Assembly: GCA_963812015.1 (NCBI GenBank)
Contig: CAWETI010000002.1
Location: 64,001-128,000, forward strand
From: an uncultured delta proteobacterium
GTDB taxonomy: Bacteria > Desulfobacterota > Desulfobaccia > Desulfobaccales > 0-14-0-80-60-11
DNA: 64,000 nucleotides
Direction of reading: 5' to 3'
The notes beneath the pieces are model-generated. The model saw only the letters and a list, made by a program, of their open reading frames with translations, searched no databases and was not told where the DNA came from. Positions 1 through 64,000 of this stretch are shown here, piece by piece (the stretch's first letter is position 1; every line of letters begins with the position of its first letter). The translations under genes and the position numbers were made by a program.

Positions 1-722
1 GTCCGGGCGATGATCATGACGGGTTTGTCCGTTACCAGCATGGCCTGCTCATAGGCGGCCAGGACCTCGGGAAAGGAGTGGCCGTCCACCAGAATGGTTT
101 CCCAGCCGAAGGCGGCGATGCGGTTTTCGTAGGCCATGAGGTCGTGACCGTACATGGTTTCGCCCCGCTGGCCCAGGCGGTTGACGTCCAGGACCCCCAC
201 CAGGTTGTCCAACTTATAGTGGGCCGCCAACTGCATGGTCTCCCACTGGGAGCCCTCGGCCATCTCGCTGTCGCCCAGGAGCACGTAGGTGGTATAGGGG
301 AGCTGGTCCAGATACTTGGCGTTGAGGGCGATGCCCAAGCCGATGGCCAGGCCCTGCCCCAGGGAGCCGGTGGCCGCCTCGGTGTAGCGGAAGCTCATGG
401 TGGGATGGCCTTCCAGGGGGCTGCCGAAATGGCGGTAGGTCATGAGTTCCGCTTCGGTCATTTTTCCGGCCAAGGCCCACAAGGAATAAAAGAGGGGGGT
501 GGCGTGCCCCTTGGAAAAGATGAGGCGGTCGTTGTTGGGGTGCTTGGGGTTATCCAGGTCGTACCTGAAGCTGCCCCCGAACATGAGGCCGACCATCAGT
601 TCGGTGGCCGACAGGGACGAGGTAGGGTGACCGGAGCCGGCCTGGGTGGTCATGGTGAGAATATCATAGCGCATTAGGGCGGCCAGTTTTATCAGGTGGT
701 CCAACTTTTGAGCATCGGGCAT
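1..722 (-). CDS. tkt: Transketolase, N-terminal part (runs off window edge)
   Basis: Hand translation: MPDAQKLDHL..AGSGHPTSSLS..DRLIFSKGHA..LEGHP..ATGSLGQG..LGDSEMAEG (TPP-binding motif); GGAGGA RBS upstream. Confidence 0.93.
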   Translation of the reverse strand, partial: MPDAQKLDHLIKLAALMRYDILTMTTQAGSGHPTSSLSATELMVGLMFGGSFRYDLDNPKHPNNDRLIFSKGHATPLFYSLWALAGKMTEAELMTYRHFGSPLEGHPTMSFRYTEAATGSLGQGLAIGLGIALNAKYLDQLPYTTYVLLGDSEMAEGSQWETMQLAAHYKLDNLVGVLDVNRLGQRGETMYGHDLMAYENRIAAFGWETILVDGHSFPEVLAAYEQAMLVTDKPVMIIAR

Positions 723-1034
723 GTCGCACTTCCTCCTTGCGGCCTGCTTGAATCCTGGTTGCCAAGCTCTGTTCCGAAAAGTTCCAGCTTCAAAGTTCAA
801 AGTTAGGGGTATGCGCATCAGCAACTTATCATAGTTTCGGGTAGCCAAGGGCTCATGAATAACTGCTTGGGCACCAGAAAAATCGGATTCCGGAATAAAT
901 GCGTTTAATGGCGGTTAATAAAGAATTACCCCGCTCGTTAAAAGGTCTCCGCCGAGGTACGACGCGCCTTAACGCTTTTCTTTAACTTAATAACGAAACT
1001 CCCTTTGGCAATATCCCGGGACCACAAACCCGGC

Positions 1035-1811
1035 TCACTCGCGGTGCACCGGAAAGGTCAGCTCGGCCCCGTAGGCGCCGATGACGCCCACCAGGGGGGG
1101 CAAGGCGCAGATCAAGGCCAGATAGGCCAGGCTGGGCGCCTCACCTAACCGGGCCAGGATTCCCGGGTCAAGATAACGCCAGACCAAGGCGGCGACCCCC
1201 ACCAGGAGCAGCACGGGGGACAGGATGAGCTTGATGACCACGGGCTTGAGCGGCTTGGCCTCGTAATTCAGCCACCAGGTGAACCAGCCGGTGACCATGG
1301 CCGCCGGGGTGAAGAGAATGCCCCCCGCCAGGCAGTGGAAGCCCGTGACTTCGAAGGATTTCACCCCGGTGAAGAGATACAGAAGGGTGAACCCGGTGGC
1401 GGAGATCATAAACACAATGGGGAAGTGGACCAGCATGGGGTGGGGGTGGCGCTTCAAGAGGGGCGCCCGGTTCACCACCCGCATCCAGAACTGCCGGGCC
1501 GCCGAAGGTCCGGCCATGGGGGCCTCGGCCGGCGCGGTCTCTTCCTTGACGACCGCCACCTGGGGATAGCGGTCGAAAACTTCCTCGCCGTGGGGGGCGT
1601 CCTGAAACTCCCCGGTGAGATCACCCCCGGCCCGGTGGAGGCCCATGTGCTCGCCCCCCGCCCACAAACTGCTGCCGCTGACGTCGTAGATCTTGCCCTT
1701 AAAGGCGATATAGAGGGGTTGGCCGTCGGCCCCGGTCCTGGAAGCCAGTTCCCCGGGGGTCAATTCAGGTTTTTTGTCTTTTTTGTCTTTTTCGTCAGAG
1801 TTTTCGGTCAA
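1035..1811 (-). CDS. Cytochrome b5-like heme/steroid-binding domain fused to DUF2231-type membrane domain
   Basis: YIAFKGKIYDVS..W..G.H...H.AG.DLT..APHG cyt b5-like motif; HPMLVHFPI followed by 4 TM segments. Confidence 0.85.
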   Translation of the reverse strand: MTENSDEKDKKDKKPELTPGELASRTGADGQPLYIAFKGKIYDVSGSSLWAGGEHMGLHRAGGDLTGEFQDAPHGEEVFDRYPQVAVVKEETAPAEAPMAGPSAARQFWMRVVNRAPLLKRHPHPMLVHFPIVFMISATGFTLLYLFTGVKSFEVTGFHCLAGGILFTPAAMVTGWFTWWLNYEAKPLKPVVIKLILSPVLLLVGVAALVWRYLDPGILARLGEAPSLAYLALICALPPLVGVIGAYGAELTFPVHRE

Positions 1812-1816
1812 TGCGA

Positions 1817-2359
1817 CTATCCTTTCTCTGCGCCCGGCGGCGGCGTCTCCTGGTCCAGGGGAAAGGTGAGCATGCCCCCGAAGTAGCCGTTGGCCGTCAC
1901 CAGCGGGGTCAGGGACAGGACCAGGAGGAAGTAGAGGAAGTTGACCCCGCTGAGATCATCCAAGACGCGGGGGTTTAGCCACCGCCAAACAAAGGCCGTG
2001 GCGGCGATGCTCATCACCGCGTAGGACAGGGCTTTTTCGATGTGCACGGTCTGGTCCGCCCCGCCGGGATAATTGAGCCGGTGGGTCAACAGGCCGGTGG
2101 CCACCGCCAGGGGCAGGGTGAGCAGCCCGCCTCCCAGGCAGTAAAACGCCGTGGCATCAAAGGATTTGTCCCCCGTAATGACAAAGAGGACGCTGAAAAA
2201 AGTGGCGGACAGCATGAACACGATGGGAAAATGGGACAGCGCCGGATGGGGGTGGCGCCGGAGCCGGGGAAAGCGGTCCAGGAGCCGGGCCCAGGTCGGT
2301 GGCAGCTCCGGCCCAACTGAGGGGGGCGACTCGGGAGTATGTTCTCTTTTATCAGGCAC
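1817..2359 (-). CDS. DUF2231-type membrane protein, paralog of the C-terminal half of the adjacent gene
   Basis: HPHPALSHFPIVF motif, 4 TM segments, collinear similarity to 1035..1811. Confidence 0.8.
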   Translation of the reverse strand: MPDKREHTPESPPSVGPELPPTWARLLDRFPRLRRHPHPALSHFPIVFMLSATFFSVLFVITGDKSFDATAFYCLGGGLLTLPLAVATGLLTHRLNYPGGADQTVHIEKALSYAVMSIAATAFVWRWLNPRVLDDLSGVNFLYFLLVLSLTPLVTANGYFGGMLTFPLDQETPPPGAEKG

Positions 2360-2363
2360 GGTC

Positions 2364-3302
2364 TTAATGCATCAGGTTGGCCAGCACCAGGCTCAACATG
2401 GCCAGAGGGTAGGCGCTGGCCCGGTTGAAGAGAGCCGCGGCCTGGGCCGGGTCTTTGGTCCGATACAGGCGATAGCCCGGCAGGAGGAGCAGATAGCCCC
2501 CCGCGGCCACGGCCAGTCCCACCATGAACGGTGAGAACCGGAGGGGGGCCACCGAGAGCAGCGCCGCGCTTAAGGCCACGCTGAGGGCGAGGCTCCCCAG
2601 GATAATGGCGCCGGCCCCCTCCGGGCCATGGCGCACCGGAATGGTTTGGGCCCGCAGGCGTCGGTCCTCCTCCACATCATGCCAGTCGGCGGGGATATTC
2701 TGTCCCCCGATTTCCCAGCAGAAGAGCCACAGAAACAGGAGGAACAGGAACCCGGGGGCAGGGTGCGGGTCCACGGCCAAGACCGCGGCCACCCCGCCCA
2801 GGGTCTTGACCAGGCCGCTGACCAGGGTCCTCAGATGGCTGACCCGGAGCAGCCGGCAATAGACCGCCTCCAGCAGGCACCCGCCCACAAAGATATAGGC
2901 GCAGACGGGATTGAGACGGTAGGCCCCCGCCAGGGCCATGGCCGCCCAGGCTGCGGTCCACAGGAGCCCTTCCCCGAAACTCACCTGCCCCTGGGCCATG
3001 GGGTGGCGCAGGAACAGGGCATCCAGATAACCGGCCTTGGTCCGTCCCCCGGCCGCCTCAAGCTTGGCTTGATCGACCCGGTAGTCCACCACGTCGTTTA
3101 AGGCATATACCGCGGTATAGCCGGCGAACACGGTCAACAAGCCCAGGGCCGTCACCCCCAAAGGCGGCAGGCCCCCCAGCCAGAGGAGGGCCGCCAGGGC
3201 CGGCGTGGCCAGGTCCAGCAGGCCATGGGGCGTGCGGGACAGGGCCAGAAAGAGCTTGACCCGGGAAAGCCTGAGGGCCAGGGGGGGCGAGGTGGCGTTC
3301 AG
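2364..3302 (-). CDS. UbiA-family prenyltransferase (probable CTG start)
   Basis: YALNDVVDYRVD and ADWHDVEEDRR Asp-rich motifs, many TMs; open frame extends to a CTG 6 nt after AGGAGG. Confidence 0.85.
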   Translation of the reverse strand: MNATSPPLALRLSRVKLFLALSRTPHGLLDLATPALAALLWLGGLPPLGVTALGLLTVFAGYTAVYALNDVVDYRVDQAKLEAAGGRTKAGYLDALFLRHPMAQGQVSFGEGLLWTAAWAAMALAGAYRLNPVCAYIFVGGCLLEAVYCRLLRVSHLRTLVSGLVKTLGGVAAVLAVDPHPAPGFLFLLFLWLFCWEIGGQNIPADWHDVEEDRRLRAQTIPVRHGPEGAGAIILGSLALSVALSAALLSVAPLRFSPFMVGLAVAAGGYLLLLPGYRLYRTKDPAQAAALFNRASAYPLAMLSLVLANLMH

Positions 3303-3594
3303 GGACAGCCTCCTTTTGGCGCACCCGGTGCGGGTTTACGCGGCACCGCCGACGGCACCCGGTATGGCCCCCGGGGGGTGCGTAACAGATTGGGATTAAT
3401 CAGTAAGATAAGGCCCACCCGGGGCCTGTCAAGCACCGGCCCCGGCTTTGGCAAGCCGTGAGCCGGTTCCTGGAGGGCGCCGGTTATCCGGTTTCCCGGC
3501 GCCTCTGGAGGGCACCTGAGGGTGGTGAATAAAATTTCAGAGAAATTATTAATGGTTACGGCAACTTCTCCGATTAGGGGATGGCTTTTCCACC

Positions 3595-3623
3595 TTGACA
3601 GGAGTAAGGTGGGTTCTTAGTTT
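3595..3623 (+). promoter_or_regulatory. Putative sigma70 promoter of the nuo operon
   Basis: TTGACA-17 nt-TAGTTT upstream of nuoA. Confidence 0.45.
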
Positions 3624-3729
3624 GTGCATATATCCGCGGCCAAGGCCAGGATTCGAGGACAAGTATGGCCGGCTGGCCCAGGGCTGCTTTAAGCGGTGGC
3701 CCCTCGGCCCGGTTGGATAAGGAACGCCT

Positions 3730-4155
3730 ATGCATCCGGTAGCGCCCGTCACGTTATCCCCCTGGGCGCCGGGGTTATTCAGCTTTGTGCTGTTCGTGGC
3801 CATCGTCCTGGGCCTGTTGGCGGTATTGTTGTTCCTGACCGGCTGGCTGGGGGAGAAGAAGCCCGATCCGGAAAAAGCCCGCCCGTATGAATGTGGGGTG
3901 ATTCCCACCGGGGGGGCCAGGTTCCGCTATCCGGTGCGGTTTTATCTGGTGGCGGTCTTTTTCCTCATCTTCGACGTGGAAGCCGCGTTTATTTTTTCCT
4001 GGGCCGTGGCCATGGAGGATCTGAGCTGGCGCGGCTGGCTCCAGATCTCCTTTTTTATCATCGTCCTGCTGCTCAGCCTCTTCTACATCTGGAAAAAAGG
4101 AGGACTGGATTGGAGCCCCATCGCGCCACCTCGCCGGATAAGCCCGAAAACCTGA
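3730..4155 (+). CDS. nuoA: NADH-quinone oxidoreductase subunit A
   Basis: [27 protein letters not shown] motifs. Confidence 0.95.
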
Positions 4156-6506
4156 TTCTCAGCCGCATCGACGGGCTGGTCAACTGGTGCCGGGCCTACA
4201 GCTTCTGGCCGATGTTCTTCGGGCTGTCCTGCTGTTTTATCGAGGAATCCACCGCGCTCACGCCCCGGTATGACCTGGCCCGGTTCGGGGCGGAAGTCCT
4301 CCGGGGTTCCCCCCGGCAGGCTGACCTGTTGATCATCTCCGGGACGGTATTTAAAAAGATCGCTCCGGTGGTGCTCAGATTGTACGAGCAGATGGCGGAG
4401 CCCAAGTGGGTGATCTCCATGGGGTCCTGCGCCAACAGCGGCGGCATGTACGACTGCTACAGCGTGGTGCAGGGAGTGGACCAGATCATGCCGGTGGACA
4501 TCTATATCCCCGGCTGCCCGCCCCGGCCCGAGGCGGTCTTGCAGGGCCTGGTGAAGCTTCAGGAAAAGGTTAGATCCGAGCGGCCGGCCCGGAAAATCTT
4601 CCACCTGCAGGGCGGCGCCCAGGGGACCCAGAGGCCCCTGGCGGTGGACGGCGTCAACAAATCACGGGATGCCCGGGGCCCCGGTTATTACGGCACGCCC
4701 CTGCGGGGGACCGCAGTGACCCCGCCCTGGTTTTGGGAGAGCCGTTCGGACCTCATGTGGACCCCGCCCCCGGCCCGCATCGAATTGACCGAGGCTGACC
4801 AGTCCCTGGCCCAGGCGCTCCGGGAAAAATTCGGGGACGCGGTGCAGCCTGCGCCCGAGACCTCCGACATGGCGACCTTCCAGGTGGCCGAGGCCCGGGT
4901 CAAAGAGGTGCTGCGCTTCCTCAAGACCGAGGCGGCGCCCCGGTTCCGGCGCCTGGAGGACCTCACCGCGGTGGATGAATCCACCCGCCGGCAACGCTCC
5001 GAATATCCCGATTACACCCTGATTTACCACCTCCTGGCCTTTGAGCCCCCCACCCGCGTGCGGCTGAAAGTGCCCCTCCACGGGACCGATCCCGTCACCC
5101 CAAGCATCACCGATATCTGGCCGTCGGCCAACTGGTACGAGCGGGAATGCTTTGATATGTTCGGCATCCGCTTCGACGGCCACCCCCGTCTCTGGCGGCT
5201 CCTCATGCCCCACGACTGGAAGGGCCATCCCTTAAGGAAGAGCTACCCGGACCGGGCCACCAGTCTTCCGCCCTATACCCAGGCGTCGGCCCGTAAATAT
5301 CAGCCCCTGGACGCCGGCAAATACCTGGAAGGCCGGCTGGGAGCAGACGAGTTCATTTTAAACGTCGGCCCCCACCATCCCAGCACCCACGGCCTGATCC
5401 GCTTTATCCTGGCCCTCCACGGCGAGGAAATCCTGGCCATGGACACGGACATCGGCTACCACCACCGGTCGGTGGAAAAGATCGGCGAGCGCCAGTCCTG
5501 GCACCAGTTCATCCCCTATACCGACCGGGCCGACTACCTGTGCGGGGTGGCCAACAACCTGAGCTACCTCCAGGCCGTGGAAACCCTGGCGGGCATCAAG
5601 GTGCCGGACCGGGCCCAGTTTGTCCGGGTGATGCTCACCGAGTTGTTCCGCCTGAGCAACCACCTGGTGTGGTTCTCCACCTTCACGGTGGATACCGGGG
5701 CTATCACCCCCACCTTTTATGCCTTCGCCGAGCGCGAAAAAATCATGGACATCATCGAGCTCATCACCGGGGGGCGGCTCCACCCGTCCTGGTTCCGGCT
5801 GGGGGGCCTGGCCGCGGACCTGCCGGATGGCTGGAAAGCATTGGTGGACGACTTCGTGAAGGGATTTGCCCACGTGGTTGGTGAACTGGAAAAGGCCGTT
5901 ACCCGGAATCCCATTTGGGAAGCCCGGACCCGGGGCATCGGGGTGCTCTCTTTGGAGGACGCCATGGATTGGGGCGTGACCGGGGCCAACCTCAGGGCCT
6001 GCGGCCTGGAATGGGACCTGAGGAAAAAGTTCCCTTACTCCGCTTACGAGGCCTTTGATTTTGAGATTCCCACCGCCGAGGCGGGCGACAGCTACGCCCG
6101 CTACCTGGTGCGGGTGGCGGAGATGCGCCAGAGTCTCAGGATCATCCAGCAGGCGGCCGACCGGATGCCGCCCGGGCGCTACGTCACTGACGACTACCGC
6201 TACGCCATCCCCCGGAAAGAAGATACCCTGAAGGATATCGAAAGCCTGATCCACCATTTTATCAATATCACCCGGGGGCCCAAGATACCCCGGGGCGAGG
6301 CCTATGCCGCCACGGAGCACCCCCGGGGCGAGCAGGGCTTCTACGTGGTGAGCGACGGTCTCAACATGGCGTATCGAATGCGCATCCGGTCGCCCGGTTT
6401 TGCCAATGTCCAGGTCTTGCCCCTGATGACCGTGGGGCACCTGCTGTCGGATTTTATCGCCCTGATCGGCTCCATCGATTACGTCATGCCGGATATTGAT
6501 CGGTAG
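4110..6506 (+). CDS. nuoBCD: NADH-quinone oxidoreductase fused subunits B/C/D
   Basis: One ORF holding NuoB (GLSCC, MGSCA, IPGCPP), NuoC (NWYERE..DMFG) and NuoD ([15 protein letters not shown]); TTG start after AGGAGG. Confidence 0.93.
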
Positions 6507-6704
6507 CGGACTGAAATTTGGGTAACACGACATGAATAAAATTTTGAGGCGGGCACGGAGGCCTGCTCCACCGGGAAACAGAAGGTGGGGCGGCCGTCCC
6601 TGGCCGCCACCTTTGGTGGCACAGGCTTTCCAGCCTGTGCGCTGCACCGGCGTTCAACCTTTTTCCCTCTCTCCCAGTGGGTGAGGGGGCAGAAATCCAG
6701 GCTC

Positions 6705-7199
6705 ATGATCCCTGAACCATTACGTGAGAAACTGAAAACCCAGATCGACCAGGCCGAAACCCCCCAGGAACAGGCCGTCAACGTCATGTACGAGATCCAG
6801 CGGCATTACGGCTATCTCACGGACGAAGGGCTGATCGAGGCCGCGGCCCTGGTGGGGATGACCCCCCTGGAGCTGGAGGAATTGGCTACCTTCTACGACT
6901 TCATCTACCGGGAGCCCGTGGGCCGGTTCGTCCTCCACATCTGCGACGGCGTGGTCTGCTGGATGTTCCACGAGGGGTCGCTGTTCGACTATCTGTGCCG
7001 GAAATTGGGGGTGTGCCCCGGGGAGGTCTCCGCCGACGGCATGTTCACCGTGCTGCCCACCGCCTGCATCGGCTACTGCGACCAGGCCCCGGCCATGGTG
7101 GTTAACGGCCGGTTTTTCGGTAATCTCACCCCTTCGCTGATCGATGAGATCCTGGAGCAATTGAAGACCGAACCCTGTGACCTCGTCCTGTGCCGGTGA
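6705..7199 (+). CDS. nuoE: NADH-quinone oxidoreductase subunit E
   Basis: ATFY, CDGVVC..CIGYC 2Fe-2S ligands. Confidence 0.93.
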   Translation: MIPEPLREKLKTQIDQAETPQEQAVNVMYEIQRHYGYLTDEGLIEAAALVGMTPLELEELATFYDFIYREPVGRFVLHICDGVVCWMFHEGSLFDYLCRKLGVCPGEVSADGMFTVLPTACIGYCDQAPAMVVNGRFFGNLTPSLIDEILEQLKTEPCDLVLCR

Positions 7200-7203
7200 T
7201 TGT

Positions 7204-8466
7204 ATGTACGAGCAAGCCCTCTTCAAAAATCGTCAGGCCGGACGCCCCGCCACCCTTGACGAGTATCGCGCCGGGGGCGGCTACCAGGCCCTGACCGACG
7301 CGGTCAAAAAATATTCCCCCCAGGACCTCATCGGGCTCCTCAAGGAGTCCGGCCTGTCGGGACGGGGCGGCGCCGGCTTTCCCACCTGGCGGAAATGGAG
7401 CTTTGTCCACGCCGACGCCCCCCATCCCCGCTACGTCGGCGCCAATACCGATGAAATGGAGCCGGGCACCTTCAAGGACCGGGTCCTGGTCAACACGGAC
7501 CCCCACCTGGTTCTGGAAGGCATCACCTTGGCCGGGTATGCCATCAACGCCCAAAAGGCCTTTTATTTCATCCGGCCCACCTACGAGATGGACGCCCAGC
7601 TTATCGAACGGGAACTCCAGGTGGCCCGGGAGGCGGGGTTTTTGGGGAAGAATATCCTGGGCAGCGATTTTTCCTTTGACATCGCGGTGCACCGCAGCGC
7701 CGGGCGCTACATCTGCGGCGAGGCCACGGCCATGGTCCAGGCCATCATGGGCAAACGGCCCCACCCCCAGAAAAACGTCCACATGACCGATGCGGGCCTG
7801 TGGGACCGGCCCACCATCGTCAACAACGCCGAAACCCTGGCCTGCGTGCCCCTGGTGATCAGCAACGGCGGCGCCTGGTTCAAGAGCCTGGCCCGGACCG
7901 AGACCGGGGCCGGCACCAAGCTCTACTGCATCAGCGGCAAGGTCGTCAAGCCCGGCTGCTATGAGCTCCCCATGGGCATTCCCTTCCGGGAGATCCTGGA
8001 GGAGGTGGCCGGGGGCATGCTGCCGGGGTCCGAACTCAAGGCCTTCATCCCGGGGGGGGCCTCCACCAGCTTCATGCCGCCAAAATTTGCCGACGTGGCC
8101 ATGGATATCGAATCCTTGAAACAGGTGGGCCACCGTTTCGGCACCGGCGCCATCATAATTTTCGATCAGAAGACCTGCATCCTGGGCGCCACCCTGAACC
8201 TGATCAACTATTTCGCCCGGGAATCCTGCGGCTTCTGCACCCCCTGCCGCCAGGGCCTGCCGTATATTCAAGACCTGCTCCAGCGCCTGGAAAACGGCGA
8301 GGGCCGTGAAGAATTCATCCCCATACTCCGGGAGATGGCCGGGCACATGGACAAGGCCTACTGCGCCTTCGCGCCCGGAGCGGCCCAGCCGGTCAAGGGC
8401 ATGTTGCAGTATTTCGAAGACGAGGTGCGGGAACACATCATTCAAAAGAAGTGCCCGTTTAAATGA
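7204..8466 (+). CDS. nuoF: NADH-quinone oxidoreductase subunit F
   Basis: GRGGAGFPT, DEMEPGTFKDR, YICGE, ESCGFCTPCR. Confidence 0.95.
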   Translation: MYEQALFKNRQAGRPATLDEYRAGGGYQALTDAVKKYSPQDLIGLLKESGLSGRGGAGFPTWRKWSFVHADAPHPRYVGANTDEMEPGTFKDRVLVNTDPHLVLEGITLAGYAINAQKAFYFIRPTYEMDAQLIERELQVAREAGFLGKNILGSDFSFDIAVHRSAGRYICGEATAMVQAIMGKRPHPQKNVHMTDAGLWDRPTIVNNAETLACVPLVISNGGAWFKSLARTETGAGTKLYCISGKVVKPGCYELPMGIPFREILEEVAGGMLPGSELKAFIPGGASTSFMPPKFADVAMDIESLKQVGHRFGTGAIIIFDQKTCILGATLNLINYFARESCGFCTPCRQGLPYIQDLLQRLENGEGREEFIPILREMAGHMDKAYCAFAPGAAQPVKGMLQYFEDEVREHIIQKKCPFK

Positions 8467-8520
8467 GGCCATTGTCGGACGCAGTCCCGGTAAGAGGATA
8501 TCGGAAAACGCAGACTAAAC

Positions 8521-8667
8521 GGGTATGGGCCAAAGGCGGCTCACCCCGGCAATGAAAAATCCCCCCTGCCCCCCTTTTACAAAGGGGGGCATAAGGACGA
8601 CGGGTTCAAGTCCCCCTTTGCAAAAGGGGGATTTAGGGAGATTTGAGACGAGTTTTTCACGGTAAAG
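8521..8667. repeat. ~150-bp palindromic intergenic repeat (CCCCCTTT..AAAGGGGG family); inverted copy at 13041-13190
   Basis: Collinear reverse-complement match to 13041-13190; related core at 18895-18985. Confidence 0.8.
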
Positions 8668-8742
8668 CCTGCGGCTATAGGTAACTGCCGCAAAACCAAG
8701 GTCTTTGCTACAAGCTAATAGCTTTTTCAAAGAGAATCGCCA

Positions 8743-11319
8743 TTGCCGAAACTCACCATCGATAGCCGGGAAATCGAAGTCCCCCAGGGCGCCAACGTGC
8801 TGGAGGCCGCGGCGCGGCTGGGCATTATGATCCCCCGGTTCTGCTACCATCCGGCCCTGGGCTCCGTGGGCGCCTGCCGGGTCTGTGCCGTCAAGTTTCT
8901 CGAGGGCCGGGTCAAAGGGGTGGAGATGAGCTGCATGGTGGAGGCCGAGGACGGCATGGTGGTCTCTACCAACCACCCGGACGCGGTGGATTACCGGAAA
9001 TACGTCATCGAGTGGCTCATGCTGGACCACCCTCTGGATTGCCCGGTGTGCGACGAAGGGGGCCACTGCCTCCTCCAGGACGAAACCGTCTCCGGCGGCC
9101 ACGGCATCCGGCGCTTCCTGGGCCTCAAGCGCACCTACCAGGACCAGGACCTGGGATGGTTCGTGCAGCACGACATGAACCGCTGCATCCAGTGCTGGCG
9201 CTGCCGGCGTTTCTACCAGGAATATGCCGGCTACCGGGACCTGGGGGCCTTGCAGATCGGCCGCCGCACCTATTTCGGGCGTTTTAGCGACGGGGCCCTG
9301 GAAAGCCCCTTTGCCGGCAATCTCATCGATGTCTGCCCCACCGGGGTGTTCACCGATAAGCCCTCCCGGGACAAAGGGCGGCGGTGGAATTTTGAACGGG
9401 GGCCGTCCTTGTGCCTCCACTGCTCTTTGGGCTGCAACACCGTGGCCAGCGCCCAGTATCGGGAGATGGTGCGTCTGGAAGGCCGGCACAATGACGCGGT
9501 GAACGGCTACTTCATCTGCGACCGGGGCCGCTATGGCTTTGCCTACGCCAACCACCCGGAGCGGCCCCGCCGGGCCCGCCGAGGCGACCGGGAAGTGCCC
9601 TGGGGCGAGGGGATTGAGGCCGCGGCGGCCGGGCTGGCCCGGATCAGCCGGGAGTACGGCCCCGGAGCGGTGGCCTGCGTGGGCGGCGTCCGCAGCAGCC
9701 TCGAGACCCAGGCGGCCCTGACGCTCTTCTGCCGCACCCAGGGCTGGCGGGACCCCCAGTTCTTCTGGGACCCTCGGCTGGAGCGCAAGGTTAAGGCCGC
9801 GGTGGACCGGCTGGACGCCCGCCTGGCGGTCTCTTTGCGTGAGCTGGAATCTGCGGATTTTATCCTCGCGGTGGGGGCCGACCCGGTCAACGAAGCCCCC
9901 ATGCTGGCCCTGGCGCTTCGCCAGGCCCGGCGCCGGGGGGCGACGGTTACGGTCCTGGACCCCCGGCCGGTGTTCCTGCCCTTCGAGTTCGAACACCTGG
10001 CGGTGCCCCCCGGGCTGCTCGATAGCGCGCTGGGCGCCCTGGTCAAAGAAGCCCTGTCCGCCGAGGCGGCGCCGGGGCTGCAGGAGCCGGCCCGAAAATT
10101 TTACGAGGCCCTGCCCGACCGGTATCCCGGCGACCCGGCCCTGGCGACGCGCCTGGTGTCGTTAGCTGAGGCCTTACAAAAAAGTAGCAAGCCCGTGGTG
10201 ATCTGCGGTACCGACATCGTCCGGGAGACCACCCCATCTTGCGCCGCGGATGTCGCTTGGCTCCTCAAGAGCGCTGGGAAAGATGCGGGCCTGTTCTATC
10301 TTTTGCCCGGGGCCAACGCCTTCGGGGCCGCTCTGCTCTCCGCCCCCGAGAGTCCCGAGATAGCCGGTGGCCAGTGGCCCTGGGGGCCGGGCGCGCTGGG
10401 GGAACCGGTGGGCCCGGGCGAGCCTGCCAGCAGCGCCAGCCAAATCCTGGCAGGGATTGATCAGGGGGAAATCAAGGCCCTGGTGCTGGTGGAAAACGAC
10501 CCTTTCTGGGCCTTTTACGACGAGGAGCGGCTGGCCTGGGCCCTCTCCAGACTCGAGTTCCTCCTGGTCCTGGACTATGTGCCCTCACCGGTGGTCAAAC
10601 GGGCCCACGTGGCCCTGCCCACCGTGCCGCTGTTCGAGCGAGGGGCGGGCAGCTTCGTCAACCAGGAGGGCCGGGCCCAATCAGCCCCGCCGGTGCACTT
10701 CGGGGGGGTGCCCCTGGCCCTCATCAGCCCGGAGGTTCATCCGCCCCGCACCTTTCTCGACCACGTCCCCGGGAGCGATCCCCGCACCCCGGCGGAGATT
10801 TTTTCTGAGCTGACCCTGGCCCTGTCCGGACTTGCGGCCCCCGCCCCCCTGGACCCGTGGACCTGGTTGGGCCGGCGCCACCCGGTTTTCCGGCAGATGG
10901 AGGCCTTACCCGGGTGCCCGGCAGGGGTGCGGCTGCTGCCTTCGGCGCAACCCGAGCGTGATTTTACTACCTTTCCGGGGCCGCCCGAAGCCGAAGCTCC
11001 AGACCGCCTGGAACTCCTGCTGGTGGACTGGACCTTCGGCACCGAGGAACTGGCGGGTTACTCAAACCTCATGCGCCAGGCGGAAGCGGCCCCGGTACTG
11101 TGCCTGCACCCCCGGGATGCCGAGAAATCCGGCCTGGCGGACGGCGACCGGGCCGCCCTCCACCTCCCCAAGGGGTCCCTGGCCGTCACGGTGAAGGTGA
11201 CCGCCGCCATGGCCCCGGGGGTAATGGTCCTCCCCCGGCACCGCCAACTGGACTGGCGCAAGCTCCCGGAGACGCCGGTGTATCTGACCCCCAACCGCAT
11301 TGACAAGGTGCAGGGGTGA
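8743..11319 (+). CDS. nuoG: NADH-quinone oxidoreductase subunit G
   Basis: IPRFCYHP..GACRVC, HPLDCPVCDEGGHC, RCIQCWRC, CLHCSLGC Fe-S motifs. Confidence 0.95.
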   Translation: MPKLTIDSREIEVPQGANVLEAAARLGIMIPRFCYHPALGSVGACRVCAVKFLEGRVKGVEMSCMVEAEDGMVVSTNHPDAVDYRKYVIEWLMLDHPLDCPVCDEGGHCLLQDETVSGGHGIRRFLGLKRTYQDQDLGWFVQHDMNRCIQCWRCRRFYQEYAGYRDLGALQIGRRTYFGRFSDGALESPFAGNLIDVCPTGVFTDKPSRDKGRRWNFERGPSLCLHCSLGCNTVASAQYREMVRLEGRHNDAVNGYFICDRGRYGFAYANHPERPRRARRGDREVPWGEGIEAAAAGLARISREYGPGAVACVGGVRSSLETQAALTLFCRTQGWRDPQFFWDPRLERKVKAAVDRLDARLAVSLRELESADFILAVGADPVNEAPMLALALRQARRRGATVTVLDPRPVFLPFEFEHLAVPPGLLDSALGALVKEALSAEAAPGLQEPARKFYEALPDRYPGDPALATRLVSLAEALQKSSKPVVICGTDIVRETTPSCAADVAWLLKSAGKDAGLFYLLPGANAFGAALLSAPESPEIAGGQWPWGPGALGEPVGPGEPASSASQILAGIDQGEIKALVLVENDPFWAFYDEERLAWALSRLEFLLVLDYVPSPVVKRAHVALPTVPLFERGAGSFVNQEGRAQSAPPVHFGGVPLALISPEVHPPRTFLDHVPGSDPRTPAEIFSELTLALSGLAAPAPLDPWTWLGRRHPVFRQMEALPGCPAGVRLLPSAQPERDFTTFPGPPEAEAPDRLELLLVDWTFGTEELAGYSNLMRQAEAAPVLCLHPRDAEKSGLADGDRAALHLPKGSLAVTVKVTAAMAPGVMVLPRHRQLDWRKLPETPVYLTPNRIDKVQG

Positions 11320-11323
11320 TCCC

Positions 11324-12325
11324 ATGAGCGTCTGGGTGGTGGGAATCATCTTCTTGATCGTGAAACTGCTGGTGGTGCTGGTGGCCTTGCTGCTGTTCGC
11401 CGCCTACCTGATCTACGTGGAGCGCCGGCTCCTGGGGTTCTTGCAGCTTCGCCTGGGCCCCAACCGGGCCGGCCCCCTGGGGCTGCTGCAACCCATCGCC
11501 GATGCCGTCAAGCTCCTGACCAAAGAAGATGTTATGCCGGCGGGGGTGGACCGGGTCATCTTCCTCTATGCCCCGGTGGTGGTGGCCGCCACCGCCATCC
11601 TCATCTTTGCCGTGGTCCCCTTTGCCCAGGGGTGGACCTTTAGGGGGCATCCCATCCCCGGGGTCGTCACCGATCTCAACGTGGGCCTGCTCTACGTCTA
11701 TGCCCTCTCCTCCCTGGCGGTCTACGGCGTGGCCCTGGGCGGCTGGGCCTCGAATTCCAAGTACAGCCTGTTGGGGGCCATCCGGGGCGCGGCCCAGATG
11801 ATCAGCTACGAGTTGGCCCTGGGGCTGTCCCTGGTCCCCATCGTGATGATGGCCAAATCCTTCAGCCTGGTGGACATCGTCAACGCCCAGGCCCGCTGGC
11901 CCTTTATCCTGTTCCAGCCGGTGGCCTTCGTCATCTTTTTCGTGAGTTCCCTGGCCGAAATGAAGCGCATCCCCTTCGACATCCCGGAAGCCGAACATGA
12001 GCTGATCGCCGGCTATCATACGGAATACAGCGGCATGCGTTTCGGCCTCTTTTTTCTGGGCGAATACGTCACCATGGTGACCCTGGGGGCCCTGGTGGCG
12101 GTGTTCTTCCTGGGGGGCTGGCGGGGGCCTTTCCTGCCGCCGCTGTTGTGGTTCTTGATCAAGGTGTCCGCCGTGGTCTTGGTCATCATCTGGATTCGGG
12201 GCACCCTGGGTCGGCTGCGCTACGACCAACTCATGCACCTGGGCTGGAAACTGTTGATCCCGATGGCCCTGCTCAACATCATCGTCACCGGCGGGGCGCT
12301 GCTGGCTTTGGGGTATAAGGTTTAG
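11324..12325 (+). CDS. nuoH: NADH-quinone oxidoreductase subunit H
   Basis: GPNRAGPLGLLQPIADAVKL, RIPFDIPEAE, RLRYDQLM. Confidence 0.96.
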   Translation: MSVWVVGIIFLIVKLLVVLVALLLFAAYLIYVERRLLGFLQLRLGPNRAGPLGLLQPIADAVKLLTKEDVMPAGVDRVIFLYAPVVVAATAILIFAVVPFAQGWTFRGHPIPGVVTDLNVGLLYVYALSSLAVYGVALGGWASNSKYSLLGAIRGAAQMISYELALGLSLVPIVMMAKSFSLVDIVNAQARWPFILFQPVAFVIFFVSSLAEMKRIPFDIPEAEHELIAGYHTEYSGMRFGLFFLGEYVTMVTLGALVAVFFLGGWRGPFLPPLLWFLIKVSAVVLVIIWIRGTLGRLRYDQLMHLGWKLLIPMALLNIIVTGGALLALGYKV

Positions 12326-12454
12326 ATACATGGTGGCACAGGCTTTGAGCCTTGCAGGGCGCCGGCAAGATGCCGGTGCCACCAAAAACCAAGGACTTGC
12401 CCGAGGGTGGGCAAAACGCCGATACGGCCAACAGATAGCCTTGCGGAGCACAAC

Positions 12455-13033
12455 ATGAATCATCCAGCAACCCGTAAACCTCCCGGAGCCGGGAAAAGCA
12501 GTTATGACCTGATCGATCCGGCCATCCTCTGGGCTGAACTTAAGCTCTCCCAGGGGATCACCTTTCTGGACCTGGGCTGCGGCCAAGGCAATTACGCCCT
12601 GGCGGTCGCGGGCCTCATCGGTCCGGCTGGCACGGTTTACGCCGTGGACCTCTGGGATGAGGGCATTGCCGCCCTCAAGGACCGGGCGACCCGGGAGGGC
12701 CGGACCAACCTAAAACCCCTGGTAGCCGGGGCGGGCCAGGTCCCGTTAGACAACCTCAGCGTGGACGTGGCGTTCATGGCCACCGTGCTCCATGACCTGG
12801 TGGAGGCTGGCACCGCGGCCGGCGCCCTGGCGGAAGCGGCCCGGATCATCAAGCCCGGGGGGCGGCTGATCATCGTGGAGTTTGACAAGATCGACGGGCC
12901 CCCGGGGCCACCCCGGCACATCCGGTTGGATGCGGCGGAAGTGGAAGCCCTGGTGGCCCCCTACGGGTTCCGCCGCCAGAAGATTGCGAAGCTGGGGCCA
13001 TACAATTACTTGATAACGTTCGTGAAATTGTAG
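12455..13033 (+). CDS. Class I SAM-dependent methyltransferase inserted in the nuo operon
   Basis: FLDLGCGQG motif I, VYAVD, IIKPGGRLIIVEF. Confidence 0.9.
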   Translation: MNHPATRKPPGAGKSSYDLIDPAILWAELKLSQGITFLDLGCGQGNYALAVAGLIGPAGTVYAVDLWDEGIAALKDRATREGRTNLKPLVAGAGQVPLDNLSVDVAFMATVLHDLVEAGTAAGALAEAARIIKPGGRLIIVEFDKIDGPPGPPRHIRLDAAEVEALVAPYGFRRQKIAKLGPYNYLITFVKL

Positions 13034-13040
13034 CCGCAGG

Positions 13041-13190
13041 TTTAACCGTGAAAAGCATCTTTCACATCCCCCTAAATCCCCCTTTTACAAAGGGGGACTT
13101 AGACCCGTCGTCCTTACTCCCCCCTGTGGAAAAGGGGGGCAGGGGGGGATTTTTCATTGCCGGGGGGGAGCCGCCATGGGCTCATGCCGG
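13041..13190. repeat. Inverted copy of the 8521-8667 repeat
   Basis: Reverse complement aligns with 8521-8667. Confidence 0.8.
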
Positions 13191-13264
13191 TTTAGCTTGC
13201 GCTGGCGCCGGCTGGAAAGCCGGTGTCAGCACTTAAGAGATCCCAAGAGCCGGAAATCGACACC

Positions 13265-13819
13265 ATGCAAGAGCGACGCAATTGGTTACCGTTAAGCGGA
13301 CGGGCCGTGGCCGGCCTCTGGGACGCCTTTGCCATCGTGCTCCGGCATCTTTTCCGCCGCCCCGTCACCGAAGAGTACCCGGAATACAAGCGGGTTCTCC
13401 CGGCCCGCACCCGGGCCCGGATCATCCTCACCCGGGACCCGGACGGCGAGGAGCGCTGCGTCTCCTGCTATCTCTGCGCCGCCGCCTGCCCGGTGTCCTG
13501 CATCTCCATGGAGGGGGAGGAACGGCCCGACGGCCGCCGCTGGGCCCGGTGGTTCCGCATCAATTTCGCCCGCTGCATCTACTGCGGCCTGTGCGAAGAG
13601 GCCTGCCCCACCCTGGCGATCCAGTTGACCCCGGATTTCGAATTCTGCGAGGGGGACCTCCTGACCATGGTGGCGGAAAAGCAGGACCTGTTGGTGGATC
13701 ACGGCGGCAAAAACCGGGACTATAATTTTTACCGCCACGCCGGGGTGGATATGGTGGGAGGTAAGGGCACCCACATCGGCGAAGCCAAGCCGGTGAATAT
13801 CCGGAGCAATCTCCCCTAA
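13265..13819 (+). CDS. nuoI: NADH-quinone oxidoreductase subunit I
   Basis: Two CxxCxxCxxxCP motifs; TEEYPE. Confidence 0.95.
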   Translation: MQERRNWLPLSGRAVAGLWDAFAIVLRHLFRRPVTEEYPEYKRVLPARTRARIILTRDPDGEERCVSCYLCAAACPVSCISMEGEERPDGRRWARWFRINFARCIYCGLCEEACPTLAIQLTPDFEFCEGDLLTMVAEKQDLLVDHGGKNRDYNFYRHAGVDMVGGKGTHIGEAKPVNIRSNLP

Positions 13820-13861
13820 AGGGCCTGGGGGCCGGCCCCCCGGGGTAAACAGGACTATGCC

Positions 13862-14368
13862 ATGAACATCTATGCCATGATGTTTTACGTGCTGGGGGCG
13901 GTCATCGTTGCTGCCACCGCCCTGGCCATCACCCGCCGCAACGTGATGCACGCCATTGTTTACCTGGTGTTGTCCTTTATCGGCACGGCCCTGCTGTTCT
14001 ATCTCCTGGGGGCCCCCTTCCTGGCGGTCCTGGAGGTGGTGATTTACGCCGGGGCGATCATGGTGCTGTTTCTGTTCATCGTCATGATGCTGGAAATCAA
14101 GCCGGATGAGAAAACCCTGTGGCCGTTTTTTAAGCAATGGTTTCCGGCCCTGGGCCTGGCCGGGATCTCTGGCATCGTCATGTTGGTGTTCCTGCTCCTG
14201 GCGCCGGGGGGCAACCAAGTCCTGCCCCTGGCCACGGCTTCACCCCTGGCTTTTGGCCGGTTTGTCTTCCAGAAATACTGGCTGGGGGTGGAGATTGCTT
14301 CTTTTCTCCTGTTCGTGGCCCTGGTGGGAGGATTGTACCTGGGCCGGAGCGGGAAAACCGGAGACTGA
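13862..14368 (+). CDS. nuoJ: NADH-quinone oxidoreductase subunit J
   Basis: YAGAIMVLFLFIVMML. Confidence 0.95.
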   Translation: MNIYAMMFYVLGAVIVAATALAITRRNVMHAIVYLVLSFIGTALLFYLLGAPFLAVLEVVIYAGAIMVLFLFIVMMLEIKPDEKTLWPFFKQWFPALGLAGISGIVMLVFLLLAPGGNQVLPLATASPLAFGRFVFQKYWLGVEIASFLLFVALVGGLYLGRSGKTGD

Positions 14369-14371
14369 ATC

Positions 14372-14683
14372 ATGGTCGGCATCGTGCCATACAGCCACGT
14401 GCTCATCCTGGCGGCGATCCTCTTCCTGCTGGGGGCCGGGTGCGCCATCGCCCGGGGCAATCTCATCATGATCCTCATCGGGGTGGAAATCATGCTGAGC
14501 GCCGCCGGCCTGGCGTTTATCGGGGCGGCCCTGCGCTGGCAGCAACTGGACGGGCAGGCCTTCGTCATCTTCATCATGGCGGTGGCGGCCTCGGAGGTGG
14601 CGGTGGGCCTGTCCCTGATCGTCTATTCCCAGCGGCGCACCGGTACGCTGAATGCGGACCGCTACAACCTCATGAAGGGCTAA
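14372..14683 (+). CDS. nuoK: NADH-quinone oxidoreductase subunit K
   Basis: EIML, VAASEVAVGL. Confidence 0.95.
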   Translation: MVGIVPYSHVLILAAILFLLGAGCAIARGNLIMILIGVEIMLSAAGLAFIGAALRWQQLDGQAFVIFIMAVAASEVAVGLSLIVYSQRRTGTLNADRYNLMKG

Positions 14684-14684
14684 C

Positions 14685-16655
<1,971 letters not shown>

Positions 16656-16667
16656 CGGAGGCAAGCC

Positions 16668-18173
16668 ATGCTGCATGTTCCGCTGCTTTCCATAATCATT
16701 TTTCTCCCGCTCGTGGGTGGATTTCTGGCCCTGGCCACCGGCAGCCGTTGGCCCCTCCTCTGTCGCTGGATCGGTCTGACCACCACCTTGCTGGAGTTAA
16801 GTCTGGTGAGCTCTTTATTATTCCTGGGCTTGCAACCGCAGGCCGGGCCCACCGGGGTCTGGCTGCTGATGGAAGATTACCCCTGGATAACCAGCCTGGG
16901 GGTCCGCTACAGCCTGGGGCTGGATGGGTTGAGCCTGCTGCTCCTGCTGCTCACTGCCTTTATCAACGTCCTCTGCATCCTCGTCTCCTGGCGCGCCATT
17001 ACGACCAAGGTCGGGTCGTTCCATTTCTTTCTCTTATTTTTGGAAGCCAGCGTCATGGGCTTGTTCATGGCCACCGATCTCCTGCTCTTTTATCTGTTTT
17101 GGGAAATCCAGATCATTCCCATGTTTTTCCTGGTAGGCATCTGGGGCCATGAGCGGCGGGTTTATGCCGCCGTCAAGTTTGTTCTGTTTACCCTATGCGG
17201 AAGTTTGTTGATGCTCATTGCCCTCGTGGCTCTCTATGTGTTCCATGGACAGCAGACCGGGGTTTATACTTTTGCTTCTGTCCAACTGATGCACACGCAG
17301 TTGAGCTTCACCACGGAAATTTTGCTTTATTCGGCCTTTATGCTGGCTTTTGCCATCAAAATCCCCATCGTTCCCTTACATACCTGGTTACCCGATGCCC
17401 ATACCCAGGCCCCGACGGCCGGGAGCCTGGATCTGGCCGGCTTACTTTTAAAGACGGGGTTTTATGGGTTTTTTCGCTTTGCCTTTCCCCTCTTTCCCTT
17501 GGCCGCCCAGGCCTCGATCCCGGTGCTCATCGCCTTGGGATTGGGAGGCATGTTCTATACCTCCTGGATCGCCCTGGCCCAAACCGATATCAAGCGCCTG
17601 GTGGCCTATTCCAGCATCGGGCATATGGGCCTGATGGTCGTGGGCATCGCCGTCTGGAATCTCTTGTCCATGACCGGGTCCCTTTTGCAAATGGTCAACC
17701 ACGGTTTATCCACCTCGGCGCTCTTCATCATGGTGGGCATGATCGGCGAACGGATCGACTCCCGGGAGTTCGCCGATTTGGGCGGCCTCTGGGGCAAGAT
17801 GCCCGTGTTCAGCGTCTTTTTCCTGTTCTTTGCCATGGCGTCCATGGGTTTGCCGGGTCTGAATAATTTTGTGGGAGAAGTCCTGCTTTTGGTGGGCATC
17901 TTTGAGGCCCGTCCGCTTATCGGGATATTGAGTTTCGGGGGACTGATTTTTACGGTGATTTATATCCTGCGGATGGTTAAAGACACCCTGTTCGGCGAGC
18001 CGAAAAAAGACCACGTGTGGGTGGATGTCAACGCCCGGGAAGTGGTCATTCTCGTGCTCATGGCCCTGCCCATATTGTTTATCGGGGTGCACCCCGGGCC
18101 GGCGCTGCGGCTGCTGGACCAGCCGGTGCAGCGCCTCCTGGAGCAGGTGAGCTTTTTGACGCCTGGCCTCTAA
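16668..18173 (+). CDS. nuoM: NADH-quinone oxidoreductase subunit M
   Basis: FAIKIPIVPLHTWLPDAHTQAPT, LPGLNNFVGE. Confidence 0.96.
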   Translation: MLHVPLLSIIIFLPLVGGFLALATGSRWPLLCRWIGLTTTLLELSLVSSLLFLGLQPQAGPTGVWLLMEDYPWITSLGVRYSLGLDGLSLLLLLLTAFINVLCILVSWRAITTKVGSFHFFLLFLEASVMGLFMATDLLLFYLFWEIQIIPMFFLVGIWGHERRVYAAVKFVLFTLCGSLLMLIALVALYVFHGQQTGVYTFASVQLMHTQLSFTTEILLYSAFMLAFAIKIPIVPLHTWLPDAHTQAPTAGSLDLAGLLLKTGFYGFFRFAFPLFPLAAQASIPVLIALGLGGMFYTSWIALAQTDIKRLVAYSSIGHMGLMVVGIAVWNLLSMTGSLLQMVNHGLSTSALFIMVGMIGERIDSREFADLGGLWGKMPVFSVFFLFFAMASMGLPGLNNFVGEVLLLVGIFEARPLIGILSFGGLIFTVIYILRMVKDTLFGEPKKDHVWVDVNAREVVILVLMALPILFIGVHPGPALRLLDQPVQRLLEQVSFLTPGL

Positions 18174-18240
18174 CTGGTTGAGAGGGAATTTTTCAGGCTC
18201 GAATCTCGCCAATCAATCCATATCTGAAAGGAAAAAGATC

Positions 18241-18855
18241 ATGAAAATCCTGGTAGTGTATTACTCCATGTACGGACACGTCTTGAAGATGGCCCGGGCT
18301 GCGGCCGCCGGGGCCCAGGCGGTGGCCGGGGCCGAAGTGGTCCTGCGCCGGGTCCAGGAACTGGAATCCAACCTCCCCAAGGTCCAGGGCAGCAAACACG
18401 CCCAGGCGGTGCTGGAGCAGCAGCGGGACGTCCCCATCGCCACCCTGGACGACCTGCGGGCGGCGGACGGGGTCATCTTCGGCACCCCGACCCGCTTCGG
18501 CAACATGTGCGCCCAGATGAAGCAGTACTTCGACGGCGCCGTGGAACTCTGGGCCCAGGGGGCACTGGAAGGCAAGCCCGCCGGCCTCGTGGTCTCCACG
18601 GCCACCACCCACGGCGGCCAGGAGACCACCTGCTTCACCATGATGGCGCCCCTGTTGCATCTGGGCTTTATCATCGTCGGGGTGCCTTATTCCACCCCGG
18701 GCATGCTCCACACCGAAGGCCGGGGCGGCACCCCCTACGGCGCCACCACGGTGGCCGGGGGCAAGAACGAACTTGAACCCGCCCCGGAAGACCTTGCCAT
18801 CGCCAGCGCCCTGGGGCGCCGGGTGGCCGAAGTGGCCGGTAAGCTGCGAGGTTAG
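18241..18855 (+). CDS. wrbA: WrbA flavodoxin-like NAD(P)H:quinone oxidoreductase
   Basis: YYSMYGH, GTPTRFGNM, HGGQETT, GGTPYGA. Confidence 0.93.
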   Translation: MKILVVYYSMYGHVLKMARAAAAGAQAVAGAEVVLRRVQELESNLPKVQGSKHAQAVLEQQRDVPIATLDDLRAADGVIFGTPTRFGNMCAQMKQYFDGAVELWAQGALEGKPAGLVVSTATTHGGQETTCFTMMAPLLHLGFIIVGVPYSTPGMLHTEGRGGTPYGATTVAGGKNELEPAPEDLAIASALGRRVAEVAGKLRG

Positions 18856-19172
18856 AGCGTTTGCCAAAAATTCCTTCTGATGGTTGGTTTTTAAATCCCC
18901 CTAAATCCCCCTTTTTCAAAGGGGGACTTGCAAAGGAAATTCGCTAAGTTCCCCCCTTTGAAAAAGGGGGGTTAGGGGGATTTGGGTTCCTGGAGCATGT
19001 ATCATAGCGGAAAAAACTTTTGGCATTCCCTACCCTATATGAGAGACCTCTGCGAAAAGCCATTTTGTCATCCTGAGCGGAGCGAAGGACCTCGTATCTT
19101 TTCGTATTTATGAGATTCTTCGGTCGCTCCGCTCCCTCAGTCTGACAGGTGAGGGACTTTCGCAGAAGTCTC
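18856..19172. repeat. Two adjacent MITE-like elements with imperfect terminal inverted repeats
   Basis: TGCCAAAAA..TTTTTGGCA ends (approx. 18856-19031) and GAGACCTCTGCGAAA..TTTCGCAGAAGTCTC ends (19043-19172), each enclosing palindromic repeats. Confidence 0.6.
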
Positions 19173-19191
19173 ATAAGAGGATCATAAGCGT

Positions 19192-20646
19192 ATGCCCACG
19201 GACTGGACCGGCCTGCTCCCCTTCCTGATCCTGGCGGGGGGGGGCACCCTCATCTTCCTGGTCGGCGCCTTTTGGCGGCGGCGGCCGCAGGAAGTGCTCT
19301 TCGCCCTGGCCCTGCTTACCGCCGGGGCCGCCGGGGTCGCGGCCCTCCTGCTGGAGCCCTTGGCCCCGAACTTTGCGGGCATGCTGGACCTGGGTGGTTA
19401 CTCCCGGTTCTTTACCCTGCTCCTGATGTTCATCACGATCATCACCCTGCTTTTCGTGCGCCGGTACAGCCTGGGCCACGATTTTGCCGGGGATGAATTG
19501 TACGCCCTGCTGATGTTTGCGGCCCTGGGTATGGTGCTGGCCGCGGCCGGGACCAATTGGGTCATCTTTTTCCTGGGGTTGGAACTCCTGTCCCTGTCCC
19601 TCTACGTCCTCATCGCCATCCGGAAAGGGGAACCTTACGGCAATGAGGCGGCCTTAAAATATTTCATCATGGGGGCGGTGGCCTCCGCCTTTTTGACCTT
19701 CGGCATCGCCCTCCTCTATGCCATGACCGGCAGCCTCGAGATTGCGGGGTCCCTGGCCGCGGCCCCTGCTGATTCCGGCGACCTGGCCGTGATCCTCCTG
19801 GCCCTGGCCCTTATCCTGACGGGCCTCGGCTTCAAGATCTCCCTGGTGCCTTTTCACCTGTGGACCCCCGATGTTTACCAGGGGGCCCCGGCCCCCATTA
19901 CCGCGTTTCTGTCCACCGGCTCCAAGGTGGCCCTGTTTGCGGCCTTGCTGCGGTTTTCCCTGGCGGTGGCCTCCCCGGTCTGGGACTACGCCTGGCCGGT
20001 TTTGTGGGCCCTGGCGGGCCTCACCATGGCGGTGGGCAACCTCACCGCCCTCTATCAAACCCGGGTCAAGCGCATCCTGGCCTACTCCTCCATCGCCCAG
20101 ATGGGCTACCTGTTCATGACCCTCCTGGCGGTCAGGGAGGGCGGGCTCCCCGCCCTGATGTTTTACCTGACGGTCTATGCCGTCATGGACCTGGGGGCCT
20201 TCGGGATCATCGGGACGTTTTCCCCAGGCGATGCCGATCTGGAGGAGCTGGCGGATTACCAGGGCCTGGGCTATACTCACCCTTGGCGCGCCGCCATCTT
20301 TGCCACCTGTCTCCTCTCCCTGGCGGGGCTGCCCCCCACCGCCGGCTTCATGGGAAAACTGGTCCTCTTTCGGGCGGTTCTCCAGGCCAATTTCATCGGC
20401 CTGGCGGTGATCGGCATTATCACCGTGATCATTTCCATCTATTTTTATATTAATGTGGTGGTCCACCTTTATATGCACGAACGCGGCGGGGGGGCGAAGG
20501 TGTTCAGCTCCGACCTGGCCATCGACCTGGCCATCGGTCTGGCCGGCGCGGTGATCCTGGCGGCGATCCTCTGGCTGGGCATCCTCCCCGATTCCCTGAT
20601 GCAGGTGATCACCGCCATCGCCGCCTCGCTGCCGAAACCGGCATGA
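19192..20646 (+). CDS. nuoN: NADH-quinone oxidoreductase subunit N
   Basis: EAALKYF, FKISLVPFHLWTPDVYQGAP, LAGLPPTAGF. Confidence 0.96.
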   Translation: MPTDWTGLLPFLILAGGGTLIFLVGAFWRRRPQEVLFALALLTAGAAGVAALLLEPLAPNFAGMLDLGGYSRFFTLLLMFITIITLLFVRRYSLGHDFAGDELYALLMFAALGMVLAAAGTNWVIFFLGLELLSLSLYVLIAIRKGEPYGNEAALKYFIMGAVASAFLTFGIALLYAMTGSLEIAGSLAAAPADSGDLAVILLALALILTGLGFKISLVPFHLWTPDVYQGAPAPITAFLSTGSKVALFAALLRFSLAVASPVWDYAWPVLWALAGLTMAVGNLTALYQTRVKRILAYSSIAQMGYLFMTLLAVREGGLPALMFYLTVYAVMDLGAFGIIGTFSPGDADLEELADYQGLGYTHPWRAAIFATCLLSLAGLPPTAGFMGKLVLFRAVLQANFIGLAVIGIITVIISIYFYINVVVHLYMHERGGGAKVFSSDLAIDLAIGLAGAVILAAILWLGILPDSLMQVITAIAASLPKPA

Positions 20647-20758
20647 GACTTTCCCGATTGCAGTCCCAAGGATGTGATTTATCTTAAGGGGAAGGCCGGG
20701 GGACGTCTTTCGTACGGGGCCCCCTCCCGCACCAGATAACTCCCGGGTAGGAGACGCC

Positions 20759-21970
20759 ATGCCACCGCTCACGACCATCCAGCAGGATTTCCAGGTGAGC
20801 TTTCACTACGCGGTGCACTTCACCCGGGACCTGTTCGCCCTCTCCAACCCCCTGTTTAGAGACGTCCTGGGGCAAGACGCCGTCGGCCCGCCTCCCAAAC
20901 TCCTGGTGGTGCTGGACCGGGGGGTGCAGCGGTGTCACCCCCGGCTCTGGTCCGGGATCGAGGCTTACTGCCGGCGCCACCCTGAGGTGGTCACCCTGAT
21001 CGGGGCGCCCCTCCTGTTTGAGGGGGGTGAGCACCTCAAAAACAACCCCCTGCACGTCAACCTGGTGCAGCAGGCCATCCACGCCGCCGGCCTCTGCCGC
21101 CACTCCTATGTGGCCGCCATCGGCGGCGGCGCCCTCATCGACATGGCCGGGTTCGCCGCGGCCACGGCCCATCGGGGCATACGGCTGATCCGGGTGCCCA
21201 CCACCGTCATGGCCCAGGCCGATGCCTCCATCGGCGTCAAAAACGGTATCAACGCCTTCGGCAAAAAGAATTTTATCGGCGCCTTCGCCCCCCCGGTGGC
21301 GGTGCTGAACGACGCCGACTTTCTGCCCACCCTGTCCCGGCGGGATTGGATCGGCGGGGTGGCGGAAGCCGTCAAGGTGGCCCTGATCAAAGACGCGGAT
21401 TTTTTCGATTTCCTTGAGGAGCACGCCGAATCCCTGGCCGACCGGGACCTGGCCCGCATGGAACAGGTGATCCACCGCTCGGCGGCGCTCCACCTGGACC
21501 ACATCGCCAGGGGCGGCGACCCCTTTGAGTTCGGCTCCTCCCGGCCCCTGGACTTCGGCCACTGGGTGGCCCACAAGCTGGAGCACCTGAGCGGTTATGA
21601 GCTGGGGCACGGCCAGGCGGTGGCTTTGGGTATCGCCCTGGACTCCACCTACGCCCACCTCAGGGGGCTTCTCCCCCAGAGCCAATGGCAGCGGATCCTC
21701 ACCACCCTGAGGACCCTGGGCTTTGCCCTCTATGATACCCGGATGGAGGTGGAGCACGGCCTCCTGGACGGCCTGCAGGAGTTTCAGGAGCACCTGGGGG
21801 GCCGCCTCACCATCATGCTCCTTTGGGATATCGGCCAGGGCCTGGAGGTGCATGAAGTCGACCCGGACCTGGTGCGGGAGAGCCTGGCAATCCTCAAAGA
21901 AGAGGCCGCACTCTCTTCCGGGTCTGCGGCCCGGGTGGCGGCCGGAGGCGTGGTCCCAAAGGCATCTTGA
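20759..21970 (+). CDS. eboD: 3-dehydroquinate synthase-like sugar-phosphate cyclase (EboD type)
   Basis: IGGGALID, PTTVMAQADASIGVKNGIN, GDPFEFGSSRPLDFGHWVAHKLE; adjacent to eboE. Confidence 0.8.
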   Translation: MPPLTTIQQDFQVSFHYAVHFTRDLFALSNPLFRDVLGQDAVGPPPKLLVVLDRGVQRCHPRLWSGIEAYCRRHPEVVTLIGAPLLFEGGEHLKNNPLHVNLVQQAIHAAGLCRHSYVAAIGGGALIDMAGFAAATAHRGIRLIRVPTTVMAQADASIGVKNGINAFGKKNFIGAFAPPVAVLNDADFLPTLSRRDWIGGVAEAVKVALIKDADFFDFLEEHAESLADRDLARMEQVIHRSAALHLDHIARGGDPFEFGSSRPLDFGHWVAHKLEHLSGYELGHGQAVALGIALDSTYAHLRGLLPQSQWQRILTTLRTLGFALYDTRMEVEHGLLDGLQEFQEHLGGRLTIMLLWDIGQGLEVHEVDPDLVRESLAILKEEAALSSGSAARVAAGGVVPKAS

Positions 21971-22135
21971 GGGGAGTGGGCAGGGGGCACCCTTACGAAA
22001 AAACGAAAAAACGAAAAATTCCCCCGCCTTCCCCCTCAAGCGCCCTCCCATCCCCCTATATACGGAGGTGGGGGAGGCAGTTGTAGGGCCGGTGCCCTCA
22101 CCGCCCCTAGGGAACTTTTCAAGGCAGAGGTCCCC

Positions 22136-23383
22136 GTGCAGATCGGCCCGGAGGGGTTTTTTCACCTTACCTATTGCACCAAGATTCATCCCGGCCGCGG
22201 CTGGGAGGAATTATGGGGCCATCTGCGCCGCTCTGCCCCGGCCCTGAAGGCCAGGCTGGCGCCGGCGGCGCCCTTCGGCCTGGGGCTGCGCCTGTCCGCG
22301 GCGGAGGCCCGGGAGCTCCTGGCCGGGGACCGGCTGGCGGAGTTTCAAGATTTCCTGGCCCGGCACGCCCTCTACGTCTTTACCCTCAACGGCTTTCCCT
22401 ACGGCGACTTAACCGGTCCGGCCGTGAAAGCCCGGATTTTCGCCCCCGACTGGCGGGAGGACGCCCGGGTCCGCTACACCCTGGACCTCATTGAGATTCT
22501 CCGCCGGCTGTTGCCCTCCGGGGCGGAAGGGTCCATCTCCACCTCCCCGTTGTCTTACAAGGCCTGGATCGCCCCGGGTGATTCGGAGGCCTGGGGGAGG
22601 ATGACCCGGAACCTGGTGCGGGTGACGGAGCGGCTGGCCCACATCCAGGCCGGGGAGGGGAAACTGATCCATCTGGACCTGGAGCCGGAGCCCGACGGCC
22701 TTTTGGAGGTGAGCCGGGAGGTGGCGGACTTTTTCCGCGACTGGCTCCTGAAGGTGGGGGCCCCCATCCTGGCGGCGCGATCCCGGATCGATGGGTCGGA
22801 AGCCCGCCGGCGATTGCTTTCCCATATCCGGGTCTGCCTGGATACCTGCCACCTGGCGGTGGAGCACGAAGATCCGGCCACGGCCCTGGATACCCTGGCG
22901 GAGGCCGGCGTCCGGGTGGGGAAGGTCCAGATCACCGCCGGCCTCAAGGTGGAGCTGCCGGAGGCGGCGAGCTCGCGAGGGGCCGTGGTCGGGGAATTGG
23001 AGCCCTTCACCCGGTCTCCTTATCTCCACCAGGTCATCGGCCGGACCGGGGAGGGCCGCCGGGTCCAATTTCCCGACCTGGCCCCGGCCCTGCCGCGCCT
23101 GGCGGCGGGTTTGGGGCGCAACTTCCGCATCCACTACCACATGCCCCTGTTTGTGGAGCGGTATGGGCACCTGGGGTCCACCGGCGATGACACCCGGGCC
23201 GTGCTCAGCCTACTGAAGGAGCGGCAATTTTCCCGTCACCTGGAGATCGAGACCTACACCTGGGAGTGGCTGCCCCCGGACCTCAAGTGCGACCTGTTGG
23301 ACTCCCTGCACCGGGAGTACCTCTGGGTGCTGGAGGCCATGGAGACAGGAGAGGGGGCCCGGGGCTTGTCCTATTTTTCGTAA
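22136..23383 (+). CDS. eboE: EboE-like TIM-barrel (sugar phosphate isomerase-like) protein
   Basis: HLTYCTKIHP, TLNGFPYG, LEPEPDG, DTCHLAVE, YLHQ, RIHYHMPLF, HLEIETYTW. Confidence 0.88.
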   Translation: MQIGPEGFFHLTYCTKIHPGRGWEELWGHLRRSAPALKARLAPAAPFGLGLRLSAAEARELLAGDRLAEFQDFLARHALYVFTLNGFPYGDLTGPAVKARIFAPDWREDARVRYTLDLIEILRRLLPSGAEGSISTSPLSYKAWIAPGDSEAWGRMTRNLVRVTERLAHIQAGEGKLIHLDLEPEPDGLLEVSREVADFFRDWLLKVGAPILAARSRIDGSEARRRLLSHIRVCLDTCHLAVEHEDPATALDTLAEAGVRVGKVQITAGLKVELPEAASSRGAVVGELEPFTRSPYLHQVIGRTGEGRRVQFPDLAPALPRLAAGLGRNFRIHYHMPLFVERYGHLGSTGDDTRAVLSLLKERQFSRHLEIETYTWEWLPPDLKCDLLDSLHREYLWVLEAMETGEGARGLSYFS

Positions 23384-23420
23384 GTGGCCCCGGCCCCCTT
23401 CCCAACCCCGTGCATTTTTT

Positions 23421-23480
23421 GTAGGGGCGCACCCATGTGTGCGCCCGAGCCTGGGCGGACACGCAGGCCCCCCCTCAACG
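23421..23480. repeat. GTAG-type REP doublet; related copies at 31199-31258 and 59467-59525, short forms at 30849 and 38022
   Basis: GTAGGGGCG.ACCCATGTGT.CGCCC...GGGCG..CACGC.GG palindromic units. Confidence 0.8.
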
Positions 23481-23487
23481 TGCACCG

Positions 23488-24117
23488 CTACAACGGAAAA
23501 TCCCGCAACACCCGGAACAACTCCTCTGCGCCGCTCCCGAAGAAATGGTCGGCGCCCTGGATGACCTTGATCTCCACGAGAGGAGCGGGAGTCTCCCCGG
23601 GGGGCGGCGGGCTGGCCGCCAGGAGCTCCCGCAAGCTAGCGAGGGGACAGAGTTCGTCCCGGTCCCCCACCGCGATCAGTTTGAGCCCCGGCACTTGAGG
23701 CAGGAAGCTCAGGTCCATGAAGGCGATGGGGGGCGAAATGAAAATGGCCCCATCCACGTCCAGACCATCCAGCAACGCCCGGCCCGCCACAAAGGCCCCG
23801 AAAGAATAGCCTACCACGTAATAGGGGTTGCGGGTCCGGGACTTGAGAAGCGCCAGGGCCGCGGCCACGTCGCCGGCTTCCTCCAGGCCGCCGCCGTAGG
23901 TCCCGGTGCTGCGGCCCACCCCCCGGAAGTTGAAGCGCAGGGTGGACATGCCCCGGGCCGCCAGGGCCCGCGACGCGGTCAACACCACCTGGTTCGCCAT
24001 GTCGCCCCCGAACAGGGGATGGGGGTGGGTGATGATCGCCCCGCCGGGCGCCGCGACGATCGATAACCGGCCTTCCAGGGTGATACCCGGCCCCGGGATA
24101 CTGACGTTTTCTTCCAT
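23488..24117 (-). CDS. Alpha/beta-fold hydrolase
   Basis: HPHPLFGG, RFNFRGVGRS, GYSFG nucleophile elbow, GADHFF. Confidence 0.9.
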   Translation of the reverse strand: MEENVSIPGPGITLEGRLSIVAAPGGAIITHPHPLFGGDMANQVVLTASRALAARGMSTLRFNFRGVGRSTGTYGGGLEEAGDVAAALALLKSRTRNPYYVVGYSFGAFVAGRALLDGLDVDGAIFISPPIAFMDLSFLPQVPGLKLIAVGDRDELCPLASLRELLAASPPPPGETPAPLVEIKVIQGADHFFGSGAEELFRVLRDFPL

Positions 24118-24416
24118 AGCGCTCTCCCCGACGGGGTTGTTACCAGAATAAGACCTGAAAAATGCGTTTGGCATGAAGGGCGGGGGATTTTTTGTAAGTC
24201 ACTCCCCCTCTCCCAAAGGCTTTTTACCGACGTCTCCCTCTGGAATGAGAATGCTTTTTCATGATACCACAAGACCCTGGGAGAGTCAGGCGGGACCGGG
24301 CGCGTCAACCGCTTCACCAAAATGCCCTGGGTGATTTTTGATGGATTTGCCCCCCTGAGATGATATATGATGCAGAGGAACTGCCTCAACGGCACACGCT
24401 ACGCCAGAGCCTTATT

Positions 24417-25925
24417 ATGACAGAGAAAAAAATCGGTTTTGTGGGGACGGATGGGCGGACCTTGCTGGCCGCCCTGGAGACCAGCCGCTCCAAGAGCGAG
24501 CTTTATCCCGGGGCCTACCGCGGGGTCGTCGTCAAAGGCACCGGCGCCATGGAGCCCTTTGCCCAAAAGATGGGGTGGCCCATTGATTTTATTCCGGTGC
24601 CCGACAACTCGGCCCCGGCCTACGCCGCGGCCCTGATAAAAGCCTTTGCGGAAGAAACCCTGGATGTGGCCCTGGTCATGCCCGAGGGCTTGCTGTTTGA
24701 CGGCCTGGTGGACCGGGTCATTGAGGCCGGCTTCGGGGACCGCATCATCGGCCTCACCCACGCCGGGGCGGAGTATGAGGCCGACAAGATCGCCTGCAAG
24801 CGCTCCTGCGAGGAGGCGGGCATCCCGGTGGCCCCAGCCTGGACCGAAGTGGAGGCCCGGGATTATGCCGCGGTGTTAAAGACCTGCCTGGCTTACCTCC
24901 ACGAATTCGGCGGCGCCGTCCTCAAATATCCCTACAGCGCCGGCGGCAAGGGCGCCCGGATCATGCTCAACACCTGGGATGTCAAAGATGTTTACGACGT
25001 CTTGATGAAGGACTATAAGGATGCCTACATCCGGGGCTGCGGCAAAAAATCCCCCTGGCCCCTGCTCATCGAGGCCCGCATGTCCGGGGTGGAAATCAGT
25101 TTCACCATCCTGGTGGATAAAAACGGCAACTACCAAATCCTGCCCACCGCCATGGACTACCCGGAACGGTTTGAACGGCCCCCGGGCCTGGACAATCCCA
25201 TCACCGGCGGCATGGGGTCCATTTCGCCCCATCCCCTTGAGTCCCCGGCCTTGCTGGAGCTGGCCGATGCCACGATCGCTCAGCCCCTCATCCGGAGCCT
25301 GAAAGACAAGGGCGTGCTGCGCCCCGGGGTCCTCTATCCGGGCTGTTTCGTGTCCTTCGACGGCAATTTTCAGCCCCGGGCCATCCGGGTGTGCGAAATC
25401 AACATCCGCCCGGGAGAGCCGGAATTCCAGCCTGTGGTGAAAAGGCTGCGCAACCTGGGGGCACTGGTTGCGGCCATGGCCGCCGGCAACCTGGATGAGG
25501 TCGTCCCGGAAGTGCGCTCCGACCAAGTCTCCCTGTGCATCGGCCTGGTGACCGGCCCCGGCGGCCCCAAGCAGCAGAAAGGCTACCCCTGGTCCCTGAC
25601 CAAGGGCGAAGTGGTGGAGATGGACTTCGACTATTTCGACAAGAAGAAGATCACGGTGATCCCGTCCGCCATGGATTATGTCGATGGCGTGTTCAAGTCC
25701 GACGGCTCCCGGGTGGCCTATCTTTTGGCCAACGCCACCGTAAAAGCCGGTCAAACCGCAGGGCCGGCGGCCGAGGCCCTGCGCCAGAAACTGCTCAACG
25801 CCTTCGATAACGGCAAGATCCGGGTGATCCCCCGGGAGGATGACCAGGGCAACCGCCTGGCCCTGCGCCGGGATATCGGGGGGCACTATCAGAAGGCCGA
25901 AGCGCTGAAAAGCAGTAGTCAGTAG
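24417..25925 (+). CDS. purD: Divergent phosphoribosylamine--glycine ligase (ATP-grasp)
   Basis: EADKIACK..GIP, AGGKG, TGGMGS, EINIRPGEPE; atypical N-terminus; lies near purH. Confidence 0.75.
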   Translation: MTEKKIGFVGTDGRTLLAALETSRSKSELYPGAYRGVVVKGTGAMEPFAQKMGWPIDFIPVPDNSAPAYAAALIKAFAEETLDVALVMPEGLLFDGLVDRVIEAGFGDRIIGLTHAGAEYEADKIACKRSCEEAGIPVAPAWTEVEARDYAAVLKTCLAYLHEFGGAVLKYPYSAGGKGARIMLNTWDVKDVYDVLMKDYKDAYIRGCGKKSPWPLLIEARMSGVEISFTILVDKNGNYQILPTAMDYPERFERPPGLDNPITGGMGSISPHPLESPALLELADATIAQPLIRSLKDKGVLRPGVLYPGCFVSFDGNFQPRAIRVCEINIRPGEPEFQPVVKRLRNLGALVAAMAAGNLDEVVPEVRSDQVSLCIGLVTGPGGPKQQKGYPWSLTKGEVVEMDFDYFDKKKITVIPSAMDYVDGVFKSDGSRVAYLLANATVKAGQTAGPAAEALRQKLLNAFDNGKIRVIPREDDQGNRLALRRDIGGHYQKAEALKSSSQ

Positions 25926-25944
25926 TCAGTAGTCAGTGGTCAGT
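25913..25944 (+). repeat. Heptamer tandem repeat (CAGTAGT)n overlapping the purD stop
   Basis: cagtagt x3, cagtggt, cagt. Confidence 0.85.
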
Positions 25945-26108
25945 AAAAAAGGAAGTGGGCCGCAATCCCGCCATTAATGCGAAAGGCGGGATGCGCTTCG
26001 CTTTCCCGCCCTACGGTGCTCGTCTTTTCTAAATGGCACAGAGATAAATCATATTAATTTTAGTTTCCAGGCATTGAAATTGAATTGAATGTTTGGAGGA
26101 CTAATTTA

Positions 26109-27092
26109 ATGAGCATCGAAGATATCGTGAACGTATGCGTAACACTTAGAAATTTTTGATCGGATAGTGACTATCTCGATTTTAAAGACTTTTGGATAAA
26201 AAAGTTATCAGAAGATGACACGAAACAGTTATGCACTGACCTTAAATACTTCACAAATTATCCAAATGATAATCATATTGCAGTTAGGCGTTATTATATT
26301 GGCAGGGGCAAAAGCAGTACTGTCATACGTGATAACAGTTTTAGTTTTTTCTATCCTTTATTTAGATCAATGAAGCTATTCTTAACCGGAGACTTAATCA
26401 CACCGATAGCCTTCTATAGATGGAAGGGAAAATGGTATGAGGCAATATTACACGGAGAAAACTATGGCCTGGGTTATGATTTATCGGGCAAGCCATATAT
26501 TTTTAATGTTGATGATATTGAAGCATTTGATCTCTTTAGAAGCCAGATTAATAGATACTTGTCATTTATGAATTTTTATGATATTCCTTATCTTAAGAGG
26601 CAAAAAGCATTTAACAATATTGACTTACGGTGCTCATTGGCTATTCACTTATATTTAAAACGATCTATTGAAGATAATAATAGTTTTATAATATTTGACA
26701 AGTTGATTGATTATACTATTGCGCTAGAATCACTATATTTAAATGAAAAAGAAAAAGGGAAAGGGGAGAAATTATCCAGAAGGATATCTACCCTCTTAAG
26801 TAAAGATGATAGTGAAAAAGGACGAATTAATGAAGATATTAAGTATTTTTATGAGATCAGAGGTGACATAGTCCATGCATCACTTATTGATCAAAAAGGA
26901 GAGGACTTTCTTTCAAAAAATATCTGCAAATATGAAAACATATTGAGAAAATCTATTTTAGCTTTCTTAGATTTAAATCTAAGTTACAAGACTAAGAAAG
27001 ACGTATTAAGTCAGTTAGATCAAGCGATATCAAATCCTGAGATGAGGGAAAAAATTCATGATTCACTAGAAATATTAAAATTGGCAAGATAA
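26109..27092 (+). pseudogene. AT-rich HEPN-domain protein (Apea-like) with in-frame TGA at codon 17; an ORF also remains open from ATG 26370
   Basis: GGAGGA RBS plus ATG at 26109 in frame with 26370..27092; TGA at 26157-26159; IALESLY and RGDIVH (Rx4H) motifs. Confidence 0.7.
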
Positions 27093-27164
27093 GGTAGCAT
27101 TAGACAAAATGATGGAATGCGCGGGTCGCCGGGCAATAAGGGGCTTTTCCTGCCCCCTGCCTCT

Positions 27165-27530
27165 CTACTGCACCTGCTCCTCCCCCGCCTCCATCTGGAA
27201 TTTCAGGGCGGCGGACCGGTTGGTGCTGTCGATGTAACGGTTCCAGATATCCCTGAGGTCCTGGATGGCCCGTTTGACGTCGGGCTCGATCCCCGCGGCC
27301 CGCAATTGCCCCAGACCGTAATAGAGTTCGTTGAGCAGCCGAATCTGGGTAATGCTCACCACCTGCTCCATGGCGTCCTCGCCTAGAGCATTCAGGTCCA
27401 GCTTTTCCAGTTCCTCCAACTCCCGGAGGATTTCCAGGGCGATGCCGGTGAGCAGGTCCTGGTAGTAATGGGGGCCGCTCAGGTCGATCCGGCGGCCCCG
27501 GCTCATGGTGATGGTGGGGGGTGCGCCCAT
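27165..27530 (-). CDS. Hypothetical helical protein abutting purH
   Basis: Start immediately follows the purH stop (TAA ATG); host-like codon usage. Confidence 0.7.
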   Translation of the reverse strand: MGAPPTITMSRGRRIDLSGPHYYQDLLTGIALEILRELEELEKLDLNALGEDAMEQVVSITQIRLLNELYYGLGQLRAAGIEPDVKRAIQDLRDIWNRYIDSTNRSAALKFQMEAGEEQVQ

Positions 27531-28133
27531 TTAGCAGGCCGGCCCCTTTTCCGTCAGGTAGCGGTAGATGGCCCCGTCGTATTCGTGGGTCAGCTTGAAG
27601 ACCTTTTTGGCCAGGTTGAACCGGGTGGCGACGTTGGTGGCGCCCTTGCTCAGCTTCATTTCGGCCATGATATGGGGATAGTCCGCCGGGTCCACCACCA
27701 CAGTCACGGCCTGGTAGTTCTTGGCCGAGGCCCGGAGCAGGGTGGGGCCGCCGATGTCGATGTTCTCGATGGCGTCCTCCAGGGTGCAGCCGGGCTTGGC
27801 CACGGCCTGCTCAAACTGGTAGAGGTTGACCACCACCAGGTCGATGGGGACAATCCCCTGGGCGGCCATCTGCTCCTGGTGGCTGGCCAGGTCCCGGCGC
27901 CCCAGGATGCCGCCGTGGATCTTGGGGTGCAGGGTCTTGACCCGGCCATCCAACATTTCAGGAAAGCCGGTGAACTCGGAGACCTCCACCACGGGGACGC
28001 CGTTGTCCCGCAGGAGCTTGGCGGTGCCCCCGGTGGACAGGATTTCGATCTTATAGCCCGCCAGAAATTTGGCGAACTCCACCAAACCGCTCTTATCGGT
28101 GACGCTCATCAAGGCCCGGGATATGGGCTTCAT
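27531..28133 (-). CDS. purH: PurH IMP cyclohydrolase (MGS-like) domain only
   Basis: [32 protein letters not shown]; ends at 200 aa with no transformylase domain. Confidence 0.9.
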
Positions 28134-28239
28134 GTTATACCTCCATAAATATTAAAATTAGGCGATTATGCACTTGACAAAGTGATTGTCTGGTGTTATC
28201 GTCGATACATTATAGAGGCTCTGGGTTTGGAGAGCATCT

Positions 28240-29157
28240 ATGTATACTGCATTTGAGGAAAATTTCTCTAAACTTGATCTGTACAATATCAGAGAAAAGG
28301 CAGAGAATAAATTCAAAAAATTTGCTTCCCTTTTTCGAGAAAGGCTCTTTATGAACTTGATCTGCTTTTCCGATGAAAGCGGTACTCATGATACCCTTGG
28401 TCTTCAAAAAGGATCAGAGGTTGCAGCGGTAGTGGGATATTTGTCATGGGACACCAGGTGGAAAACATTTTGTGGACAATGGCAAGAGGTTCTATGTCGT
28501 TACGAGGTTCCCGATTTTCATTATTCGGAGTTTATGAATGATGAAAATGGCCCCAAAGACCCAAACTGGCCTTATCATGGTTGGTCAAGAGAAAAACGCG
28601 ATAGGTTTATTCGAGAATTAATTCCGATTGCAAGGAATAATACAATAATGGGAATTGGTGGTCTTGTAAGCGTGCAAGACTATAATGATATTATTCCTGA
28701 TAGTGCAAAATATGACCACCCCTATCATTTTTGTTTTGATCTTTTCTTTGGAGCAATGCGCCTTTTTTTAAGAACTGCTTCAAATTGGGGGTACACTTCT
28801 CCTTTTGCTCCAGGCGAAAAAGTGGCCTTCTTTTTCGACAGACAAGATCAATTTAAACATAAAGCGTTAGAGCAATACGATCATGCCGTCACTCATGATG
28901 ATGATAGCCGGTGGGGAAGTATAACTTTTGCAAACAGAAAGGAAGATTGTTTACCATTGCAGGCAGCCGACCTTTTGGTGGGTAGAACTAGGCTTATTTG
29001 CACTCGAATATTTAAAGGAATAGAGCCGGTAAATGCAAATAGCTGGGACGAAGATTTAGGAACAAGGGGAAATATATTGGCACTGTATTATGATGCTGAA
29101 AGCCTAAAAAATCTTGTGCATCGTGTTGAAGTAAAGGCGAAGATTTATAGCGAATAA
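28240..29157 (+). CDS. DUF3800-family protein (cargo)
   Basis: N-terminal FSDESG, FHYSE, C-terminal PLQAADLL. Confidence 0.8.
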   Translation: MYTAFEENFSKLDLYNIREKAENKFKKFASLFRERLFMNLICFSDESGTHDTLGLQKGSEVAAVVGYLSWDTRWKTFCGQWQEVLCRYEVPDFHYSEFMNDENGPKDPNWPYHGWSREKRDRFIRELIPIARNNTIMGIGGLVSVQDYNDIIPDSAKYDHPYHFCFDLFFGAMRLFLRTASNWGYTSPFAPGEKVAFFFDRQDQFKHKALEQYDHAVTHDDDSRWGSITFANRKEDCLPLQAADLLVGRTRLICTRIFKGIEPVNANSWDEDLGTRGNILALYYDAESLKNLVHRVEVKAKIYSE

Positions 29158-29170
29158 GGGGAAATGAGCA

Positions 29171-29674
29171 GTGTTTCATATACTTACAGAGTATGAGCGT
29201 GGGCGAGCGCAAATTGCGATTGAATGGGTTGCAAGGTCGCAAAAACCTATTGTTGAAATAGGTGGACGTTCCTTAAAAAATTGTGATCTAAATGCCTTGG
29301 CGGAAGACCTCAATCTCTGTATTGCTCAAAGCGGTGAAGTTGTTCTGGGTTTTGTGATTCCATTTGGGATAACAGATTATTGCTGTTATGGTTTCTATCG
29401 CGAGCGGTGGGCAATAAAAGCCCTGCTATCTGTGCAAGATAATGAATCATTGTCGTTAAATCCTCAAAATAGGGCATGGGTACAGGGCCTATTATTTGGT
29501 TATAGCCCTGATGCTATACAGCGTTTTATTTCTTCGTCGTCTCTAATACAAGAGTCCACGGAACCTTCTCTTTGCATCGTGGGCAATGTGGAAATATTTC
29601 ATATTTCTTCAACTCTATTTCGGCCCCACAGTGATGGCAACGATAAAAGCCTTGGATTGCAACAGGCAGATTAG
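29171..29674 (+). CDS. Hypothetical protein (cargo)
   Basis: 167-aa AT-rich ORF directly after DUF3800; GLLFGYS motif. Confidence 0.6.
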   Translation: MFHILTEYERGRAQIAIEWVARSQKPIVEIGGRSLKNCDLNALAEDLNLCIAQSGEVVLGFVIPFGITDYCCYGFYRERWAIKALLSVQDNESLSLNPQNRAWVQGLLFGYSPDAIQRFISSSSLIQESTEPSLCIVGNVEIFHISSTLFRPHSDGNDKSLGLQQAD

Positions 29675-29721
29675 TTAAAGTCATGGGGTTTTCCCCTTAT
29701 AGAAAATGGTTTGCTTTACTC

Positions 29722-30606
29722 TTAGAAACTCGTTTTTAAGACCTCATCCAGCATATTGAATTGTTCACGGTTGTTGAACCGAAAAGCAAACTCATTGAGG
29801 TACAGGGGCAGATATTTGGCAGATACCTTATGGAAAACGCCGGTGATAGCTCTCTTGAACAAGGACCATACATTTTCAATGCCGTTAGTGTGGATATTTC
29901 CGGCCTTGACATAGGATTTCTGATGATTGACGGCGTTATGCACGAACTCAGAGGCATCAAGCCACAAATAGGCGGGGAACTCATCAGTATGAATCTCGGC
30001 CCCAGGCAAGGCATGTTTGCGAATGAACCCTCTCAAGGTGCTGGCCTTAGCGTTCTTAACCGCTTTCAGGAGGATTTTGCCTGATGTCCGCTCTTTTATC
30101 CCTACTACGGGAGTTTTATTGGCGGCTCCGCGCCCGCGTGGACCTTTTCTTCTGCCACCTACATAAGTCTCGTCAACTTCGCAAATCCCGGCGAACTTCG
30201 CGCAAAACTCCTCATCCTCTGACATAGCGAGACGAATCCGATGAGCCATATACCAAGCAGTGCGATAACTCCCGATAGCAAGCTCTCTTTGAAGTTGAAG
30301 GGAGGAAACGCCTTTCTTGGCAGAGCAAACCAGGTAAATGGCCAGAAACCATTTAGTCAAAGGCAAATGGGAATTGTGAAAGACGGTCCCGGCAGTAACC
30401 GAGTATTGATAATGACAGTCTTTGCACTCGTAAAGGTGGCGCATCTTCTTGGTTTTCCCCAAAGCATTAAATTTCATCACTCGGGGACTTCCGCACTTGA
30501 TACAGGTAGGGCCATTAGGCCAGCGAATGCGCTCAAAGTGCCCAATGCACTTTTCTTCGGTGTCGAAGCGTTTGACAACCTCGAAAATAGAAGGGGGCTT
30601 GTCCAT
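29722..30606 (-). CDS. IS1595-family DDE transposase
   Basis: RWPNGPTCIKC..CKDC zinc ribbon, EVDETYVGG, IHTDE, HTNGIENVWS, YLNEFAFRFN. Confidence 0.95.
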   Translation of the reverse strand: MDKPPSIFEVVKRFDTEEKCIGHFERIRWPNGPTCIKCGSPRVMKFNALGKTKKMRHLYECKDCHYQYSVTAGTVFHNSHLPLTKWFLAIYLVCSAKKGVSSLQLQRELAIGSYRTAWYMAHRIRLAMSEDEEFCAKFAGICEVDETYVGGRRKGPRGRGAANKTPVVGIKERTSGKILLKAVKNAKASTLRGFIRKHALPGAEIHTDEFPAYLWLDASEFVHNAVNHQKSYVKAGNIHTNGIENVWSLFKRAITGVFHKVSAKYLPLYLNEFAFRFNNREQFNMLDEVLKTSF

Positions 30607-31359
30607 GACTGATCTCCCTGTATCTGTGAATCGAAAATTATTCGTGGGGATTGACCCCGGTCAAACTGGCGGCTTGGGTGTCGTAGATCAGGAAGGGCGG
30701 TTTGTTGCCGCTTACCGATGGGATAAACGAGAACCCAGGCGCATGTACCAGATATTAGAGACTTTAGCTAAAGGTAGCACAGAAGAAAAACTTTGTCAAG
30801 TGCATAATCGCCTAAAATTATTCTGGCCATCACTAGCTGATTAATCTTGTAGGGGCGGTTCGGGAACCGCCCCCATCAGGATGCCCTTTATTTTAACCCT
30901 CGAATTGCAGCAAAACTACTATAGCTCCGGAATTTATGCAAGGTCGGAAGCTCCCTGCCATTGTTCTTTTCAGAAGGGCGCGATCCGCGGTAAGATGAAC
31001 AATGCGCTACGTGATTATCGGGGCCAGCGCCCGGGCCTTCTTGGCCTCGCGCCCCGCCCCGGAAGACGCCGCTACCGCCACCCCGCCCACGATCCGCCTC
31101 TGGCGGCAGCTGGGACAATAAATTATGAGGGGAGGGCCGGGGGAAGTCTTTGTAAGGGATTCCCCCGCCCTCTTCTCAAGCTCCTTTCCCAGCCGTCTGT
31201 AGGGGCGGACCCATGTGTCCGCCCGCAATTAAGGGCGTACACGCGGGTGCGCCCCTACAAAAAAGCTATATGGGGTTGGGGGAGGGGGTTTCAGGGGGAG
31301 GGCGGCAGGGGCCCTTATGGAAAAGCCCCTGGCCCCCTCCCCCTGAAAAATTCCAGCAT

Positions 31360-31803
31360 TTACCCCAAGAAAATCCGCAGGGCTTCCTGTTTCAGCCGCC
31401 GGAGTTCTTCTTCGGCCTGGCGCAGCTGTTTCTGATGGATGGCGTGCCGGATCTTTCGGGCGATTTCGTCCAGGCTGAGGGGCTTGTAGACGATGTCCAC
31501 CTGCTCCAGGTAAAAGAGCTGATGGGCTTGGGTCCGTTGTTGCAGCATGACGATGAAGCGGGTGGCGGGATAGCGGAGACGGGTGTTTTCCAGGAGCTGC
31601 TGATAATTAGGCTGGCGGTGGTCGGTAATGACCAGGTCGAAGGGGTTTTCTTCCAGGGCGGCCAGGGCTTCGGCCACCGTGTTCACCAACGTGCATTCCT
31701 CAAAACCCAGGAGCTTGATCACCGAAGCTAAAAACGCCCGGCACCATTCCTCCTGATCCACCACCAAGATACGCGCCTGGTTAGCCCTTTCCTGGTCTTG
31801 CAT
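31360..31803 (-). CDS. Atypical response-regulator receiver protein
   Basis: ILVVD..FDLVITD..KP receiver pattern plus C-terminal coiled coil. Confidence 0.75.
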   Translation of the reverse strand: MQDQERANQARILVVDQEEWCRAFLASVIKLLGFEECTLVNTVAEALAALEENPFDLVITDHRQPNYQQLLENTRLRYPATRFIVMLQQRTQAHQLFYLEQVDIVYKPLSLDEIARKIRHAIHQKQLRQAEEELRRLKQEALRIFLG

Positions 31804-31969
31804 GGGGAGGTCTCCTCACAAGAGCACTGTCTAACTTTACTCGCGAATGAACCCGGCTGCAAGACCTGCCGGGATTTTTCCAGGGGCGGGGCGCCGGAGA
31901 GCGCCCGCCACAGTCCAGGCAGGAGAGGGGGTGCGCCTCGGATCGTGAGGCTTGGCGTCCTCCCGGGGG

Positions 31970-33328
31970 CTAAGCCGGGAGAGCGATTTCTTCTTGAGGG
32001 TTGATGGGGCTCAGGATCAGGCCGGTCATCACCTTGGGGTAGAAGTAGGTGGATTTGCGCGGCATGACCAAGCCGGCGGTCGCCACTTCCTGCACCTGCT
32101 CAATGCGGGTGGGGTTCAGCAGAAACGCCAGGCGGGCTTCTCCCCGGCTCACTGCCTCCACCGCTTCGCTGATCTTGCTGGTGTACTTGCAGGTTTCCGA
32201 GTCATCCTGGGCCTGGGCGTCGAGCCCCAGAACCTTCTCAAAAATCAGATAGTTCAAAACCGCCACATCCAATTGGGCCAGGGCCGGGTGCATCTGCCGG
32301 GCCAGCACCGTTTGCCGCACCCCCGGGCGCATGATCAGGCGCCAGGCCTTGCGCCCGAACCCCAGGACCACAAAGGCGGTCTCCCCCGCCGGGACCTCCG
32401 CCAGGGTTTGCTGGAGAAAGTCTTCGTAGGCCTCGCCAAATTCGTGGGCCGCCGGCAGCGAGACGATATCGAAATATTCCTTGAGGCGCCCCATGACCCA
32501 GGCCTCTTCCAGGTGTTTCAGCCGGGGGCCCCCCAACAGGCGGTGGGCCATCAGAATGAGCAAGTCCGGGTCGAACATATTGGACAGGTACATGAGGGTA
32601 TAATTGAACGGCGCTTCCGGCGACGCCTTGGGATAGCGTTGTTTCATCAACTTCTGGAAGTTCAGGGAAGTTTCATAACGGTGGTGCCCGTCGGCGATGA
32701 ACAGGGGCATCTCCAAAAAGGCCCGGTGCACCGCCTTGACCGCCTCGGCATCGGTGACCCGGTAGAGGCGCTGAACGTAGCCCAGGACGTCTTTTAAGGC
32801 CATCATGGGGGCGTCGGGCCGGGCGCCCTTCAGCAGGCTTATCACCTGGCCGGCGGGGTCGGGATAGAGGGAAAAGATGGGGGAGAAGTTGGCCTGGGAG
32901 GCCTTGAACAACTCCAGGCGGTCGGCCTTGGCCGCGGAAAAGGTCTGCTCGTGAGGCCGGATGCCGCCCCCGCTCAAAGATTCCAGGCGCACCAGGGCCG
33001 CCAGCCCGGACCGGGTCCAGGTGCGTCCGGCATGGACAAATTCGGTTTCCCAGGAGTAGAACGCCGGCACCGGGTCCCGCACCAGCACCTCTTCTTTTTC
33101 CCATTGGCGGAAGAGGGTCCCCGCCCGGGTGTAGCGGTTGGCGAGCCGGTCGTCCCCAGGCTGGGGCTGGGGCAGGATCAGGTGGACCATATTATAGGGA
33201 TGGCCGCTGGCAAAGGCCTGGCGCTCCTCCGGCCGGATGACATCATAGGGCGGCGTGACCACCTTGGTGAGATCGGGGACTTTGGCAGGATTATAATGCA
33301 GCCCCCTGAAAGGGGCGATGATGGCCAA
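31970..33328 (-). CDS. DUF1015-family protein
   Basis: PPYDVI, RPHEQT, IADGHHRYET, MPRKSTYFYPK; TTG start after AGGAGGAGG. Confidence 0.9.
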   Translation of the reverse strand: MAIIAPFRGLHYNPAKVPDLTKVVTPPYDVIRPEERQAFASGHPYNMVHLILPQPQPGDDRLANRYTRAGTLFRQWEKEEVLVRDPVPAFYSWETEFVHAGRTWTRSGLAALVRLESLSGGGIRPHEQTFSAAKADRLELFKASQANFSPIFSLYPDPAGQVISLLKGARPDAPMMALKDVLGYVQRLYRVTDAEAVKAVHRAFLEMPLFIADGHHRYETSLNFQKLMKQRYPKASPEAPFNYTLMYLSNMFDPDLLILMAHRLLGGPRLKHLEEAWVMGRLKEYFDIVSLPAAHEFGEAYEDFLQQTLAEVPAGETAFVVLGFGRKAWRLIMRPGVRQTVLARQMHPALAQLDVAVLNYLIFEKVLGLDAQAQDDSETCKYTSKISEAVEAVSRGEARLAFLLNPTRIEQVQEVATAGLVMPRKSTYFYPKVMTGLILSPINPQEEIALPA

Positions 33329-33450
33329 CTTGTCGGTCCTCCTCCTGACGAAATACCTTTTTAAATTTACCATCGATCTGCTGAGCGTCAATAGTTATTG
33401 GCATAATATCCGGTTCTGAATTTATCCGCGCCCCAAAACCTAAAAAATTA

Positions 33451-33479
33451 TTGACCGGCGATAATGCGCAAGTTATATT
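33451..33479 (+). promoter_or_regulatory. Putative sigma70 promoter for speD-corC
   Basis: TTGACC-17 nt-TATATT. Confidence 0.5.
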
Positions 33480-33746
33480 TACCGAATAAACTTTTTGATT
33501 AAGGGATGGGCTTATGCGGATAACCCCTTTTGTAGTAATTGAGAGGGGTTAACAAGGTTTCGGGGCAAAAAATATATGGGGCGCTGAGCTCCCTTCCTCG
33601 TGCTCTCCGAACCAGTTGCCGGGGCCCAAGACCTTATTTTCTCCGGAATGGCAGCATTCCGGGGTTGCGCTGGCCACAGCGCACGGTTCGCCTACCGGGC
33701 ATTACCCGGTGACGCCCTTACCTTAGGGTGCGAGGAGGATACCAAT

Positions 33747-34184
33747 TTGAAAAAACCGGCGGTTGGCTTTGGACTGCATCTGACCCTGGATGGTTATGAA
33801 TGCAGTTATGAGCGGCTGACGAATCTGGATGCCATTTACGAGTTCCTGGAGACCTGCCCGGACCTGATCCACATGACCAAGATCATGCCTCCTTATGCCT
33901 TCAAATATCACGGCAAAGTGCCTGATGATTGGGGGCTGTCCGGATTTGTTCTCATTGCGGAAAGCCATATCAGCATTCACACCTTCCCTGAGCGCGGCTA
34001 CCTGAGCCTGGATATTTTTTCCTGTAAGGGCTTCGATTACCAGCAGGCGGTGGACTTTGCCACCGAATGTTTCGGTATTGCTCGCCACGAAATCAACCTG
34101 TTGGACCGGGGTCTGGAATTTCCCCGGGAAATCAGGACCGTGGAACGCCTGATGCGCCAGGAGCGAAAACAGATGCGAGGCTGA
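33747..34184 (+). CDS. speD: S-adenosylmethionine decarboxylase proenzyme
   Basis: GLHL..D, LIAESHISIHTFPE self-cleavage motif, DIFSC; GAGGAGG RBS and TTG start. Confidence 0.9.
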   Translation: MKKPAVGFGLHLTLDGYECSYERLTNLDAIYEFLETCPDLIHMTKIMPPYAFKYHGKVPDDWGLSGFVLIAESHISIHTFPERGYLSLDIFSCKGFDYQQAVDFATECFGIARHEINLLDRGLEFPREIRTVERLMRQERKQMRG

Positions 34185-34186
34185 GC

Positions 34187-35047
34187 ATGGAAGAGGCCGA
34201 CAGTCCTCACCCTAGTTTCCTCAAGCGCCTTCTTCAGATGTTCTCCCGGAGGATCATCACGCAACCGGAAGATCTGGAGCGTGAAATCCAGCACATCATC
34301 GATGAAGGCGAGGAACGGGGCCTCATCACCCGCCAGGAAGGCCAACTGATCGAGAGTATCTTTGAGTTTAAGGACACCCTCGTCCGGGAAATCATGGTGC
34401 CCCGTCTGGAGATGGTGGGGGTGGAGCTCGATACCCCCCTTGACCAGATCATCGCCCTGGTCCTGTCCTGCGGCCATTCCCGCCTGCCCGTGTTCGCCGG
34501 TGACATCGACCACGTCAAGGGTGTCCTCCTGGCCAAAGACCTCCTGGTGTTCTGGCAGACCCCGGATTCGACCTGGGACCTGGGGCGGGTGCTCCGCCCC
34601 GCCTATTTTATCCCCGAAAGCAAGAAGATCAGCGACCTCTTACGAGACCTGGTGGAACGCAAAACCCAGATCGCCATCGTCATCGACGAATACGGCGGCA
34701 CCGCCGGCCTCATCACCCTGGAGGATATTCTCGAAGAGATCGTCGGGGAGATCTATGACGAGTACGACCTCCAGGAACCCCGCCTCGTGCCCCAGGAAGA
34801 CGGCGCCGTCCTGGTGGACGCCCGCCTGGACGTGGAAGAATTGATGGACCACTTCGATCTGCCCCGCCCGGAAGGCAAGTTCGAATCCGTGGGGGGCCTC
34901 TTGATCCACCTCCTGGGCCGGGTGCCCCAAATCAACGACCGGGTGGAGATCCCCGACCTGGAGTTGACCGTCATCGCCGCCGACGAACGCCGGGCCAAAT
35001 TGGTCCAGGCCCGCCGGCTGCCCCTGGAAGAGGGGGTCAGGGATTAG
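34187..35047 (+). CDS. corC: CorC/HlyC-family CBS-domain transporter-associated protein
   Basis: REIMVPR, HSRLPV, DEYGGTAGLITLEDILEEIVGEI. Confidence 0.9.
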   Translation: MEEADSPHPSFLKRLLQMFSRRIITQPEDLEREIQHIIDEGEERGLITRQEGQLIESIFEFKDTLVREIMVPRLEMVGVELDTPLDQIIALVLSCGHSRLPVFAGDIDHVKGVLLAKDLLVFWQTPDSTWDLGRVLRPAYFIPESKKISDLLRDLVERKTQIAIVIDEYGGTAGLITLEDILEEIVGEIYDEYDLQEPRLVPQEDGAVLVDARLDVEELMDHFDLPRPEGKFESVGGLLIHLLGRVPQINDRVEIPDLELTVIAADERRAKLVQARRLPLEEGVRD

Positions 35048-35306
35048 GGGTCAGGGGTTAGAAAAAGCCCCTTACTGTCCGCCATCCCGCCCCTTGCCTC
35101 ATTTTGTCCGGTCTTCAGTTTTCCTATGCCGCTCAATCCCGCGTTCAATAATCTGAATTTTTTAACTAGACAATTAGCTACATTTTGTCCAGTGATCGAG
35201 TAGGAGTTTTGCCCCTGAGAAAATTTGTCCCCCTACGGGAAATTTCTGGCGAACTATTCAGGCTTGTTAGTATATTGGGATGGGAAAGAATAATGAGGGA
35301 AAGAGA

Positions 35307-35897
35307 ATGTTTAACGACATGCCATTATCCATAGCAGCGCGGATGCATGAGTTAGAGGTAATCGACGCACGCGACCGCACTGACGGGACGCCGCGCATGC
35401 AGCGCCTGCGTCAGATCACGCCGGAGGTAGGTAGATTTATCGCCCTCTTGGCCGCAACCGCTCCTGCAGGTCAATACCTAGAGATTGGAACGAGCGCGGG
35501 CTATTCCACCCTTTGGCTCGCTTTGGCGTGCCGGTCCATCGGCAGAAAGGTCACGACTTTTGAGATTTTGGACGACAAAGCTGAACTTGCACGGCAGACA
35601 TTTAAAGCAACCTGCGTGACCGACGTGGTGGAACTCGTTCACGGGGATGCACTCACTCATCTTCCGAACTGTAGAGACATTGCCTTCTGTTTCCTCGATG
35701 CGGAAAAGGAAATCTACGGCTCTTGTTATGAATCTGTGGTTACGCACATGGTGAGTGGCGGCATTCTGGTCGCAGACAACGCCATCAACCATCAGGCGGT
35801 CCTGCAACCAATGCTTGACCGAGCAATGGCCGATGACAGAGTTGATGCATTGATTGTTCCCATCGGCAGAGGGGAACTGGTTTGCAGAAGAAGGTAG
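35307..35897 (+). CDS. O-methyltransferase-family protein
   Basis: [28 protein letters not shown]. Confidence 0.88.
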
Positions 35898-36301
35898 TAT
35901 TGGCCTGACATCAGACAAAATGCTTCATTTCGTCTAATGAAGCCGCGCAGCCTAATTCTGCCCAGGCGCCAGCCACAGAAGAACCGGACGCGGCCTGAGC
36001 CCGTAGGGCGGGAAAGCGTAGCGCATCCCGCCTTTAGCATTATTCCATATCTAGACTTCGACCGTTTTTCAACTCATTCCCAAGCTTAGCTTGGAATAAG
36101 AAGAAAATCAAACAGCGGCTAGCTGCTATGTATGAGCGATCTGCTACTCGGAAGATATTATATTGATTTGATGATCATAGTATAATCTACACCGGCCGCG
36201 GTATATCCAGGAATTCAGGAGCCAAGTCCCCAATACGCTTACTTACCCCTGCCCCCTATTTTCTTTCCCTTCCCCCGTAATCCGGCTATAATCCCACCAG
36301 C

Positions 36302-37819
36302 ATGAACAAGCGCACCAGCCCCTCTCAGGTTATAGCCGCGGTGCTCTCCGGCCTGCTCCTGGCCGCGGCCTTCCCCAAGTGGGACCAGACCTGGCTGTTG
36401 ATCTTCGCCTTGGCACCCCTCCTCTGGGCCCTTAAGGGCCGATCCCTGAAGGCGGCCTTCTGGCTGGGGGCGGTCTCGGGTCTGGCCCATTACGTGGCCA
36501 TGCTCTACTGGATCGTCTTTGTCACCCATGTCTTCGGGCACCTGCCCCTGATCGTCTCCATCGGCATCCTCCTCCTCCTGGCCGGGTATTTATGTCTCTA
36601 CCCCGCCGTGTGGGGCTTAGGGGTCGCCTGGGGGGCGCGCAAGGGGCTCAGCCTCCTCTGGTGGGCCCCCGCCCTGTGGGTGGCCCTGGAGTTCGGCAAA
36701 ACCTATATCATCAGCGGCTTTCCTTGGGAACTGTTGGGCAACGGCCTCTCCCCCCATCCCCTGTTGCTCCAGCTCGCCGATATCACCGGGGTCTACGGTC
36801 TCTCGTTCCTGGTGGTCCTGGTGAACGTCAGCCTCTTTCTCCTCTTCTTCCCCCCCCGGGGCAAGGCGTTGCGGCTCGGCCAGGCCGTGGTCGTCTGCCT
36901 GCTCCTGGCCCTCTGGATCGGCTATGGTTTTTACCGCCTCCAGGCAGTGGACGCGCTTATGGCCGCCAGCCCCAAAATCAAGGTGGCGGTGTGCCAAGGC
37001 AATATCAAGCAGGGGGAGAAATGGCAGAAAAGCATGGTCCAGATCACCCTGGACCGCTATGCCGAGCTGACCCGGCGGGTCCAGGGGGCCCGGCTCATCA
37101 TCTGGCCCGAAACCGCGGCGCCCTTCTTATATGTGCGGACCCCGGACCTGGCCGCCGAGGTCCAGAAGATCGCCCAAGACAGCGGTGGCTATCTGTTGTT
37201 CGGCAGCCCCGCCTATGAGCTGACCTCCGAGGGCGAGCGCTATTTTAACCGGGCGTATCTCTTGAACCCCCAGGCCGAGACCATCGGCTCCTACGACAAG
37301 GCCCACCTGGTGCCTTACGGGGAGTATGTTCCCTTCCGGCGCTTTTTTCCCTTCATCGGCAAGATGGTGCCCATGGTGGGGGACTTTGCCGAAGGCCCGG
37401 TGGGGGCCACCGTGTCCCTGCCGGAAGGGGCCATCGGGGTCCTGGTCTGCTACGAGTCCATCTTTCCCTATCTGTCCCGGGCCCAGGTGGGCAACGGGGC
37501 CCAGCTATTGGTCAACATCACCAATGACGCCTGGTTCGGCAAAACCGCCGCGGCTTACCAGCACCTGGCCATGGCGGTGCTCCGGGCGGTGGAGAACCAC
37601 GTCTGCCTGGCCCGGGCCGCCAACACCGGGATTTCCGCCTTTATCGACGGCGCCGGCCGCCTCCTGTGGACCTCGGAGCTCTATGTCCCCGAGGCCCACG
37701 CCCTGGAGCTGGCCTGGCTCCCCGGCGGCAGCCTCTACACCCAAATCGGCGACGTCTTTGCCTGGGCCTGCGTCATCATGTGCGGCCTGGCCCTCATCCT
37801 GCCCCGCCGGCGTCGCTAA
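36302..37819 (+). CDS. lnt: Apolipoprotein N-acyltransferase
   Basis: IWPETA, YDKAHLVPYGEYVP, VCYESIF, NITNDAWFG, RAANTGIS. Confidence 0.96.
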   Translation: MNKRTSPSQVIAAVLSGLLLAAAFPKWDQTWLLIFALAPLLWALKGRSLKAAFWLGAVSGLAHYVAMLYWIVFVTHVFGHLPLIVSIGILLLLAGYLCLYPAVWGLGVAWGARKGLSLLWWAPALWVALEFGKTYIISGFPWELLGNGLSPHPLLLQLADITGVYGLSFLVVLVNVSLFLLFFPPRGKALRLGQAVVVCLLLALWIGYGFYRLQAVDALMAASPKIKVAVCQGNIKQGEKWQKSMVQITLDRYAELTRRVQGARLIIWPETAAPFLYVRTPDLAAEVQKIAQDSGGYLLFGSPAYELTSEGERYFNRAYLLNPQAETIGSYDKAHLVPYGEYVPFRRFFPFIGKMVPMVGDFAEGPVGATVSLPEGAIGVLVCYESIFPYLSRAQVGNGAQLLVNITNDAWFGKTAAAYQHLAMAVLRAVENHVCLARAANTGISAFIDGAGRLLWTSELYVPEAHALELAWLPGGSLYTQIGDVFAWACVIMCGLALILPRRRR

Positions 37820-37966
37820 GCCCGGCCAACTTCCCCCTGCGGTTTTCTTCCCCTGATGATGGCCTTACCCCAAAGTTGGTCCTGATCCATGAGGGCGGTT
37901 ATCCCCGGGGCCGGTCCTCTGAGCCGCGACAGCTCCAGCTCCCTGCAATATCGCCAAGAAATCTAG

Positions 37967-38102
37967 TGTTCCGTCCCAGATATATCTTTCAAAAATATTT
38001 CCACTTGGTGGGGAGTTTTCGTAGGGGCGGTTCGCGAACCGCCCCTACAACAGCCTCCGGGAAGGGAAGCCGGAAATTGTTAGATACTCCCGGAACATGA
38101 CA
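37967..38102. repeat. MITE-like element carrying a REP, flanked by CTAG duplication
   Basis: CTAG at 37963-37966 and 38103-38106; imperfect TGT..ACA ends; related sequence near 59425-59560. Confidence 0.5.
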
Positions 38103-40235
38103 CTAGTGGCCGCGAGTCTCGCCGGCCTCGATGAATTGCCGGAGGGCAACCTGCTGTAGTTCGCTCAGCTGGTGGCGCTTCATAAGGGTGCGGGTCCGGT
38201 CCAGCATGCTGCCCGCCTCCAGGAAATGCTCCAGGGCCTTATGGTTCAGGCGGTGTCGGAGGCCGTCGTCAGCCTTGATCATCGTTTGACTGAAGTCCTT
38301 TTCCAGAAATTGCTCCAGGAGTTTCAAGAGGTTGCCGTCGTCGCCGGCTACTTGAGTAACCCAGTTTTTGGGTTCGGCCTCCCCGGCCAGATTTTTCCAC
38401 ATGGATAAGAGTTCCGGCAGCTTGGGGCAATTGAGGAGGGCCTCTCCCTTGGCGGCGTCCCGGATTTTGGCGAGCACTAGTGCTTCCAGGTTGACCTGGT
38501 CATCGTGGCGGATCAGCTTGTTGGCCTCCGGACGCCCCTCACCGGCTCGCTTGCCGTCGAGTTTACCCAACACCATGACGAGCCTGGTGCTGGTGTACAC
38601 GGCCCGGACTTTGGTGATGGCGTGCCGCAGGACGTCAAAACGGGTTTCTGCCGGCAGCCGCTGGAGAAGCTGCCAGATTATCTGGGCCATACGCTGGTCG
38701 TTACCGATGTGGAGCCTACCCATAGGCTCGTCTTCGGGCTCCAGGAGCTGATCGCCCACATCCAGAAGGCTGAGGAGAATTGACGGGATGGACTCCGGGG
38801 CAATCTCCTTGCCGGTATAATCCAACAGCCGCTCCAGGAAAGCATTGAGCCGGTTGCGGCCATCCAGGCGAACCTGGGTTGCCAGGTCCAGCAGTCGCGC
38901 GGAAAAGGCCTGGGGTTGGTCCACCAGAAAGAGGATCGCCATGATTTCGGCATTGGAAATGGTGCCCTGGGGCAGCGCCAGATGAAAATAAATGGGGAAG
39001 ATATCCGGACTGCAAATGCGCAATTGTTTGCGCCAGGTGGCCTCCAGAGGCAGGTCAAACCCCAGATCCTCCCAGACGTTTTCCAACTTGGGAAAGAGCC
39101 GCGCCAACAGTCCCTTGACGGCTTCCCGATCCTCCTCCGCCACCTGGGTAATCCAGGATTCGTGAAAGATCCGTAATTGTTCGATCTTACTGGTCACCAA
39201 TTCCCGGCCGGTGAATTTTGCCGGATAGGTGCGGATCATATTATAGGCGTCGGAACAAAAGATCCGCAGGGTCTCAATGCCGATAAAATCCACGGGATTA
39301 ACTTCCCCCCGGACTGCCGAATAGGTGATCCTCAAGGTATTGGTGAGCAAATTGATCTTGCGGGGGGTGCTGATGAAGTGCTCAATGCCCTTCATGAACA
39401 CATTGGCCCAATAGGTCTGGTCAAAAAGCTCTGCCGGGGTGCCCGCCATGATGGCCTCCAGGTTACCCAAGAGTAAGCGGTACAAAGAACACCGGTCGGG
39501 CAGGGGCAGTTCAAAGGGGGACTGGACTATTTTCTCCAGATAGCTTTCCCCTGAATTACCCTGGGTTTCTCTCAAAGCCTCGATAACCACCCGCTTGTCG
39601 AAGGTGAGCAGATAAATGATGTTGGGAAAATCGGCAATGGATTTGATTACCCCGAAGAGCTGCCGGACCTCTTCCGGACTCAGGCGGTCAATGTCGTCCA
39701 CCGTGACGAAAATCCGGCGGCTTTGCTTCCGGAGCTCCTCGGCAATTTCCATCTTTAGCTTGACCACGTTTTTAATCGCAGGTTTCAACGGGGTGAATTC
39801 CACCGCCACTTTGCCGATGGCAATGTAAGGAATATGGATGCTGGCGGGTAGCTCCGACACCATGTCGGCAAACTCGGCGATTTTTTTCTCCAAACCCGCC
39901 AGGGCGAGATCGCTGCCGGCCAGGGAGGCCTGGAATTGGTCGAAGAAATGCTTGGTCAGCTTTTCGTGCCCGGAAAACCACCAGGGATTGAAGGGCACAA
40001 TGATGGGCTGCTCATCCGGGGGGGCTTGTTTAAAGTAATGGAACAGAAAATTCAACAGCGTGGTCTTGCCCGAGCCCCAGGGCCCATAGATGGCCACGAC
40101 AAAGCCCTCGGCCGGCACCATCGTGGTTAAAGATGAGGCCAGATGCCTGGCGAAATTGGCATAACCCAGTTGGTCGTCTTGGGGGTCGGTCAGGGGTTTG
40201 TCTGCCGAGAGGGTGCAGCAAGGCTCCACGGTCAT
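38103..40235 (-). CDS. KAP-family P-loop NTPase
   Basis: DQLGY..FA, Walker A GPWGSGKTT, FNPWWFS, Walker B VDDIDRL, YLEKIVQ; start could be 40349. Confidence 0.9.
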   Translation of the reverse strand: MTVEPCCTLSADKPLTDPQDDQLGYANFARHLASSLTTMVPAEGFVVAIYGPWGSGKTTLLNFLFHYFKQAPPDEQPIIVPFNPWWFSGHEKLTKHFFDQFQASLAGSDLALAGLEKKIAEFADMVSELPASIHIPYIAIGKVAVEFTPLKPAIKNVVKLKMEIAEELRKQSRRIFVTVDDIDRLSPEEVRQLFGVIKSIADFPNIIYLLTFDKRVVIEALRETQGNSGESYLEKIVQSPFELPLPDRCSLYRLLLGNLEAIMAGTPAELFDQTYWANVFMKGIEHFISTPRKINLLTNTLRITYSAVRGEVNPVDFIGIETLRIFCSDAYNMIRTYPAKFTGRELVTSKIEQLRIFHESWITQVAEEDREAVKGLLARLFPKLENVWEDLGFDLPLEATWRKQLRICSPDIFPIYFHLALPQGTISNAEIMAILFLVDQPQAFSARLLDLATQVRLDGRNRLNAFLERLLDYTGKEIAPESIPSILLSLLDVGDQLLEPEDEPMGRLHIGNDQRMAQIIWQLLQRLPAETRFDVLRHAITKVRAVYTSTRLVMVLGKLDGKRAGEGRPEANKLIRHDDQVNLEALVLAKIRDAAKGEALLNCPKLPELLSMWKNLAGEAEPKNWVTQVAGDDGNLLKLLEQFLEKDFSQTMIKADDGLRHRLNHKALEHFLEAGSMLDRTRTLMKRHQLSELQQVALRQFIEAGETRGH

Positions 40236-40703
40236 GATGCCCTCATGCTTTTTCGTGCTGCCCGCCCTGCCTGGCGGGGGCGGCAACTTCTTATTTTCCA
40301 TACCGTGGCGTTGCAGCTCATCCAAGATCATCCGGCAGCCCCCGTTCACTCTCCCTTATTGAAGATTCGGACCTTTTCCCCCGAACTTAAATCCAAAGCG
40401 CCCCTTTTTTCCGCGCCACCCCGTATCATGAATGATTCAAGACACTTCATCCCATCAATTTTCCGCCCGATCCCGGGCCGGCTCGACCCTCCATGGCCAC
40501 TCGCTGCCGCGCCTGGCCGCTGGAGCACCGGATGGTTAAACTGGATAAAAATGGGGCAGTGATAGTTGGGCTAAAGAACTGAGTACCTGGTTGGGTAAAT
40601 GAGGGATATTTTCAGCAGGGTTTTCATGTCCCCCTTTTCTCAAGGGTGGCGGGAGGGCAGGCGGGTTCAGGGCGGCAGGACCCCCCCGAACCCGGGCGCG
40701 GCA

Positions 40704-41939
40704 TTACATGTGGTCGATGAGAGCCTGGCCGAACTCGGAGCACGACACTTCCCGGGAGCCCGGCAGGAGGCGGGCCAGATCGTAGGTGGCGATCCCGTCC
40801 TTGAGGGTCCGGGGCAGGCTCTGGTGGATATGCTGGGCGGCTTCACCCCAGCCGAGATATTCCAACAGCATGGCGCCGGAGAGAATCAGGGAGCTGGGGT
40901 TGACCTTATCCTGGCCGGCGTACTTGGGGGCGCTGCCGTGGGTGGCTTCGAAGATGGCGCAGTTGTCGCCGATATTGGCCCCCGGGGCCATCCCCAATCC
41001 TCCCACTTGGGCCGCCAGGGCGTCGGAGATATAATCGCCGTTCAGGTTCGGGGTGGCGATGACCTGGTATTCCTCCGGTCGCAGCAGCACTTGCTGAAAC
41101 AGATTGTCCGCCAGCCGGTCCTTGAGCACCGTCTTGCCGGCCGGGAGTCGGCCCTGGCAGACCGTGGACAGCTCGGCCTCCGAGATCACCCCCCCCGGCA
41201 ACTCCGCGGCCACTTCATATCCCCAGGTTTGGAAAGCCCCTTCGGTGTATTTCATGATATTGCCTTTGTGCATCAGGGTGACCGAGGCCAGCCGGTGTTT
41301 CACCGCGTGCTTCAAAGCCATGCGGATCAGGCGCTTGCTGCACCGTTCGGTCATGGGTTTGATGCCGATCGCCGCGGCAATATCCAGGGTGCAGCCCAAT
41401 TCGTTATTGAGAAAATTGATCAGGCGCTGGGCCTCGGGGGTGTTGGCGGCCCACTCGATGCCGGCATAGAGGTCTTCGGTGTTTTCCCGGAAAATCACCA
41501 TATCGATTTTTTCCGGTTCCTTCAAGGGGCTGGGCACCCCGGCGTAGTAACGCACCGGGCGGATGCAGGCGTACAGGTCCAGGACCTGGCGCAGGGTGAC
41601 GTTTAAGGACCGGAAGCCCCCGCCGATGGGGGTGGTGAGGGGTCCTTTGAGGGCCACCCGGTATTCCCGGAGGGCCGTCAGGGTTTCCACCGGCAGATAA
41701 CTGCGGCTCAGTTTAAACGCCTTTTCTCCGGCCAAAACTTCCTGCCAGAAGATGCGCTTGCTGTCGCCGTAGGCCTTGGCCACCGCCGCGTCCAGCACCG
41801 GCCGGGTGGCCTGCCAGATATCCGGGCCGGTGCCGTCCCCCTCGAGGTAGAGAATAATCGGCCCATCGGGAACCACGAGTCCGCCGCCGGGGCCGGCGGT
41901 AACCATCTCACCCTGTCCATGCGCATGCTGTGCCATCAT
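40704..41939 (-). CDS. icd: Isocitrate dehydrogenase (NADP-type)
   Basis: [53 protein letters not shown]. Confidence 0.96.
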
Positions 41940-43077
41940 CGCCCTCGCTTACAATAATAACTATATATTTCACCCTATTTTTGCCGCCGACGCAACTAAT
42001 TCCTGGCCCCCCGGCCAACCCAGGCGCGCCGCCCCCCGCCCCGGCCCTGAACCTCGGATGCCTCAGAGCATGAGCAGCCATTGCCAACCCGGTTTTTTCC
42101 GTCACCCTGAGCGAAGCGAAGGGTCTCAACCTCCCCCATAAACGAGATTCTTCCCTGCCCTCAGCATGACCAGAGAGAACGCCGGGACGTTTTGCCATCC
42201 CCCCCCAAAGCTGATTCTGCTATGCAGTCCATATCTGCAGCTTCTGCTATCCCGATGATAATTGAGGTATTTGGCAAGCTATCGATGCTCGGGCTTGGGC
42301 TCACATCCTATTCTGATGCCGTGGGGAAGGGTAGGAAAATCAGAAGATAGAATTAGGGAATTCCTTATTATAATTTTATCATGATAAGTTACAATTTACC
42401 ATCTCAAGAGCGGAATAAAAAGGTAGGGCGGGAAACAATGGCCAGGAGGCTCAGATCTCTGGGATTCGCCCGGTCTTTGGTCTTGGTCGCTTATCCCCTC
42501 GTGGCCGCGGGGACCAAAATTCAAGATAGCGCCTCGGCCAAATCTGCCCTACCTGGCCAAGTTACCCCGGCTCCCTCAACTCCAACTGCTCCAAATACCC
42601 CCCACACCGCGGCTTTCCGTGGGGGTAGAGCACGTTTCCCCGGCAGGTATTCTGGTGGCCACCAGCGACCAGGAGAAAACCTTTGCTCCTGATATTAAGT
42701 AAGAACGAGCATTTTCCCCAAGGTTAAGGGCAGGGATACCAATGTGAAGGCAAAGGCCTTTACCCCCCGTGGCCCCACCCTGGCGGCTGACCTGCCTCCA
42801 AGAGCGTTATCCGGCCCTGTCGGGATAAAAGTTATCCCAGGCCGGTTCTAACCTGTAGGCCCTTCAAAAGATCCGGAGCACCTCCGGGCTCCTGGAGTCG
42901 AGGCCGACGTGCCCCTGGACCCGGAACGCCTGAAGAGGCCAGGCGCATCGCCGGAAAGGAGGCCAGCCCGAAACTAGAAATCACCTTCATCCCGATTATC
43001 CATTGATTCTGGTCTGACCCCACCTTCACCCCTTGCTAGACGTGCGGGGGAGCCACCCCGCCGGTCAAGGAGGTCTG

Positions 43078-46000
43078 ATGCCTGAGACAAATCCGCCAAG
43101 ACTACTGATCAAGATGCCGCCCGCGGTGAGGGAGGCCCTGGCGGGCCAACCCTTGCGGCTGGCGGGCCATACCTTCCAGCTGCCTGTCTTGTGCCCCAAC
43201 GAAACTCTGGGGGCCCTGGCCACGGCCGCACCTGCCCCCAGGTGGTACGTAGCCGAAGGGCCGCCCGGAGCGGTTACGGTAGCTGAACTCTGGGAGTTGG
43301 CCCACCAGGCCCTGGCTGCCGAAGGCACCCCCCTGGCCGCGGCCGGCGTCTATATCGAGCCGGACCTGCTGCACCCCTGGTTTTACGATAATCCCTGCCG
43401 CACCGCCGGGCTTGGGGCCGCCCCGGTCGACACCTGCGTTTACAACCGCCAGGCCGCCGATTTGCCCCAAGGACCCGGGTTCGCCTGGCATTTGGGCCAG
43501 GATTTTTCCCAGCTCAGGGAGGCCCGGGACCAGGTAGCCGCCGCCGACCGGGCGTCGGTGCGCCTTGGCATCATGGACGTGGGCTTCGACTTTTCCCATC
43601 GAGCTATGCCGGAGGCATCGCAACTGCTGGTTGACCTGCAGCGCAACTTCGTGGACGATGGCCAATCGCCGAAGGACGCCTCCGATCCTTATCCAAGGGG
43701 GCTGTTCAAGAATCCCGGGCACGGCACCGCCACCATCGCCATTCTGGCCGGCGGCCGCTTGATCGGCATGGCCCCGCCCGCGGATACCAACGACTACCTG
43801 GGCGGGGCGCCTTTGGCCAAGGTCATCCCGGTGCGCATCGCCAGTTCGGTGATCCTGCTCTACACCAGCGCCTTTGTCAAAGGTCTGGACTACCTTATCG
43901 CCCCTTACCAAGACCCCGCTGACACCGGCGACCGGGATCAGGGCGCCGACGTGATCTCCATGAGCATGGGGGGGCTGGCCTCCAAGGCCTGGGCCGATGT
44001 GGTGAACCGGGCCTACGAGGCCGGGATTTGCCTGGTGACCGCGGCGGGCAATAACTTTTTCGGGACCCCGCAAACCATCGTCTATCCGGCGCGTTTTAAG
44101 CGCGTCATCGCCGCCTGCGGCATCATGGCCGATGGAAACCCGTATATTCGCGACAAGGTGCCGTCCCTTCGCATGGCCGGCAACTACGGGCCGGACAGCA
44201 AGATGGACACGGCCCTGGCGGCCTATACCCCGAATATGACCTGGGCCGAGATCAACTGCCCGACCATTGTCGATATGGACGGCGCCGGGACCTCTGCGGC
44301 CACCCCTCAGGTGGCGGCCGCCGCGGCCCTCTGGTTGCAAAAATACAAGGCTCAACTCCTGAGCCGGGCCCCTTGGGAGCGGGTCGAGGCCGTGCGCCAG
44401 GCCCTATTCGCCAGCGCTAGGAAGACCGACCCCGATTGCCGGAAGTACTTCGGTCAGGGCGTCCTCCAGGCGGCCGCGGCGCTGGCGGTGCAGCCCGCGG
44501 CGAAACTCACCACGACCCCGGCCGACCAGGTTTCCCTGCCGTTTCTGAGCGTCCTCACCGGGGTGGGGGTGGCCGGGGCCCCCGGCACCGAGATGCTGGA
44601 GGTCGAAGCGCTTCAGCTTCTCCAACGGGATCGGTTGATAGAAAAGACCATCAAAGATCCCGAGCTACCGGAGATCAAGAGGAAGGAGATCAAGGACTTC
44701 ATGGAGGCGTCCATCGCCAGTGAGCTGGCTTCCTCCACCTTGAAGAACTATTTTAAGGAGGTCTATATGAACAATTTCGCCAACGTCTCGTTGCCGCAAC
44801 AACATTCCCAATCACCGCCCCCGATAACCGAAAGAAAGGTCCACACTCCTCGTCCGGTGTGCCGGCGGTTGCGCGGTTTTGCCTTCGATCCGGAGATGTC
44901 CACCCGCCTGGAAACCGCCCGCATCAACTCGGTGGTGTTTGAGGTCCCCTGGGAAATGGGCCTCAAGCTCGGTCCCTCCGGTGAATATGTGGAGGTGATC
45001 GATCATGATCCGGCCAGCGGCTGTTTTTATGCTCCGGTGGATTTAAACAATCAGTTCCTCCTGGCAGCTGACGGGCTCTCACCTTCCGAGGGTGACCCCA
45101 AATTCCATCAACAAATGGTCTATGCCGTGTCCATGCGCACCATCAATAATTTCGAGATCGCCCTGGGCCGCAAGGCCTTGTGGTCCCCAAAGATGCTCGA
45201 CAAGGATGACCACCTATACGTTCAAAAGTTGAGAATTTATCCACACGCCCTACGAGAACGCAATGCCTACTATGACCCGGAGAAGAAGGCCCTGCTGTTC
45301 GGCTACTTCCCCGCCACTGCCGCCGATCCGGGGCAGCAGTATCCCGGCGGCATGGTCTTCACTTGCCTGTCGCACGACATCGTGGCCCACGAAACCACCC
45401 ATGCCCTGCTGGACGGCATGCACCGGAATTTCATCCAGCCAAGCAATGAGGACCAACTGGCTTTTCACGAAGCCTTTGCCGACATTGTGGCCCTGTTCCA
45501 GCACTTCTCCATGCCGGAGGTGTTGCGGCACCAAATCGCCAAAACCAGAGGCGACATGCGGACCCGGAACCTGTTGGGCGAATTGGCCCAGCAGTTCGGC
45601 CAAGCCACCGGCATGCGCGGCGCCTTACGCAGCGCCATCGGCCAGACGGACCCCAAAACCGGCCAGTGGAGTCCGCTAATCCCTGACCCCGCGCTTTATG
45701 TGACGGCAACCGAACCTCACGCTCGTGGAGCCTTGTTGGTAGCCGCGGTATTTGACGCCTTTATGTCGATCTACGAGATCCGGACCGCCGACCTTTTGCG
45801 CCTGGCCACCTCTGGGACGGGCGTCCTGCCCGGCGGCGCCATTCACCCCGACCTGGTGGGGCGCTTAAGTGAAGAGGCTGCCATGGTTTCCCAGCATGTG
45901 CTGAATATATGCATCCGGGCCCTGGATTATTGTCCGCCGGTGGATTTGACCTTCGGGGATTATTTGCGGGCCCTGATCACTGCGGACTACGATTTAGTGC

Positions 46001-46692
46001 CGGACGATCCGTACGGCTACCGAATCGCCTTTGTCGAAGCCTTCCGCCGCTGGGGCATTTACCCCCGGGACTTGAGGAGCCTGTCCGTCGACGCCTTGTT
46101 GTGGCGTCCAGCCTGGGAGGATCTGGAAGGTGACGATAAAGAGTCGGACCCGCTCCACCCCATATTGCTCAATTTGCGCGCCTTTGCCGAAGAATTCCGC
46201 TATCTCGAGTCCAGGAAAGAGATGTTCCGCCGCACCCGGGAATGGCGCAGAAAAGTGCATGGGGACCTGAAGCGTCTCTTCAAAAGCATTTCCAGAGATC
46301 AATGGAAACAACAAAAGCTCATGTCCGCCCTGGGGCTCGATCTGAAAGAGCCTTTTGAGGTGCACGCCCTGCGGGTATCAGACCGACAGGGTCCCGATAC
46401 CGAGCCTCGTCCCCCCAAAATTCTGCTGTCTTTGGTGCAGGAGCGCCAGGTGCCGGGTGATGCCGACGGGGGCGGTCAACCCTTCGTGTACAGCGCCGGC
46501 TGTACGATTATTGCCGACCAGCGGCAGGCCGCAGTCGATTACTACGTGAGCAAGAGCATATTCAGCGAGGGGAGGCTCGCTCGCCAGCGAACCTTCAATG
46601 CTACCTCAAGCCAACCTTTGGCCGCGCTTTACTTCGGCGCCAGCCCACTGACCGGTATGGCCCAGCGTTTTGCCATGCTGCATGCAGACTAG
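43078..46692 (+). CDS. Subtilisin (S8) protease fused to an M4-like zinc metalloprotease domain
   Basis: S8 triad IMDVGFD / HGTAT / GTSAATP with AAGN; C-terminal NAYY, HETTH (HExxH), AFHEAFAD; AGGAGG RBS; no signal peptide. Confidence 0.88.
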   Translation: MPETNPPRLLIKMPPAVREALAGQPLRLAGHTFQLPVLCPNETLGALATAAPAPRWYVAEGPPGAVTVAELWELAHQALAAEGTPLAAAGVYIEPDLLHPWFYDNPCRTAGLGAAPVDTCVYNRQAADLPQGPGFAWHLGQDFSQLREARDQVAAADRASVRLGIMDVGFDFSHRAMPEASQLLVDLQRNFVDDGQSPKDASDPYPRGLFKNPGHGTATIAILAGGRLIGMAPPADTNDYLGGAPLAKVIPVRIASSVILLYTSAFVKGLDYLIAPYQDPADTGDRDQGADVISMSMGGLASKAWADVVNRAYEAGICLVTAAGNNFFGTPQTIVYPARFKRVIAACGIMADGNPYIRDKVPSLRMAGNYGPDSKMDTALAAYTPNMTWAEINCPTIVDMDGAGTSAATPQVAAAAALWLQKYKAQLLSRAPWERVEAVRQALFASARKTDPDCRKYFGQGVLQAAAALAVQPAAKLTTTPADQVSLPFLSVLTGVGVAGAPGTEMLEVEALQLLQRDRLIEKTIKDPELPEIKRKEIKDFMEASIASELASSTLKNYFKEVYMNNFANVSLPQQHSQSPPPITERKVHTPRPVCRRLRGFAFDPEMSTRLETARINSVVFEVPWEMGLKLGPSGEYVEVIDHDPASGCFYAPVDLNNQFLLAADGLSPSEGDPKFHQQMVYAVSMRTINNFEIALGRKALWSPKMLDKDDHLYVQKLRIYPHALRERNAYYDPEKKALLFGYFPATAADPGQQYPGGMVFTCLSHDIVAHETTHALLDGMHRNFIQPSNEDQLAFHEAFADIVALFQHFSMPEVLRHQIAKTRGDMRTRNLLGELAQQFGQATGMRGALRSAIGQTDPKTGQWSPLIPDPALYVTATEPHARGALLVAAVFDAFMSIYEIRTADLLRLATSGTGVLPGGAIHPDLVGRLSEEAAMVSQHVLNICIRALDYCPPVDLTFGDYLRALITADYDLVPDDPYGYRIAFVEAFRRWGIYPRDLRSLSVDALLWRPAWEDLEGDDKESDPLHPILLNLRAFAEEFRYLESRKEMFRRTREWRRKVHGDLKRLFKSISRDQWKQQKLMSALGLDLKEPFEVHALRVSDRQGPDTEPRPPKILLSLVQERQVPGDADGGGQPFVYSAGCTIIADQRQAAVDYYVSKSIFSEGRLARQRTFNATSSQPLAALYFGASPLTGMAQRFAMLHAD

Positions 46693-46706
46693 GGAGGATA
46701 ATTGCG

Positions 46707-48161
46707 ATGCCTGAGACTGTGTCCTATCAAGTTCCCGCCGGGAGCAAGGTTCGTATCCGGATGTATCGCCAGGGGCTGGGCGATTGTTTCCTCCTCACCT
46801 TTTACGACAATAACGGACCCAATCATATCCTCATCGACTGCGGCGTCTTGCTTGGTACTCCGAACGGCAGTCAGAAAATTCTCCAGGTGGCTCAAGACAT
46901 TGCCACGGAAACCAATGGCAAACTTAAGGCCCTAGTGGCGACCCATGAACATTGGGATCATATCTCCGGGTTTTTCGACGCCGCCGAGGTTTTCGATCCC
47001 TTCGATATCGGGGAAATCTGGGTAGCCTGGACAGAGGACCCCAGCAACCCGACAGCCAAGAGCCTAAAGCGCCAGAATAGCCTCAAGCTTCAGGCCATCC
47101 ATCTGGCCCTGGCCCAACTGGCCGAGACCGGCGAGCCCCAGTTCCAGGCCTACGGGCAAGGGGTGGCAGGACTGCTCGCTTTCTTCGGGGGTCCGGCTGC
47201 AGGTGCCACCCTGGCCGCTTTCTCGGATAAAACCTCCCAGGCGATGGCCAAAGTGACGCAACGCCATCCGGTTCCCACCTATTGCAAGCCCGGTGATGTG
47301 ATCCGGCGTGATTGGCTGCCGGGCGTGGGGATCTATGTCATGGGGCCGCCGGAAGACCCGGCTATGCTCCATCTGATGGAAGGCCCGGTGGGCAAAGACA
47401 TGTACGGTCTGACCGGGGCCGACAGCGCCTTTGCCGCAGCCCTGGAAGCGTCGGCACTCGCCGCCATGGGGGAGGAGGCGGATCCAATCAGCGCCGGACT
47501 CATTGATGCGGCCCTGCCCTTCAATGCTTCTTTGCAATGGCACGATAAGCCAGGAAAAAATAGGATTCTGGAGGACCCACAGTTCGGACCACTCTATAAG
47601 TCGTATATGGCTGACGACGCCAGTTGGCGGCGCATCGATCAGGACTGGCTTCTTTCAATGGCCCGGCTGGGGCTCCAGTTGGACAACGCCACCAACAACA
47701 CCAGCCTGGTTCTGGCCTTCGAGTTCAGCGACACTAAGGAAGTCCTGTTGTTCGCCGCCGACGCCCAGATCGGCAATTGGAAGTCCTGGTTTACCATTAA
47801 GGCATTTGATGCCGCCGATCTCATGCGGCGCACCGTATTCTACAAGGTGGGACATCACGGCAGCCACAACGCCACCCTGAAGGAAGGCGGCCTGGAGGCC
47901 ATGACCACGCCGGGGTTGGTGGCCGCCATCCCGGTGGACGAGAATTTCGCCAACAACGTCAAGCACTGGCCGATGCCGGCGAAGCCGCTTTATGCCCGCT
48001 TGCAGGATTTGACCCGGGGCCGCATCTTGCGCGCCGATAAGACTTGGCCCAGCGACGCCGATCAACCCCCGCCGGGTCTATCGACCGAGGATTGGCGGGA
48101 CTTTACCGGAATGGTCCAACTGGCCCCGGATGGCTTGTTCATCGATTTCTATATGAAATAG
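46707..48161 (+). CDS. MBL-fold metallohydrolase (ComEC-like) with large insertions
   Basis: GLGDCFLL, LIDCG, THEHWDHISG, NNTSLVL, ADAQ, KVGHHGSHN. Confidence 0.88.
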   Translation: MPETVSYQVPAGSKVRIRMYRQGLGDCFLLTFYDNNGPNHILIDCGVLLGTPNGSQKILQVAQDIATETNGKLKALVATHEHWDHISGFFDAAEVFDPFDIGEIWVAWTEDPSNPTAKSLKRQNSLKLQAIHLALAQLAETGEPQFQAYGQGVAGLLAFFGGPAAGATLAAFSDKTSQAMAKVTQRHPVPTYCKPGDVIRRDWLPGVGIYVMGPPEDPAMLHLMEGPVGKDMYGLTGADSAFAAALEASALAAMGEEADPISAGLIDAALPFNASLQWHDKPGKNRILEDPQFGPLYKSYMADDASWRRIDQDWLLSMARLGLQLDNATNNTSLVLAFEFSDTKEVLLFAADAQIGNWKSWFTIKAFDAADLMRRTVFYKVGHHGSHNATLKEGGLEAMTTPGLVAAIPVDENFANNVKHWPMPAKPLYARLQDLTRGRILRADKTWPSDADQPPPGLSTEDWRDFTGMVQLAPDGLFIDFYMK

Positions 48162-48303
48162 AGGATGTTGGCGCCTAATGGACCTGTGGTCCAGGCCCAC
48201 TCATGGGGTGCTTGCCGTCCTTAAAGAGAGTACAGGTCAATACCAGAAGAACACCAGATAGTTTTCTCCAATCGCGGCTATTAACACATAGGAGGATCGC
48301 TTT

Positions 48304-50013
48304 ATGCCCAACGCTGACGACATCCTTTGGCTTAAGAAGCAGTTTCACCGGCAGATTAAAGCTGCGGTGAAAGACACCCCATTTAGCCTCGACATGCTCA
48401 CCGCAATCGCTTGCCAGGAGTCGGGTGAAATCTGGCCAATCCTTCGTAAAAAACCACTAAGCCTCGGGCAATTGCTGGAGTTGTGCGTTGGCGACACCAT
48501 TGACACAAGTGGTGGGCGCCAAGCGTTTCCGAAAACCAAGAGCGATTTGTTGGCCAAGCCGAAGGGAGAGCAGATGTTTGCTATCGCTCGGCAAGCCCTG
48601 GTGGACATGGCCCATTACATCAAGGGCTACCAGGCGGCAGCGGCAAACCCGGAAAAATTTTGCCATGGTTTCGGCATCTTCCAATACGACCTGCAGTTCT
48701 TCCTGGAGGACCCGGACTATTTCCTCCAAAAGCGCTACGCCGACTTTGATGCGTCCCTTGGGAAATGCATTGGAGAACTTCATAATGCCATGAAGCGGAT
48801 CCACTGGGATAACAAGACCACGCTCACGGATTATGAGATGGCGTGCGTGGCCATTGCCTACAATACTGGCGGCTTCAAGCCGGGCAGGGGACTGCAGCAA
48901 GGCTACAGACCCCCTGGGGGCAAGTACTACGGGGAAGAAATCTTTGCTTTGCTGCGTTTGTCAAAGACGGTGGCGCTGCCGGGCGCTGGCCCGGCGGCGC
49001 TATCCGCTCCCCAGCCTGGAAACGCGGCGGTACCGCCACCCACGCCGGTGGAGGCTACCGGGCCGTTTTACGAGGTGGATGTCCGCCAGGCACCCTTGCG
49101 CTTGCGCCGCGAGCCGCAGATTGACGCGAATGATCCGAACGCCAACGTGATGGCGCTGCTGCCTGACGGCCAGCCCGTGCGGGCCGTCAAGAACCGAGAG
49201 GTCAATGGCTTCCTGGAGGTGGAGACGAGCTTGTGGGGCGCACACCACCGCGGCTTTGCCTCCGCTCGGTATCTTAAGCCTGCTCCGGGCGGGGCCAAGG
49301 TGCCGATAGTAACACCGGCGCCGGCGCCGCCAAGCCGCGGCATCGTCGCGGTCTACATGCCAAGTCAGCCGGGGGTAGTGACCAGGCGTACCGACCCCCC
49401 CGACGCACATTCACTCAACGAACCGAACCAGCCGGGCCGCAGGGGCGCCACCCCTGACGATCTCCGCGCCGAGCTGGCGGCGATTATCGATTGGCTGGCG
49501 GTAGACGACGCCACCCACAGGCGCTACCAACCTGGTAAGAATACTTATTGCAACATCTATGCGCATGACTATTGCTATCTGGCCGGCGCTTATCTGCCTA
49601 GGGTATGGTGGACGCCGGGGGCCATCGAGAAGCTGGCCCAAGGGAAAGACGTTCAACCGTTTTTAGAAAACACCATAGACGAGCAGCGCGCCAATGACCT
49701 CTTCCGCTGGCTGCGCGACTTTGGCCCGCGCTTCGGTTGGCAGGGGACTGGCACCGTGAGCAAGCTGCAACTGGAGGTCAACCAGGGGGCGATCGGCCTC
49801 ATCGTCGCTCGACGCAAGGAGGACGGGAGGCCAGGCCATATCGTCGCGGTGGTGCCTGAGACCGATAATCACCGGGCGCGGCGCGACGCCGCCGGGGAGG
49901 TGATCGCACCGCTGCAAAGCCAGGCTGGATCGACTAATTTCCGTTACGGGACCAGACTCAACTGGTGGAGGGATGACCGATTTGCCGACAGCGCTTTTTG
50001 GCTGCACTCCTGA
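48304..50013 (+). CDS. Multidomain peptidoglycan hydrolase: lysozyme/SLT-like + SH3b + CHAP/NlpC-like
   Basis: AIACQESG, GFGIFQ, AYNTG; LRLRREP..GFASARYL; TYCNIY..GHIVAV..QAG; no signal peptide. Confidence 0.78.
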   Translation: MPNADDILWLKKQFHRQIKAAVKDTPFSLDMLTAIACQESGEIWPILRKKPLSLGQLLELCVGDTIDTSGGRQAFPKTKSDLLAKPKGEQMFAIARQALVDMAHYIKGYQAAAANPEKFCHGFGIFQYDLQFFLEDPDYFLQKRYADFDASLGKCIGELHNAMKRIHWDNKTTLTDYEMACVAIAYNTGGFKPGRGLQQGYRPPGGKYYGEEIFALLRLSKTVALPGAGPAALSAPQPGNAAVPPPTPVEATGPFYEVDVRQAPLRLRREPQIDANDPNANVMALLPDGQPVRAVKNREVNGFLEVETSLWGAHHRGFASARYLKPAPGGAKVPIVTPAPAPPSRGIVAVYMPSQPGVVTRRTDPPDAHSLNEPNQPGRRGATPDDLRAELAAIIDWLAVDDATHRRYQPGKNTYCNIYAHDYCYLAGAYLPRVWWTPGAIEKLAQGKDVQPFLENTIDEQRANDLFRWLRDFGPRFGWQGTGTVSKLQLEVNQGAIGLIVARRKEDGRPGHIVAVVPETDNHRARRDAAGEVIAPLQSQAGSTNFRYGTRLNWWRDDRFADSAFWLHS

Positions 50014-50205
50014 TTTGGTCCGGAGGGTAACAAACCCCCCACGCGGAGTCTGGGATCCTGATCAGGTTTATCTTAGGAAAGACTTAAAGAAGCGGTTCAG
50101 AGGATAAATTCTAAAATGAGTTAGGGGCCGGTTAATCCAGGTTAATTTCCCGGATTCTTTTGAGCCAGGCTGTCGGCAAATTGCAGTCACAGGCAAGGAG
50201 GAACA

Positions 50206-51054
50206 ATGAAGACCACTGCTGCCCTGTTAGGAGCCTTTCTTGGTTGCTGGTTCATTTTTTGCCCGGTCCCGGGGTGGGCTCAAGCCCCGGAGGTTCCGAA
50301 GGCTACCGCACCAAGCCAACCAATTACTGAGCCCGCTACGAGTACCCCTGCGCCGAGTCCGCCAGCCAAACCCGGTGCATCGGCCCAGCCGGTGGCAGTC
50401 CCTCCCGGGGGGCCAGTCCCGCCGTCGCCAGCCTCTCCCGGGGGGGCAGCCCAGCCGGCGTCAGTTACTTCCCTGGAACCTTCGAAAGCCTTAAATGCAG
50501 CTGCTCTGGCCAAGGGGCTGGACTGGAACCTGATCTTGGTTCTGCTCCTAACTTTCGTTACGGGTGGGATGGGGGGCATCGTTTATGAGTTGCTCATCCT
50601 CCAGGGCAATATCGAATTGCCCCATAAACCTGACCAGGATGAGATAACTGAAAAGTTTCCCTACGCCATCCCCAAATTTCTATTTGATCTGGGGATTTTT
50701 GCCCGGGTTATTATCGGGGCCGCCGCGGCATTGGCCGCGCTTCTGGTCTTGACGCCAACTACAGCCACAACCTTGCTGGCAACTTCCTTAGTCGCGGGTT
50801 CCGCAGGCACCTCGGTATTCCGCTCCATCCAGGACCGGCTGTTGGCGGCTCTGGCTCAAAAGGACGCGGCCAATAAGGGGACCCAGCTGACCAAAATGAA
50901 CACCATTAACACCCAGGCCCTTGAAAAACTAAGCAGGCTCAAGACTGCTGCTGTCCCCCCCGCTACCGGAGGCAAAGGGCTCACCGGCGTCGGCCTAGAT
51001 GACCTGGATGAGATCGAAAAATTGCTGAGTGAGGCCAAGGGGCTGGGCGCCTAG
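50206..51054 (+). CDS. Membrane protein: signal peptide, Pro-rich linker, 3 TM segments, C-terminal helix
   Basis: Signal ending ..GWAQ; TMs GGMGGIV / IIGAAAA / SLVAGSAG. Confidence 0.75.
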   Translation: MKTTAALLGAFLGCWFIFCPVPGWAQAPEVPKATAPSQPITEPATSTPAPSPPAKPGASAQPVAVPPGGPVPPSPASPGGAAQPASVTSLEPSKALNAAALAKGLDWNLILVLLLTFVTGGMGGIVYELLILQGNIELPHKPDQDEITEKFPYAIPKFLFDLGIFARVIIGAAAALAALLVLTPTTATTLLATSLVAGSAGTSVFRSIQDRLLAALAQKDAANKGTQLTKMNTINTQALEKLSRLKTAAVPPATGGKGLTGVGLDDLDEIEKLLSEAKGLGA

Positions 51055-51248
51055 CGGAACCTTGAATAAGCGCCGGCTACCGGAACTCTAACCGAAATGA
51101 CCGGCGTTTAACGCCTGCCCTCAAGCTATGGGAGGGATTTTAAGGCGGAATCTCGACAAGGGTTGCAAGATTAAGGACAGCCTCGGCTAAGGCTGTCAAA
51201 AATAAACCGGCCGCTAAGTTGGCGTAAAAACCGGCAAAGGAGCAGGGA

Positions 51249-52850
51249 ATGACACCGGCGACAAGTAAAATTGACAAAGTCATAGTTACTAATTTTTCGG
51301 CGCTTAATGCAAAGTACGGTAACCAGGGGGGGCAAAAGATTCAGACTGCGGTACAAGATTTAATTGCCGCAGACCAAAGCCGCGGCCTGGTTACCGGCTT
51401 TTATCGCCTGGATGACCTGGCTACTATGCAGCAGTTTAAGGTGGCGCCCGTTACCATCCCAACCAATCCGAAGCAAAACAAAGAGGCGGTCGATGCCGTT
51501 TACCGGGCCCTCGCTCCGGATTATATTCTCATGTTAGGCAGCATAGACATCATTCCGCATCAGGACCTGAAAAACCCTATCTTTTCGTCAGGGAATGATG
51601 CGGACGAATTTGCCTTCGGTGACCTCCCCTATGCCTGTGAATCCCCTTACATTCAAAATCCTGAAGATTTTTTTGGGCCGACCCGGGTTGTCGGCCGGGT
51701 GCCGGATATTACCGGAGCCAATGATCCCCAGTACCTGATAGATTTATTGAAAATCGCCGCGACCTATACGGAGAACGATGCTGAGCAGTATCGCCCGTAT
51801 TTCGGGATCTCGGCGGAAATCTGGGAACAATCAACCAGGTCAAGTACTTCTAACATCTTCGGGAATTCCCAAGGCCTCAAGACGGTTCCACCGCAAGGTC
51901 CAAATTGGCCTCCCGCCCTGTTGATTCAGCTGGCTCACTTCATCAACTGTCATGGCGCTCCGGCCGACTCCCATTTTTATGGACAGCCGGCCACCGGTGC
52001 CCAAAAATATCCCATCGCCCTCGATGCCACCAACCTGGAACAAAATATTTCTGAAGGGGCGGTGGTTGCCGCCGAATGTTGTTATGGCGCCCAGCTCTTC
52101 GATCCGGCCCTGAACGGCGGACAAAGCGGGATATGCAACACCTACCTTGGCAACAAGGCCTACGGGTTTTTTGGCAGCACCACCATTGCTTATGGACCTG
52201 CTGATGCCAATGACCAGGCTGATCTGATCTGCCAATACTTCCTGCAAGGCGTCTTGCAGGGGGCCTCGTTGGGAAGAGCGGCCCTTGCGGCTCGGCAAAA
52301 ATTCATCCATACTGCCAGCATGTATGACCCCTCCAATGTTAAGACTATCGCGCAATTCAATCTCTATGCCGACCCATCTATAACCCCGATCAGACCGCCG
52401 CTGGCGCCGACAAAGGCCTTGGCCCGGTTCGCCCCCATGAACCTGCGCCTGGAGAGGGTGGAGCGCCGTCGGGACTTTTTCAGCCGCGGCCTTGCCTTAG
52501 CCCAGAGCCAGCCAAGCCTTAGCAAAGATGTAAGTAAGAAAGAAGACGTGGTATTGGCTGCTTTGCATAAAGTTGCAGGTGACTACGGTCTTCGCACGAA
52601 AGAAATATTGACGTTCAACGTGAAAGAGCCGCCTATATCGAAATCTATGCCCCTTGGACTTGTGGCAAGGGAAACACTTCCCAGTCGCATACACATAATC
52701 TTCGGAACCACCGAGGACATGGCTAGGGAAAATACCATGAAGATGGTATCCGGGGAAACAAAGCTTCCTAATGTAGTGGGAATCGTTGCCCTGATTATCA
52801 AGGAAATAAACGGGACTATAGCTTCCGTCAAAAAAATCTTCAGCAGATAG
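51249..52850 (+). CDS. Peptidase C25 (gingipain/caspase-fold) cysteine protease
   Basis: ILMLGS..IP, DLPY, VGRVP, catalytic dyad candidates NCHG and AECCYG, FNLYADP; no signal peptide. Confidence 0.8.
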   Translation: MTPATSKIDKVIVTNFSALNAKYGNQGGQKIQTAVQDLIAADQSRGLVTGFYRLDDLATMQQFKVAPVTIPTNPKQNKEAVDAVYRALAPDYILMLGSIDIIPHQDLKNPIFSSGNDADEFAFGDLPYACESPYIQNPEDFFGPTRVVGRVPDITGANDPQYLIDLLKIAATYTENDAEQYRPYFGISAEIWEQSTRSSTSNIFGNSQGLKTVPPQGPNWPPALLIQLAHFINCHGAPADSHFYGQPATGAQKYPIALDATNLEQNISEGAVVAAECCYGAQLFDPALNGGQSGICNTYLGNKAYGFFGSTTIAYGPADANDQADLICQYFLQGVLQGASLGRAALAARQKFIHTASMYDPSNVKTIAQFNLYADPSITPIRPPLAPTKALARFAPMNLRLERVERRRDFFSRGLALAQSQPSLSKDVSKKEDVVLAALHKVAGDYGLRTKEILTFNVKEPPISKSMPLGLVARETLPSRIHIIFGTTEDMARENTMKMVSGETKLPNVVGIVALIIKEINGTIASVKKIFSR

Positions 52851-52858
52851 TAGGCGAT

Positions 52859-53101
52859 ATGGCCGAGTTTATCGGTAAAGTGATCAAGAAACCGTTTGGT
52901 ATTGGTTCCAAGAGCGAGCACGAAGCAGTCTTTCTGGAAACCGAAAATAACCAATATGTCCTGCGCCGCCAGGGGGGTAACCCTTTTTATGATGAGGCCA
53001 TGCAAGAAATCGTTGGCAAGACCATTCGTTGCACCGGTGTGGTCGTCGATTATGCTCTCTTGATTTCAGATTGGGCGGTACTTGAGGAGGGGGAAAAATA
53101 A
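52859..53101 (+). CDS. Small hypothetical beta-rich protein
   Basis: 80-aa ORF 8 nt after the C25 gene; GSKSEHEAV..LRRQGGNPF. Confidence 0.7.
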   Translation: MAEFIGKVIKKPFGIGSKSEHEAVFLETENNQYVLRRQGGNPFYDEAMQEIVGKTIRCTGVVVDYALLISDWAVLEEGEK

Positions 53102-53299
53102 CGGACAACAGGTTGAGCTTATATCGGAATCCCGCCTGGCACTAAGGCCTTTAAGGTCGTGCTGCGGAAATCATCCTTTGCCGGGTCCGATGGCTGGCCG
53201 CCAGGACTGGCCCAGGGAGGTAAAGGTAGGAATCACGGCGACAGATAAGATTGATGCATTCAAAATTATTGAAATTTAGACAAAGGAGGATAGCTGATT

Positions 53300-54466
53300 A
53301 TGAACTTATTTTATATTGCCATGGCAGTTTGGTTGTCGATGATTCTATCTGGATGTGCCACGCCGGTCGTTACATCAATAACACCAATAAGCTTTTATGA
53401 AAAGCCGGTTGAAAATAAAACCCCCCCCTATATGATTGTCGATGGTGTGCCTTATTTCTTACCAAAATCAGTGATAAATGTTGATATTACCTGGAATAAA
53501 GATCAGTATAATTGGACTGTTACCGTAGCGTCCGTGATTCAACCTGACGAAAAGTCCAAATACTTACTCAAAAGAATCTCCAACGCCTGGTTTGATGATG
53601 ATATTACTTTTGCGGTTGATCAAAACGGCCTTCTGCAAACTATGAATATCTCAACGGCGGACAAGACGGTTTCGTCAATTACCGATCTCGCTACGGCTGT
53701 TGGCAATATTTTTGCCTTTGGCGCTGGCTTAATGCCAATGGGTCCGGTTGCGATGATGAAAGGGAAAGCGGAGGAGCCCCCGTTCAAGGATATACTTTGT
53801 TCCTTTCATGGTGAATATGATCCCTTCAAACCGATTGAAAAAACGATACCAACTTTAACTAGTCCCGTGTTCCAATTATATGAAAAGCCCGTTCAAAAGT
53901 GGGAACAGGTCAGCGCGACTTTCGATATAAAGATCGAGCCTCTTGGCGATCTTCCTTTAACCGCCATTCCGGACCAGAATGAAATTGAAAAAATCCGTAA
54001 GATGGTCCCCTCTGCTGATGAAAGTGAATATGAAGAGATGCGTAAGGTTGCCAAGGATTCAAGCCAAGCTATTCATGGGATTGTCGTAAGGACTCCGGTT
54101 CCATGTAAAATAAGCATCACTAAGCACGAGCATGTTATTACATACACTGATAAAAAAGACCTGGATAGAAGTGAAACACACACTTGTACTCTAATGCTTC
54201 CGGATGTAAGGCGGGATTATATTTTGCCGATGAACCGCCGATATCTCGTTACGGATCAGACGAAAATCGCCTTAAAGGATGGCATGATCCAAAGTATACA
54301 GCAAGTCAGACCAAGCATGGTAGCCGGGGTTGTAGGTATTCCAAAAACAATTCTATGTGCGTTGGTTCCAATACCATTGCAAATCAGAAATACCCAATCT
54401 CAAAGCCTGCAAGCCATAGATACTTCTATTAAGACTAAGGCTGACATCAAGTTACAATCACAATAG
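53300..54466 (+). CDS. Putative lipoprotein
   Basis: Lipobox LSGC at residue 19; GGAGG RBS; AT-rich. Confidence 0.75.
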   Translation: MNLFYIAMAVWLSMILSGCATPVVTSITPISFYEKPVENKTPPYMIVDGVPYFLPKSVINVDITWNKDQYNWTVTVASVIQPDEKSKYLLKRISNAWFDDDITFAVDQNGLLQTMNISTADKTVSSITDLATAVGNIFAFGAGLMPMGPVAMMKGKAEEPPFKDILCSFHGEYDPFKPIEKTIPTLTSPVFQLYEKPVQKWEQVSATFDIKIEPLGDLPLTAIPDQNEIEKIRKMVPSADESEYEEMRKVAKDSSQAIHGIVVRTPVPCKISITKHEHVITYTDKKDLDRSETHTCTLMLPDVRRDYILPMNRRYLVTDQTKIALKDGMIQSIQQVRPSMVAGVVGIPKTILCALVPIPLQIRNTQSQSLQAIDTSIKTKADIKLQSQ

Positions 54467-55178
54467 CCATCTAACAGTCGAAGCAGTCTCTGGCTAGATG
54501 GTCGCCCGGTTGGAAGGCGCTGACGCCACGATGCTGCAAGAAAACTTGGTAAATTATAGCCTGGTCTTGGATGCAACAATAGACTGGTGTGGGACTTATA
54601 GTTCCAGATGGAGGACACCCCCGCTTGGTGATCATTGAAGTTGCCATTATCGATGTCTCCAGCGGAGTGAATTCGATTGACATCTAACCCTCTATTGTGA
54701 AGAAGTGATATCTTTGGGGCGTGTTCTCCTATGGCCAGTGTCGGGTCGATAGTTCTGCTATTTATGCGCTCATCAAGTGGGTCTGGAAGTGTTTCACTAT
54801 CCAGATCATACCCGCAACTTTTCCGGGTTTGGGGATAATTGCTGGGTTTAGCAAATAACTTGGAATTTCTCTATCTAGAAATCTGAACTGGTCAAAGGCC
54901 TCCTTTTCCTTTGGCTTCCCCTTATCGGGCGATGCTGTCATGGGTTCCTTAACCTCCGCAGCAGTGAAGCGTTCGGGTATTGAGGGTTAAGTATGTCCAA
55001 AACTCAGGGAAAAGGTGCTTTTCCCTGAAAATTTGTGCTAACATGCCGGTGACGAGGGGATTCGGCTTCAAGAACAGAAACTTTGGGTGATTTTCCCCCG
55101 GCACCGAGGTCCCCAAAAGCATGCTTGGACTAGGATGGCCAAGCTTGCCGGATAATTGCGGCATTATAGGGAATAAAC

Positions 55179-56645
55179 TTGAATCCTGCCCCAAACCGTG
55201 ATGCCACTGAAGAGCCCCTGTTGAACATCGTTTTGGCGACCTCACCGATTGATATCGCCTGGAATTCCGGATCATTCCCGCCCTTGGGACTCTTGTATCT
55301 AGCTGCAAATATAAAGAATCTGCCCGGTGTCCGGGTAAAGATCGTGGACGCGTTTTGCGAAGGGCTGAACGTGGACCAGACCGCGGAAAGGATTCTGGCC
55401 CTCTCCCCCGATGTGGTGGGAGTTTCGGTGATGAGCACGAAACTCGAAAACCTTCCCAGGCTACTGGGGAGGATCAAAGCAGCCCGACACGATACCCTGA
55501 CTTTGGCCGGTGGCCTTCACGCCACCCTCTTTGACCGTCTCCTCCTCAAAGAGATACCCGAACTCGATCTAGTCCTGAGGGGAGAAGCGGAAGAAAGTTT
55601 CTTGGAGCTGGGCAAACGCCTCCTGGCGGGGAAGGAAACTGCCGGTCTACCGGGACTGTCTTATCGGGCCCAGGGAAAAGTAATCCGGGGGGAACCCCAG
55701 CAAATTGAGGATCTGGACTCCCTGCCTTTCCCAGACCGGAGCCTCCTGGATTACCCCGGTTATGGGAAGCAATGGTATGGCTTCGAGCTTCCCCTCTTGC
55801 CCCGTTTCACCACCGCGTTCTCCTCCAGAGGCTGCCTGTTTAACTGCACCTTCTGCGCCGGCACCAAACTGAGTGGCAATCGGCTCAGAATCAGAAGTGC
55901 CGAGAACGTCTTGCAAGAACTGCTAGTGCTGTCCCAGGAAGGATACGAGTTTGTCATCTTCTTTGACGATAATTTCACCGGCAACGTGGATCGCCTCGAC
56001 AAGCTCTGTCACTTGATCATAGAACATATCCCCAACATGCGCTTGGCCTGCGCCGGGACCTTGCACCATGTACCGGACGCCACGTTAGATCTTATGCACC
56101 GGGCTGGCTTTGACCTGGTTTTTTTGGGAGTAGAGAGTGGCAGCGATGAACAGCTCAGACGCTACCGGAAACCCACCACGCGCAAACAGCTGGCAACCGA
56201 CATTATCCGGACCAAAAAAGCCCATATCGCCACCATCGCCAGCTTCATCACCGGCGGCCTGGGAGAGACGGATCAAGATCACGAGGCTACCAGGACACTC
56301 GTCTGGGAAGTAATGCCGATTATTGCGGAAATCAACCCGCTGATGGTCCATCCCGGTAGTTGCCTCTGGGATGAAATCCATGGCTCCCAAGAGCCTAAAA
56401 CCTTGAAGGAATCCGAGAGCCTCTTGGTTTCGAATTTTCCGGGGCAAATGGATAAGGCGACTTTAAAGTTCCGAGAGCGCGATTTCCGGAGGACCTTCCT
56501 CAAAAGCTGGCTGCATTGGCGGCGAATTTTTGACTTCCTGGATCTACTCAGACATAATCGCTTAATAGGAGGGATCATCAAGGATGTTTTCCGAACTCCT
56601 CAGACCCTCTTCATGTACTTGCTAAGGCAAAACTACCGTGAGTAA
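55179..56645 (+). CDS. Cobalamin-dependent radical SAM protein
   Basis: PPLGLLYLAA, GGLHAT, RGEAE, RGCLFNCTFC, DDNF, GVESG. Confidence 0.92.
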   Translation: MNPAPNRDATEEPLLNIVLATSPIDIAWNSGSFPPLGLLYLAANIKNLPGVRVKIVDAFCEGLNVDQTAERILALSPDVVGVSVMSTKLENLPRLLGRIKAARHDTLTLAGGLHATLFDRLLLKEIPELDLVLRGEAEESFLELGKRLLAGKETAGLPGLSYRAQGKVIRGEPQQIEDLDSLPFPDRSLLDYPGYGKQWYGFELPLLPRFTTAFSSRGCLFNCTFCAGTKLSGNRLRIRSAENVLQELLVLSQEGYEFVIFFDDNFTGNVDRLDKLCHLIIEHIPNMRLACAGTLHHVPDATLDLMHRAGFDLVFLGVESGSDEQLRRYRKPTTRKQLATDIIRTKKAHIATIASFITGGLGETDQDHEATRTLVWEVMPIIAEINPLMVHPGSCLWDEIHGSQEPKTLKESESLLVSNFPGQMDKATLKFRERDFRRTFLKSWLHWRRIFDFLDLLRHNRLIGGIIKDVFRTPQTLFMYLLRQNYRE

Positions 56646-56841
56646 TATCCTTTAGATTTCTCGTCTGACTTCACCTGAGGCGAAGGTAAATCAGAGGCGC
56701 CCGACTGCTAGATAGTCTCAGCGGTGATCTCCTGGCCAGCCTCGGGGTAGCCCCGGATTATCCGACCATCGCCGCGGTTTGGAGATTTTTCAGGAAGCCG
56801 ATCAAGATGGCAAGCCTGTAACTGACCCGGAGAACCATATT

Positions 56842-58263
56842 ATGCGCATTCTCTTACTGGCCATGCCCGATACGGTTGATTTTATTGATGCCACCGCCCG
56901 CATCCCCAACCTGGGCCTGGTTTCCCTGGCCGGCAATCTGCCGGACCATGAAGTTAAGGTAATGGATTTGGTGCTCTATAAGCCAAACATCCGCAAGGCG
57001 GTGGAAGCGAGCCTGGCCACATTTCGGCCCCAGTTGGTGGGATTGAGCGCCATGACCTTTCAGTATGATACCCTACTGAGGGTGGCCAGAGTGGTGCGCC
57101 GGTTCGACCCCGATATCAAGCTGGTGGCCGGCGGTTATCATCCGAGTCTGATGGCTCGGGAACTAGCCGAGGAAGATCTGCTGCTTCTCGACTTCATCGT
57201 GCGGGGGGAAGGGGAGGCCACGTTGGGCGAACTGGTTGCCGAGCTGGAGCGGGCCCAACCTGATTTTTCCGGGGTTGCCGGATTAAGTTACCGCCAGGGG
57301 GCACACTGGGAGCATAATGCCGATCGCCCCCTCCTGGACTTGGACCAGGTTCTCCTCCCCCGGCGCGAGTCCCGTTTGGACGAGGGCTTTTTCTTTTTGG
57401 ACATGCCCATGGAGGTGGCCGAAACCTCGAGGGGCTGCCCGTTCAATTGCAAGTTTTGCTCGATCAACCGAATCTACGGCAACACCTATCGCCGTTTTCC
57501 CCTGGCCCGGATCATTGCGGACCTCAAGGCGATTCGACGCCGGGGCGCCAAATCGGTGTTTTTCGTCGATGATAACATCACTTATGATATCGACCATTTC
57601 CGGCAGGTGTGTCAGGCCATTGTCCAGCATGGGTTAAATGACCTATGTTATCTGACCCAGGTGACGGCGGCGGGTATCGCCAAAAATCCGGCCTTGGTGG
57701 CTGACATGGACCGGGCCAATTTCCGCCTCATATTTGTGGGATTTGAATCCATGGAGCCGGCCGCCTTGCAGAAAATGCGCAAGCCCACCAGTCCGGCCAT
57801 TAACCAGCAAGCCGCGGCCCTACTCAGGCAACATCGGATGGCGATAATTGCCGGGGGAATTATAGGCTATCCGGACGATACCCAAGAATCAGTGAAACGA
57901 CAATTTCGGCAGATTTGGGGACTGAAACCCGATGTTCTCTATATGCAAATCTTGACGCCCTATCCCCAGACGGCGCTCCGTCAGGAATTGCTGGAAGCCG
58001 GCCTTATCGTCAATTTGGATGATTACCGGTCCTATAACGGCTTCGTCAGCAATATCCGCACCAAGCACTTGAGTCGCAAAGAGCTGAATAAATTAAAAGG
58101 TAACCTGGCTTTCTGGGGGGCGGTCAATCCGGGTTTTTTGGCCCGTAATTACTTTCTCAGAAACCACTTCCTTTATTATCTCAAAACTATAGTCAATCAT
58201 GTCGCCCTTTATTTCTACTATCGTCTGATTTCCAAAGAAGATCCACGCCAATTGAATATCTAG
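56842..58263 (+). CDS. Cobalamin-dependent radical SAM protein
   Basis: PNLGL, GGYHPS, RGEGE, RGCPFNCKFC, DDNI, GFES. Confidence 0.92.
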   Translation: MRILLLAMPDTVDFIDATARIPNLGLVSLAGNLPDHEVKVMDLVLYKPNIRKAVEASLATFRPQLVGLSAMTFQYDTLLRVARVVRRFDPDIKLVAGGYHPSLMARELAEEDLLLLDFIVRGEGEATLGELVAELERAQPDFSGVAGLSYRQGAHWEHNADRPLLDLDQVLLPRRESRLDEGFFFLDMPMEVAETSRGCPFNCKFCSINRIYGNTYRRFPLARIIADLKAIRRRGAKSVFFVDDNITYDIDHFRQVCQAIVQHGLNDLCYLTQVTAAGIAKNPALVADMDRANFRLIFVGFESMEPAALQKMRKPTSPAINQQAAALLRQHRMAIIAGGIIGYPDDTQESVKRQFRQIWGLKPDVLYMQILTPYPQTALRQELLEAGLIVNLDDYRSYNGFVSNIRTKHLSRKELNKLKGNLAFWGAVNPGFLARNYFLRNHFLYYLKTIVNHVALYFYYRLISKEDPRQLNI

Positions 58264-58279
58264 TTATTTTAGGTGGGAA

Positions 58280-58590
58280 ATGATTTCTGTCCGGTTAAGC
58301 GGTCTAGAGCGATACCTGCCCGGGATCATTAATATTAAATATATTGGGGTGGTCCAAAATCTCCTGTAACGTATACCCTCGGAATAGGCTAAGTTGTTGT
58401 ATTCGAAATAAATTCTGGAGACTAATATCGAAACCGAAAGGAACTTGCTGTAACAAAGCAAAAGAAAAGCAATGCGAGATAGATAGATTTGAGTCATTAC
58501 GGCATTCTCAGAATTGCCGAGGAATGCTTTGATCTTGAGGTTCTGCTTAATCCAACGAAAGAAGATTTAGATTTGTCAACGTTTTTTGAA
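58280..58590 (-). pseudogene. IS4-family transposase C-terminal remnant
   Basis: Hand translation FKKR*QI*IFFRWIKQNLKIKAFLGNSENAVMTQI: two stops in the Y..RW.IE motif, then a frameshift to SLQNLFRIQQLSLF. Confidence 0.8.
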
Positions 58591-59030
58591 CAGACCACCC
58601 ACTTGGGTCGGAAATTTTTGGTTGGGCGTCGACCTATAAATCCCGTGCAGCACCCCTCGGTTATGGTGCGCCAGAGGATAAGCCGAGGCCACACGCATAT
58701 ACCACCAATAGAAGATTTCTGCTATATATCACCACTCTGTTAACCCAGAGAAAAGTTTTTGATAGCAAGACCATAGCTGCATCTCAAATCCTGCCGGCAG
58801 GTAAATTTTAGCCCGCCTTGTCAGCTCGAATCTGATTTTGATTTGATGCTAGTCAACTAACGTTCTAATTATTGCTTCTAAGGATATACACCTCTTCCCC
58901 CTTTCCACCCGTCTTTTCCGTGCCATCTTTCCCGCCCGTTCTGGCCTCCCGGCCGCCTGCCCTGCTACCCTCCGGTGAGTGGCACAAGCGTCTCGCCGGT
59001 GCGAAACCATCACCCTTGAGGAGTAATACT

Positions 59031-59420
59031 ATGGCGAAACATTACGGCCCCGCCCATCAGTCTGCCCGCTGTACCGTCTGTAATCACCCCTCCCGCCCTG
59101 AGATCGACCGCGCCCTGATCGATGGCGTGCCCCTTCGCACCCTGGCCGCCACCCATGGCCTCAGTGCCTCGGCCCTCTGTCGCCATACCCGGCATCTCCG
59201 CCATCAACTGGTGATCCAGCAGCGCCAGGCCGATCAGTCCCAGGCCTCCGCCTTCCTGGAAAAATTGGCGCTCCTGGAGGTCCGCCTGGACCGCCTCTTC
59301 CGCAAGGCCGAAGAGTCCCATTCCCTCCACGTCTCCCTGGGGTGTCTGCAGGAATCCATCCGCGTCCTCTCTCTCCGGGAGAAAGTCCGCCACTCCCTGG
59401 GTGGACCGGCTGCATGGTAA
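59031..59420 (+). CDS. Hypothetical CxxC + HTH protein, resembling phage small-terminase-like proteins
   Basis: CTVCNHP.R.EIDRAL..G..LRTLA...GLS.SAL.RH; GAGGAG RBS. Confidence 0.6.
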   Translation: MAKHYGPAHQSARCTVCNHPSRPEIDRALIDGVPLRTLAATHGLSASALCRHTRHLRHQLVIQQRQADQSQASAFLEKLALLEVRLDRLFRKAEESHSLHVSLGCLQESIRVLSLREKVRHSLGGPAAW

Positions 59421-59828
59421 AATGCCGCGTCCCAAATTTTCCTTTAAAAAGTATTTAACACTTTTCGTAGGGGCGGACCCATGTGTCCGCCCTGATAGAG
59501 GGCGCCCACGCGGGTGCGCCCCTACAAAACTATGTCAAGGTACATCCGGGATAGAAGCCCAGCCGTTAGCGGACCAGCCGGCTTTCTCTCTGTTCCGCTG
59601 CATGGCTGGTTCCTTGGCGATTTTAAGCGTAAATCAAGGGGGTTGCGCCATAAACGCCACCGGTTTTAAGCGGCGCCCCATCGCCACAAGTCTCGCGGCC
59701 CACCGGTACAACGGCCTCTTTCATTTGACAGAACCGCGCCGGGGTGACATATTTTTCTTAAACGGCGTCATTAAAATGTGGGGGAGGCGCCCTCGCCTGC
59801 CCTTGAATAACGCCACCAAGGAGGTCCA

Positions 59829-60545
59829 ATGCCCCGGATTATCCTCTCGTCCTTAATGGTTGCCTTGGCAATCGCCGGCCTGTCCCTGCCCCCGGCCCGG
59901 GGCGCGGAAACCCCGTCTCCCCCCAGCATCAGTGTGGAGGCGGAGGGCAAGGTGATGGCCACCCCGGACCTGGCCAGGTTGACCCTGGAGGTGGAGACCC
60001 AGGCGGCCACTGCCGCCGCCGCAGCCCAGGACAACGCCCAACAGGCCGACCGGGTGCTGAAAGCCGTGAAGCACGTGCTGGGTCCCGAAGACAAGCTGCG
60101 GACCATAGGCTATCGCCTAATGCCGGTGTACGCCGCCAAAGACAAAACCTCCCCTCCGGAAATCAAGGCCTACCGGGCCGTCAATCAGCTCGAGGTTAAG
60201 GTCCTGGATGTGGCCCGGCTGGGTCCGGTGATGGACACCGCCTTGAAAAACGGCGCCTCCCAAGTCAGAGGACCGTTTTGGGGCCACGCTCACCAGGAAG
60301 AACTGCAGCAGCAGGCGGCGGTGAATGCCCTGGAACGGGCCCGGCGCTTGGCGGAAGCCCTGGCCCAGGCGGCGGGGCTCAAAATCAAAGGCGTGGACAA
60401 GATCTTCACCGGGATTCGCTTTCTGCCTCCCCGGGGTGCGGGGGAAACGTATCTGAAAGCGGCAAGTCCTACGCCCACCCCCATCGAAGTGGGGGAGGAA
60501 GAGATCAGGGCCCATATCCAGGCGGTATTCCTGGTAAGCCCCTGA
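59829..60545 (+). CDS. SIMPL (DUF541) periplasmic protein
   Basis: Signal peptide, ISVEAEGKV..PDLA, YRAVNQLEV, AEALAQAAG. Confidence 0.88.
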   Translation: MPRIILSSLMVALAIAGLSLPPARGAETPSPPSISVEAEGKVMATPDLARLTLEVETQAATAAAAAQDNAQQADRVLKAVKHVLGPEDKLRTIGYRLMPVYAAKDKTSPPEIKAYRAVNQLEVKVLDVARLGPVMDTALKNGASQVRGPFWGHAHQEELQQQAAVNALERARRLAEALAQAAGLKIKGVDKIFTGIRFLPPRGAGETYLKAASPTPTPIEVGEEEIRAHIQAVFLVSP

Positions 60546-60626
60546 CGTGCGACTTTTCCCCGGCCTTGCTTTACAAGGGTTGAATCAGCGGTTATCATTA
60601 AAATAATTAACCTTTGGAGGACATCC

Positions 60627-60854
60627 GTGAACGACATCAAGAAATCGGTGGAACAAGCCCTGGAAAAAATCCGTCCCCTGTTGCAGCGGGATGGGGGCGA
60701 TATTGAACTCGTGGAAGTGAACGACGGCGTGGTGAAAGTCCGCCTCACCGGTGCGTGCAAAGGCTGCCCCATGTCTCAGATGACTCTGAAACAGGGGGTG
60801 GAAAAGCTGCTCCTGAAAGAAGTGCCGGGCCTGAAGGAGGTCCAGGCCGTTTAG
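60627..60854 (+). CDS. NifU/Nfu-family Fe-S scaffold protein
   Basis: IRPLLQRDGGDIEL, GACKGCPMS..TLK. Confidence 0.93.
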   Translation: MNDIKKSVEQALEKIRPLLQRDGGDIELVEVNDGVVKVRLTGACKGCPMSQMTLKQGVEKLLLKEVPGLKEVQAV

Positions 60855-60955
60855 CTCATGGGGGCCGGGGGCTGGCCCGGAAGTCCCGCCCTGCTGCCCG
60901 GCCCGGCTCAAATATGCTTGACATCAGGTCGTAACCCGCCATAATTAAACCACGT

Positions 60956-61031
60956 GGGGATGTAGCTCAGCTGGAAGAGCGCCTGCTTCGCATGTAGGAG
61001 GTCAGGGGTTCGAGTCCCCTCATCTCCACCA
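60956..61031 (+). tRNA. tRNA-Ala (anticodon CGC)
   Basis: 76-nt cloverleaf, G3:U70 pair, anticodon loop TTCGCAT, GGTTCGA T-arm, encoded CCA; TTGACA-16 nt-CATAAT upstream. Confidence 0.97.
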
Positions 61032-61051
61032 CGAATTAGGAAGGATTACAA

Positions 61052-61083
61052 GAGGTTGACAAACACCATGTTGTCAGCCTTTT
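61052..61083 (+). terminator. Putative intrinsic terminator after the tRNA
   Basis: AGGTTGACAA/TTGTCAGCCT stem followed by a short T run. Confidence 0.5.
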
Positions 61084-61722
61084 GACTTTCTGAGGGTTTG
61101 GTGACCGGCTCTTCCTGGTCAACAACTTTTTTTAGGGAAAATGCGGCTGCGTTTCATTCTGGTCAAAATGCGGCCACACTGATCCAAGAATAGATAGAAA
61201 CAAATGAGCGCCAGCCCGAAAGCAGTATCAATTATTAGCCAATTCATACCCGCTGTCCTTTCCGGGTGCGAAACCGCGGCCAGCCCTTCCCTGGCGGCGG
61301 GGAGTACCCCCGGAGACCCCAGACTGCCAAGTCCAAATCCTCACCAGAGGTGAAGCCCAGGTCCATGGTTGTTCCCACCTTTGAGAGGGCAGCCCTTTTT
61401 AAAGTTCATCAGGTCTACACTCCTGCACCCCGGTAAGTCAGACCACCGGCACTGATATCTATCCCTTCTAATCTCATAAACCCGGATGATTAAAAAAACC
61501 GGCGCATTTCCCCAAAAAAACTGTACCACTTCCAAACAGGCCCAGGCCATAGTCGTAAGCCTTACGGGGTCCCCCTCTCTGGAGAACTTCAATGCCCATG
61601 ATCGCCACCTTCTTAAAATTTTTGCCAAGCTGCGCCGATTTTGGGCATTTTTAGGGTTTAAATAAGAAAAAGCTAAATATCTGGACTTGAAAACCGCAAA
61701 ACAAAAAATGGAGGGAAGGAGC

Positions 61723-62193
61723 ATGAAAAGGGGAACATTATCCATAGGGTTACTGTTGGCCCTGGGTTTAATTCTGACCATGGGCTTTACTTGTTGGGCC
61801 GGCCCTGATGGGACGGGGCAGCACCAGGGGCACTGGGGTCATCACGGCAAATTTGCCAAACTTACCCCGGAGCAAGTGGGAAAACTCTTTGATCTGCGGC
61901 AGAAATTTCTGGATGACACCGCCAGTTTGCGCAAGGAAAAGTTAGTCAAAAAGGCGGAGTTGAGGGCTCTCTGGCGCTCAGAAAATCCGGATGAGAAACA
62001 AATCCTGGCCAAGCTCAAAGAGATCAATGCTGTCAAGGCTAAGCTGCAGGAGAAGTTCGTACCCTTTCGAATCGAAGTAAAGAAAATCCTTCCTAAATGC
62101 CACGGCCCCAAGGGCAGTGTCAGCATGGAAGAGGAAGACATGAATTTGAACCCTATCATGGCCATGGAGCCTAGCGATCGCACTGGCGTGTAA
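61723..62193 (+). CDS. Spy/CpxP/ZraP-like periplasmic protein
   Basis: Signal peptide, His/Gly-rich segment, LTPEQ motif, coiled coil with NPD. Confidence 0.8.
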   Translation: MKRGTLSIGLLLALGLILTMGFTCWAGPDGTGQHQGHWGHHGKFAKLTPEQVGKLFDLRQKFLDDTASLRKEKLVKKAELRALWRSENPDEKQILAKLKEINAVKAKLQEKFVPFRIEVKKILPKCHGPKGSVSMEEEDMNLNPIMAMEPSDRTGV

Positions 62194-62256
62194 AAAATTA
62201 GGCCGGTTTTCTCTTGGTGAGGCCGCCCATCCTTACCACACTCTAACCTCTAACCT

Positions 62257-62290
62257 GGCCCGGGCTCCCTCGGGGCCTGGGCCTCTTTTT
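62257..62290 (+). terminator. Intrinsic terminator
   Basis: GGCCCGGGCTCC-ctc-GGGGCCTGGGCC followed by TCTTTTT. Confidence 0.7.
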
Positions 62291-62424
62291 ATGAAAAAGC
62301 AAAGAAGAATGAATAAGAGATTAACTTAGTGAAAAATAAGGTTCCAAAAGCAACATGGGGAAAATGAGATTAAGGTATGAACTTTAGTTAGATCGGATGG
62401 TGGATCAGTCTGGAGGAATGCTGT

Positions 62425-63000
62425 ATGCAAGGAATTCGCTTGACGAACAGATGGTTGTGGTTCTCGTCTTTAATAATCCTTACCATACTACTGGAACTTG
62501 CTTGGCCCGCAGCGGCGCAACAGCTTGGTTTTCCTGGTGGTGGCAGACGGCATGGAGGCTCAGAAACCCAGGAGCGCCTGGAATACAATCCCCAGACAGT
62601 GACTACGATGAAGGGACAAGTGGAGACCCTGGGAAGTTATGGCATGACGGGATGGCGGGTCGCCCCGGGCATGCAGTCCCAAGGATTGGTTCTTAAAACC
62701 GATAAAGGTAATATTACTATCAACTTAGGGCCGCCTTGGTATGTCAGGAAGCAGGGCTTTGATTTAAAACAAGGGGACTCCCTGGAAGTGACCGGCTCTC
62801 AAGTTACCAAAGACGGCCAGACCCTGCTTCTCGCTGCCCAAGTCAAAAAAGATGGGCAGACCTTGAAAGTGCGGGATGAGAAAGGTGTGCCGCTTTGGCA
62901 GGAGCAGGAGCGTGGTGGGCAAGGTGCCGGAGGCAGGGGCCGGGGAGGAATGGGCTCTGGTGGGAGGAGTCCCGGCGGCCAAGGGCTAATCAATTGGTAA
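62425..63000 (+). CDS. Exported OB-fold-like protein with Gly-rich tail
   Basis: Signal peptide; YNP.TV.T..G.V, NLGPPWY, GDSLEVTGS, RDEKGVPLW. Confidence 0.7.
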   Translation: MQGIRLTNRWLWFSSLIILTILLELAWPAAAQQLGFPGGGRRHGGSETQERLEYNPQTVTTMKGQVETLGSYGMTGWRVAPGMQSQGLVLKTDKGNITINLGPPWYVRKQGFDLKQGDSLEVTGSQVTKDGQTLLLAAQVKKDGQTLKVRDEKGVPLWQEQERGGQGAGGRGRGGMGSGGRSPGGQGLINW

Positions 63001-63401
63001 CCGAAGGCTTGGACCCTTATCAAGATCATTGCTCTGAATAGTTTGCCGGGGAAGGATAATTAACCGGTAAATATAATATGTTAGATGAAATGGCGTCTTT
63101 ACTTAGTTTACATAACAAATCCGCCCTGGGCACCATTCATGGTCTCGGGTGTGCCCTGGTCCTTTGAAAAAAATTAAAGCGCCGAGTTAGATTTATCTTC
63201 GATGAGTGTTAAATCAAGGAGAAAGGTTAAATCTCTAAAGATTGGTGCCTTTCGAAAACGATTCCCGATCTCGTTCAAGCTGATCCGTTCACTTGCAGGA
63301 ATGAAGGAGCTGAGCGTTCGGTTTAGTAGTTAAAACCCTGAAAAAACTCCAAGCGAACGCCACTAAGGTAGCCGAATAATCTCGGAGAGAGCGGGATCAA
63401 C

Positions 63402-64000
63402 GTGAAAGATGCCAATCAACCATTACACCACCAAAGCCGCTTGAAAAAATGGGCCTTAAACGGCGGGCTCATCGCGCTAAGCGTCGTAGCAGCGCTCACC
63501 TGCATCGAGATTGCCCTGCGCTTGACCTCTTATCGCGACCTGTTAATCCGGAATCGCCACCTGCGCTATTATTACCAGTTCGATCCCGTGAAAGGCTTCG
63601 ACATCAAGCCCAACGTCAAGAGCATCCCCGTATCGGTGGACAATCGGGTCGAATACCGTATCTGGTCCAATGAGCTGGGATGTTTCGATGCGCCTTATCA
63701 CGGCGAGGAACAGATTATCCTGCTGGTGGGGGGCAGTTTCACCCACTGCTTTGCCCCGTTCCAAGATATGTGGGGGACCCAGATTGAAAAGCTGCTGCAT
63801 TATCGGGTGCTGAAATGCGGGGTTAGCGGGTACGGGACCTATCAGGAGCTTGAAAAGGCCAAAGAGATTATTAATAAGATCCAGAAAAAACCCCAGCTAA
63901 TCATCGTGGGCTATTTCTGGAATGACCTGAGCGACGACTACTCCTTTCCCAATCTGACGGTGATCGATGGCTTCCTGGTGGAGTCCGCCAAGTATAGAGA
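63402..64000 (+). CDS. SGNH/GDSL-like hydrolase with N-terminal TM (partial)
   Basis: Hand translation: TM ..EIALR, NELG, VGGSFT, GVSGYGTYQE, YFWND; frame open to window end. Confidence 0.75.
   Translation, partial: MKDANQPLHHQSRLKKWALNGGLIALSVVAALTCIEIALRLTSYRDLLIRNRHLRYYYQFDPVKGFDIKPNVKSIPVSVDNRVEYRIWSNELGCFDAPYHGEEQIILLVGGSFTHCFAPFQDMWGTQIEKLLHYRVLKCGVSGYGTYQELEKAKEIINKIQKKPQLIIVGYFWNDLSDDYSFPNLTVIDGFLVESAKYR

Follow-up and report, generated by a model that had tools for sequence, protein, structure and literature searches.

The seven co-directional genes at positions 43078 to 54466 of the 64,000-nucleotide stretch of DNA analysed here (the window) make up a mosaic accessory island and not one conserved unit. 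Its core is the gene pair g1 and g2, which we consider, with moderate confidence, to encode a protease-gated MBL pro-nuclease, i.e., an anti-phage module that would be activated by cleavage.

Layout of the island

The seven ORFs run on the plus strand from 43033/43078 to 54466, as the sequence-only reading had stated. They lie within a variable island of ~17.9 kb (41940..59828), delimited by same-genus comparison, which extends from icd to a SIMPL/DUF541 gene and contains orf103, g1 to g7, two B12-binding radical SAM genes, and a 182-aa ORF. In the same-genus genomes G001 (L118) and G007 (L121), icd adjoins a homologue of the SIMPL gene of the window (59829-60545), with a gap of ~270 bp in the latter, and four other same-genus genomes carry differing content at this site. 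The earlier placement in accessory DNA with icd upstream is therefore retained, while the IS4 remnant proposed as the other boundary was not recovered: a Pfam search of four ORFs (54949-55305 and 58872-60542) gave no transposase family. A PifA-like gene is located 3 kb upstream of the g1-g2 module, within the window.

According to the ORF coordinates, g2 starts 14 nt past the end of g1 and g6 starts 8 nt past the end of g5, whereas the remaining four gaps measure 142-198 nt. The GC content, 0.66 at 43-44 kb, declines to 0.43 at 53.5-54.5 kb, in agreement with the distal AT enrichment noted before; together, the wide gaps and the GC drop suggest separate acquisitions. The neighbourhood comparison that had been proposed as a check on a single seven-gene system argues against such a system: homologues of g3 to g7 were found beside the M4 (g1) family in 0/80 genome loci and in 0/7 loci from relatives, and g6 is the sole window neighbour kept by the g5 family (80 C25 loci). 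The pairs g1-g2 and g5-g6 passed the same comparison (74/80 and 64/64 loci, respectively; see below).

The g1 protease and its MBL partner g2

The longest ORF of g1 (43078..46692, plus strand) codes for 1219 aa from a TTG start at 43033, and homologues begin at the Met encoded at 43078. The protein combines an N-terminal region, an S8 subtilase domain, and a thermolysin-like zinc protease module. The S8 domain (aa 176-476) is matched by Pfam at 5e-23 (82.3 bits versus a cutoff of 21.8), and its catalytic residues D182/H230/N340/S421 are kept in 8/8 S8-bearing g1 homologues; with an above-cutoff match and the D/H/S triad, it belongs to peptidase family S8, as proposed. Its PADLOC subtilase match reaches merely 7e-6. 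The system ietAS, consisting of an S8 protease and an AAA ATPase antitoxin, was rejected as an identification because of this weak match and because there is no ATPase gene within the seven-gene block.

The zinc protease module comprises ~620 aa (aa ~600-1219, nt ~44830-46689). Its HExxH motif at aa 786-790 is part of an HExxH...E...D signature (H786, E787, H790, E813, D817) kept in 12/12 homologues, and the catalytic motifs of the proteases thus look intact, as the sequence-only reading had it. The structural model of the module (pLDDT 75.6, pTM 0.82) aligned with M36 with a Z score of 21.2 over 299 residues and with thermolysin with a Z score of 18.1 over 261-264 of 316 residues, the best Foldseek match being vibriolysin 3nqx (4.8e-4). 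The module is therefore predicted to adopt the thermolysin fold of M4 thermolysin and M36 fungalysin (Z 18-21, module residues ~54-432), with which it has the HExxH and E-x3-D zinc and catalytic residues in common. It differs from both by ~200 additional C-terminal residues (433-630) of unassigned fold, a sequence identity of 9-18%, and the lack of a Pfam M4 match, a signal peptide, and a propeptide. Specifically, Pfam gave no M4 match for g1 of the window, PF01447 is carried by only a few g1 homologues, and neither an FTP/PepSY nor a C25 propeptide was found by Pfam in the proteins of the locus. For lack of a Pfam M4 match, signal peptide, and propeptide, the module is classified as M4-like and not as a member of family M4.

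The model of the 484-aa protein g2 (46707..48161, plus strand), a putative gated pro-nuclease, has a pLDDT of 85.3 and a pTM of 0.88. Its best structural match is the MBL nuclease domain of ComEC (PDB 9ic4; Foldseek 3.2e-9), with a Z score of 21.3, an rmsd of 3.1, and 23% identity for 254/266 residues aligned over model residues 12-484. The metal-binding residues H80, H82, D84, and H85 (HxHxDH), D352, H383, and H384 are those of ComEC and are invariant in 38/38 sequences. Accordingly, g2 is predicted to be a ComEC-type MBL-fold hydrolase with intact metal-binding motifs, which agrees with the earlier MBL assignment. In contrast to ComEC, it is a soluble stand-alone protein outside a competence channel and has ~220 extra residues, unaligned to the ComEC domain, in two gappy stretches of lower pLDDT. 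These correspond to variable insertions at about aa 113-190 and 222-300, limits that are approximate since they were drawn from the gappy, low-pLDDT stretches themselves. The only invariant residues inside the variable stretches are F159 and P271-F272 (38/38 each), and F159 and F272 are candidate cut sites. The MBL family of g2 comprises 1893 clusters at 50% identity (E <= 1e-30).

A PADLOC search, whose failure was to support novelty of the locus, returned partial similarity: g2 matches LmuA-type MBL (2.5e-15), RTasMBL (3.7e-9), and Avs1a (1.2e-6), in each case with its N-terminal ~100 aa only. Assignment of g2 as an Avs1a or 6A-MBL equivalog was rejected, as its scores in NCBIfam (34.7 bits versus a cutoff of 420 for NF041809, and 30.9 versus 220 for NF058524), confined to ~70 N-terminal residues, are far below the cutoffs.

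The MBL gene directly follows the M4 module in 74/80 loci, which represent more than 10 phylum-level groups; the six loci without it are all contig ends with less than ~170 bp left. About 30 loci contain the M4-MBL pair without any other co-directional neighbour within 250 bp. Additional genes vary: 19/80 M4 loci have a patatin gene immediately upstream (Pfam Patatin in 13/13 tested), the S8 fusion occurs in 15/80, and M4-M4 tandems are common; one of the 120 proteins listed (P0113) carries precomputed AAA_16 and PF24883 matches and the source name 'AAA ATPase-like protein'. The constant partner of the MBL is thus the metalloprotease, with S8 (fused) or patatin (separate gene) as an optional extra. 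Coupling of M4 to the MBL is not obligatory: S8-M4 occurs in three genomes from a single genus (90-99% complete) that contain no g2-type MBL anywhere, with a dynamin-like GTPase gene upstream in two of them, and in one operon the M4 module accompanies other effectors without an MBL.

Within the genus, the g1-g2 module is patchy (2/17 other genomes), and it is present on 64 of 72,556 plasmid records. On both plasmids inspected it is adjoined by defence genes: in pCMU01 it is flanked by SIR2-family genes, and in pAtH25_79a a patatin-M4-MBL arrangement abuts a DUF1837 and DEAD helicase pair. For the chromosomal MAG loci the defence-island context is modest, with 11/94 neighbour proteins from 14 loci matching PADLOC at 1e-10 (a raw count) and TerY with STK_OB, next to the module in L024, as the only clear known system. 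Many chromosomal M4-MBL loci are set among housekeeping genes.

Predicted complex, proposed gating, and described pro-nucleases

Structure prediction of the M4 module together with the MBL yielded a complex score of 0.72 (runs 0.74, 0.72, and 0.70), compared with 0.01 for the best of three controls. Both partners reach a pLDDT of 78 or more, and 80% or more of the contacts are common to the runs. In calibration, the mark for this score was reached by 116/157 solved complexes and 2/215 mismatched pairs, a calibration that applies only roughly as the score was obtained from unpaired alignments. To our knowledge, the structure of an M4-MBL complex has not been solved, which makes it unlikely that the prediction reproduces a known structure. 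The predicted interface brings residues 56-81, 98-100, 145-171, 185, and 187 of the M4 module against MBL residues 237-317, including P271-F272; binding would therefore run through insertion 2, with the WRRID motif of the MBL placed against M4 β-strands. No zinc ligands are among the contacts listed for the model. At 41 interface positions, the three MBL-less S8-M4 proteins show an identity of 0.39-0.44, versus 0.62-0.65 in the core, whereas 32 MBL-linked M4 modules have mean identities of 0.64 (interface) and 0.66 (core). Judged by these identities, the interface positions of the M4 module appear to track the presence of the MBL partner. The two proteins also co-diverge over 20 loci (Mantel r = 0.67, reached by 0/2000 permutations), a correlation confounded by shared phylogeny.

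Thermolysin-type enzymes favour bulky hydrophobic residues at P1'. In the mechanism we propose, the cytoplasmic M4 protease of g1 would hold g2 through insertion 2 and, upon a trigger, probably phage infection, would cut the insertions at or beside F159 and F272; this would unmask the DNase of g2, and the cell would be killed or arrested. The fused S8 domain might provide an additional effector or cutting site; elsewhere it is missing, a second M4 copy stands in its place, or a patatin phospholipase is encoded alongside as a separate gene. Activation of MBL pro-nucleases by proteolysis has been demonstrated experimentally for trypsin and caspase partners, as described in the available text of two reports (Tuck et al., Science 2026, PMC12799240; Evans et al., bioRxiv 2025, PMC12642450).

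Alternatively, M4 and MBL might form a stable two-enzyme complex without proteolytic gating that serves nucleic-acid or protein turnover or a stress response, or in which the MBL regulates or inhibits the protease. The interface resembles a docking surface (WRRID on M4 β-strands) more than a loop in a catalytic centre, and the occurrence of the M4 module without MBL, as well as the many loci among housekeeping genes, would fit such a complex. Against this speak the patchy, plasmid-borne distribution, the swapping of patatin and S8 partners among loci, the defence genes on both plasmids inspected, the single isolated invariant Phe in each otherwise variable insertion, and the gating precedent for the same MBL type (PMC12799240, PMC12642450, as far as their available text goes). 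We consider this alternative unlikely and retain the gated pro-nuclease.

By analogy, g1-g2 is best read as a variant form of the protease-activated MBL pro-nuclease modules, and the earlier conclusion that no named system fits is withdrawn to that extent. In the available text of the two reports (PMC12799240, PMC12642450), the trypsin-partnered forms comprise HamM in HamMAB, Avs1a, the Avs2/Avs4-associated MBLs, and variants of Lamassu and DRT. As far as described there, they resemble g1-g2 in possessing a ComEC-like MBL nuclease with two insertions, one conserved residue per insertion, a co-evolving protease gene adjoining the MBL, and a location in defence islands; their MBLs are also the closest defence HMMs to g2. 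Still according to that text, the protease is trypsin-like, the MBL lies upstream of it, and the conserved insertion residue is Ile, whereas in g1-g2 the protease is a zinc enzyme of thermolysin fold, the MBL lies downstream, and the residue is Phe. Furthermore, g2 is about 100 aa longer and similar in sequence over ~100 N-terminal residues only, and the g1-g2 module, known from sequence and models alone, has no fused STAND, Hachiman, SMC, or RT sensor, its minimal form being two genes. No sensor domain was identified for it.

Canu (CanABC), as far as described in PMC12799240, likewise has the MBL downstream of a stand-alone non-trypsin protease and variable accessory genes, but its protease is a caspase with an Ig-like domain, accompanied by CanB, whereas g1 is a metallo- and serine protease; the clan-CD-like g5 of the window lies apart from the MBL gene and is paired with an 80-aa protein of its own. 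The constant partner in our sample is neither trypsin-like nor a caspase but of M4/M36 fold. The 'Clade 3' protease-associated MBLs of PMC12642450 are, in its available text, encoded beside S8 subtilisin-like proteases, and g2, compared by description, probably falls within this MBL family; the NCBI annotation of g1 homologues reads 'S8 family serine peptidase', next to an 'MBL fold metallo-hydrolase'. That text names S8 alone for Clade 3, and we found no mention of metalloprotease, thermolysin, or patatin in it; in our sample S8 is the minority feature (15/80) and the M4-like module the constant one. Within what these sources describe, a thermolysin-fold metalloprotease has not yet been reported as the MBL partner in modules of this kind.

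More tentatively, the M4 module might be the hub of a large, unrecognised group of stand-alone, sensor-less protease-effector immune cassettes, into which the C25-small protein pair would have been wired in the window. If so, the protease itself would sense infection and license a ComEC-type pro-nuclease via cuts at two invariant Phe residues, and the effectors that it licenses elsewhere would be patatin lipases, S8 or second M4 domains, EEP nucleases, and amidase-caspase lysins; composite loci like that of the window would represent a bacterial multi-protease death cascade. A search of 185,579 species genomes gave at least 574 stretches that match the M4 module, so that such a hub family would span these, more than 10 phylum-level groups, and conjugative plasmids.

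The g5-g6 pair and the remaining genes

The 533-aa protein g5 (51249..52850, plus strand) had been called C25-like. Its own Pfam C25 match is weak (0.0098, 15.6 bits versus a cutoff of 23), whereas a 42% identical homologue in L104 scores above the cutoff (35.4 versus 23). In addition, PF01364 is precomputed on the database entry identical to g5 and on most of the 120 relatives listed, the Atlas score for C25 is 0.98, one cluster of the family is named 'C25 family cysteine peptidase' by its source, and a His/Cys dyad is seen by eye. On this sequence evidence g5 is, in line with the earlier call, taken to be a probable cytoplasmic C25-like (clan CD-like) cysteine peptidase; it has 2899 relatives among 8000 scored. 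The 80-aa protein g6 (52859..53101, plus strand) belongs to no known family. A g6 homologue directly follows g5 in 64/64 metagenome loci where 300 bp or more were available (70/80 overall), and the two are also paired in G071 and G278 without the other genes of the locus, in G071 among housekeeping genes. They constitute a second, independently mobile pair.

The sequence-only reading had combined all seven genes into one multi-protease cascade, in which S8, M4, and C25 activate the nuclease, the cell-wall hydrolase, and the membrane proteins and thereby cause lysis. Besides co-directionality, composite loci speak in its favour. In L123, an M4-only gene lies within about 70 bp downstream of a g5-g6 pair (g5 79% identical), and in L138/L139 a tight operon unites an EEP nuclease, S8, a C25-like protein, a g6-like 143-aa protein, an Amidase_2-caspase fusion, and an M4-like module, with gaps of 3-15 nt except for ORFs whose called start overlaps the preceding gene. 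Co-location of M4 and C25 within 6 kb by chance is expected ~0.001 times per 80 loci (a rough estimate, not a computed control) and was seen three times, twice independently. Also, a different two-domain cell-wall hydrolase (NlpC/P60-SH3-GH19) immediately precedes S8M4-MBL in the same-genus genome G003, but it shares only an SH3-like stretch with g3. M4 occurs beside the C25 family in just 3/80 loci, g3 to g7 occur beside the M4 family in 0/80, and g5-g6 stand alone in G071 and G278; the gaps and the GC fall described above point in the same direction, and variable islands commonly bring together genes that are not functionally coupled. The cascade is therefore quite unlikely, the joint occurrence of C25-small protein and M4 in L123 and L138/L139 leaving room for a looser multi-protease association. 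A conflict or cell-death role, proposed for the whole locus, is the best reading for g1-g2, and a seven-gene unit is not supported.

The 569-aa protein g3 (48304..50013, plus strand) is probably a cell-wall hydrolase, on the basis of Atlas leads to a lysozyme-like N-terminus, an SH3-like middle part, and a papain-like, Tox-PL-like C-terminus (TM 0.90); searches of Pfam, PHROGs, and PDB sequences gave no match, so that the earlier call of a signal-less two-domain murein hydrolase stands in part. Relatives of g3 occur in 0/80 M4 and 0/80 C25 loci. By eye, g1, g2, g3, g5, and g6 show no signal peptide, whereas g4 has a signal-peptide-like and g7 a lipobox-like N-terminus; the earlier remark on absent signal peptides is supported in part. 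Classical M4, S8, and C25 family members are secreted, and this, the likeness of the g3 C-terminus to a Tox-PL toxin domain, and a Tle1-like phospholipase or DUF2235 gene near the pair in two loci would suit exported degradative enzymes or inter-bacterial toxins. We hold this to be very unlikely given the five signal-less proteins, the missing FTP/PepSY and C25 propeptides, an MBL partner of intracellular nuclease type, and the lack of a recurrent secretion-system or immunity gene beside the pair in the loci inspected.

The two downstream B12-radical SAM genes (55179-58263), with their sub-threshold RiPP-methyltransferase matches, together with the weak PatA/PatG likeness of the S8 domain (8.8e-6) and the small ORF g6, could be taken to indicate a cluster for maturation of a peptide natural product (RiPP). 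This is extremely improbable: radical SAM genes occur beside the M4 family in 0/80 loci and beside the C25 family in 1/80 (weak), synteny is conserved without them, both kinds of matches lie far below their cutoffs, and g6 is conserved in length and, by eye, resembles a folded protein more than a precursor peptide.

Like g3, g4 and g7 are variable passengers, and the earlier calls of a membrane protein and a lipoprotein, respectively, hold. No relatives of the 388-aa lipoprotein-like g7 (53300..54466, plus strand), which occupies the AT-richest stretch (GC 0.43-0.45), were found beside g1-g2 or g5-g6 pairs in the loci searched. In the translation of g4 (50206..51054, plus strand; 282 aa), the signal-peptide-like N-terminus is accompanied by a linker rich in Pro and by a hydrophobic segment; a weak DUF4257 match (2.7e-4) is under the cutoff, and an 81%-identical g4 fragment lies directly upstream of g5-g6 in L122 only (1/80 loci).

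Gene content and genomic setting of the block

The block had been taken, in a sequence-only reading, for one undescribed multi-protease conflict or lysis system, and the observation behind this proposal is largely real: seven + strand open reading frames (ORFs) are present. The first, g1 (43033/43078 to 46692; 1,219 aa counted from the TTG at 43033, with the homologue alignment beginning at the Met of 43078), encodes an S8 subtilase fused to a thermolysin-like zinc protease module, and is followed by g2 (46707 to 48161; 484 aa; ComEC-type MBL), g3 (48304 to 50013; 569 aa; probable wall hydrolase), g4 (50206 to 51054; 282 aa; membrane protein), g5 (51249 to 52850; 533 aa; C25-like peptidase), g6 (52859 to 53101; 80 aa; its small partner), and g7 (53300 to 54466; 388 aa; lipoprotein-like). 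Spacing amounts to 14 nt between g1 and g2, 8 nt between g5 and g6, and 142 to 198 nt for the four remaining gaps, and the GC content drops along the block from 0.66 to 0.43. Pfam recognized the S8 domain of g1 (5e-23), gave borderline MBL matches for g2 and subthreshold matches for g4 (DUF4257) and g5 (C25), and found no family for g3, g6, and g7. A PHROGs search returned only a generic S8 match and a weak MBL match, and g3 and g5 had no match when compared by sequence with the PDB. The scan for promoters and terminators was uninformative (11 versus 7.3 expected; 25 versus 16.3 expected). Readings of the block as a RiPP locus or as a set of secreted enzymes were rejected.

Upstream of the block lie icd and a KAP NTPase gene, and downstream two B12-binding radical SAM genes. 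In two genomes of the same genus (G001 and G007), icd adjoins the homologue of the SIMPL gene, which is located at 59829 to 60545 in the window; therefore, approximately 17.9 kb (41940 to 59828) represent extra DNA. Gene content at this site differs in four other same-genus genomes, and the block lies in a hot-spot island. A tRNA-Ala gene (CGC; 60956 to 61031, + strand) approximately 1.1 kb past the right edge of the island is a possible landmark of its integration, and the IS4 remnant postulated earlier was not found among the ORFs tested. The tandem B12-binding radical SAM genes (55179 to 58263, + strand; 488 and 494 aa) are located within the inserted island; every NCBIfam match of theirs was far under cutoff, and their same-genus homologues are approximately 27% identical. 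The KAP-family P-loop NTPase (38103 to 40349, − strand; 748 aa) shows a full-length match to the PADLOC PifA model (6.6e-113), placing a second defense-type gene just across icd from the island.

Conservation of the protease-MBL pair

Among 8,000 proteins scored, more than 4,425 were relatives of g1, and when each species was represented by one genome, a scan with the protease module gave at least 574 matching stretches, which span Acidobacteriota, Chloroflexota, Bacteroidota, Planctomycetota, Verrucomicrobiota, Gemmatimonadota, Armatimonadota, Actinomycetota, and several proteobacterial classes. In 74 of the best 80 of these loci, a g2 homologue is located directly 3′ of the protease gene, and in all six others the contig ends within approximately 170 bp of the protease gene. 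Homologues of g3, g4, g5, g6, and g7 were found near the g1 family in none of the best 80 loci and in none of seven loci from relatives. The conserved unit thus comprises two genes, and what remains of the supposed seven-gene system is a pair of conserved gene pairs accompanied by passengers. In about 30 loci, the g1-g2 pair has no further codirectional neighbor within 250 bp; the remaining neighbors are heterogeneous. The MBL family comprises 1,893 representatives at 50% identity (E ≤ 1e-30), and the family as a whole is abundant, plasmid-borne, and phylogenetically broad.

Most protease genes encode 640 to 750 aa, comprising just the C-terminal module of g1 of approximately 620 residues, and fusion to S8 was seen in 15 of 80 loci. 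All 12 sequences compared carry H786, E787, H790, E813, and D817. Tandem duplications of the module occur in many database proteins, and M4-M4 proteins of approximately 1,175 aa are very common. Of the four that were aligned (P0097, P0091, P0069, and P0115; alignment A1), two have an N-terminal copy that carries HQxxH in place of HExxH and is therefore probably inactive. One of 120 proteins listed, P0113 (2,069 aa), has precomputed AAA_16 and PF24883 domains. A gene for a patatin-like phospholipase is located directly 5′ of the pair in 19 of 80 loci, with the Pfam Patatin domain present in 13 of 13 tested. Pfam, NCBIfam, and PADLOC hold no model for the protease module, which RefSeq labels “hypothetical protein” or, when fused, “S8 family serine peptidase”; defense finders would consequently see an orphan MBL at most. 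Viral contigs of IMG/VR gave six distant partial M4-like matches (26 to 34% identity) and no close relatives.

The module was present on 64 of 72,556 plasmid records, of which 35 are conjugative and 3 are from Mesorhizobium. On Methylorubrum pCMU01, genes for an S8 peptidase and an MBL are found among SIR2-family, DUF2235, and AAA ATPase/exonuclease genes and an IS5 element; on Agrobacterium pAtH25_79a, patatin-M4-MBL genes adjoin a DUF1837 plus DEAD-box helicase pair, the gene pair of Hachiman. For chromosomal loci of metagenome-assembled genomes, PADLOC was run on 14 of the 39 eligible loci and thereby on 94 of 276 neighbor proteins. As a raw count, eleven of the 94 matched at 1e-10, and the only clear known system in the 14 loci was TerY plus STK_OB (L024). 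The defense signal is weaker in these chromosomal loci than on plasmids.

Within the genus, g1 occurs in 2 of 17 other genomes. S8-M4 proteins without any g2-type MBL are encoded in genomes G025, G030, and G032, with a dynamin-like GTPase upstream in G025 and G032. At the dynamin loci of genus g9 (L013, 12545 to 19074; L014, 1458 to 7509), in genomes devoid of a g2-type MBL, the S8-M4 protein is 45% identical to g1 and is encoded downstream of a dynamin-family GTPase (611 aa). In G035 (L017, 9741 to 12799), the gene next after a distant M4-only gene (641 aa; 27 to 32% identical) encodes a classical trypsin-family protein (Pfam, 1e-58), not an MBL. Genomes G025, G030, and G032, genome G035, and the near-identical contigs L138 and L139, in whose operon no MBL follows the M4 module, are counterexamples to strict M4-MBL coupling.

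Structure models and predicted contact of the two proteins

The model of the protease module (33 sequences) reached a pLDDT of 75.6 and a pTM of 0.82. Foldseek retrieved M4 enzymes, namely, vibriolysin (4.8e-4) followed by LasB, ProA, and thermolysin, and VIA-align gave M36 fungalysins with a Z of 21.2 (299 residues aligned) and thermolysin and aureolysin with a Z of 18 (250 to 264 aligned), the VIA-align matches covering residues 54 to 432 approximately; residues 433 to 630 have no assigned fold. The model of the g2 MBL (38 sequences; pLDDT, 85.3; pTM, 0.88) had as its top match the ComEC MBL nuclease domain 9ic4 (Foldseek, 3.2e-9), which aligned with a Z of 21.3 and an rmsd of 3.1 over 254 of 266 residues, spanning model residues 12 to 484. 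As only 254 residues of the model are aligned, approximately 220 residues represent additions, which correspond to two gappy, lower-confidence stretches of the alignment (roughly 113 to 190 and 222 to 300). By sequence, the MBL profile matched PDB entries only in the N-terminal MBL motif, and the insertions could therefore not be mapped in this way. The metal-binding motifs are invariant in the 38 sequences, and the sole invariant residues inside the two variable stretches are F159 and P271-F272, each conserved in 38 of 38. Within the defense library, g2 comes closest to the MBL-partner models of Lamassu (2.5e-15), DRT (3.7e-9), and Avs1 (1.2e-6; NCBIfam, 7.8e-9), these matches covering only the first 100 residues or so of g2 and lying far under the curated cutoffs.

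According to Tuck et al. (PMC12799240), ComEC-like MBLs are “gated” pro-nucleases whose site is blocked by a pair of insertions; a partner protease, either trypsin-like and fused to HamA or Avs1b or the caspase in canu, cuts at one conserved residue per insertion, and the DNase is released. Evans et al. (PMC12642450) distinguish three clades of MBLs, whose associated proteases are trypsin-like in one, caspase-like in another, and S8 subtilisin-like in the third, and they report double cleavage after Ile133 and Ile232 and a Zn-dependent dsDNase. The g2 family is probably the S8-associated clade of the latter study; by synteny, the constant partner is the M4-like module rather than S8. The words metalloprotease, thermolysin, and patatin are absent from the searchable text of both papers, whose figures and bioRxiv supplements may name further protease families, and text searches of the literature turned up no account of an MBL partner of the M4 or thermolysin-like type. 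The pair g1-g2 is best read as a putative variant of these MBL pro-nuclease modules, gated by proteolysis and with a metalloprotease as the partner. Proteolysis-gated effectors were demonstrated as a major logic of bacterial immunity only in 2025 to 2026, to date for trypsin-like serine proteases and caspase-type cysteine proteases that are fused to known sensors; if the reading is true, a cytoplasmic zinc metalloprotease would add a third protease chemistry. Since the minimal form consists of two genes without a recognizable sensor, the mode of triggering is in question.

A complex of module residues 20 to 516 with the whole MBL was predicted with a score of 0.72 (runs, 0.74, 0.72, and 0.70), the best of three controls reaching 0.01; pLDDT was at least 78 for the partners, and at least 80% of the contacts were common to the runs. 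The calibration places 116 of 157 solved complexes at this mark, compared with 2 of 215 mismatched pairs; these counts apply only approximately because custom alignments served as input. The predicted interface places the conserved N-terminal β domain of the protease (residues 56 to 81, 98 to 100, 145 to 171, 185, and 187) against MBL residues 237 to 317, including insertion 2 with P271-F272, Y300, and the WRRID motif. The protease side includes a strand approximately 30 residues before HExxH; the substrate of thermolysin binds along the equivalent strand. Compared with g1, the S8-M4 proteins of G025, G030, and G032 show an identity of 0.62 to 0.65 in the core and of 0.39 to 0.44 at the 41 interface positions; for MBL-linked modules (n = 32), the means are 0.66 and 0.64, respectively. 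These interface drops are the largest among 35 sequences, and as the three proteins are all from one genus, they represent a single observation. M4 and MBL distances correlate with an r of 0.67, which none of 2,000 permutations reached and to which shared phylogeny contributes. Directly testable hypotheses on docking and cut sites follow from the predicted interface and from the invariant residues F159 and F272.

The g5-g6 pair and the wider gene set

The C25-like peptidase and its partner of about 80 aa form a second conserved, uncharacterized module, found as a pair in at least 345 metagenome stretches. The g5 family (Atlas score of g5, 0.98) numbered 2,899 relatives among 8,000 proteins scored, with PF01364 on most of those listed and one cluster named “C25 family cysteine peptidase” by its source; some peptidase-cluster ORFs of 610 to 930 aa may combine the peptidase with the small protein in a single chain. 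A g6 homologue is located directly 3′ of g5 in all 64 metagenome loci offering at least 300 bp of room and in 70 of 80 loci overall (L122 to L201). The g5 family was found in three of 300 further genomes from the phylum, and a g6 homologue also follows g5 in G071, where the pair lies among housekeeping genes, and in G278. Recurrent neighbors are an S8 gene upstream in 6 to 7 of 80 loci (Pfam S8 in three of three tested) and a GDSL-like gene downstream in nine loci and upstream in a tenth (L182). The 394-aa ORF after g6 in L105 encodes a ferredoxin-type protein without similarity to g7.

A multi-protease cascade across the wider gene set is a minority reading. In its favor, S8, M4, C25 plus small protein, wall hydrolase, and nuclease recur as a functional set; against it, this recurrence is rare. 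In L123 (g5, 79% identical; M4, 63% identical), an M4-only gene begins approximately 70 bp past g6. Contigs L138 (2677 to 12216) and L139 (552 to 10622), with g5 and M4 46% and 45% identical to those of the window, carry a tight operon with gaps of a few nucleotides that encodes an EEP nuclease, S8, a C25-like peptidase, a g6-like protein of 143 aa, a fusion of Amidase_2 with a C14 caspase, and M4. In the same-genus genome G003 (L011/L018, contig G003:C33), a gene for an NlpC/P60-SH3-GH19 wall hydrolase is located directly 5′ of S8M4-MBL, and g3 itself looks, from Atlas leads only, like a lysozyme-SH3-papain-fold hydrolase. BLASTP of these G003 neighbors against g3 to g5 matched only an SH3-like stretch of g3 (E = 0.006) and nothing in g4 and g5. 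Beyond the MBL, G003 carries two convergent ORFs, the first of 1,044 aa with no Pfam family and the second of 1,116 aa, which combines zinc-ribbon, adenylate/guanylate cyclase, AAA_16, and TPR domains.
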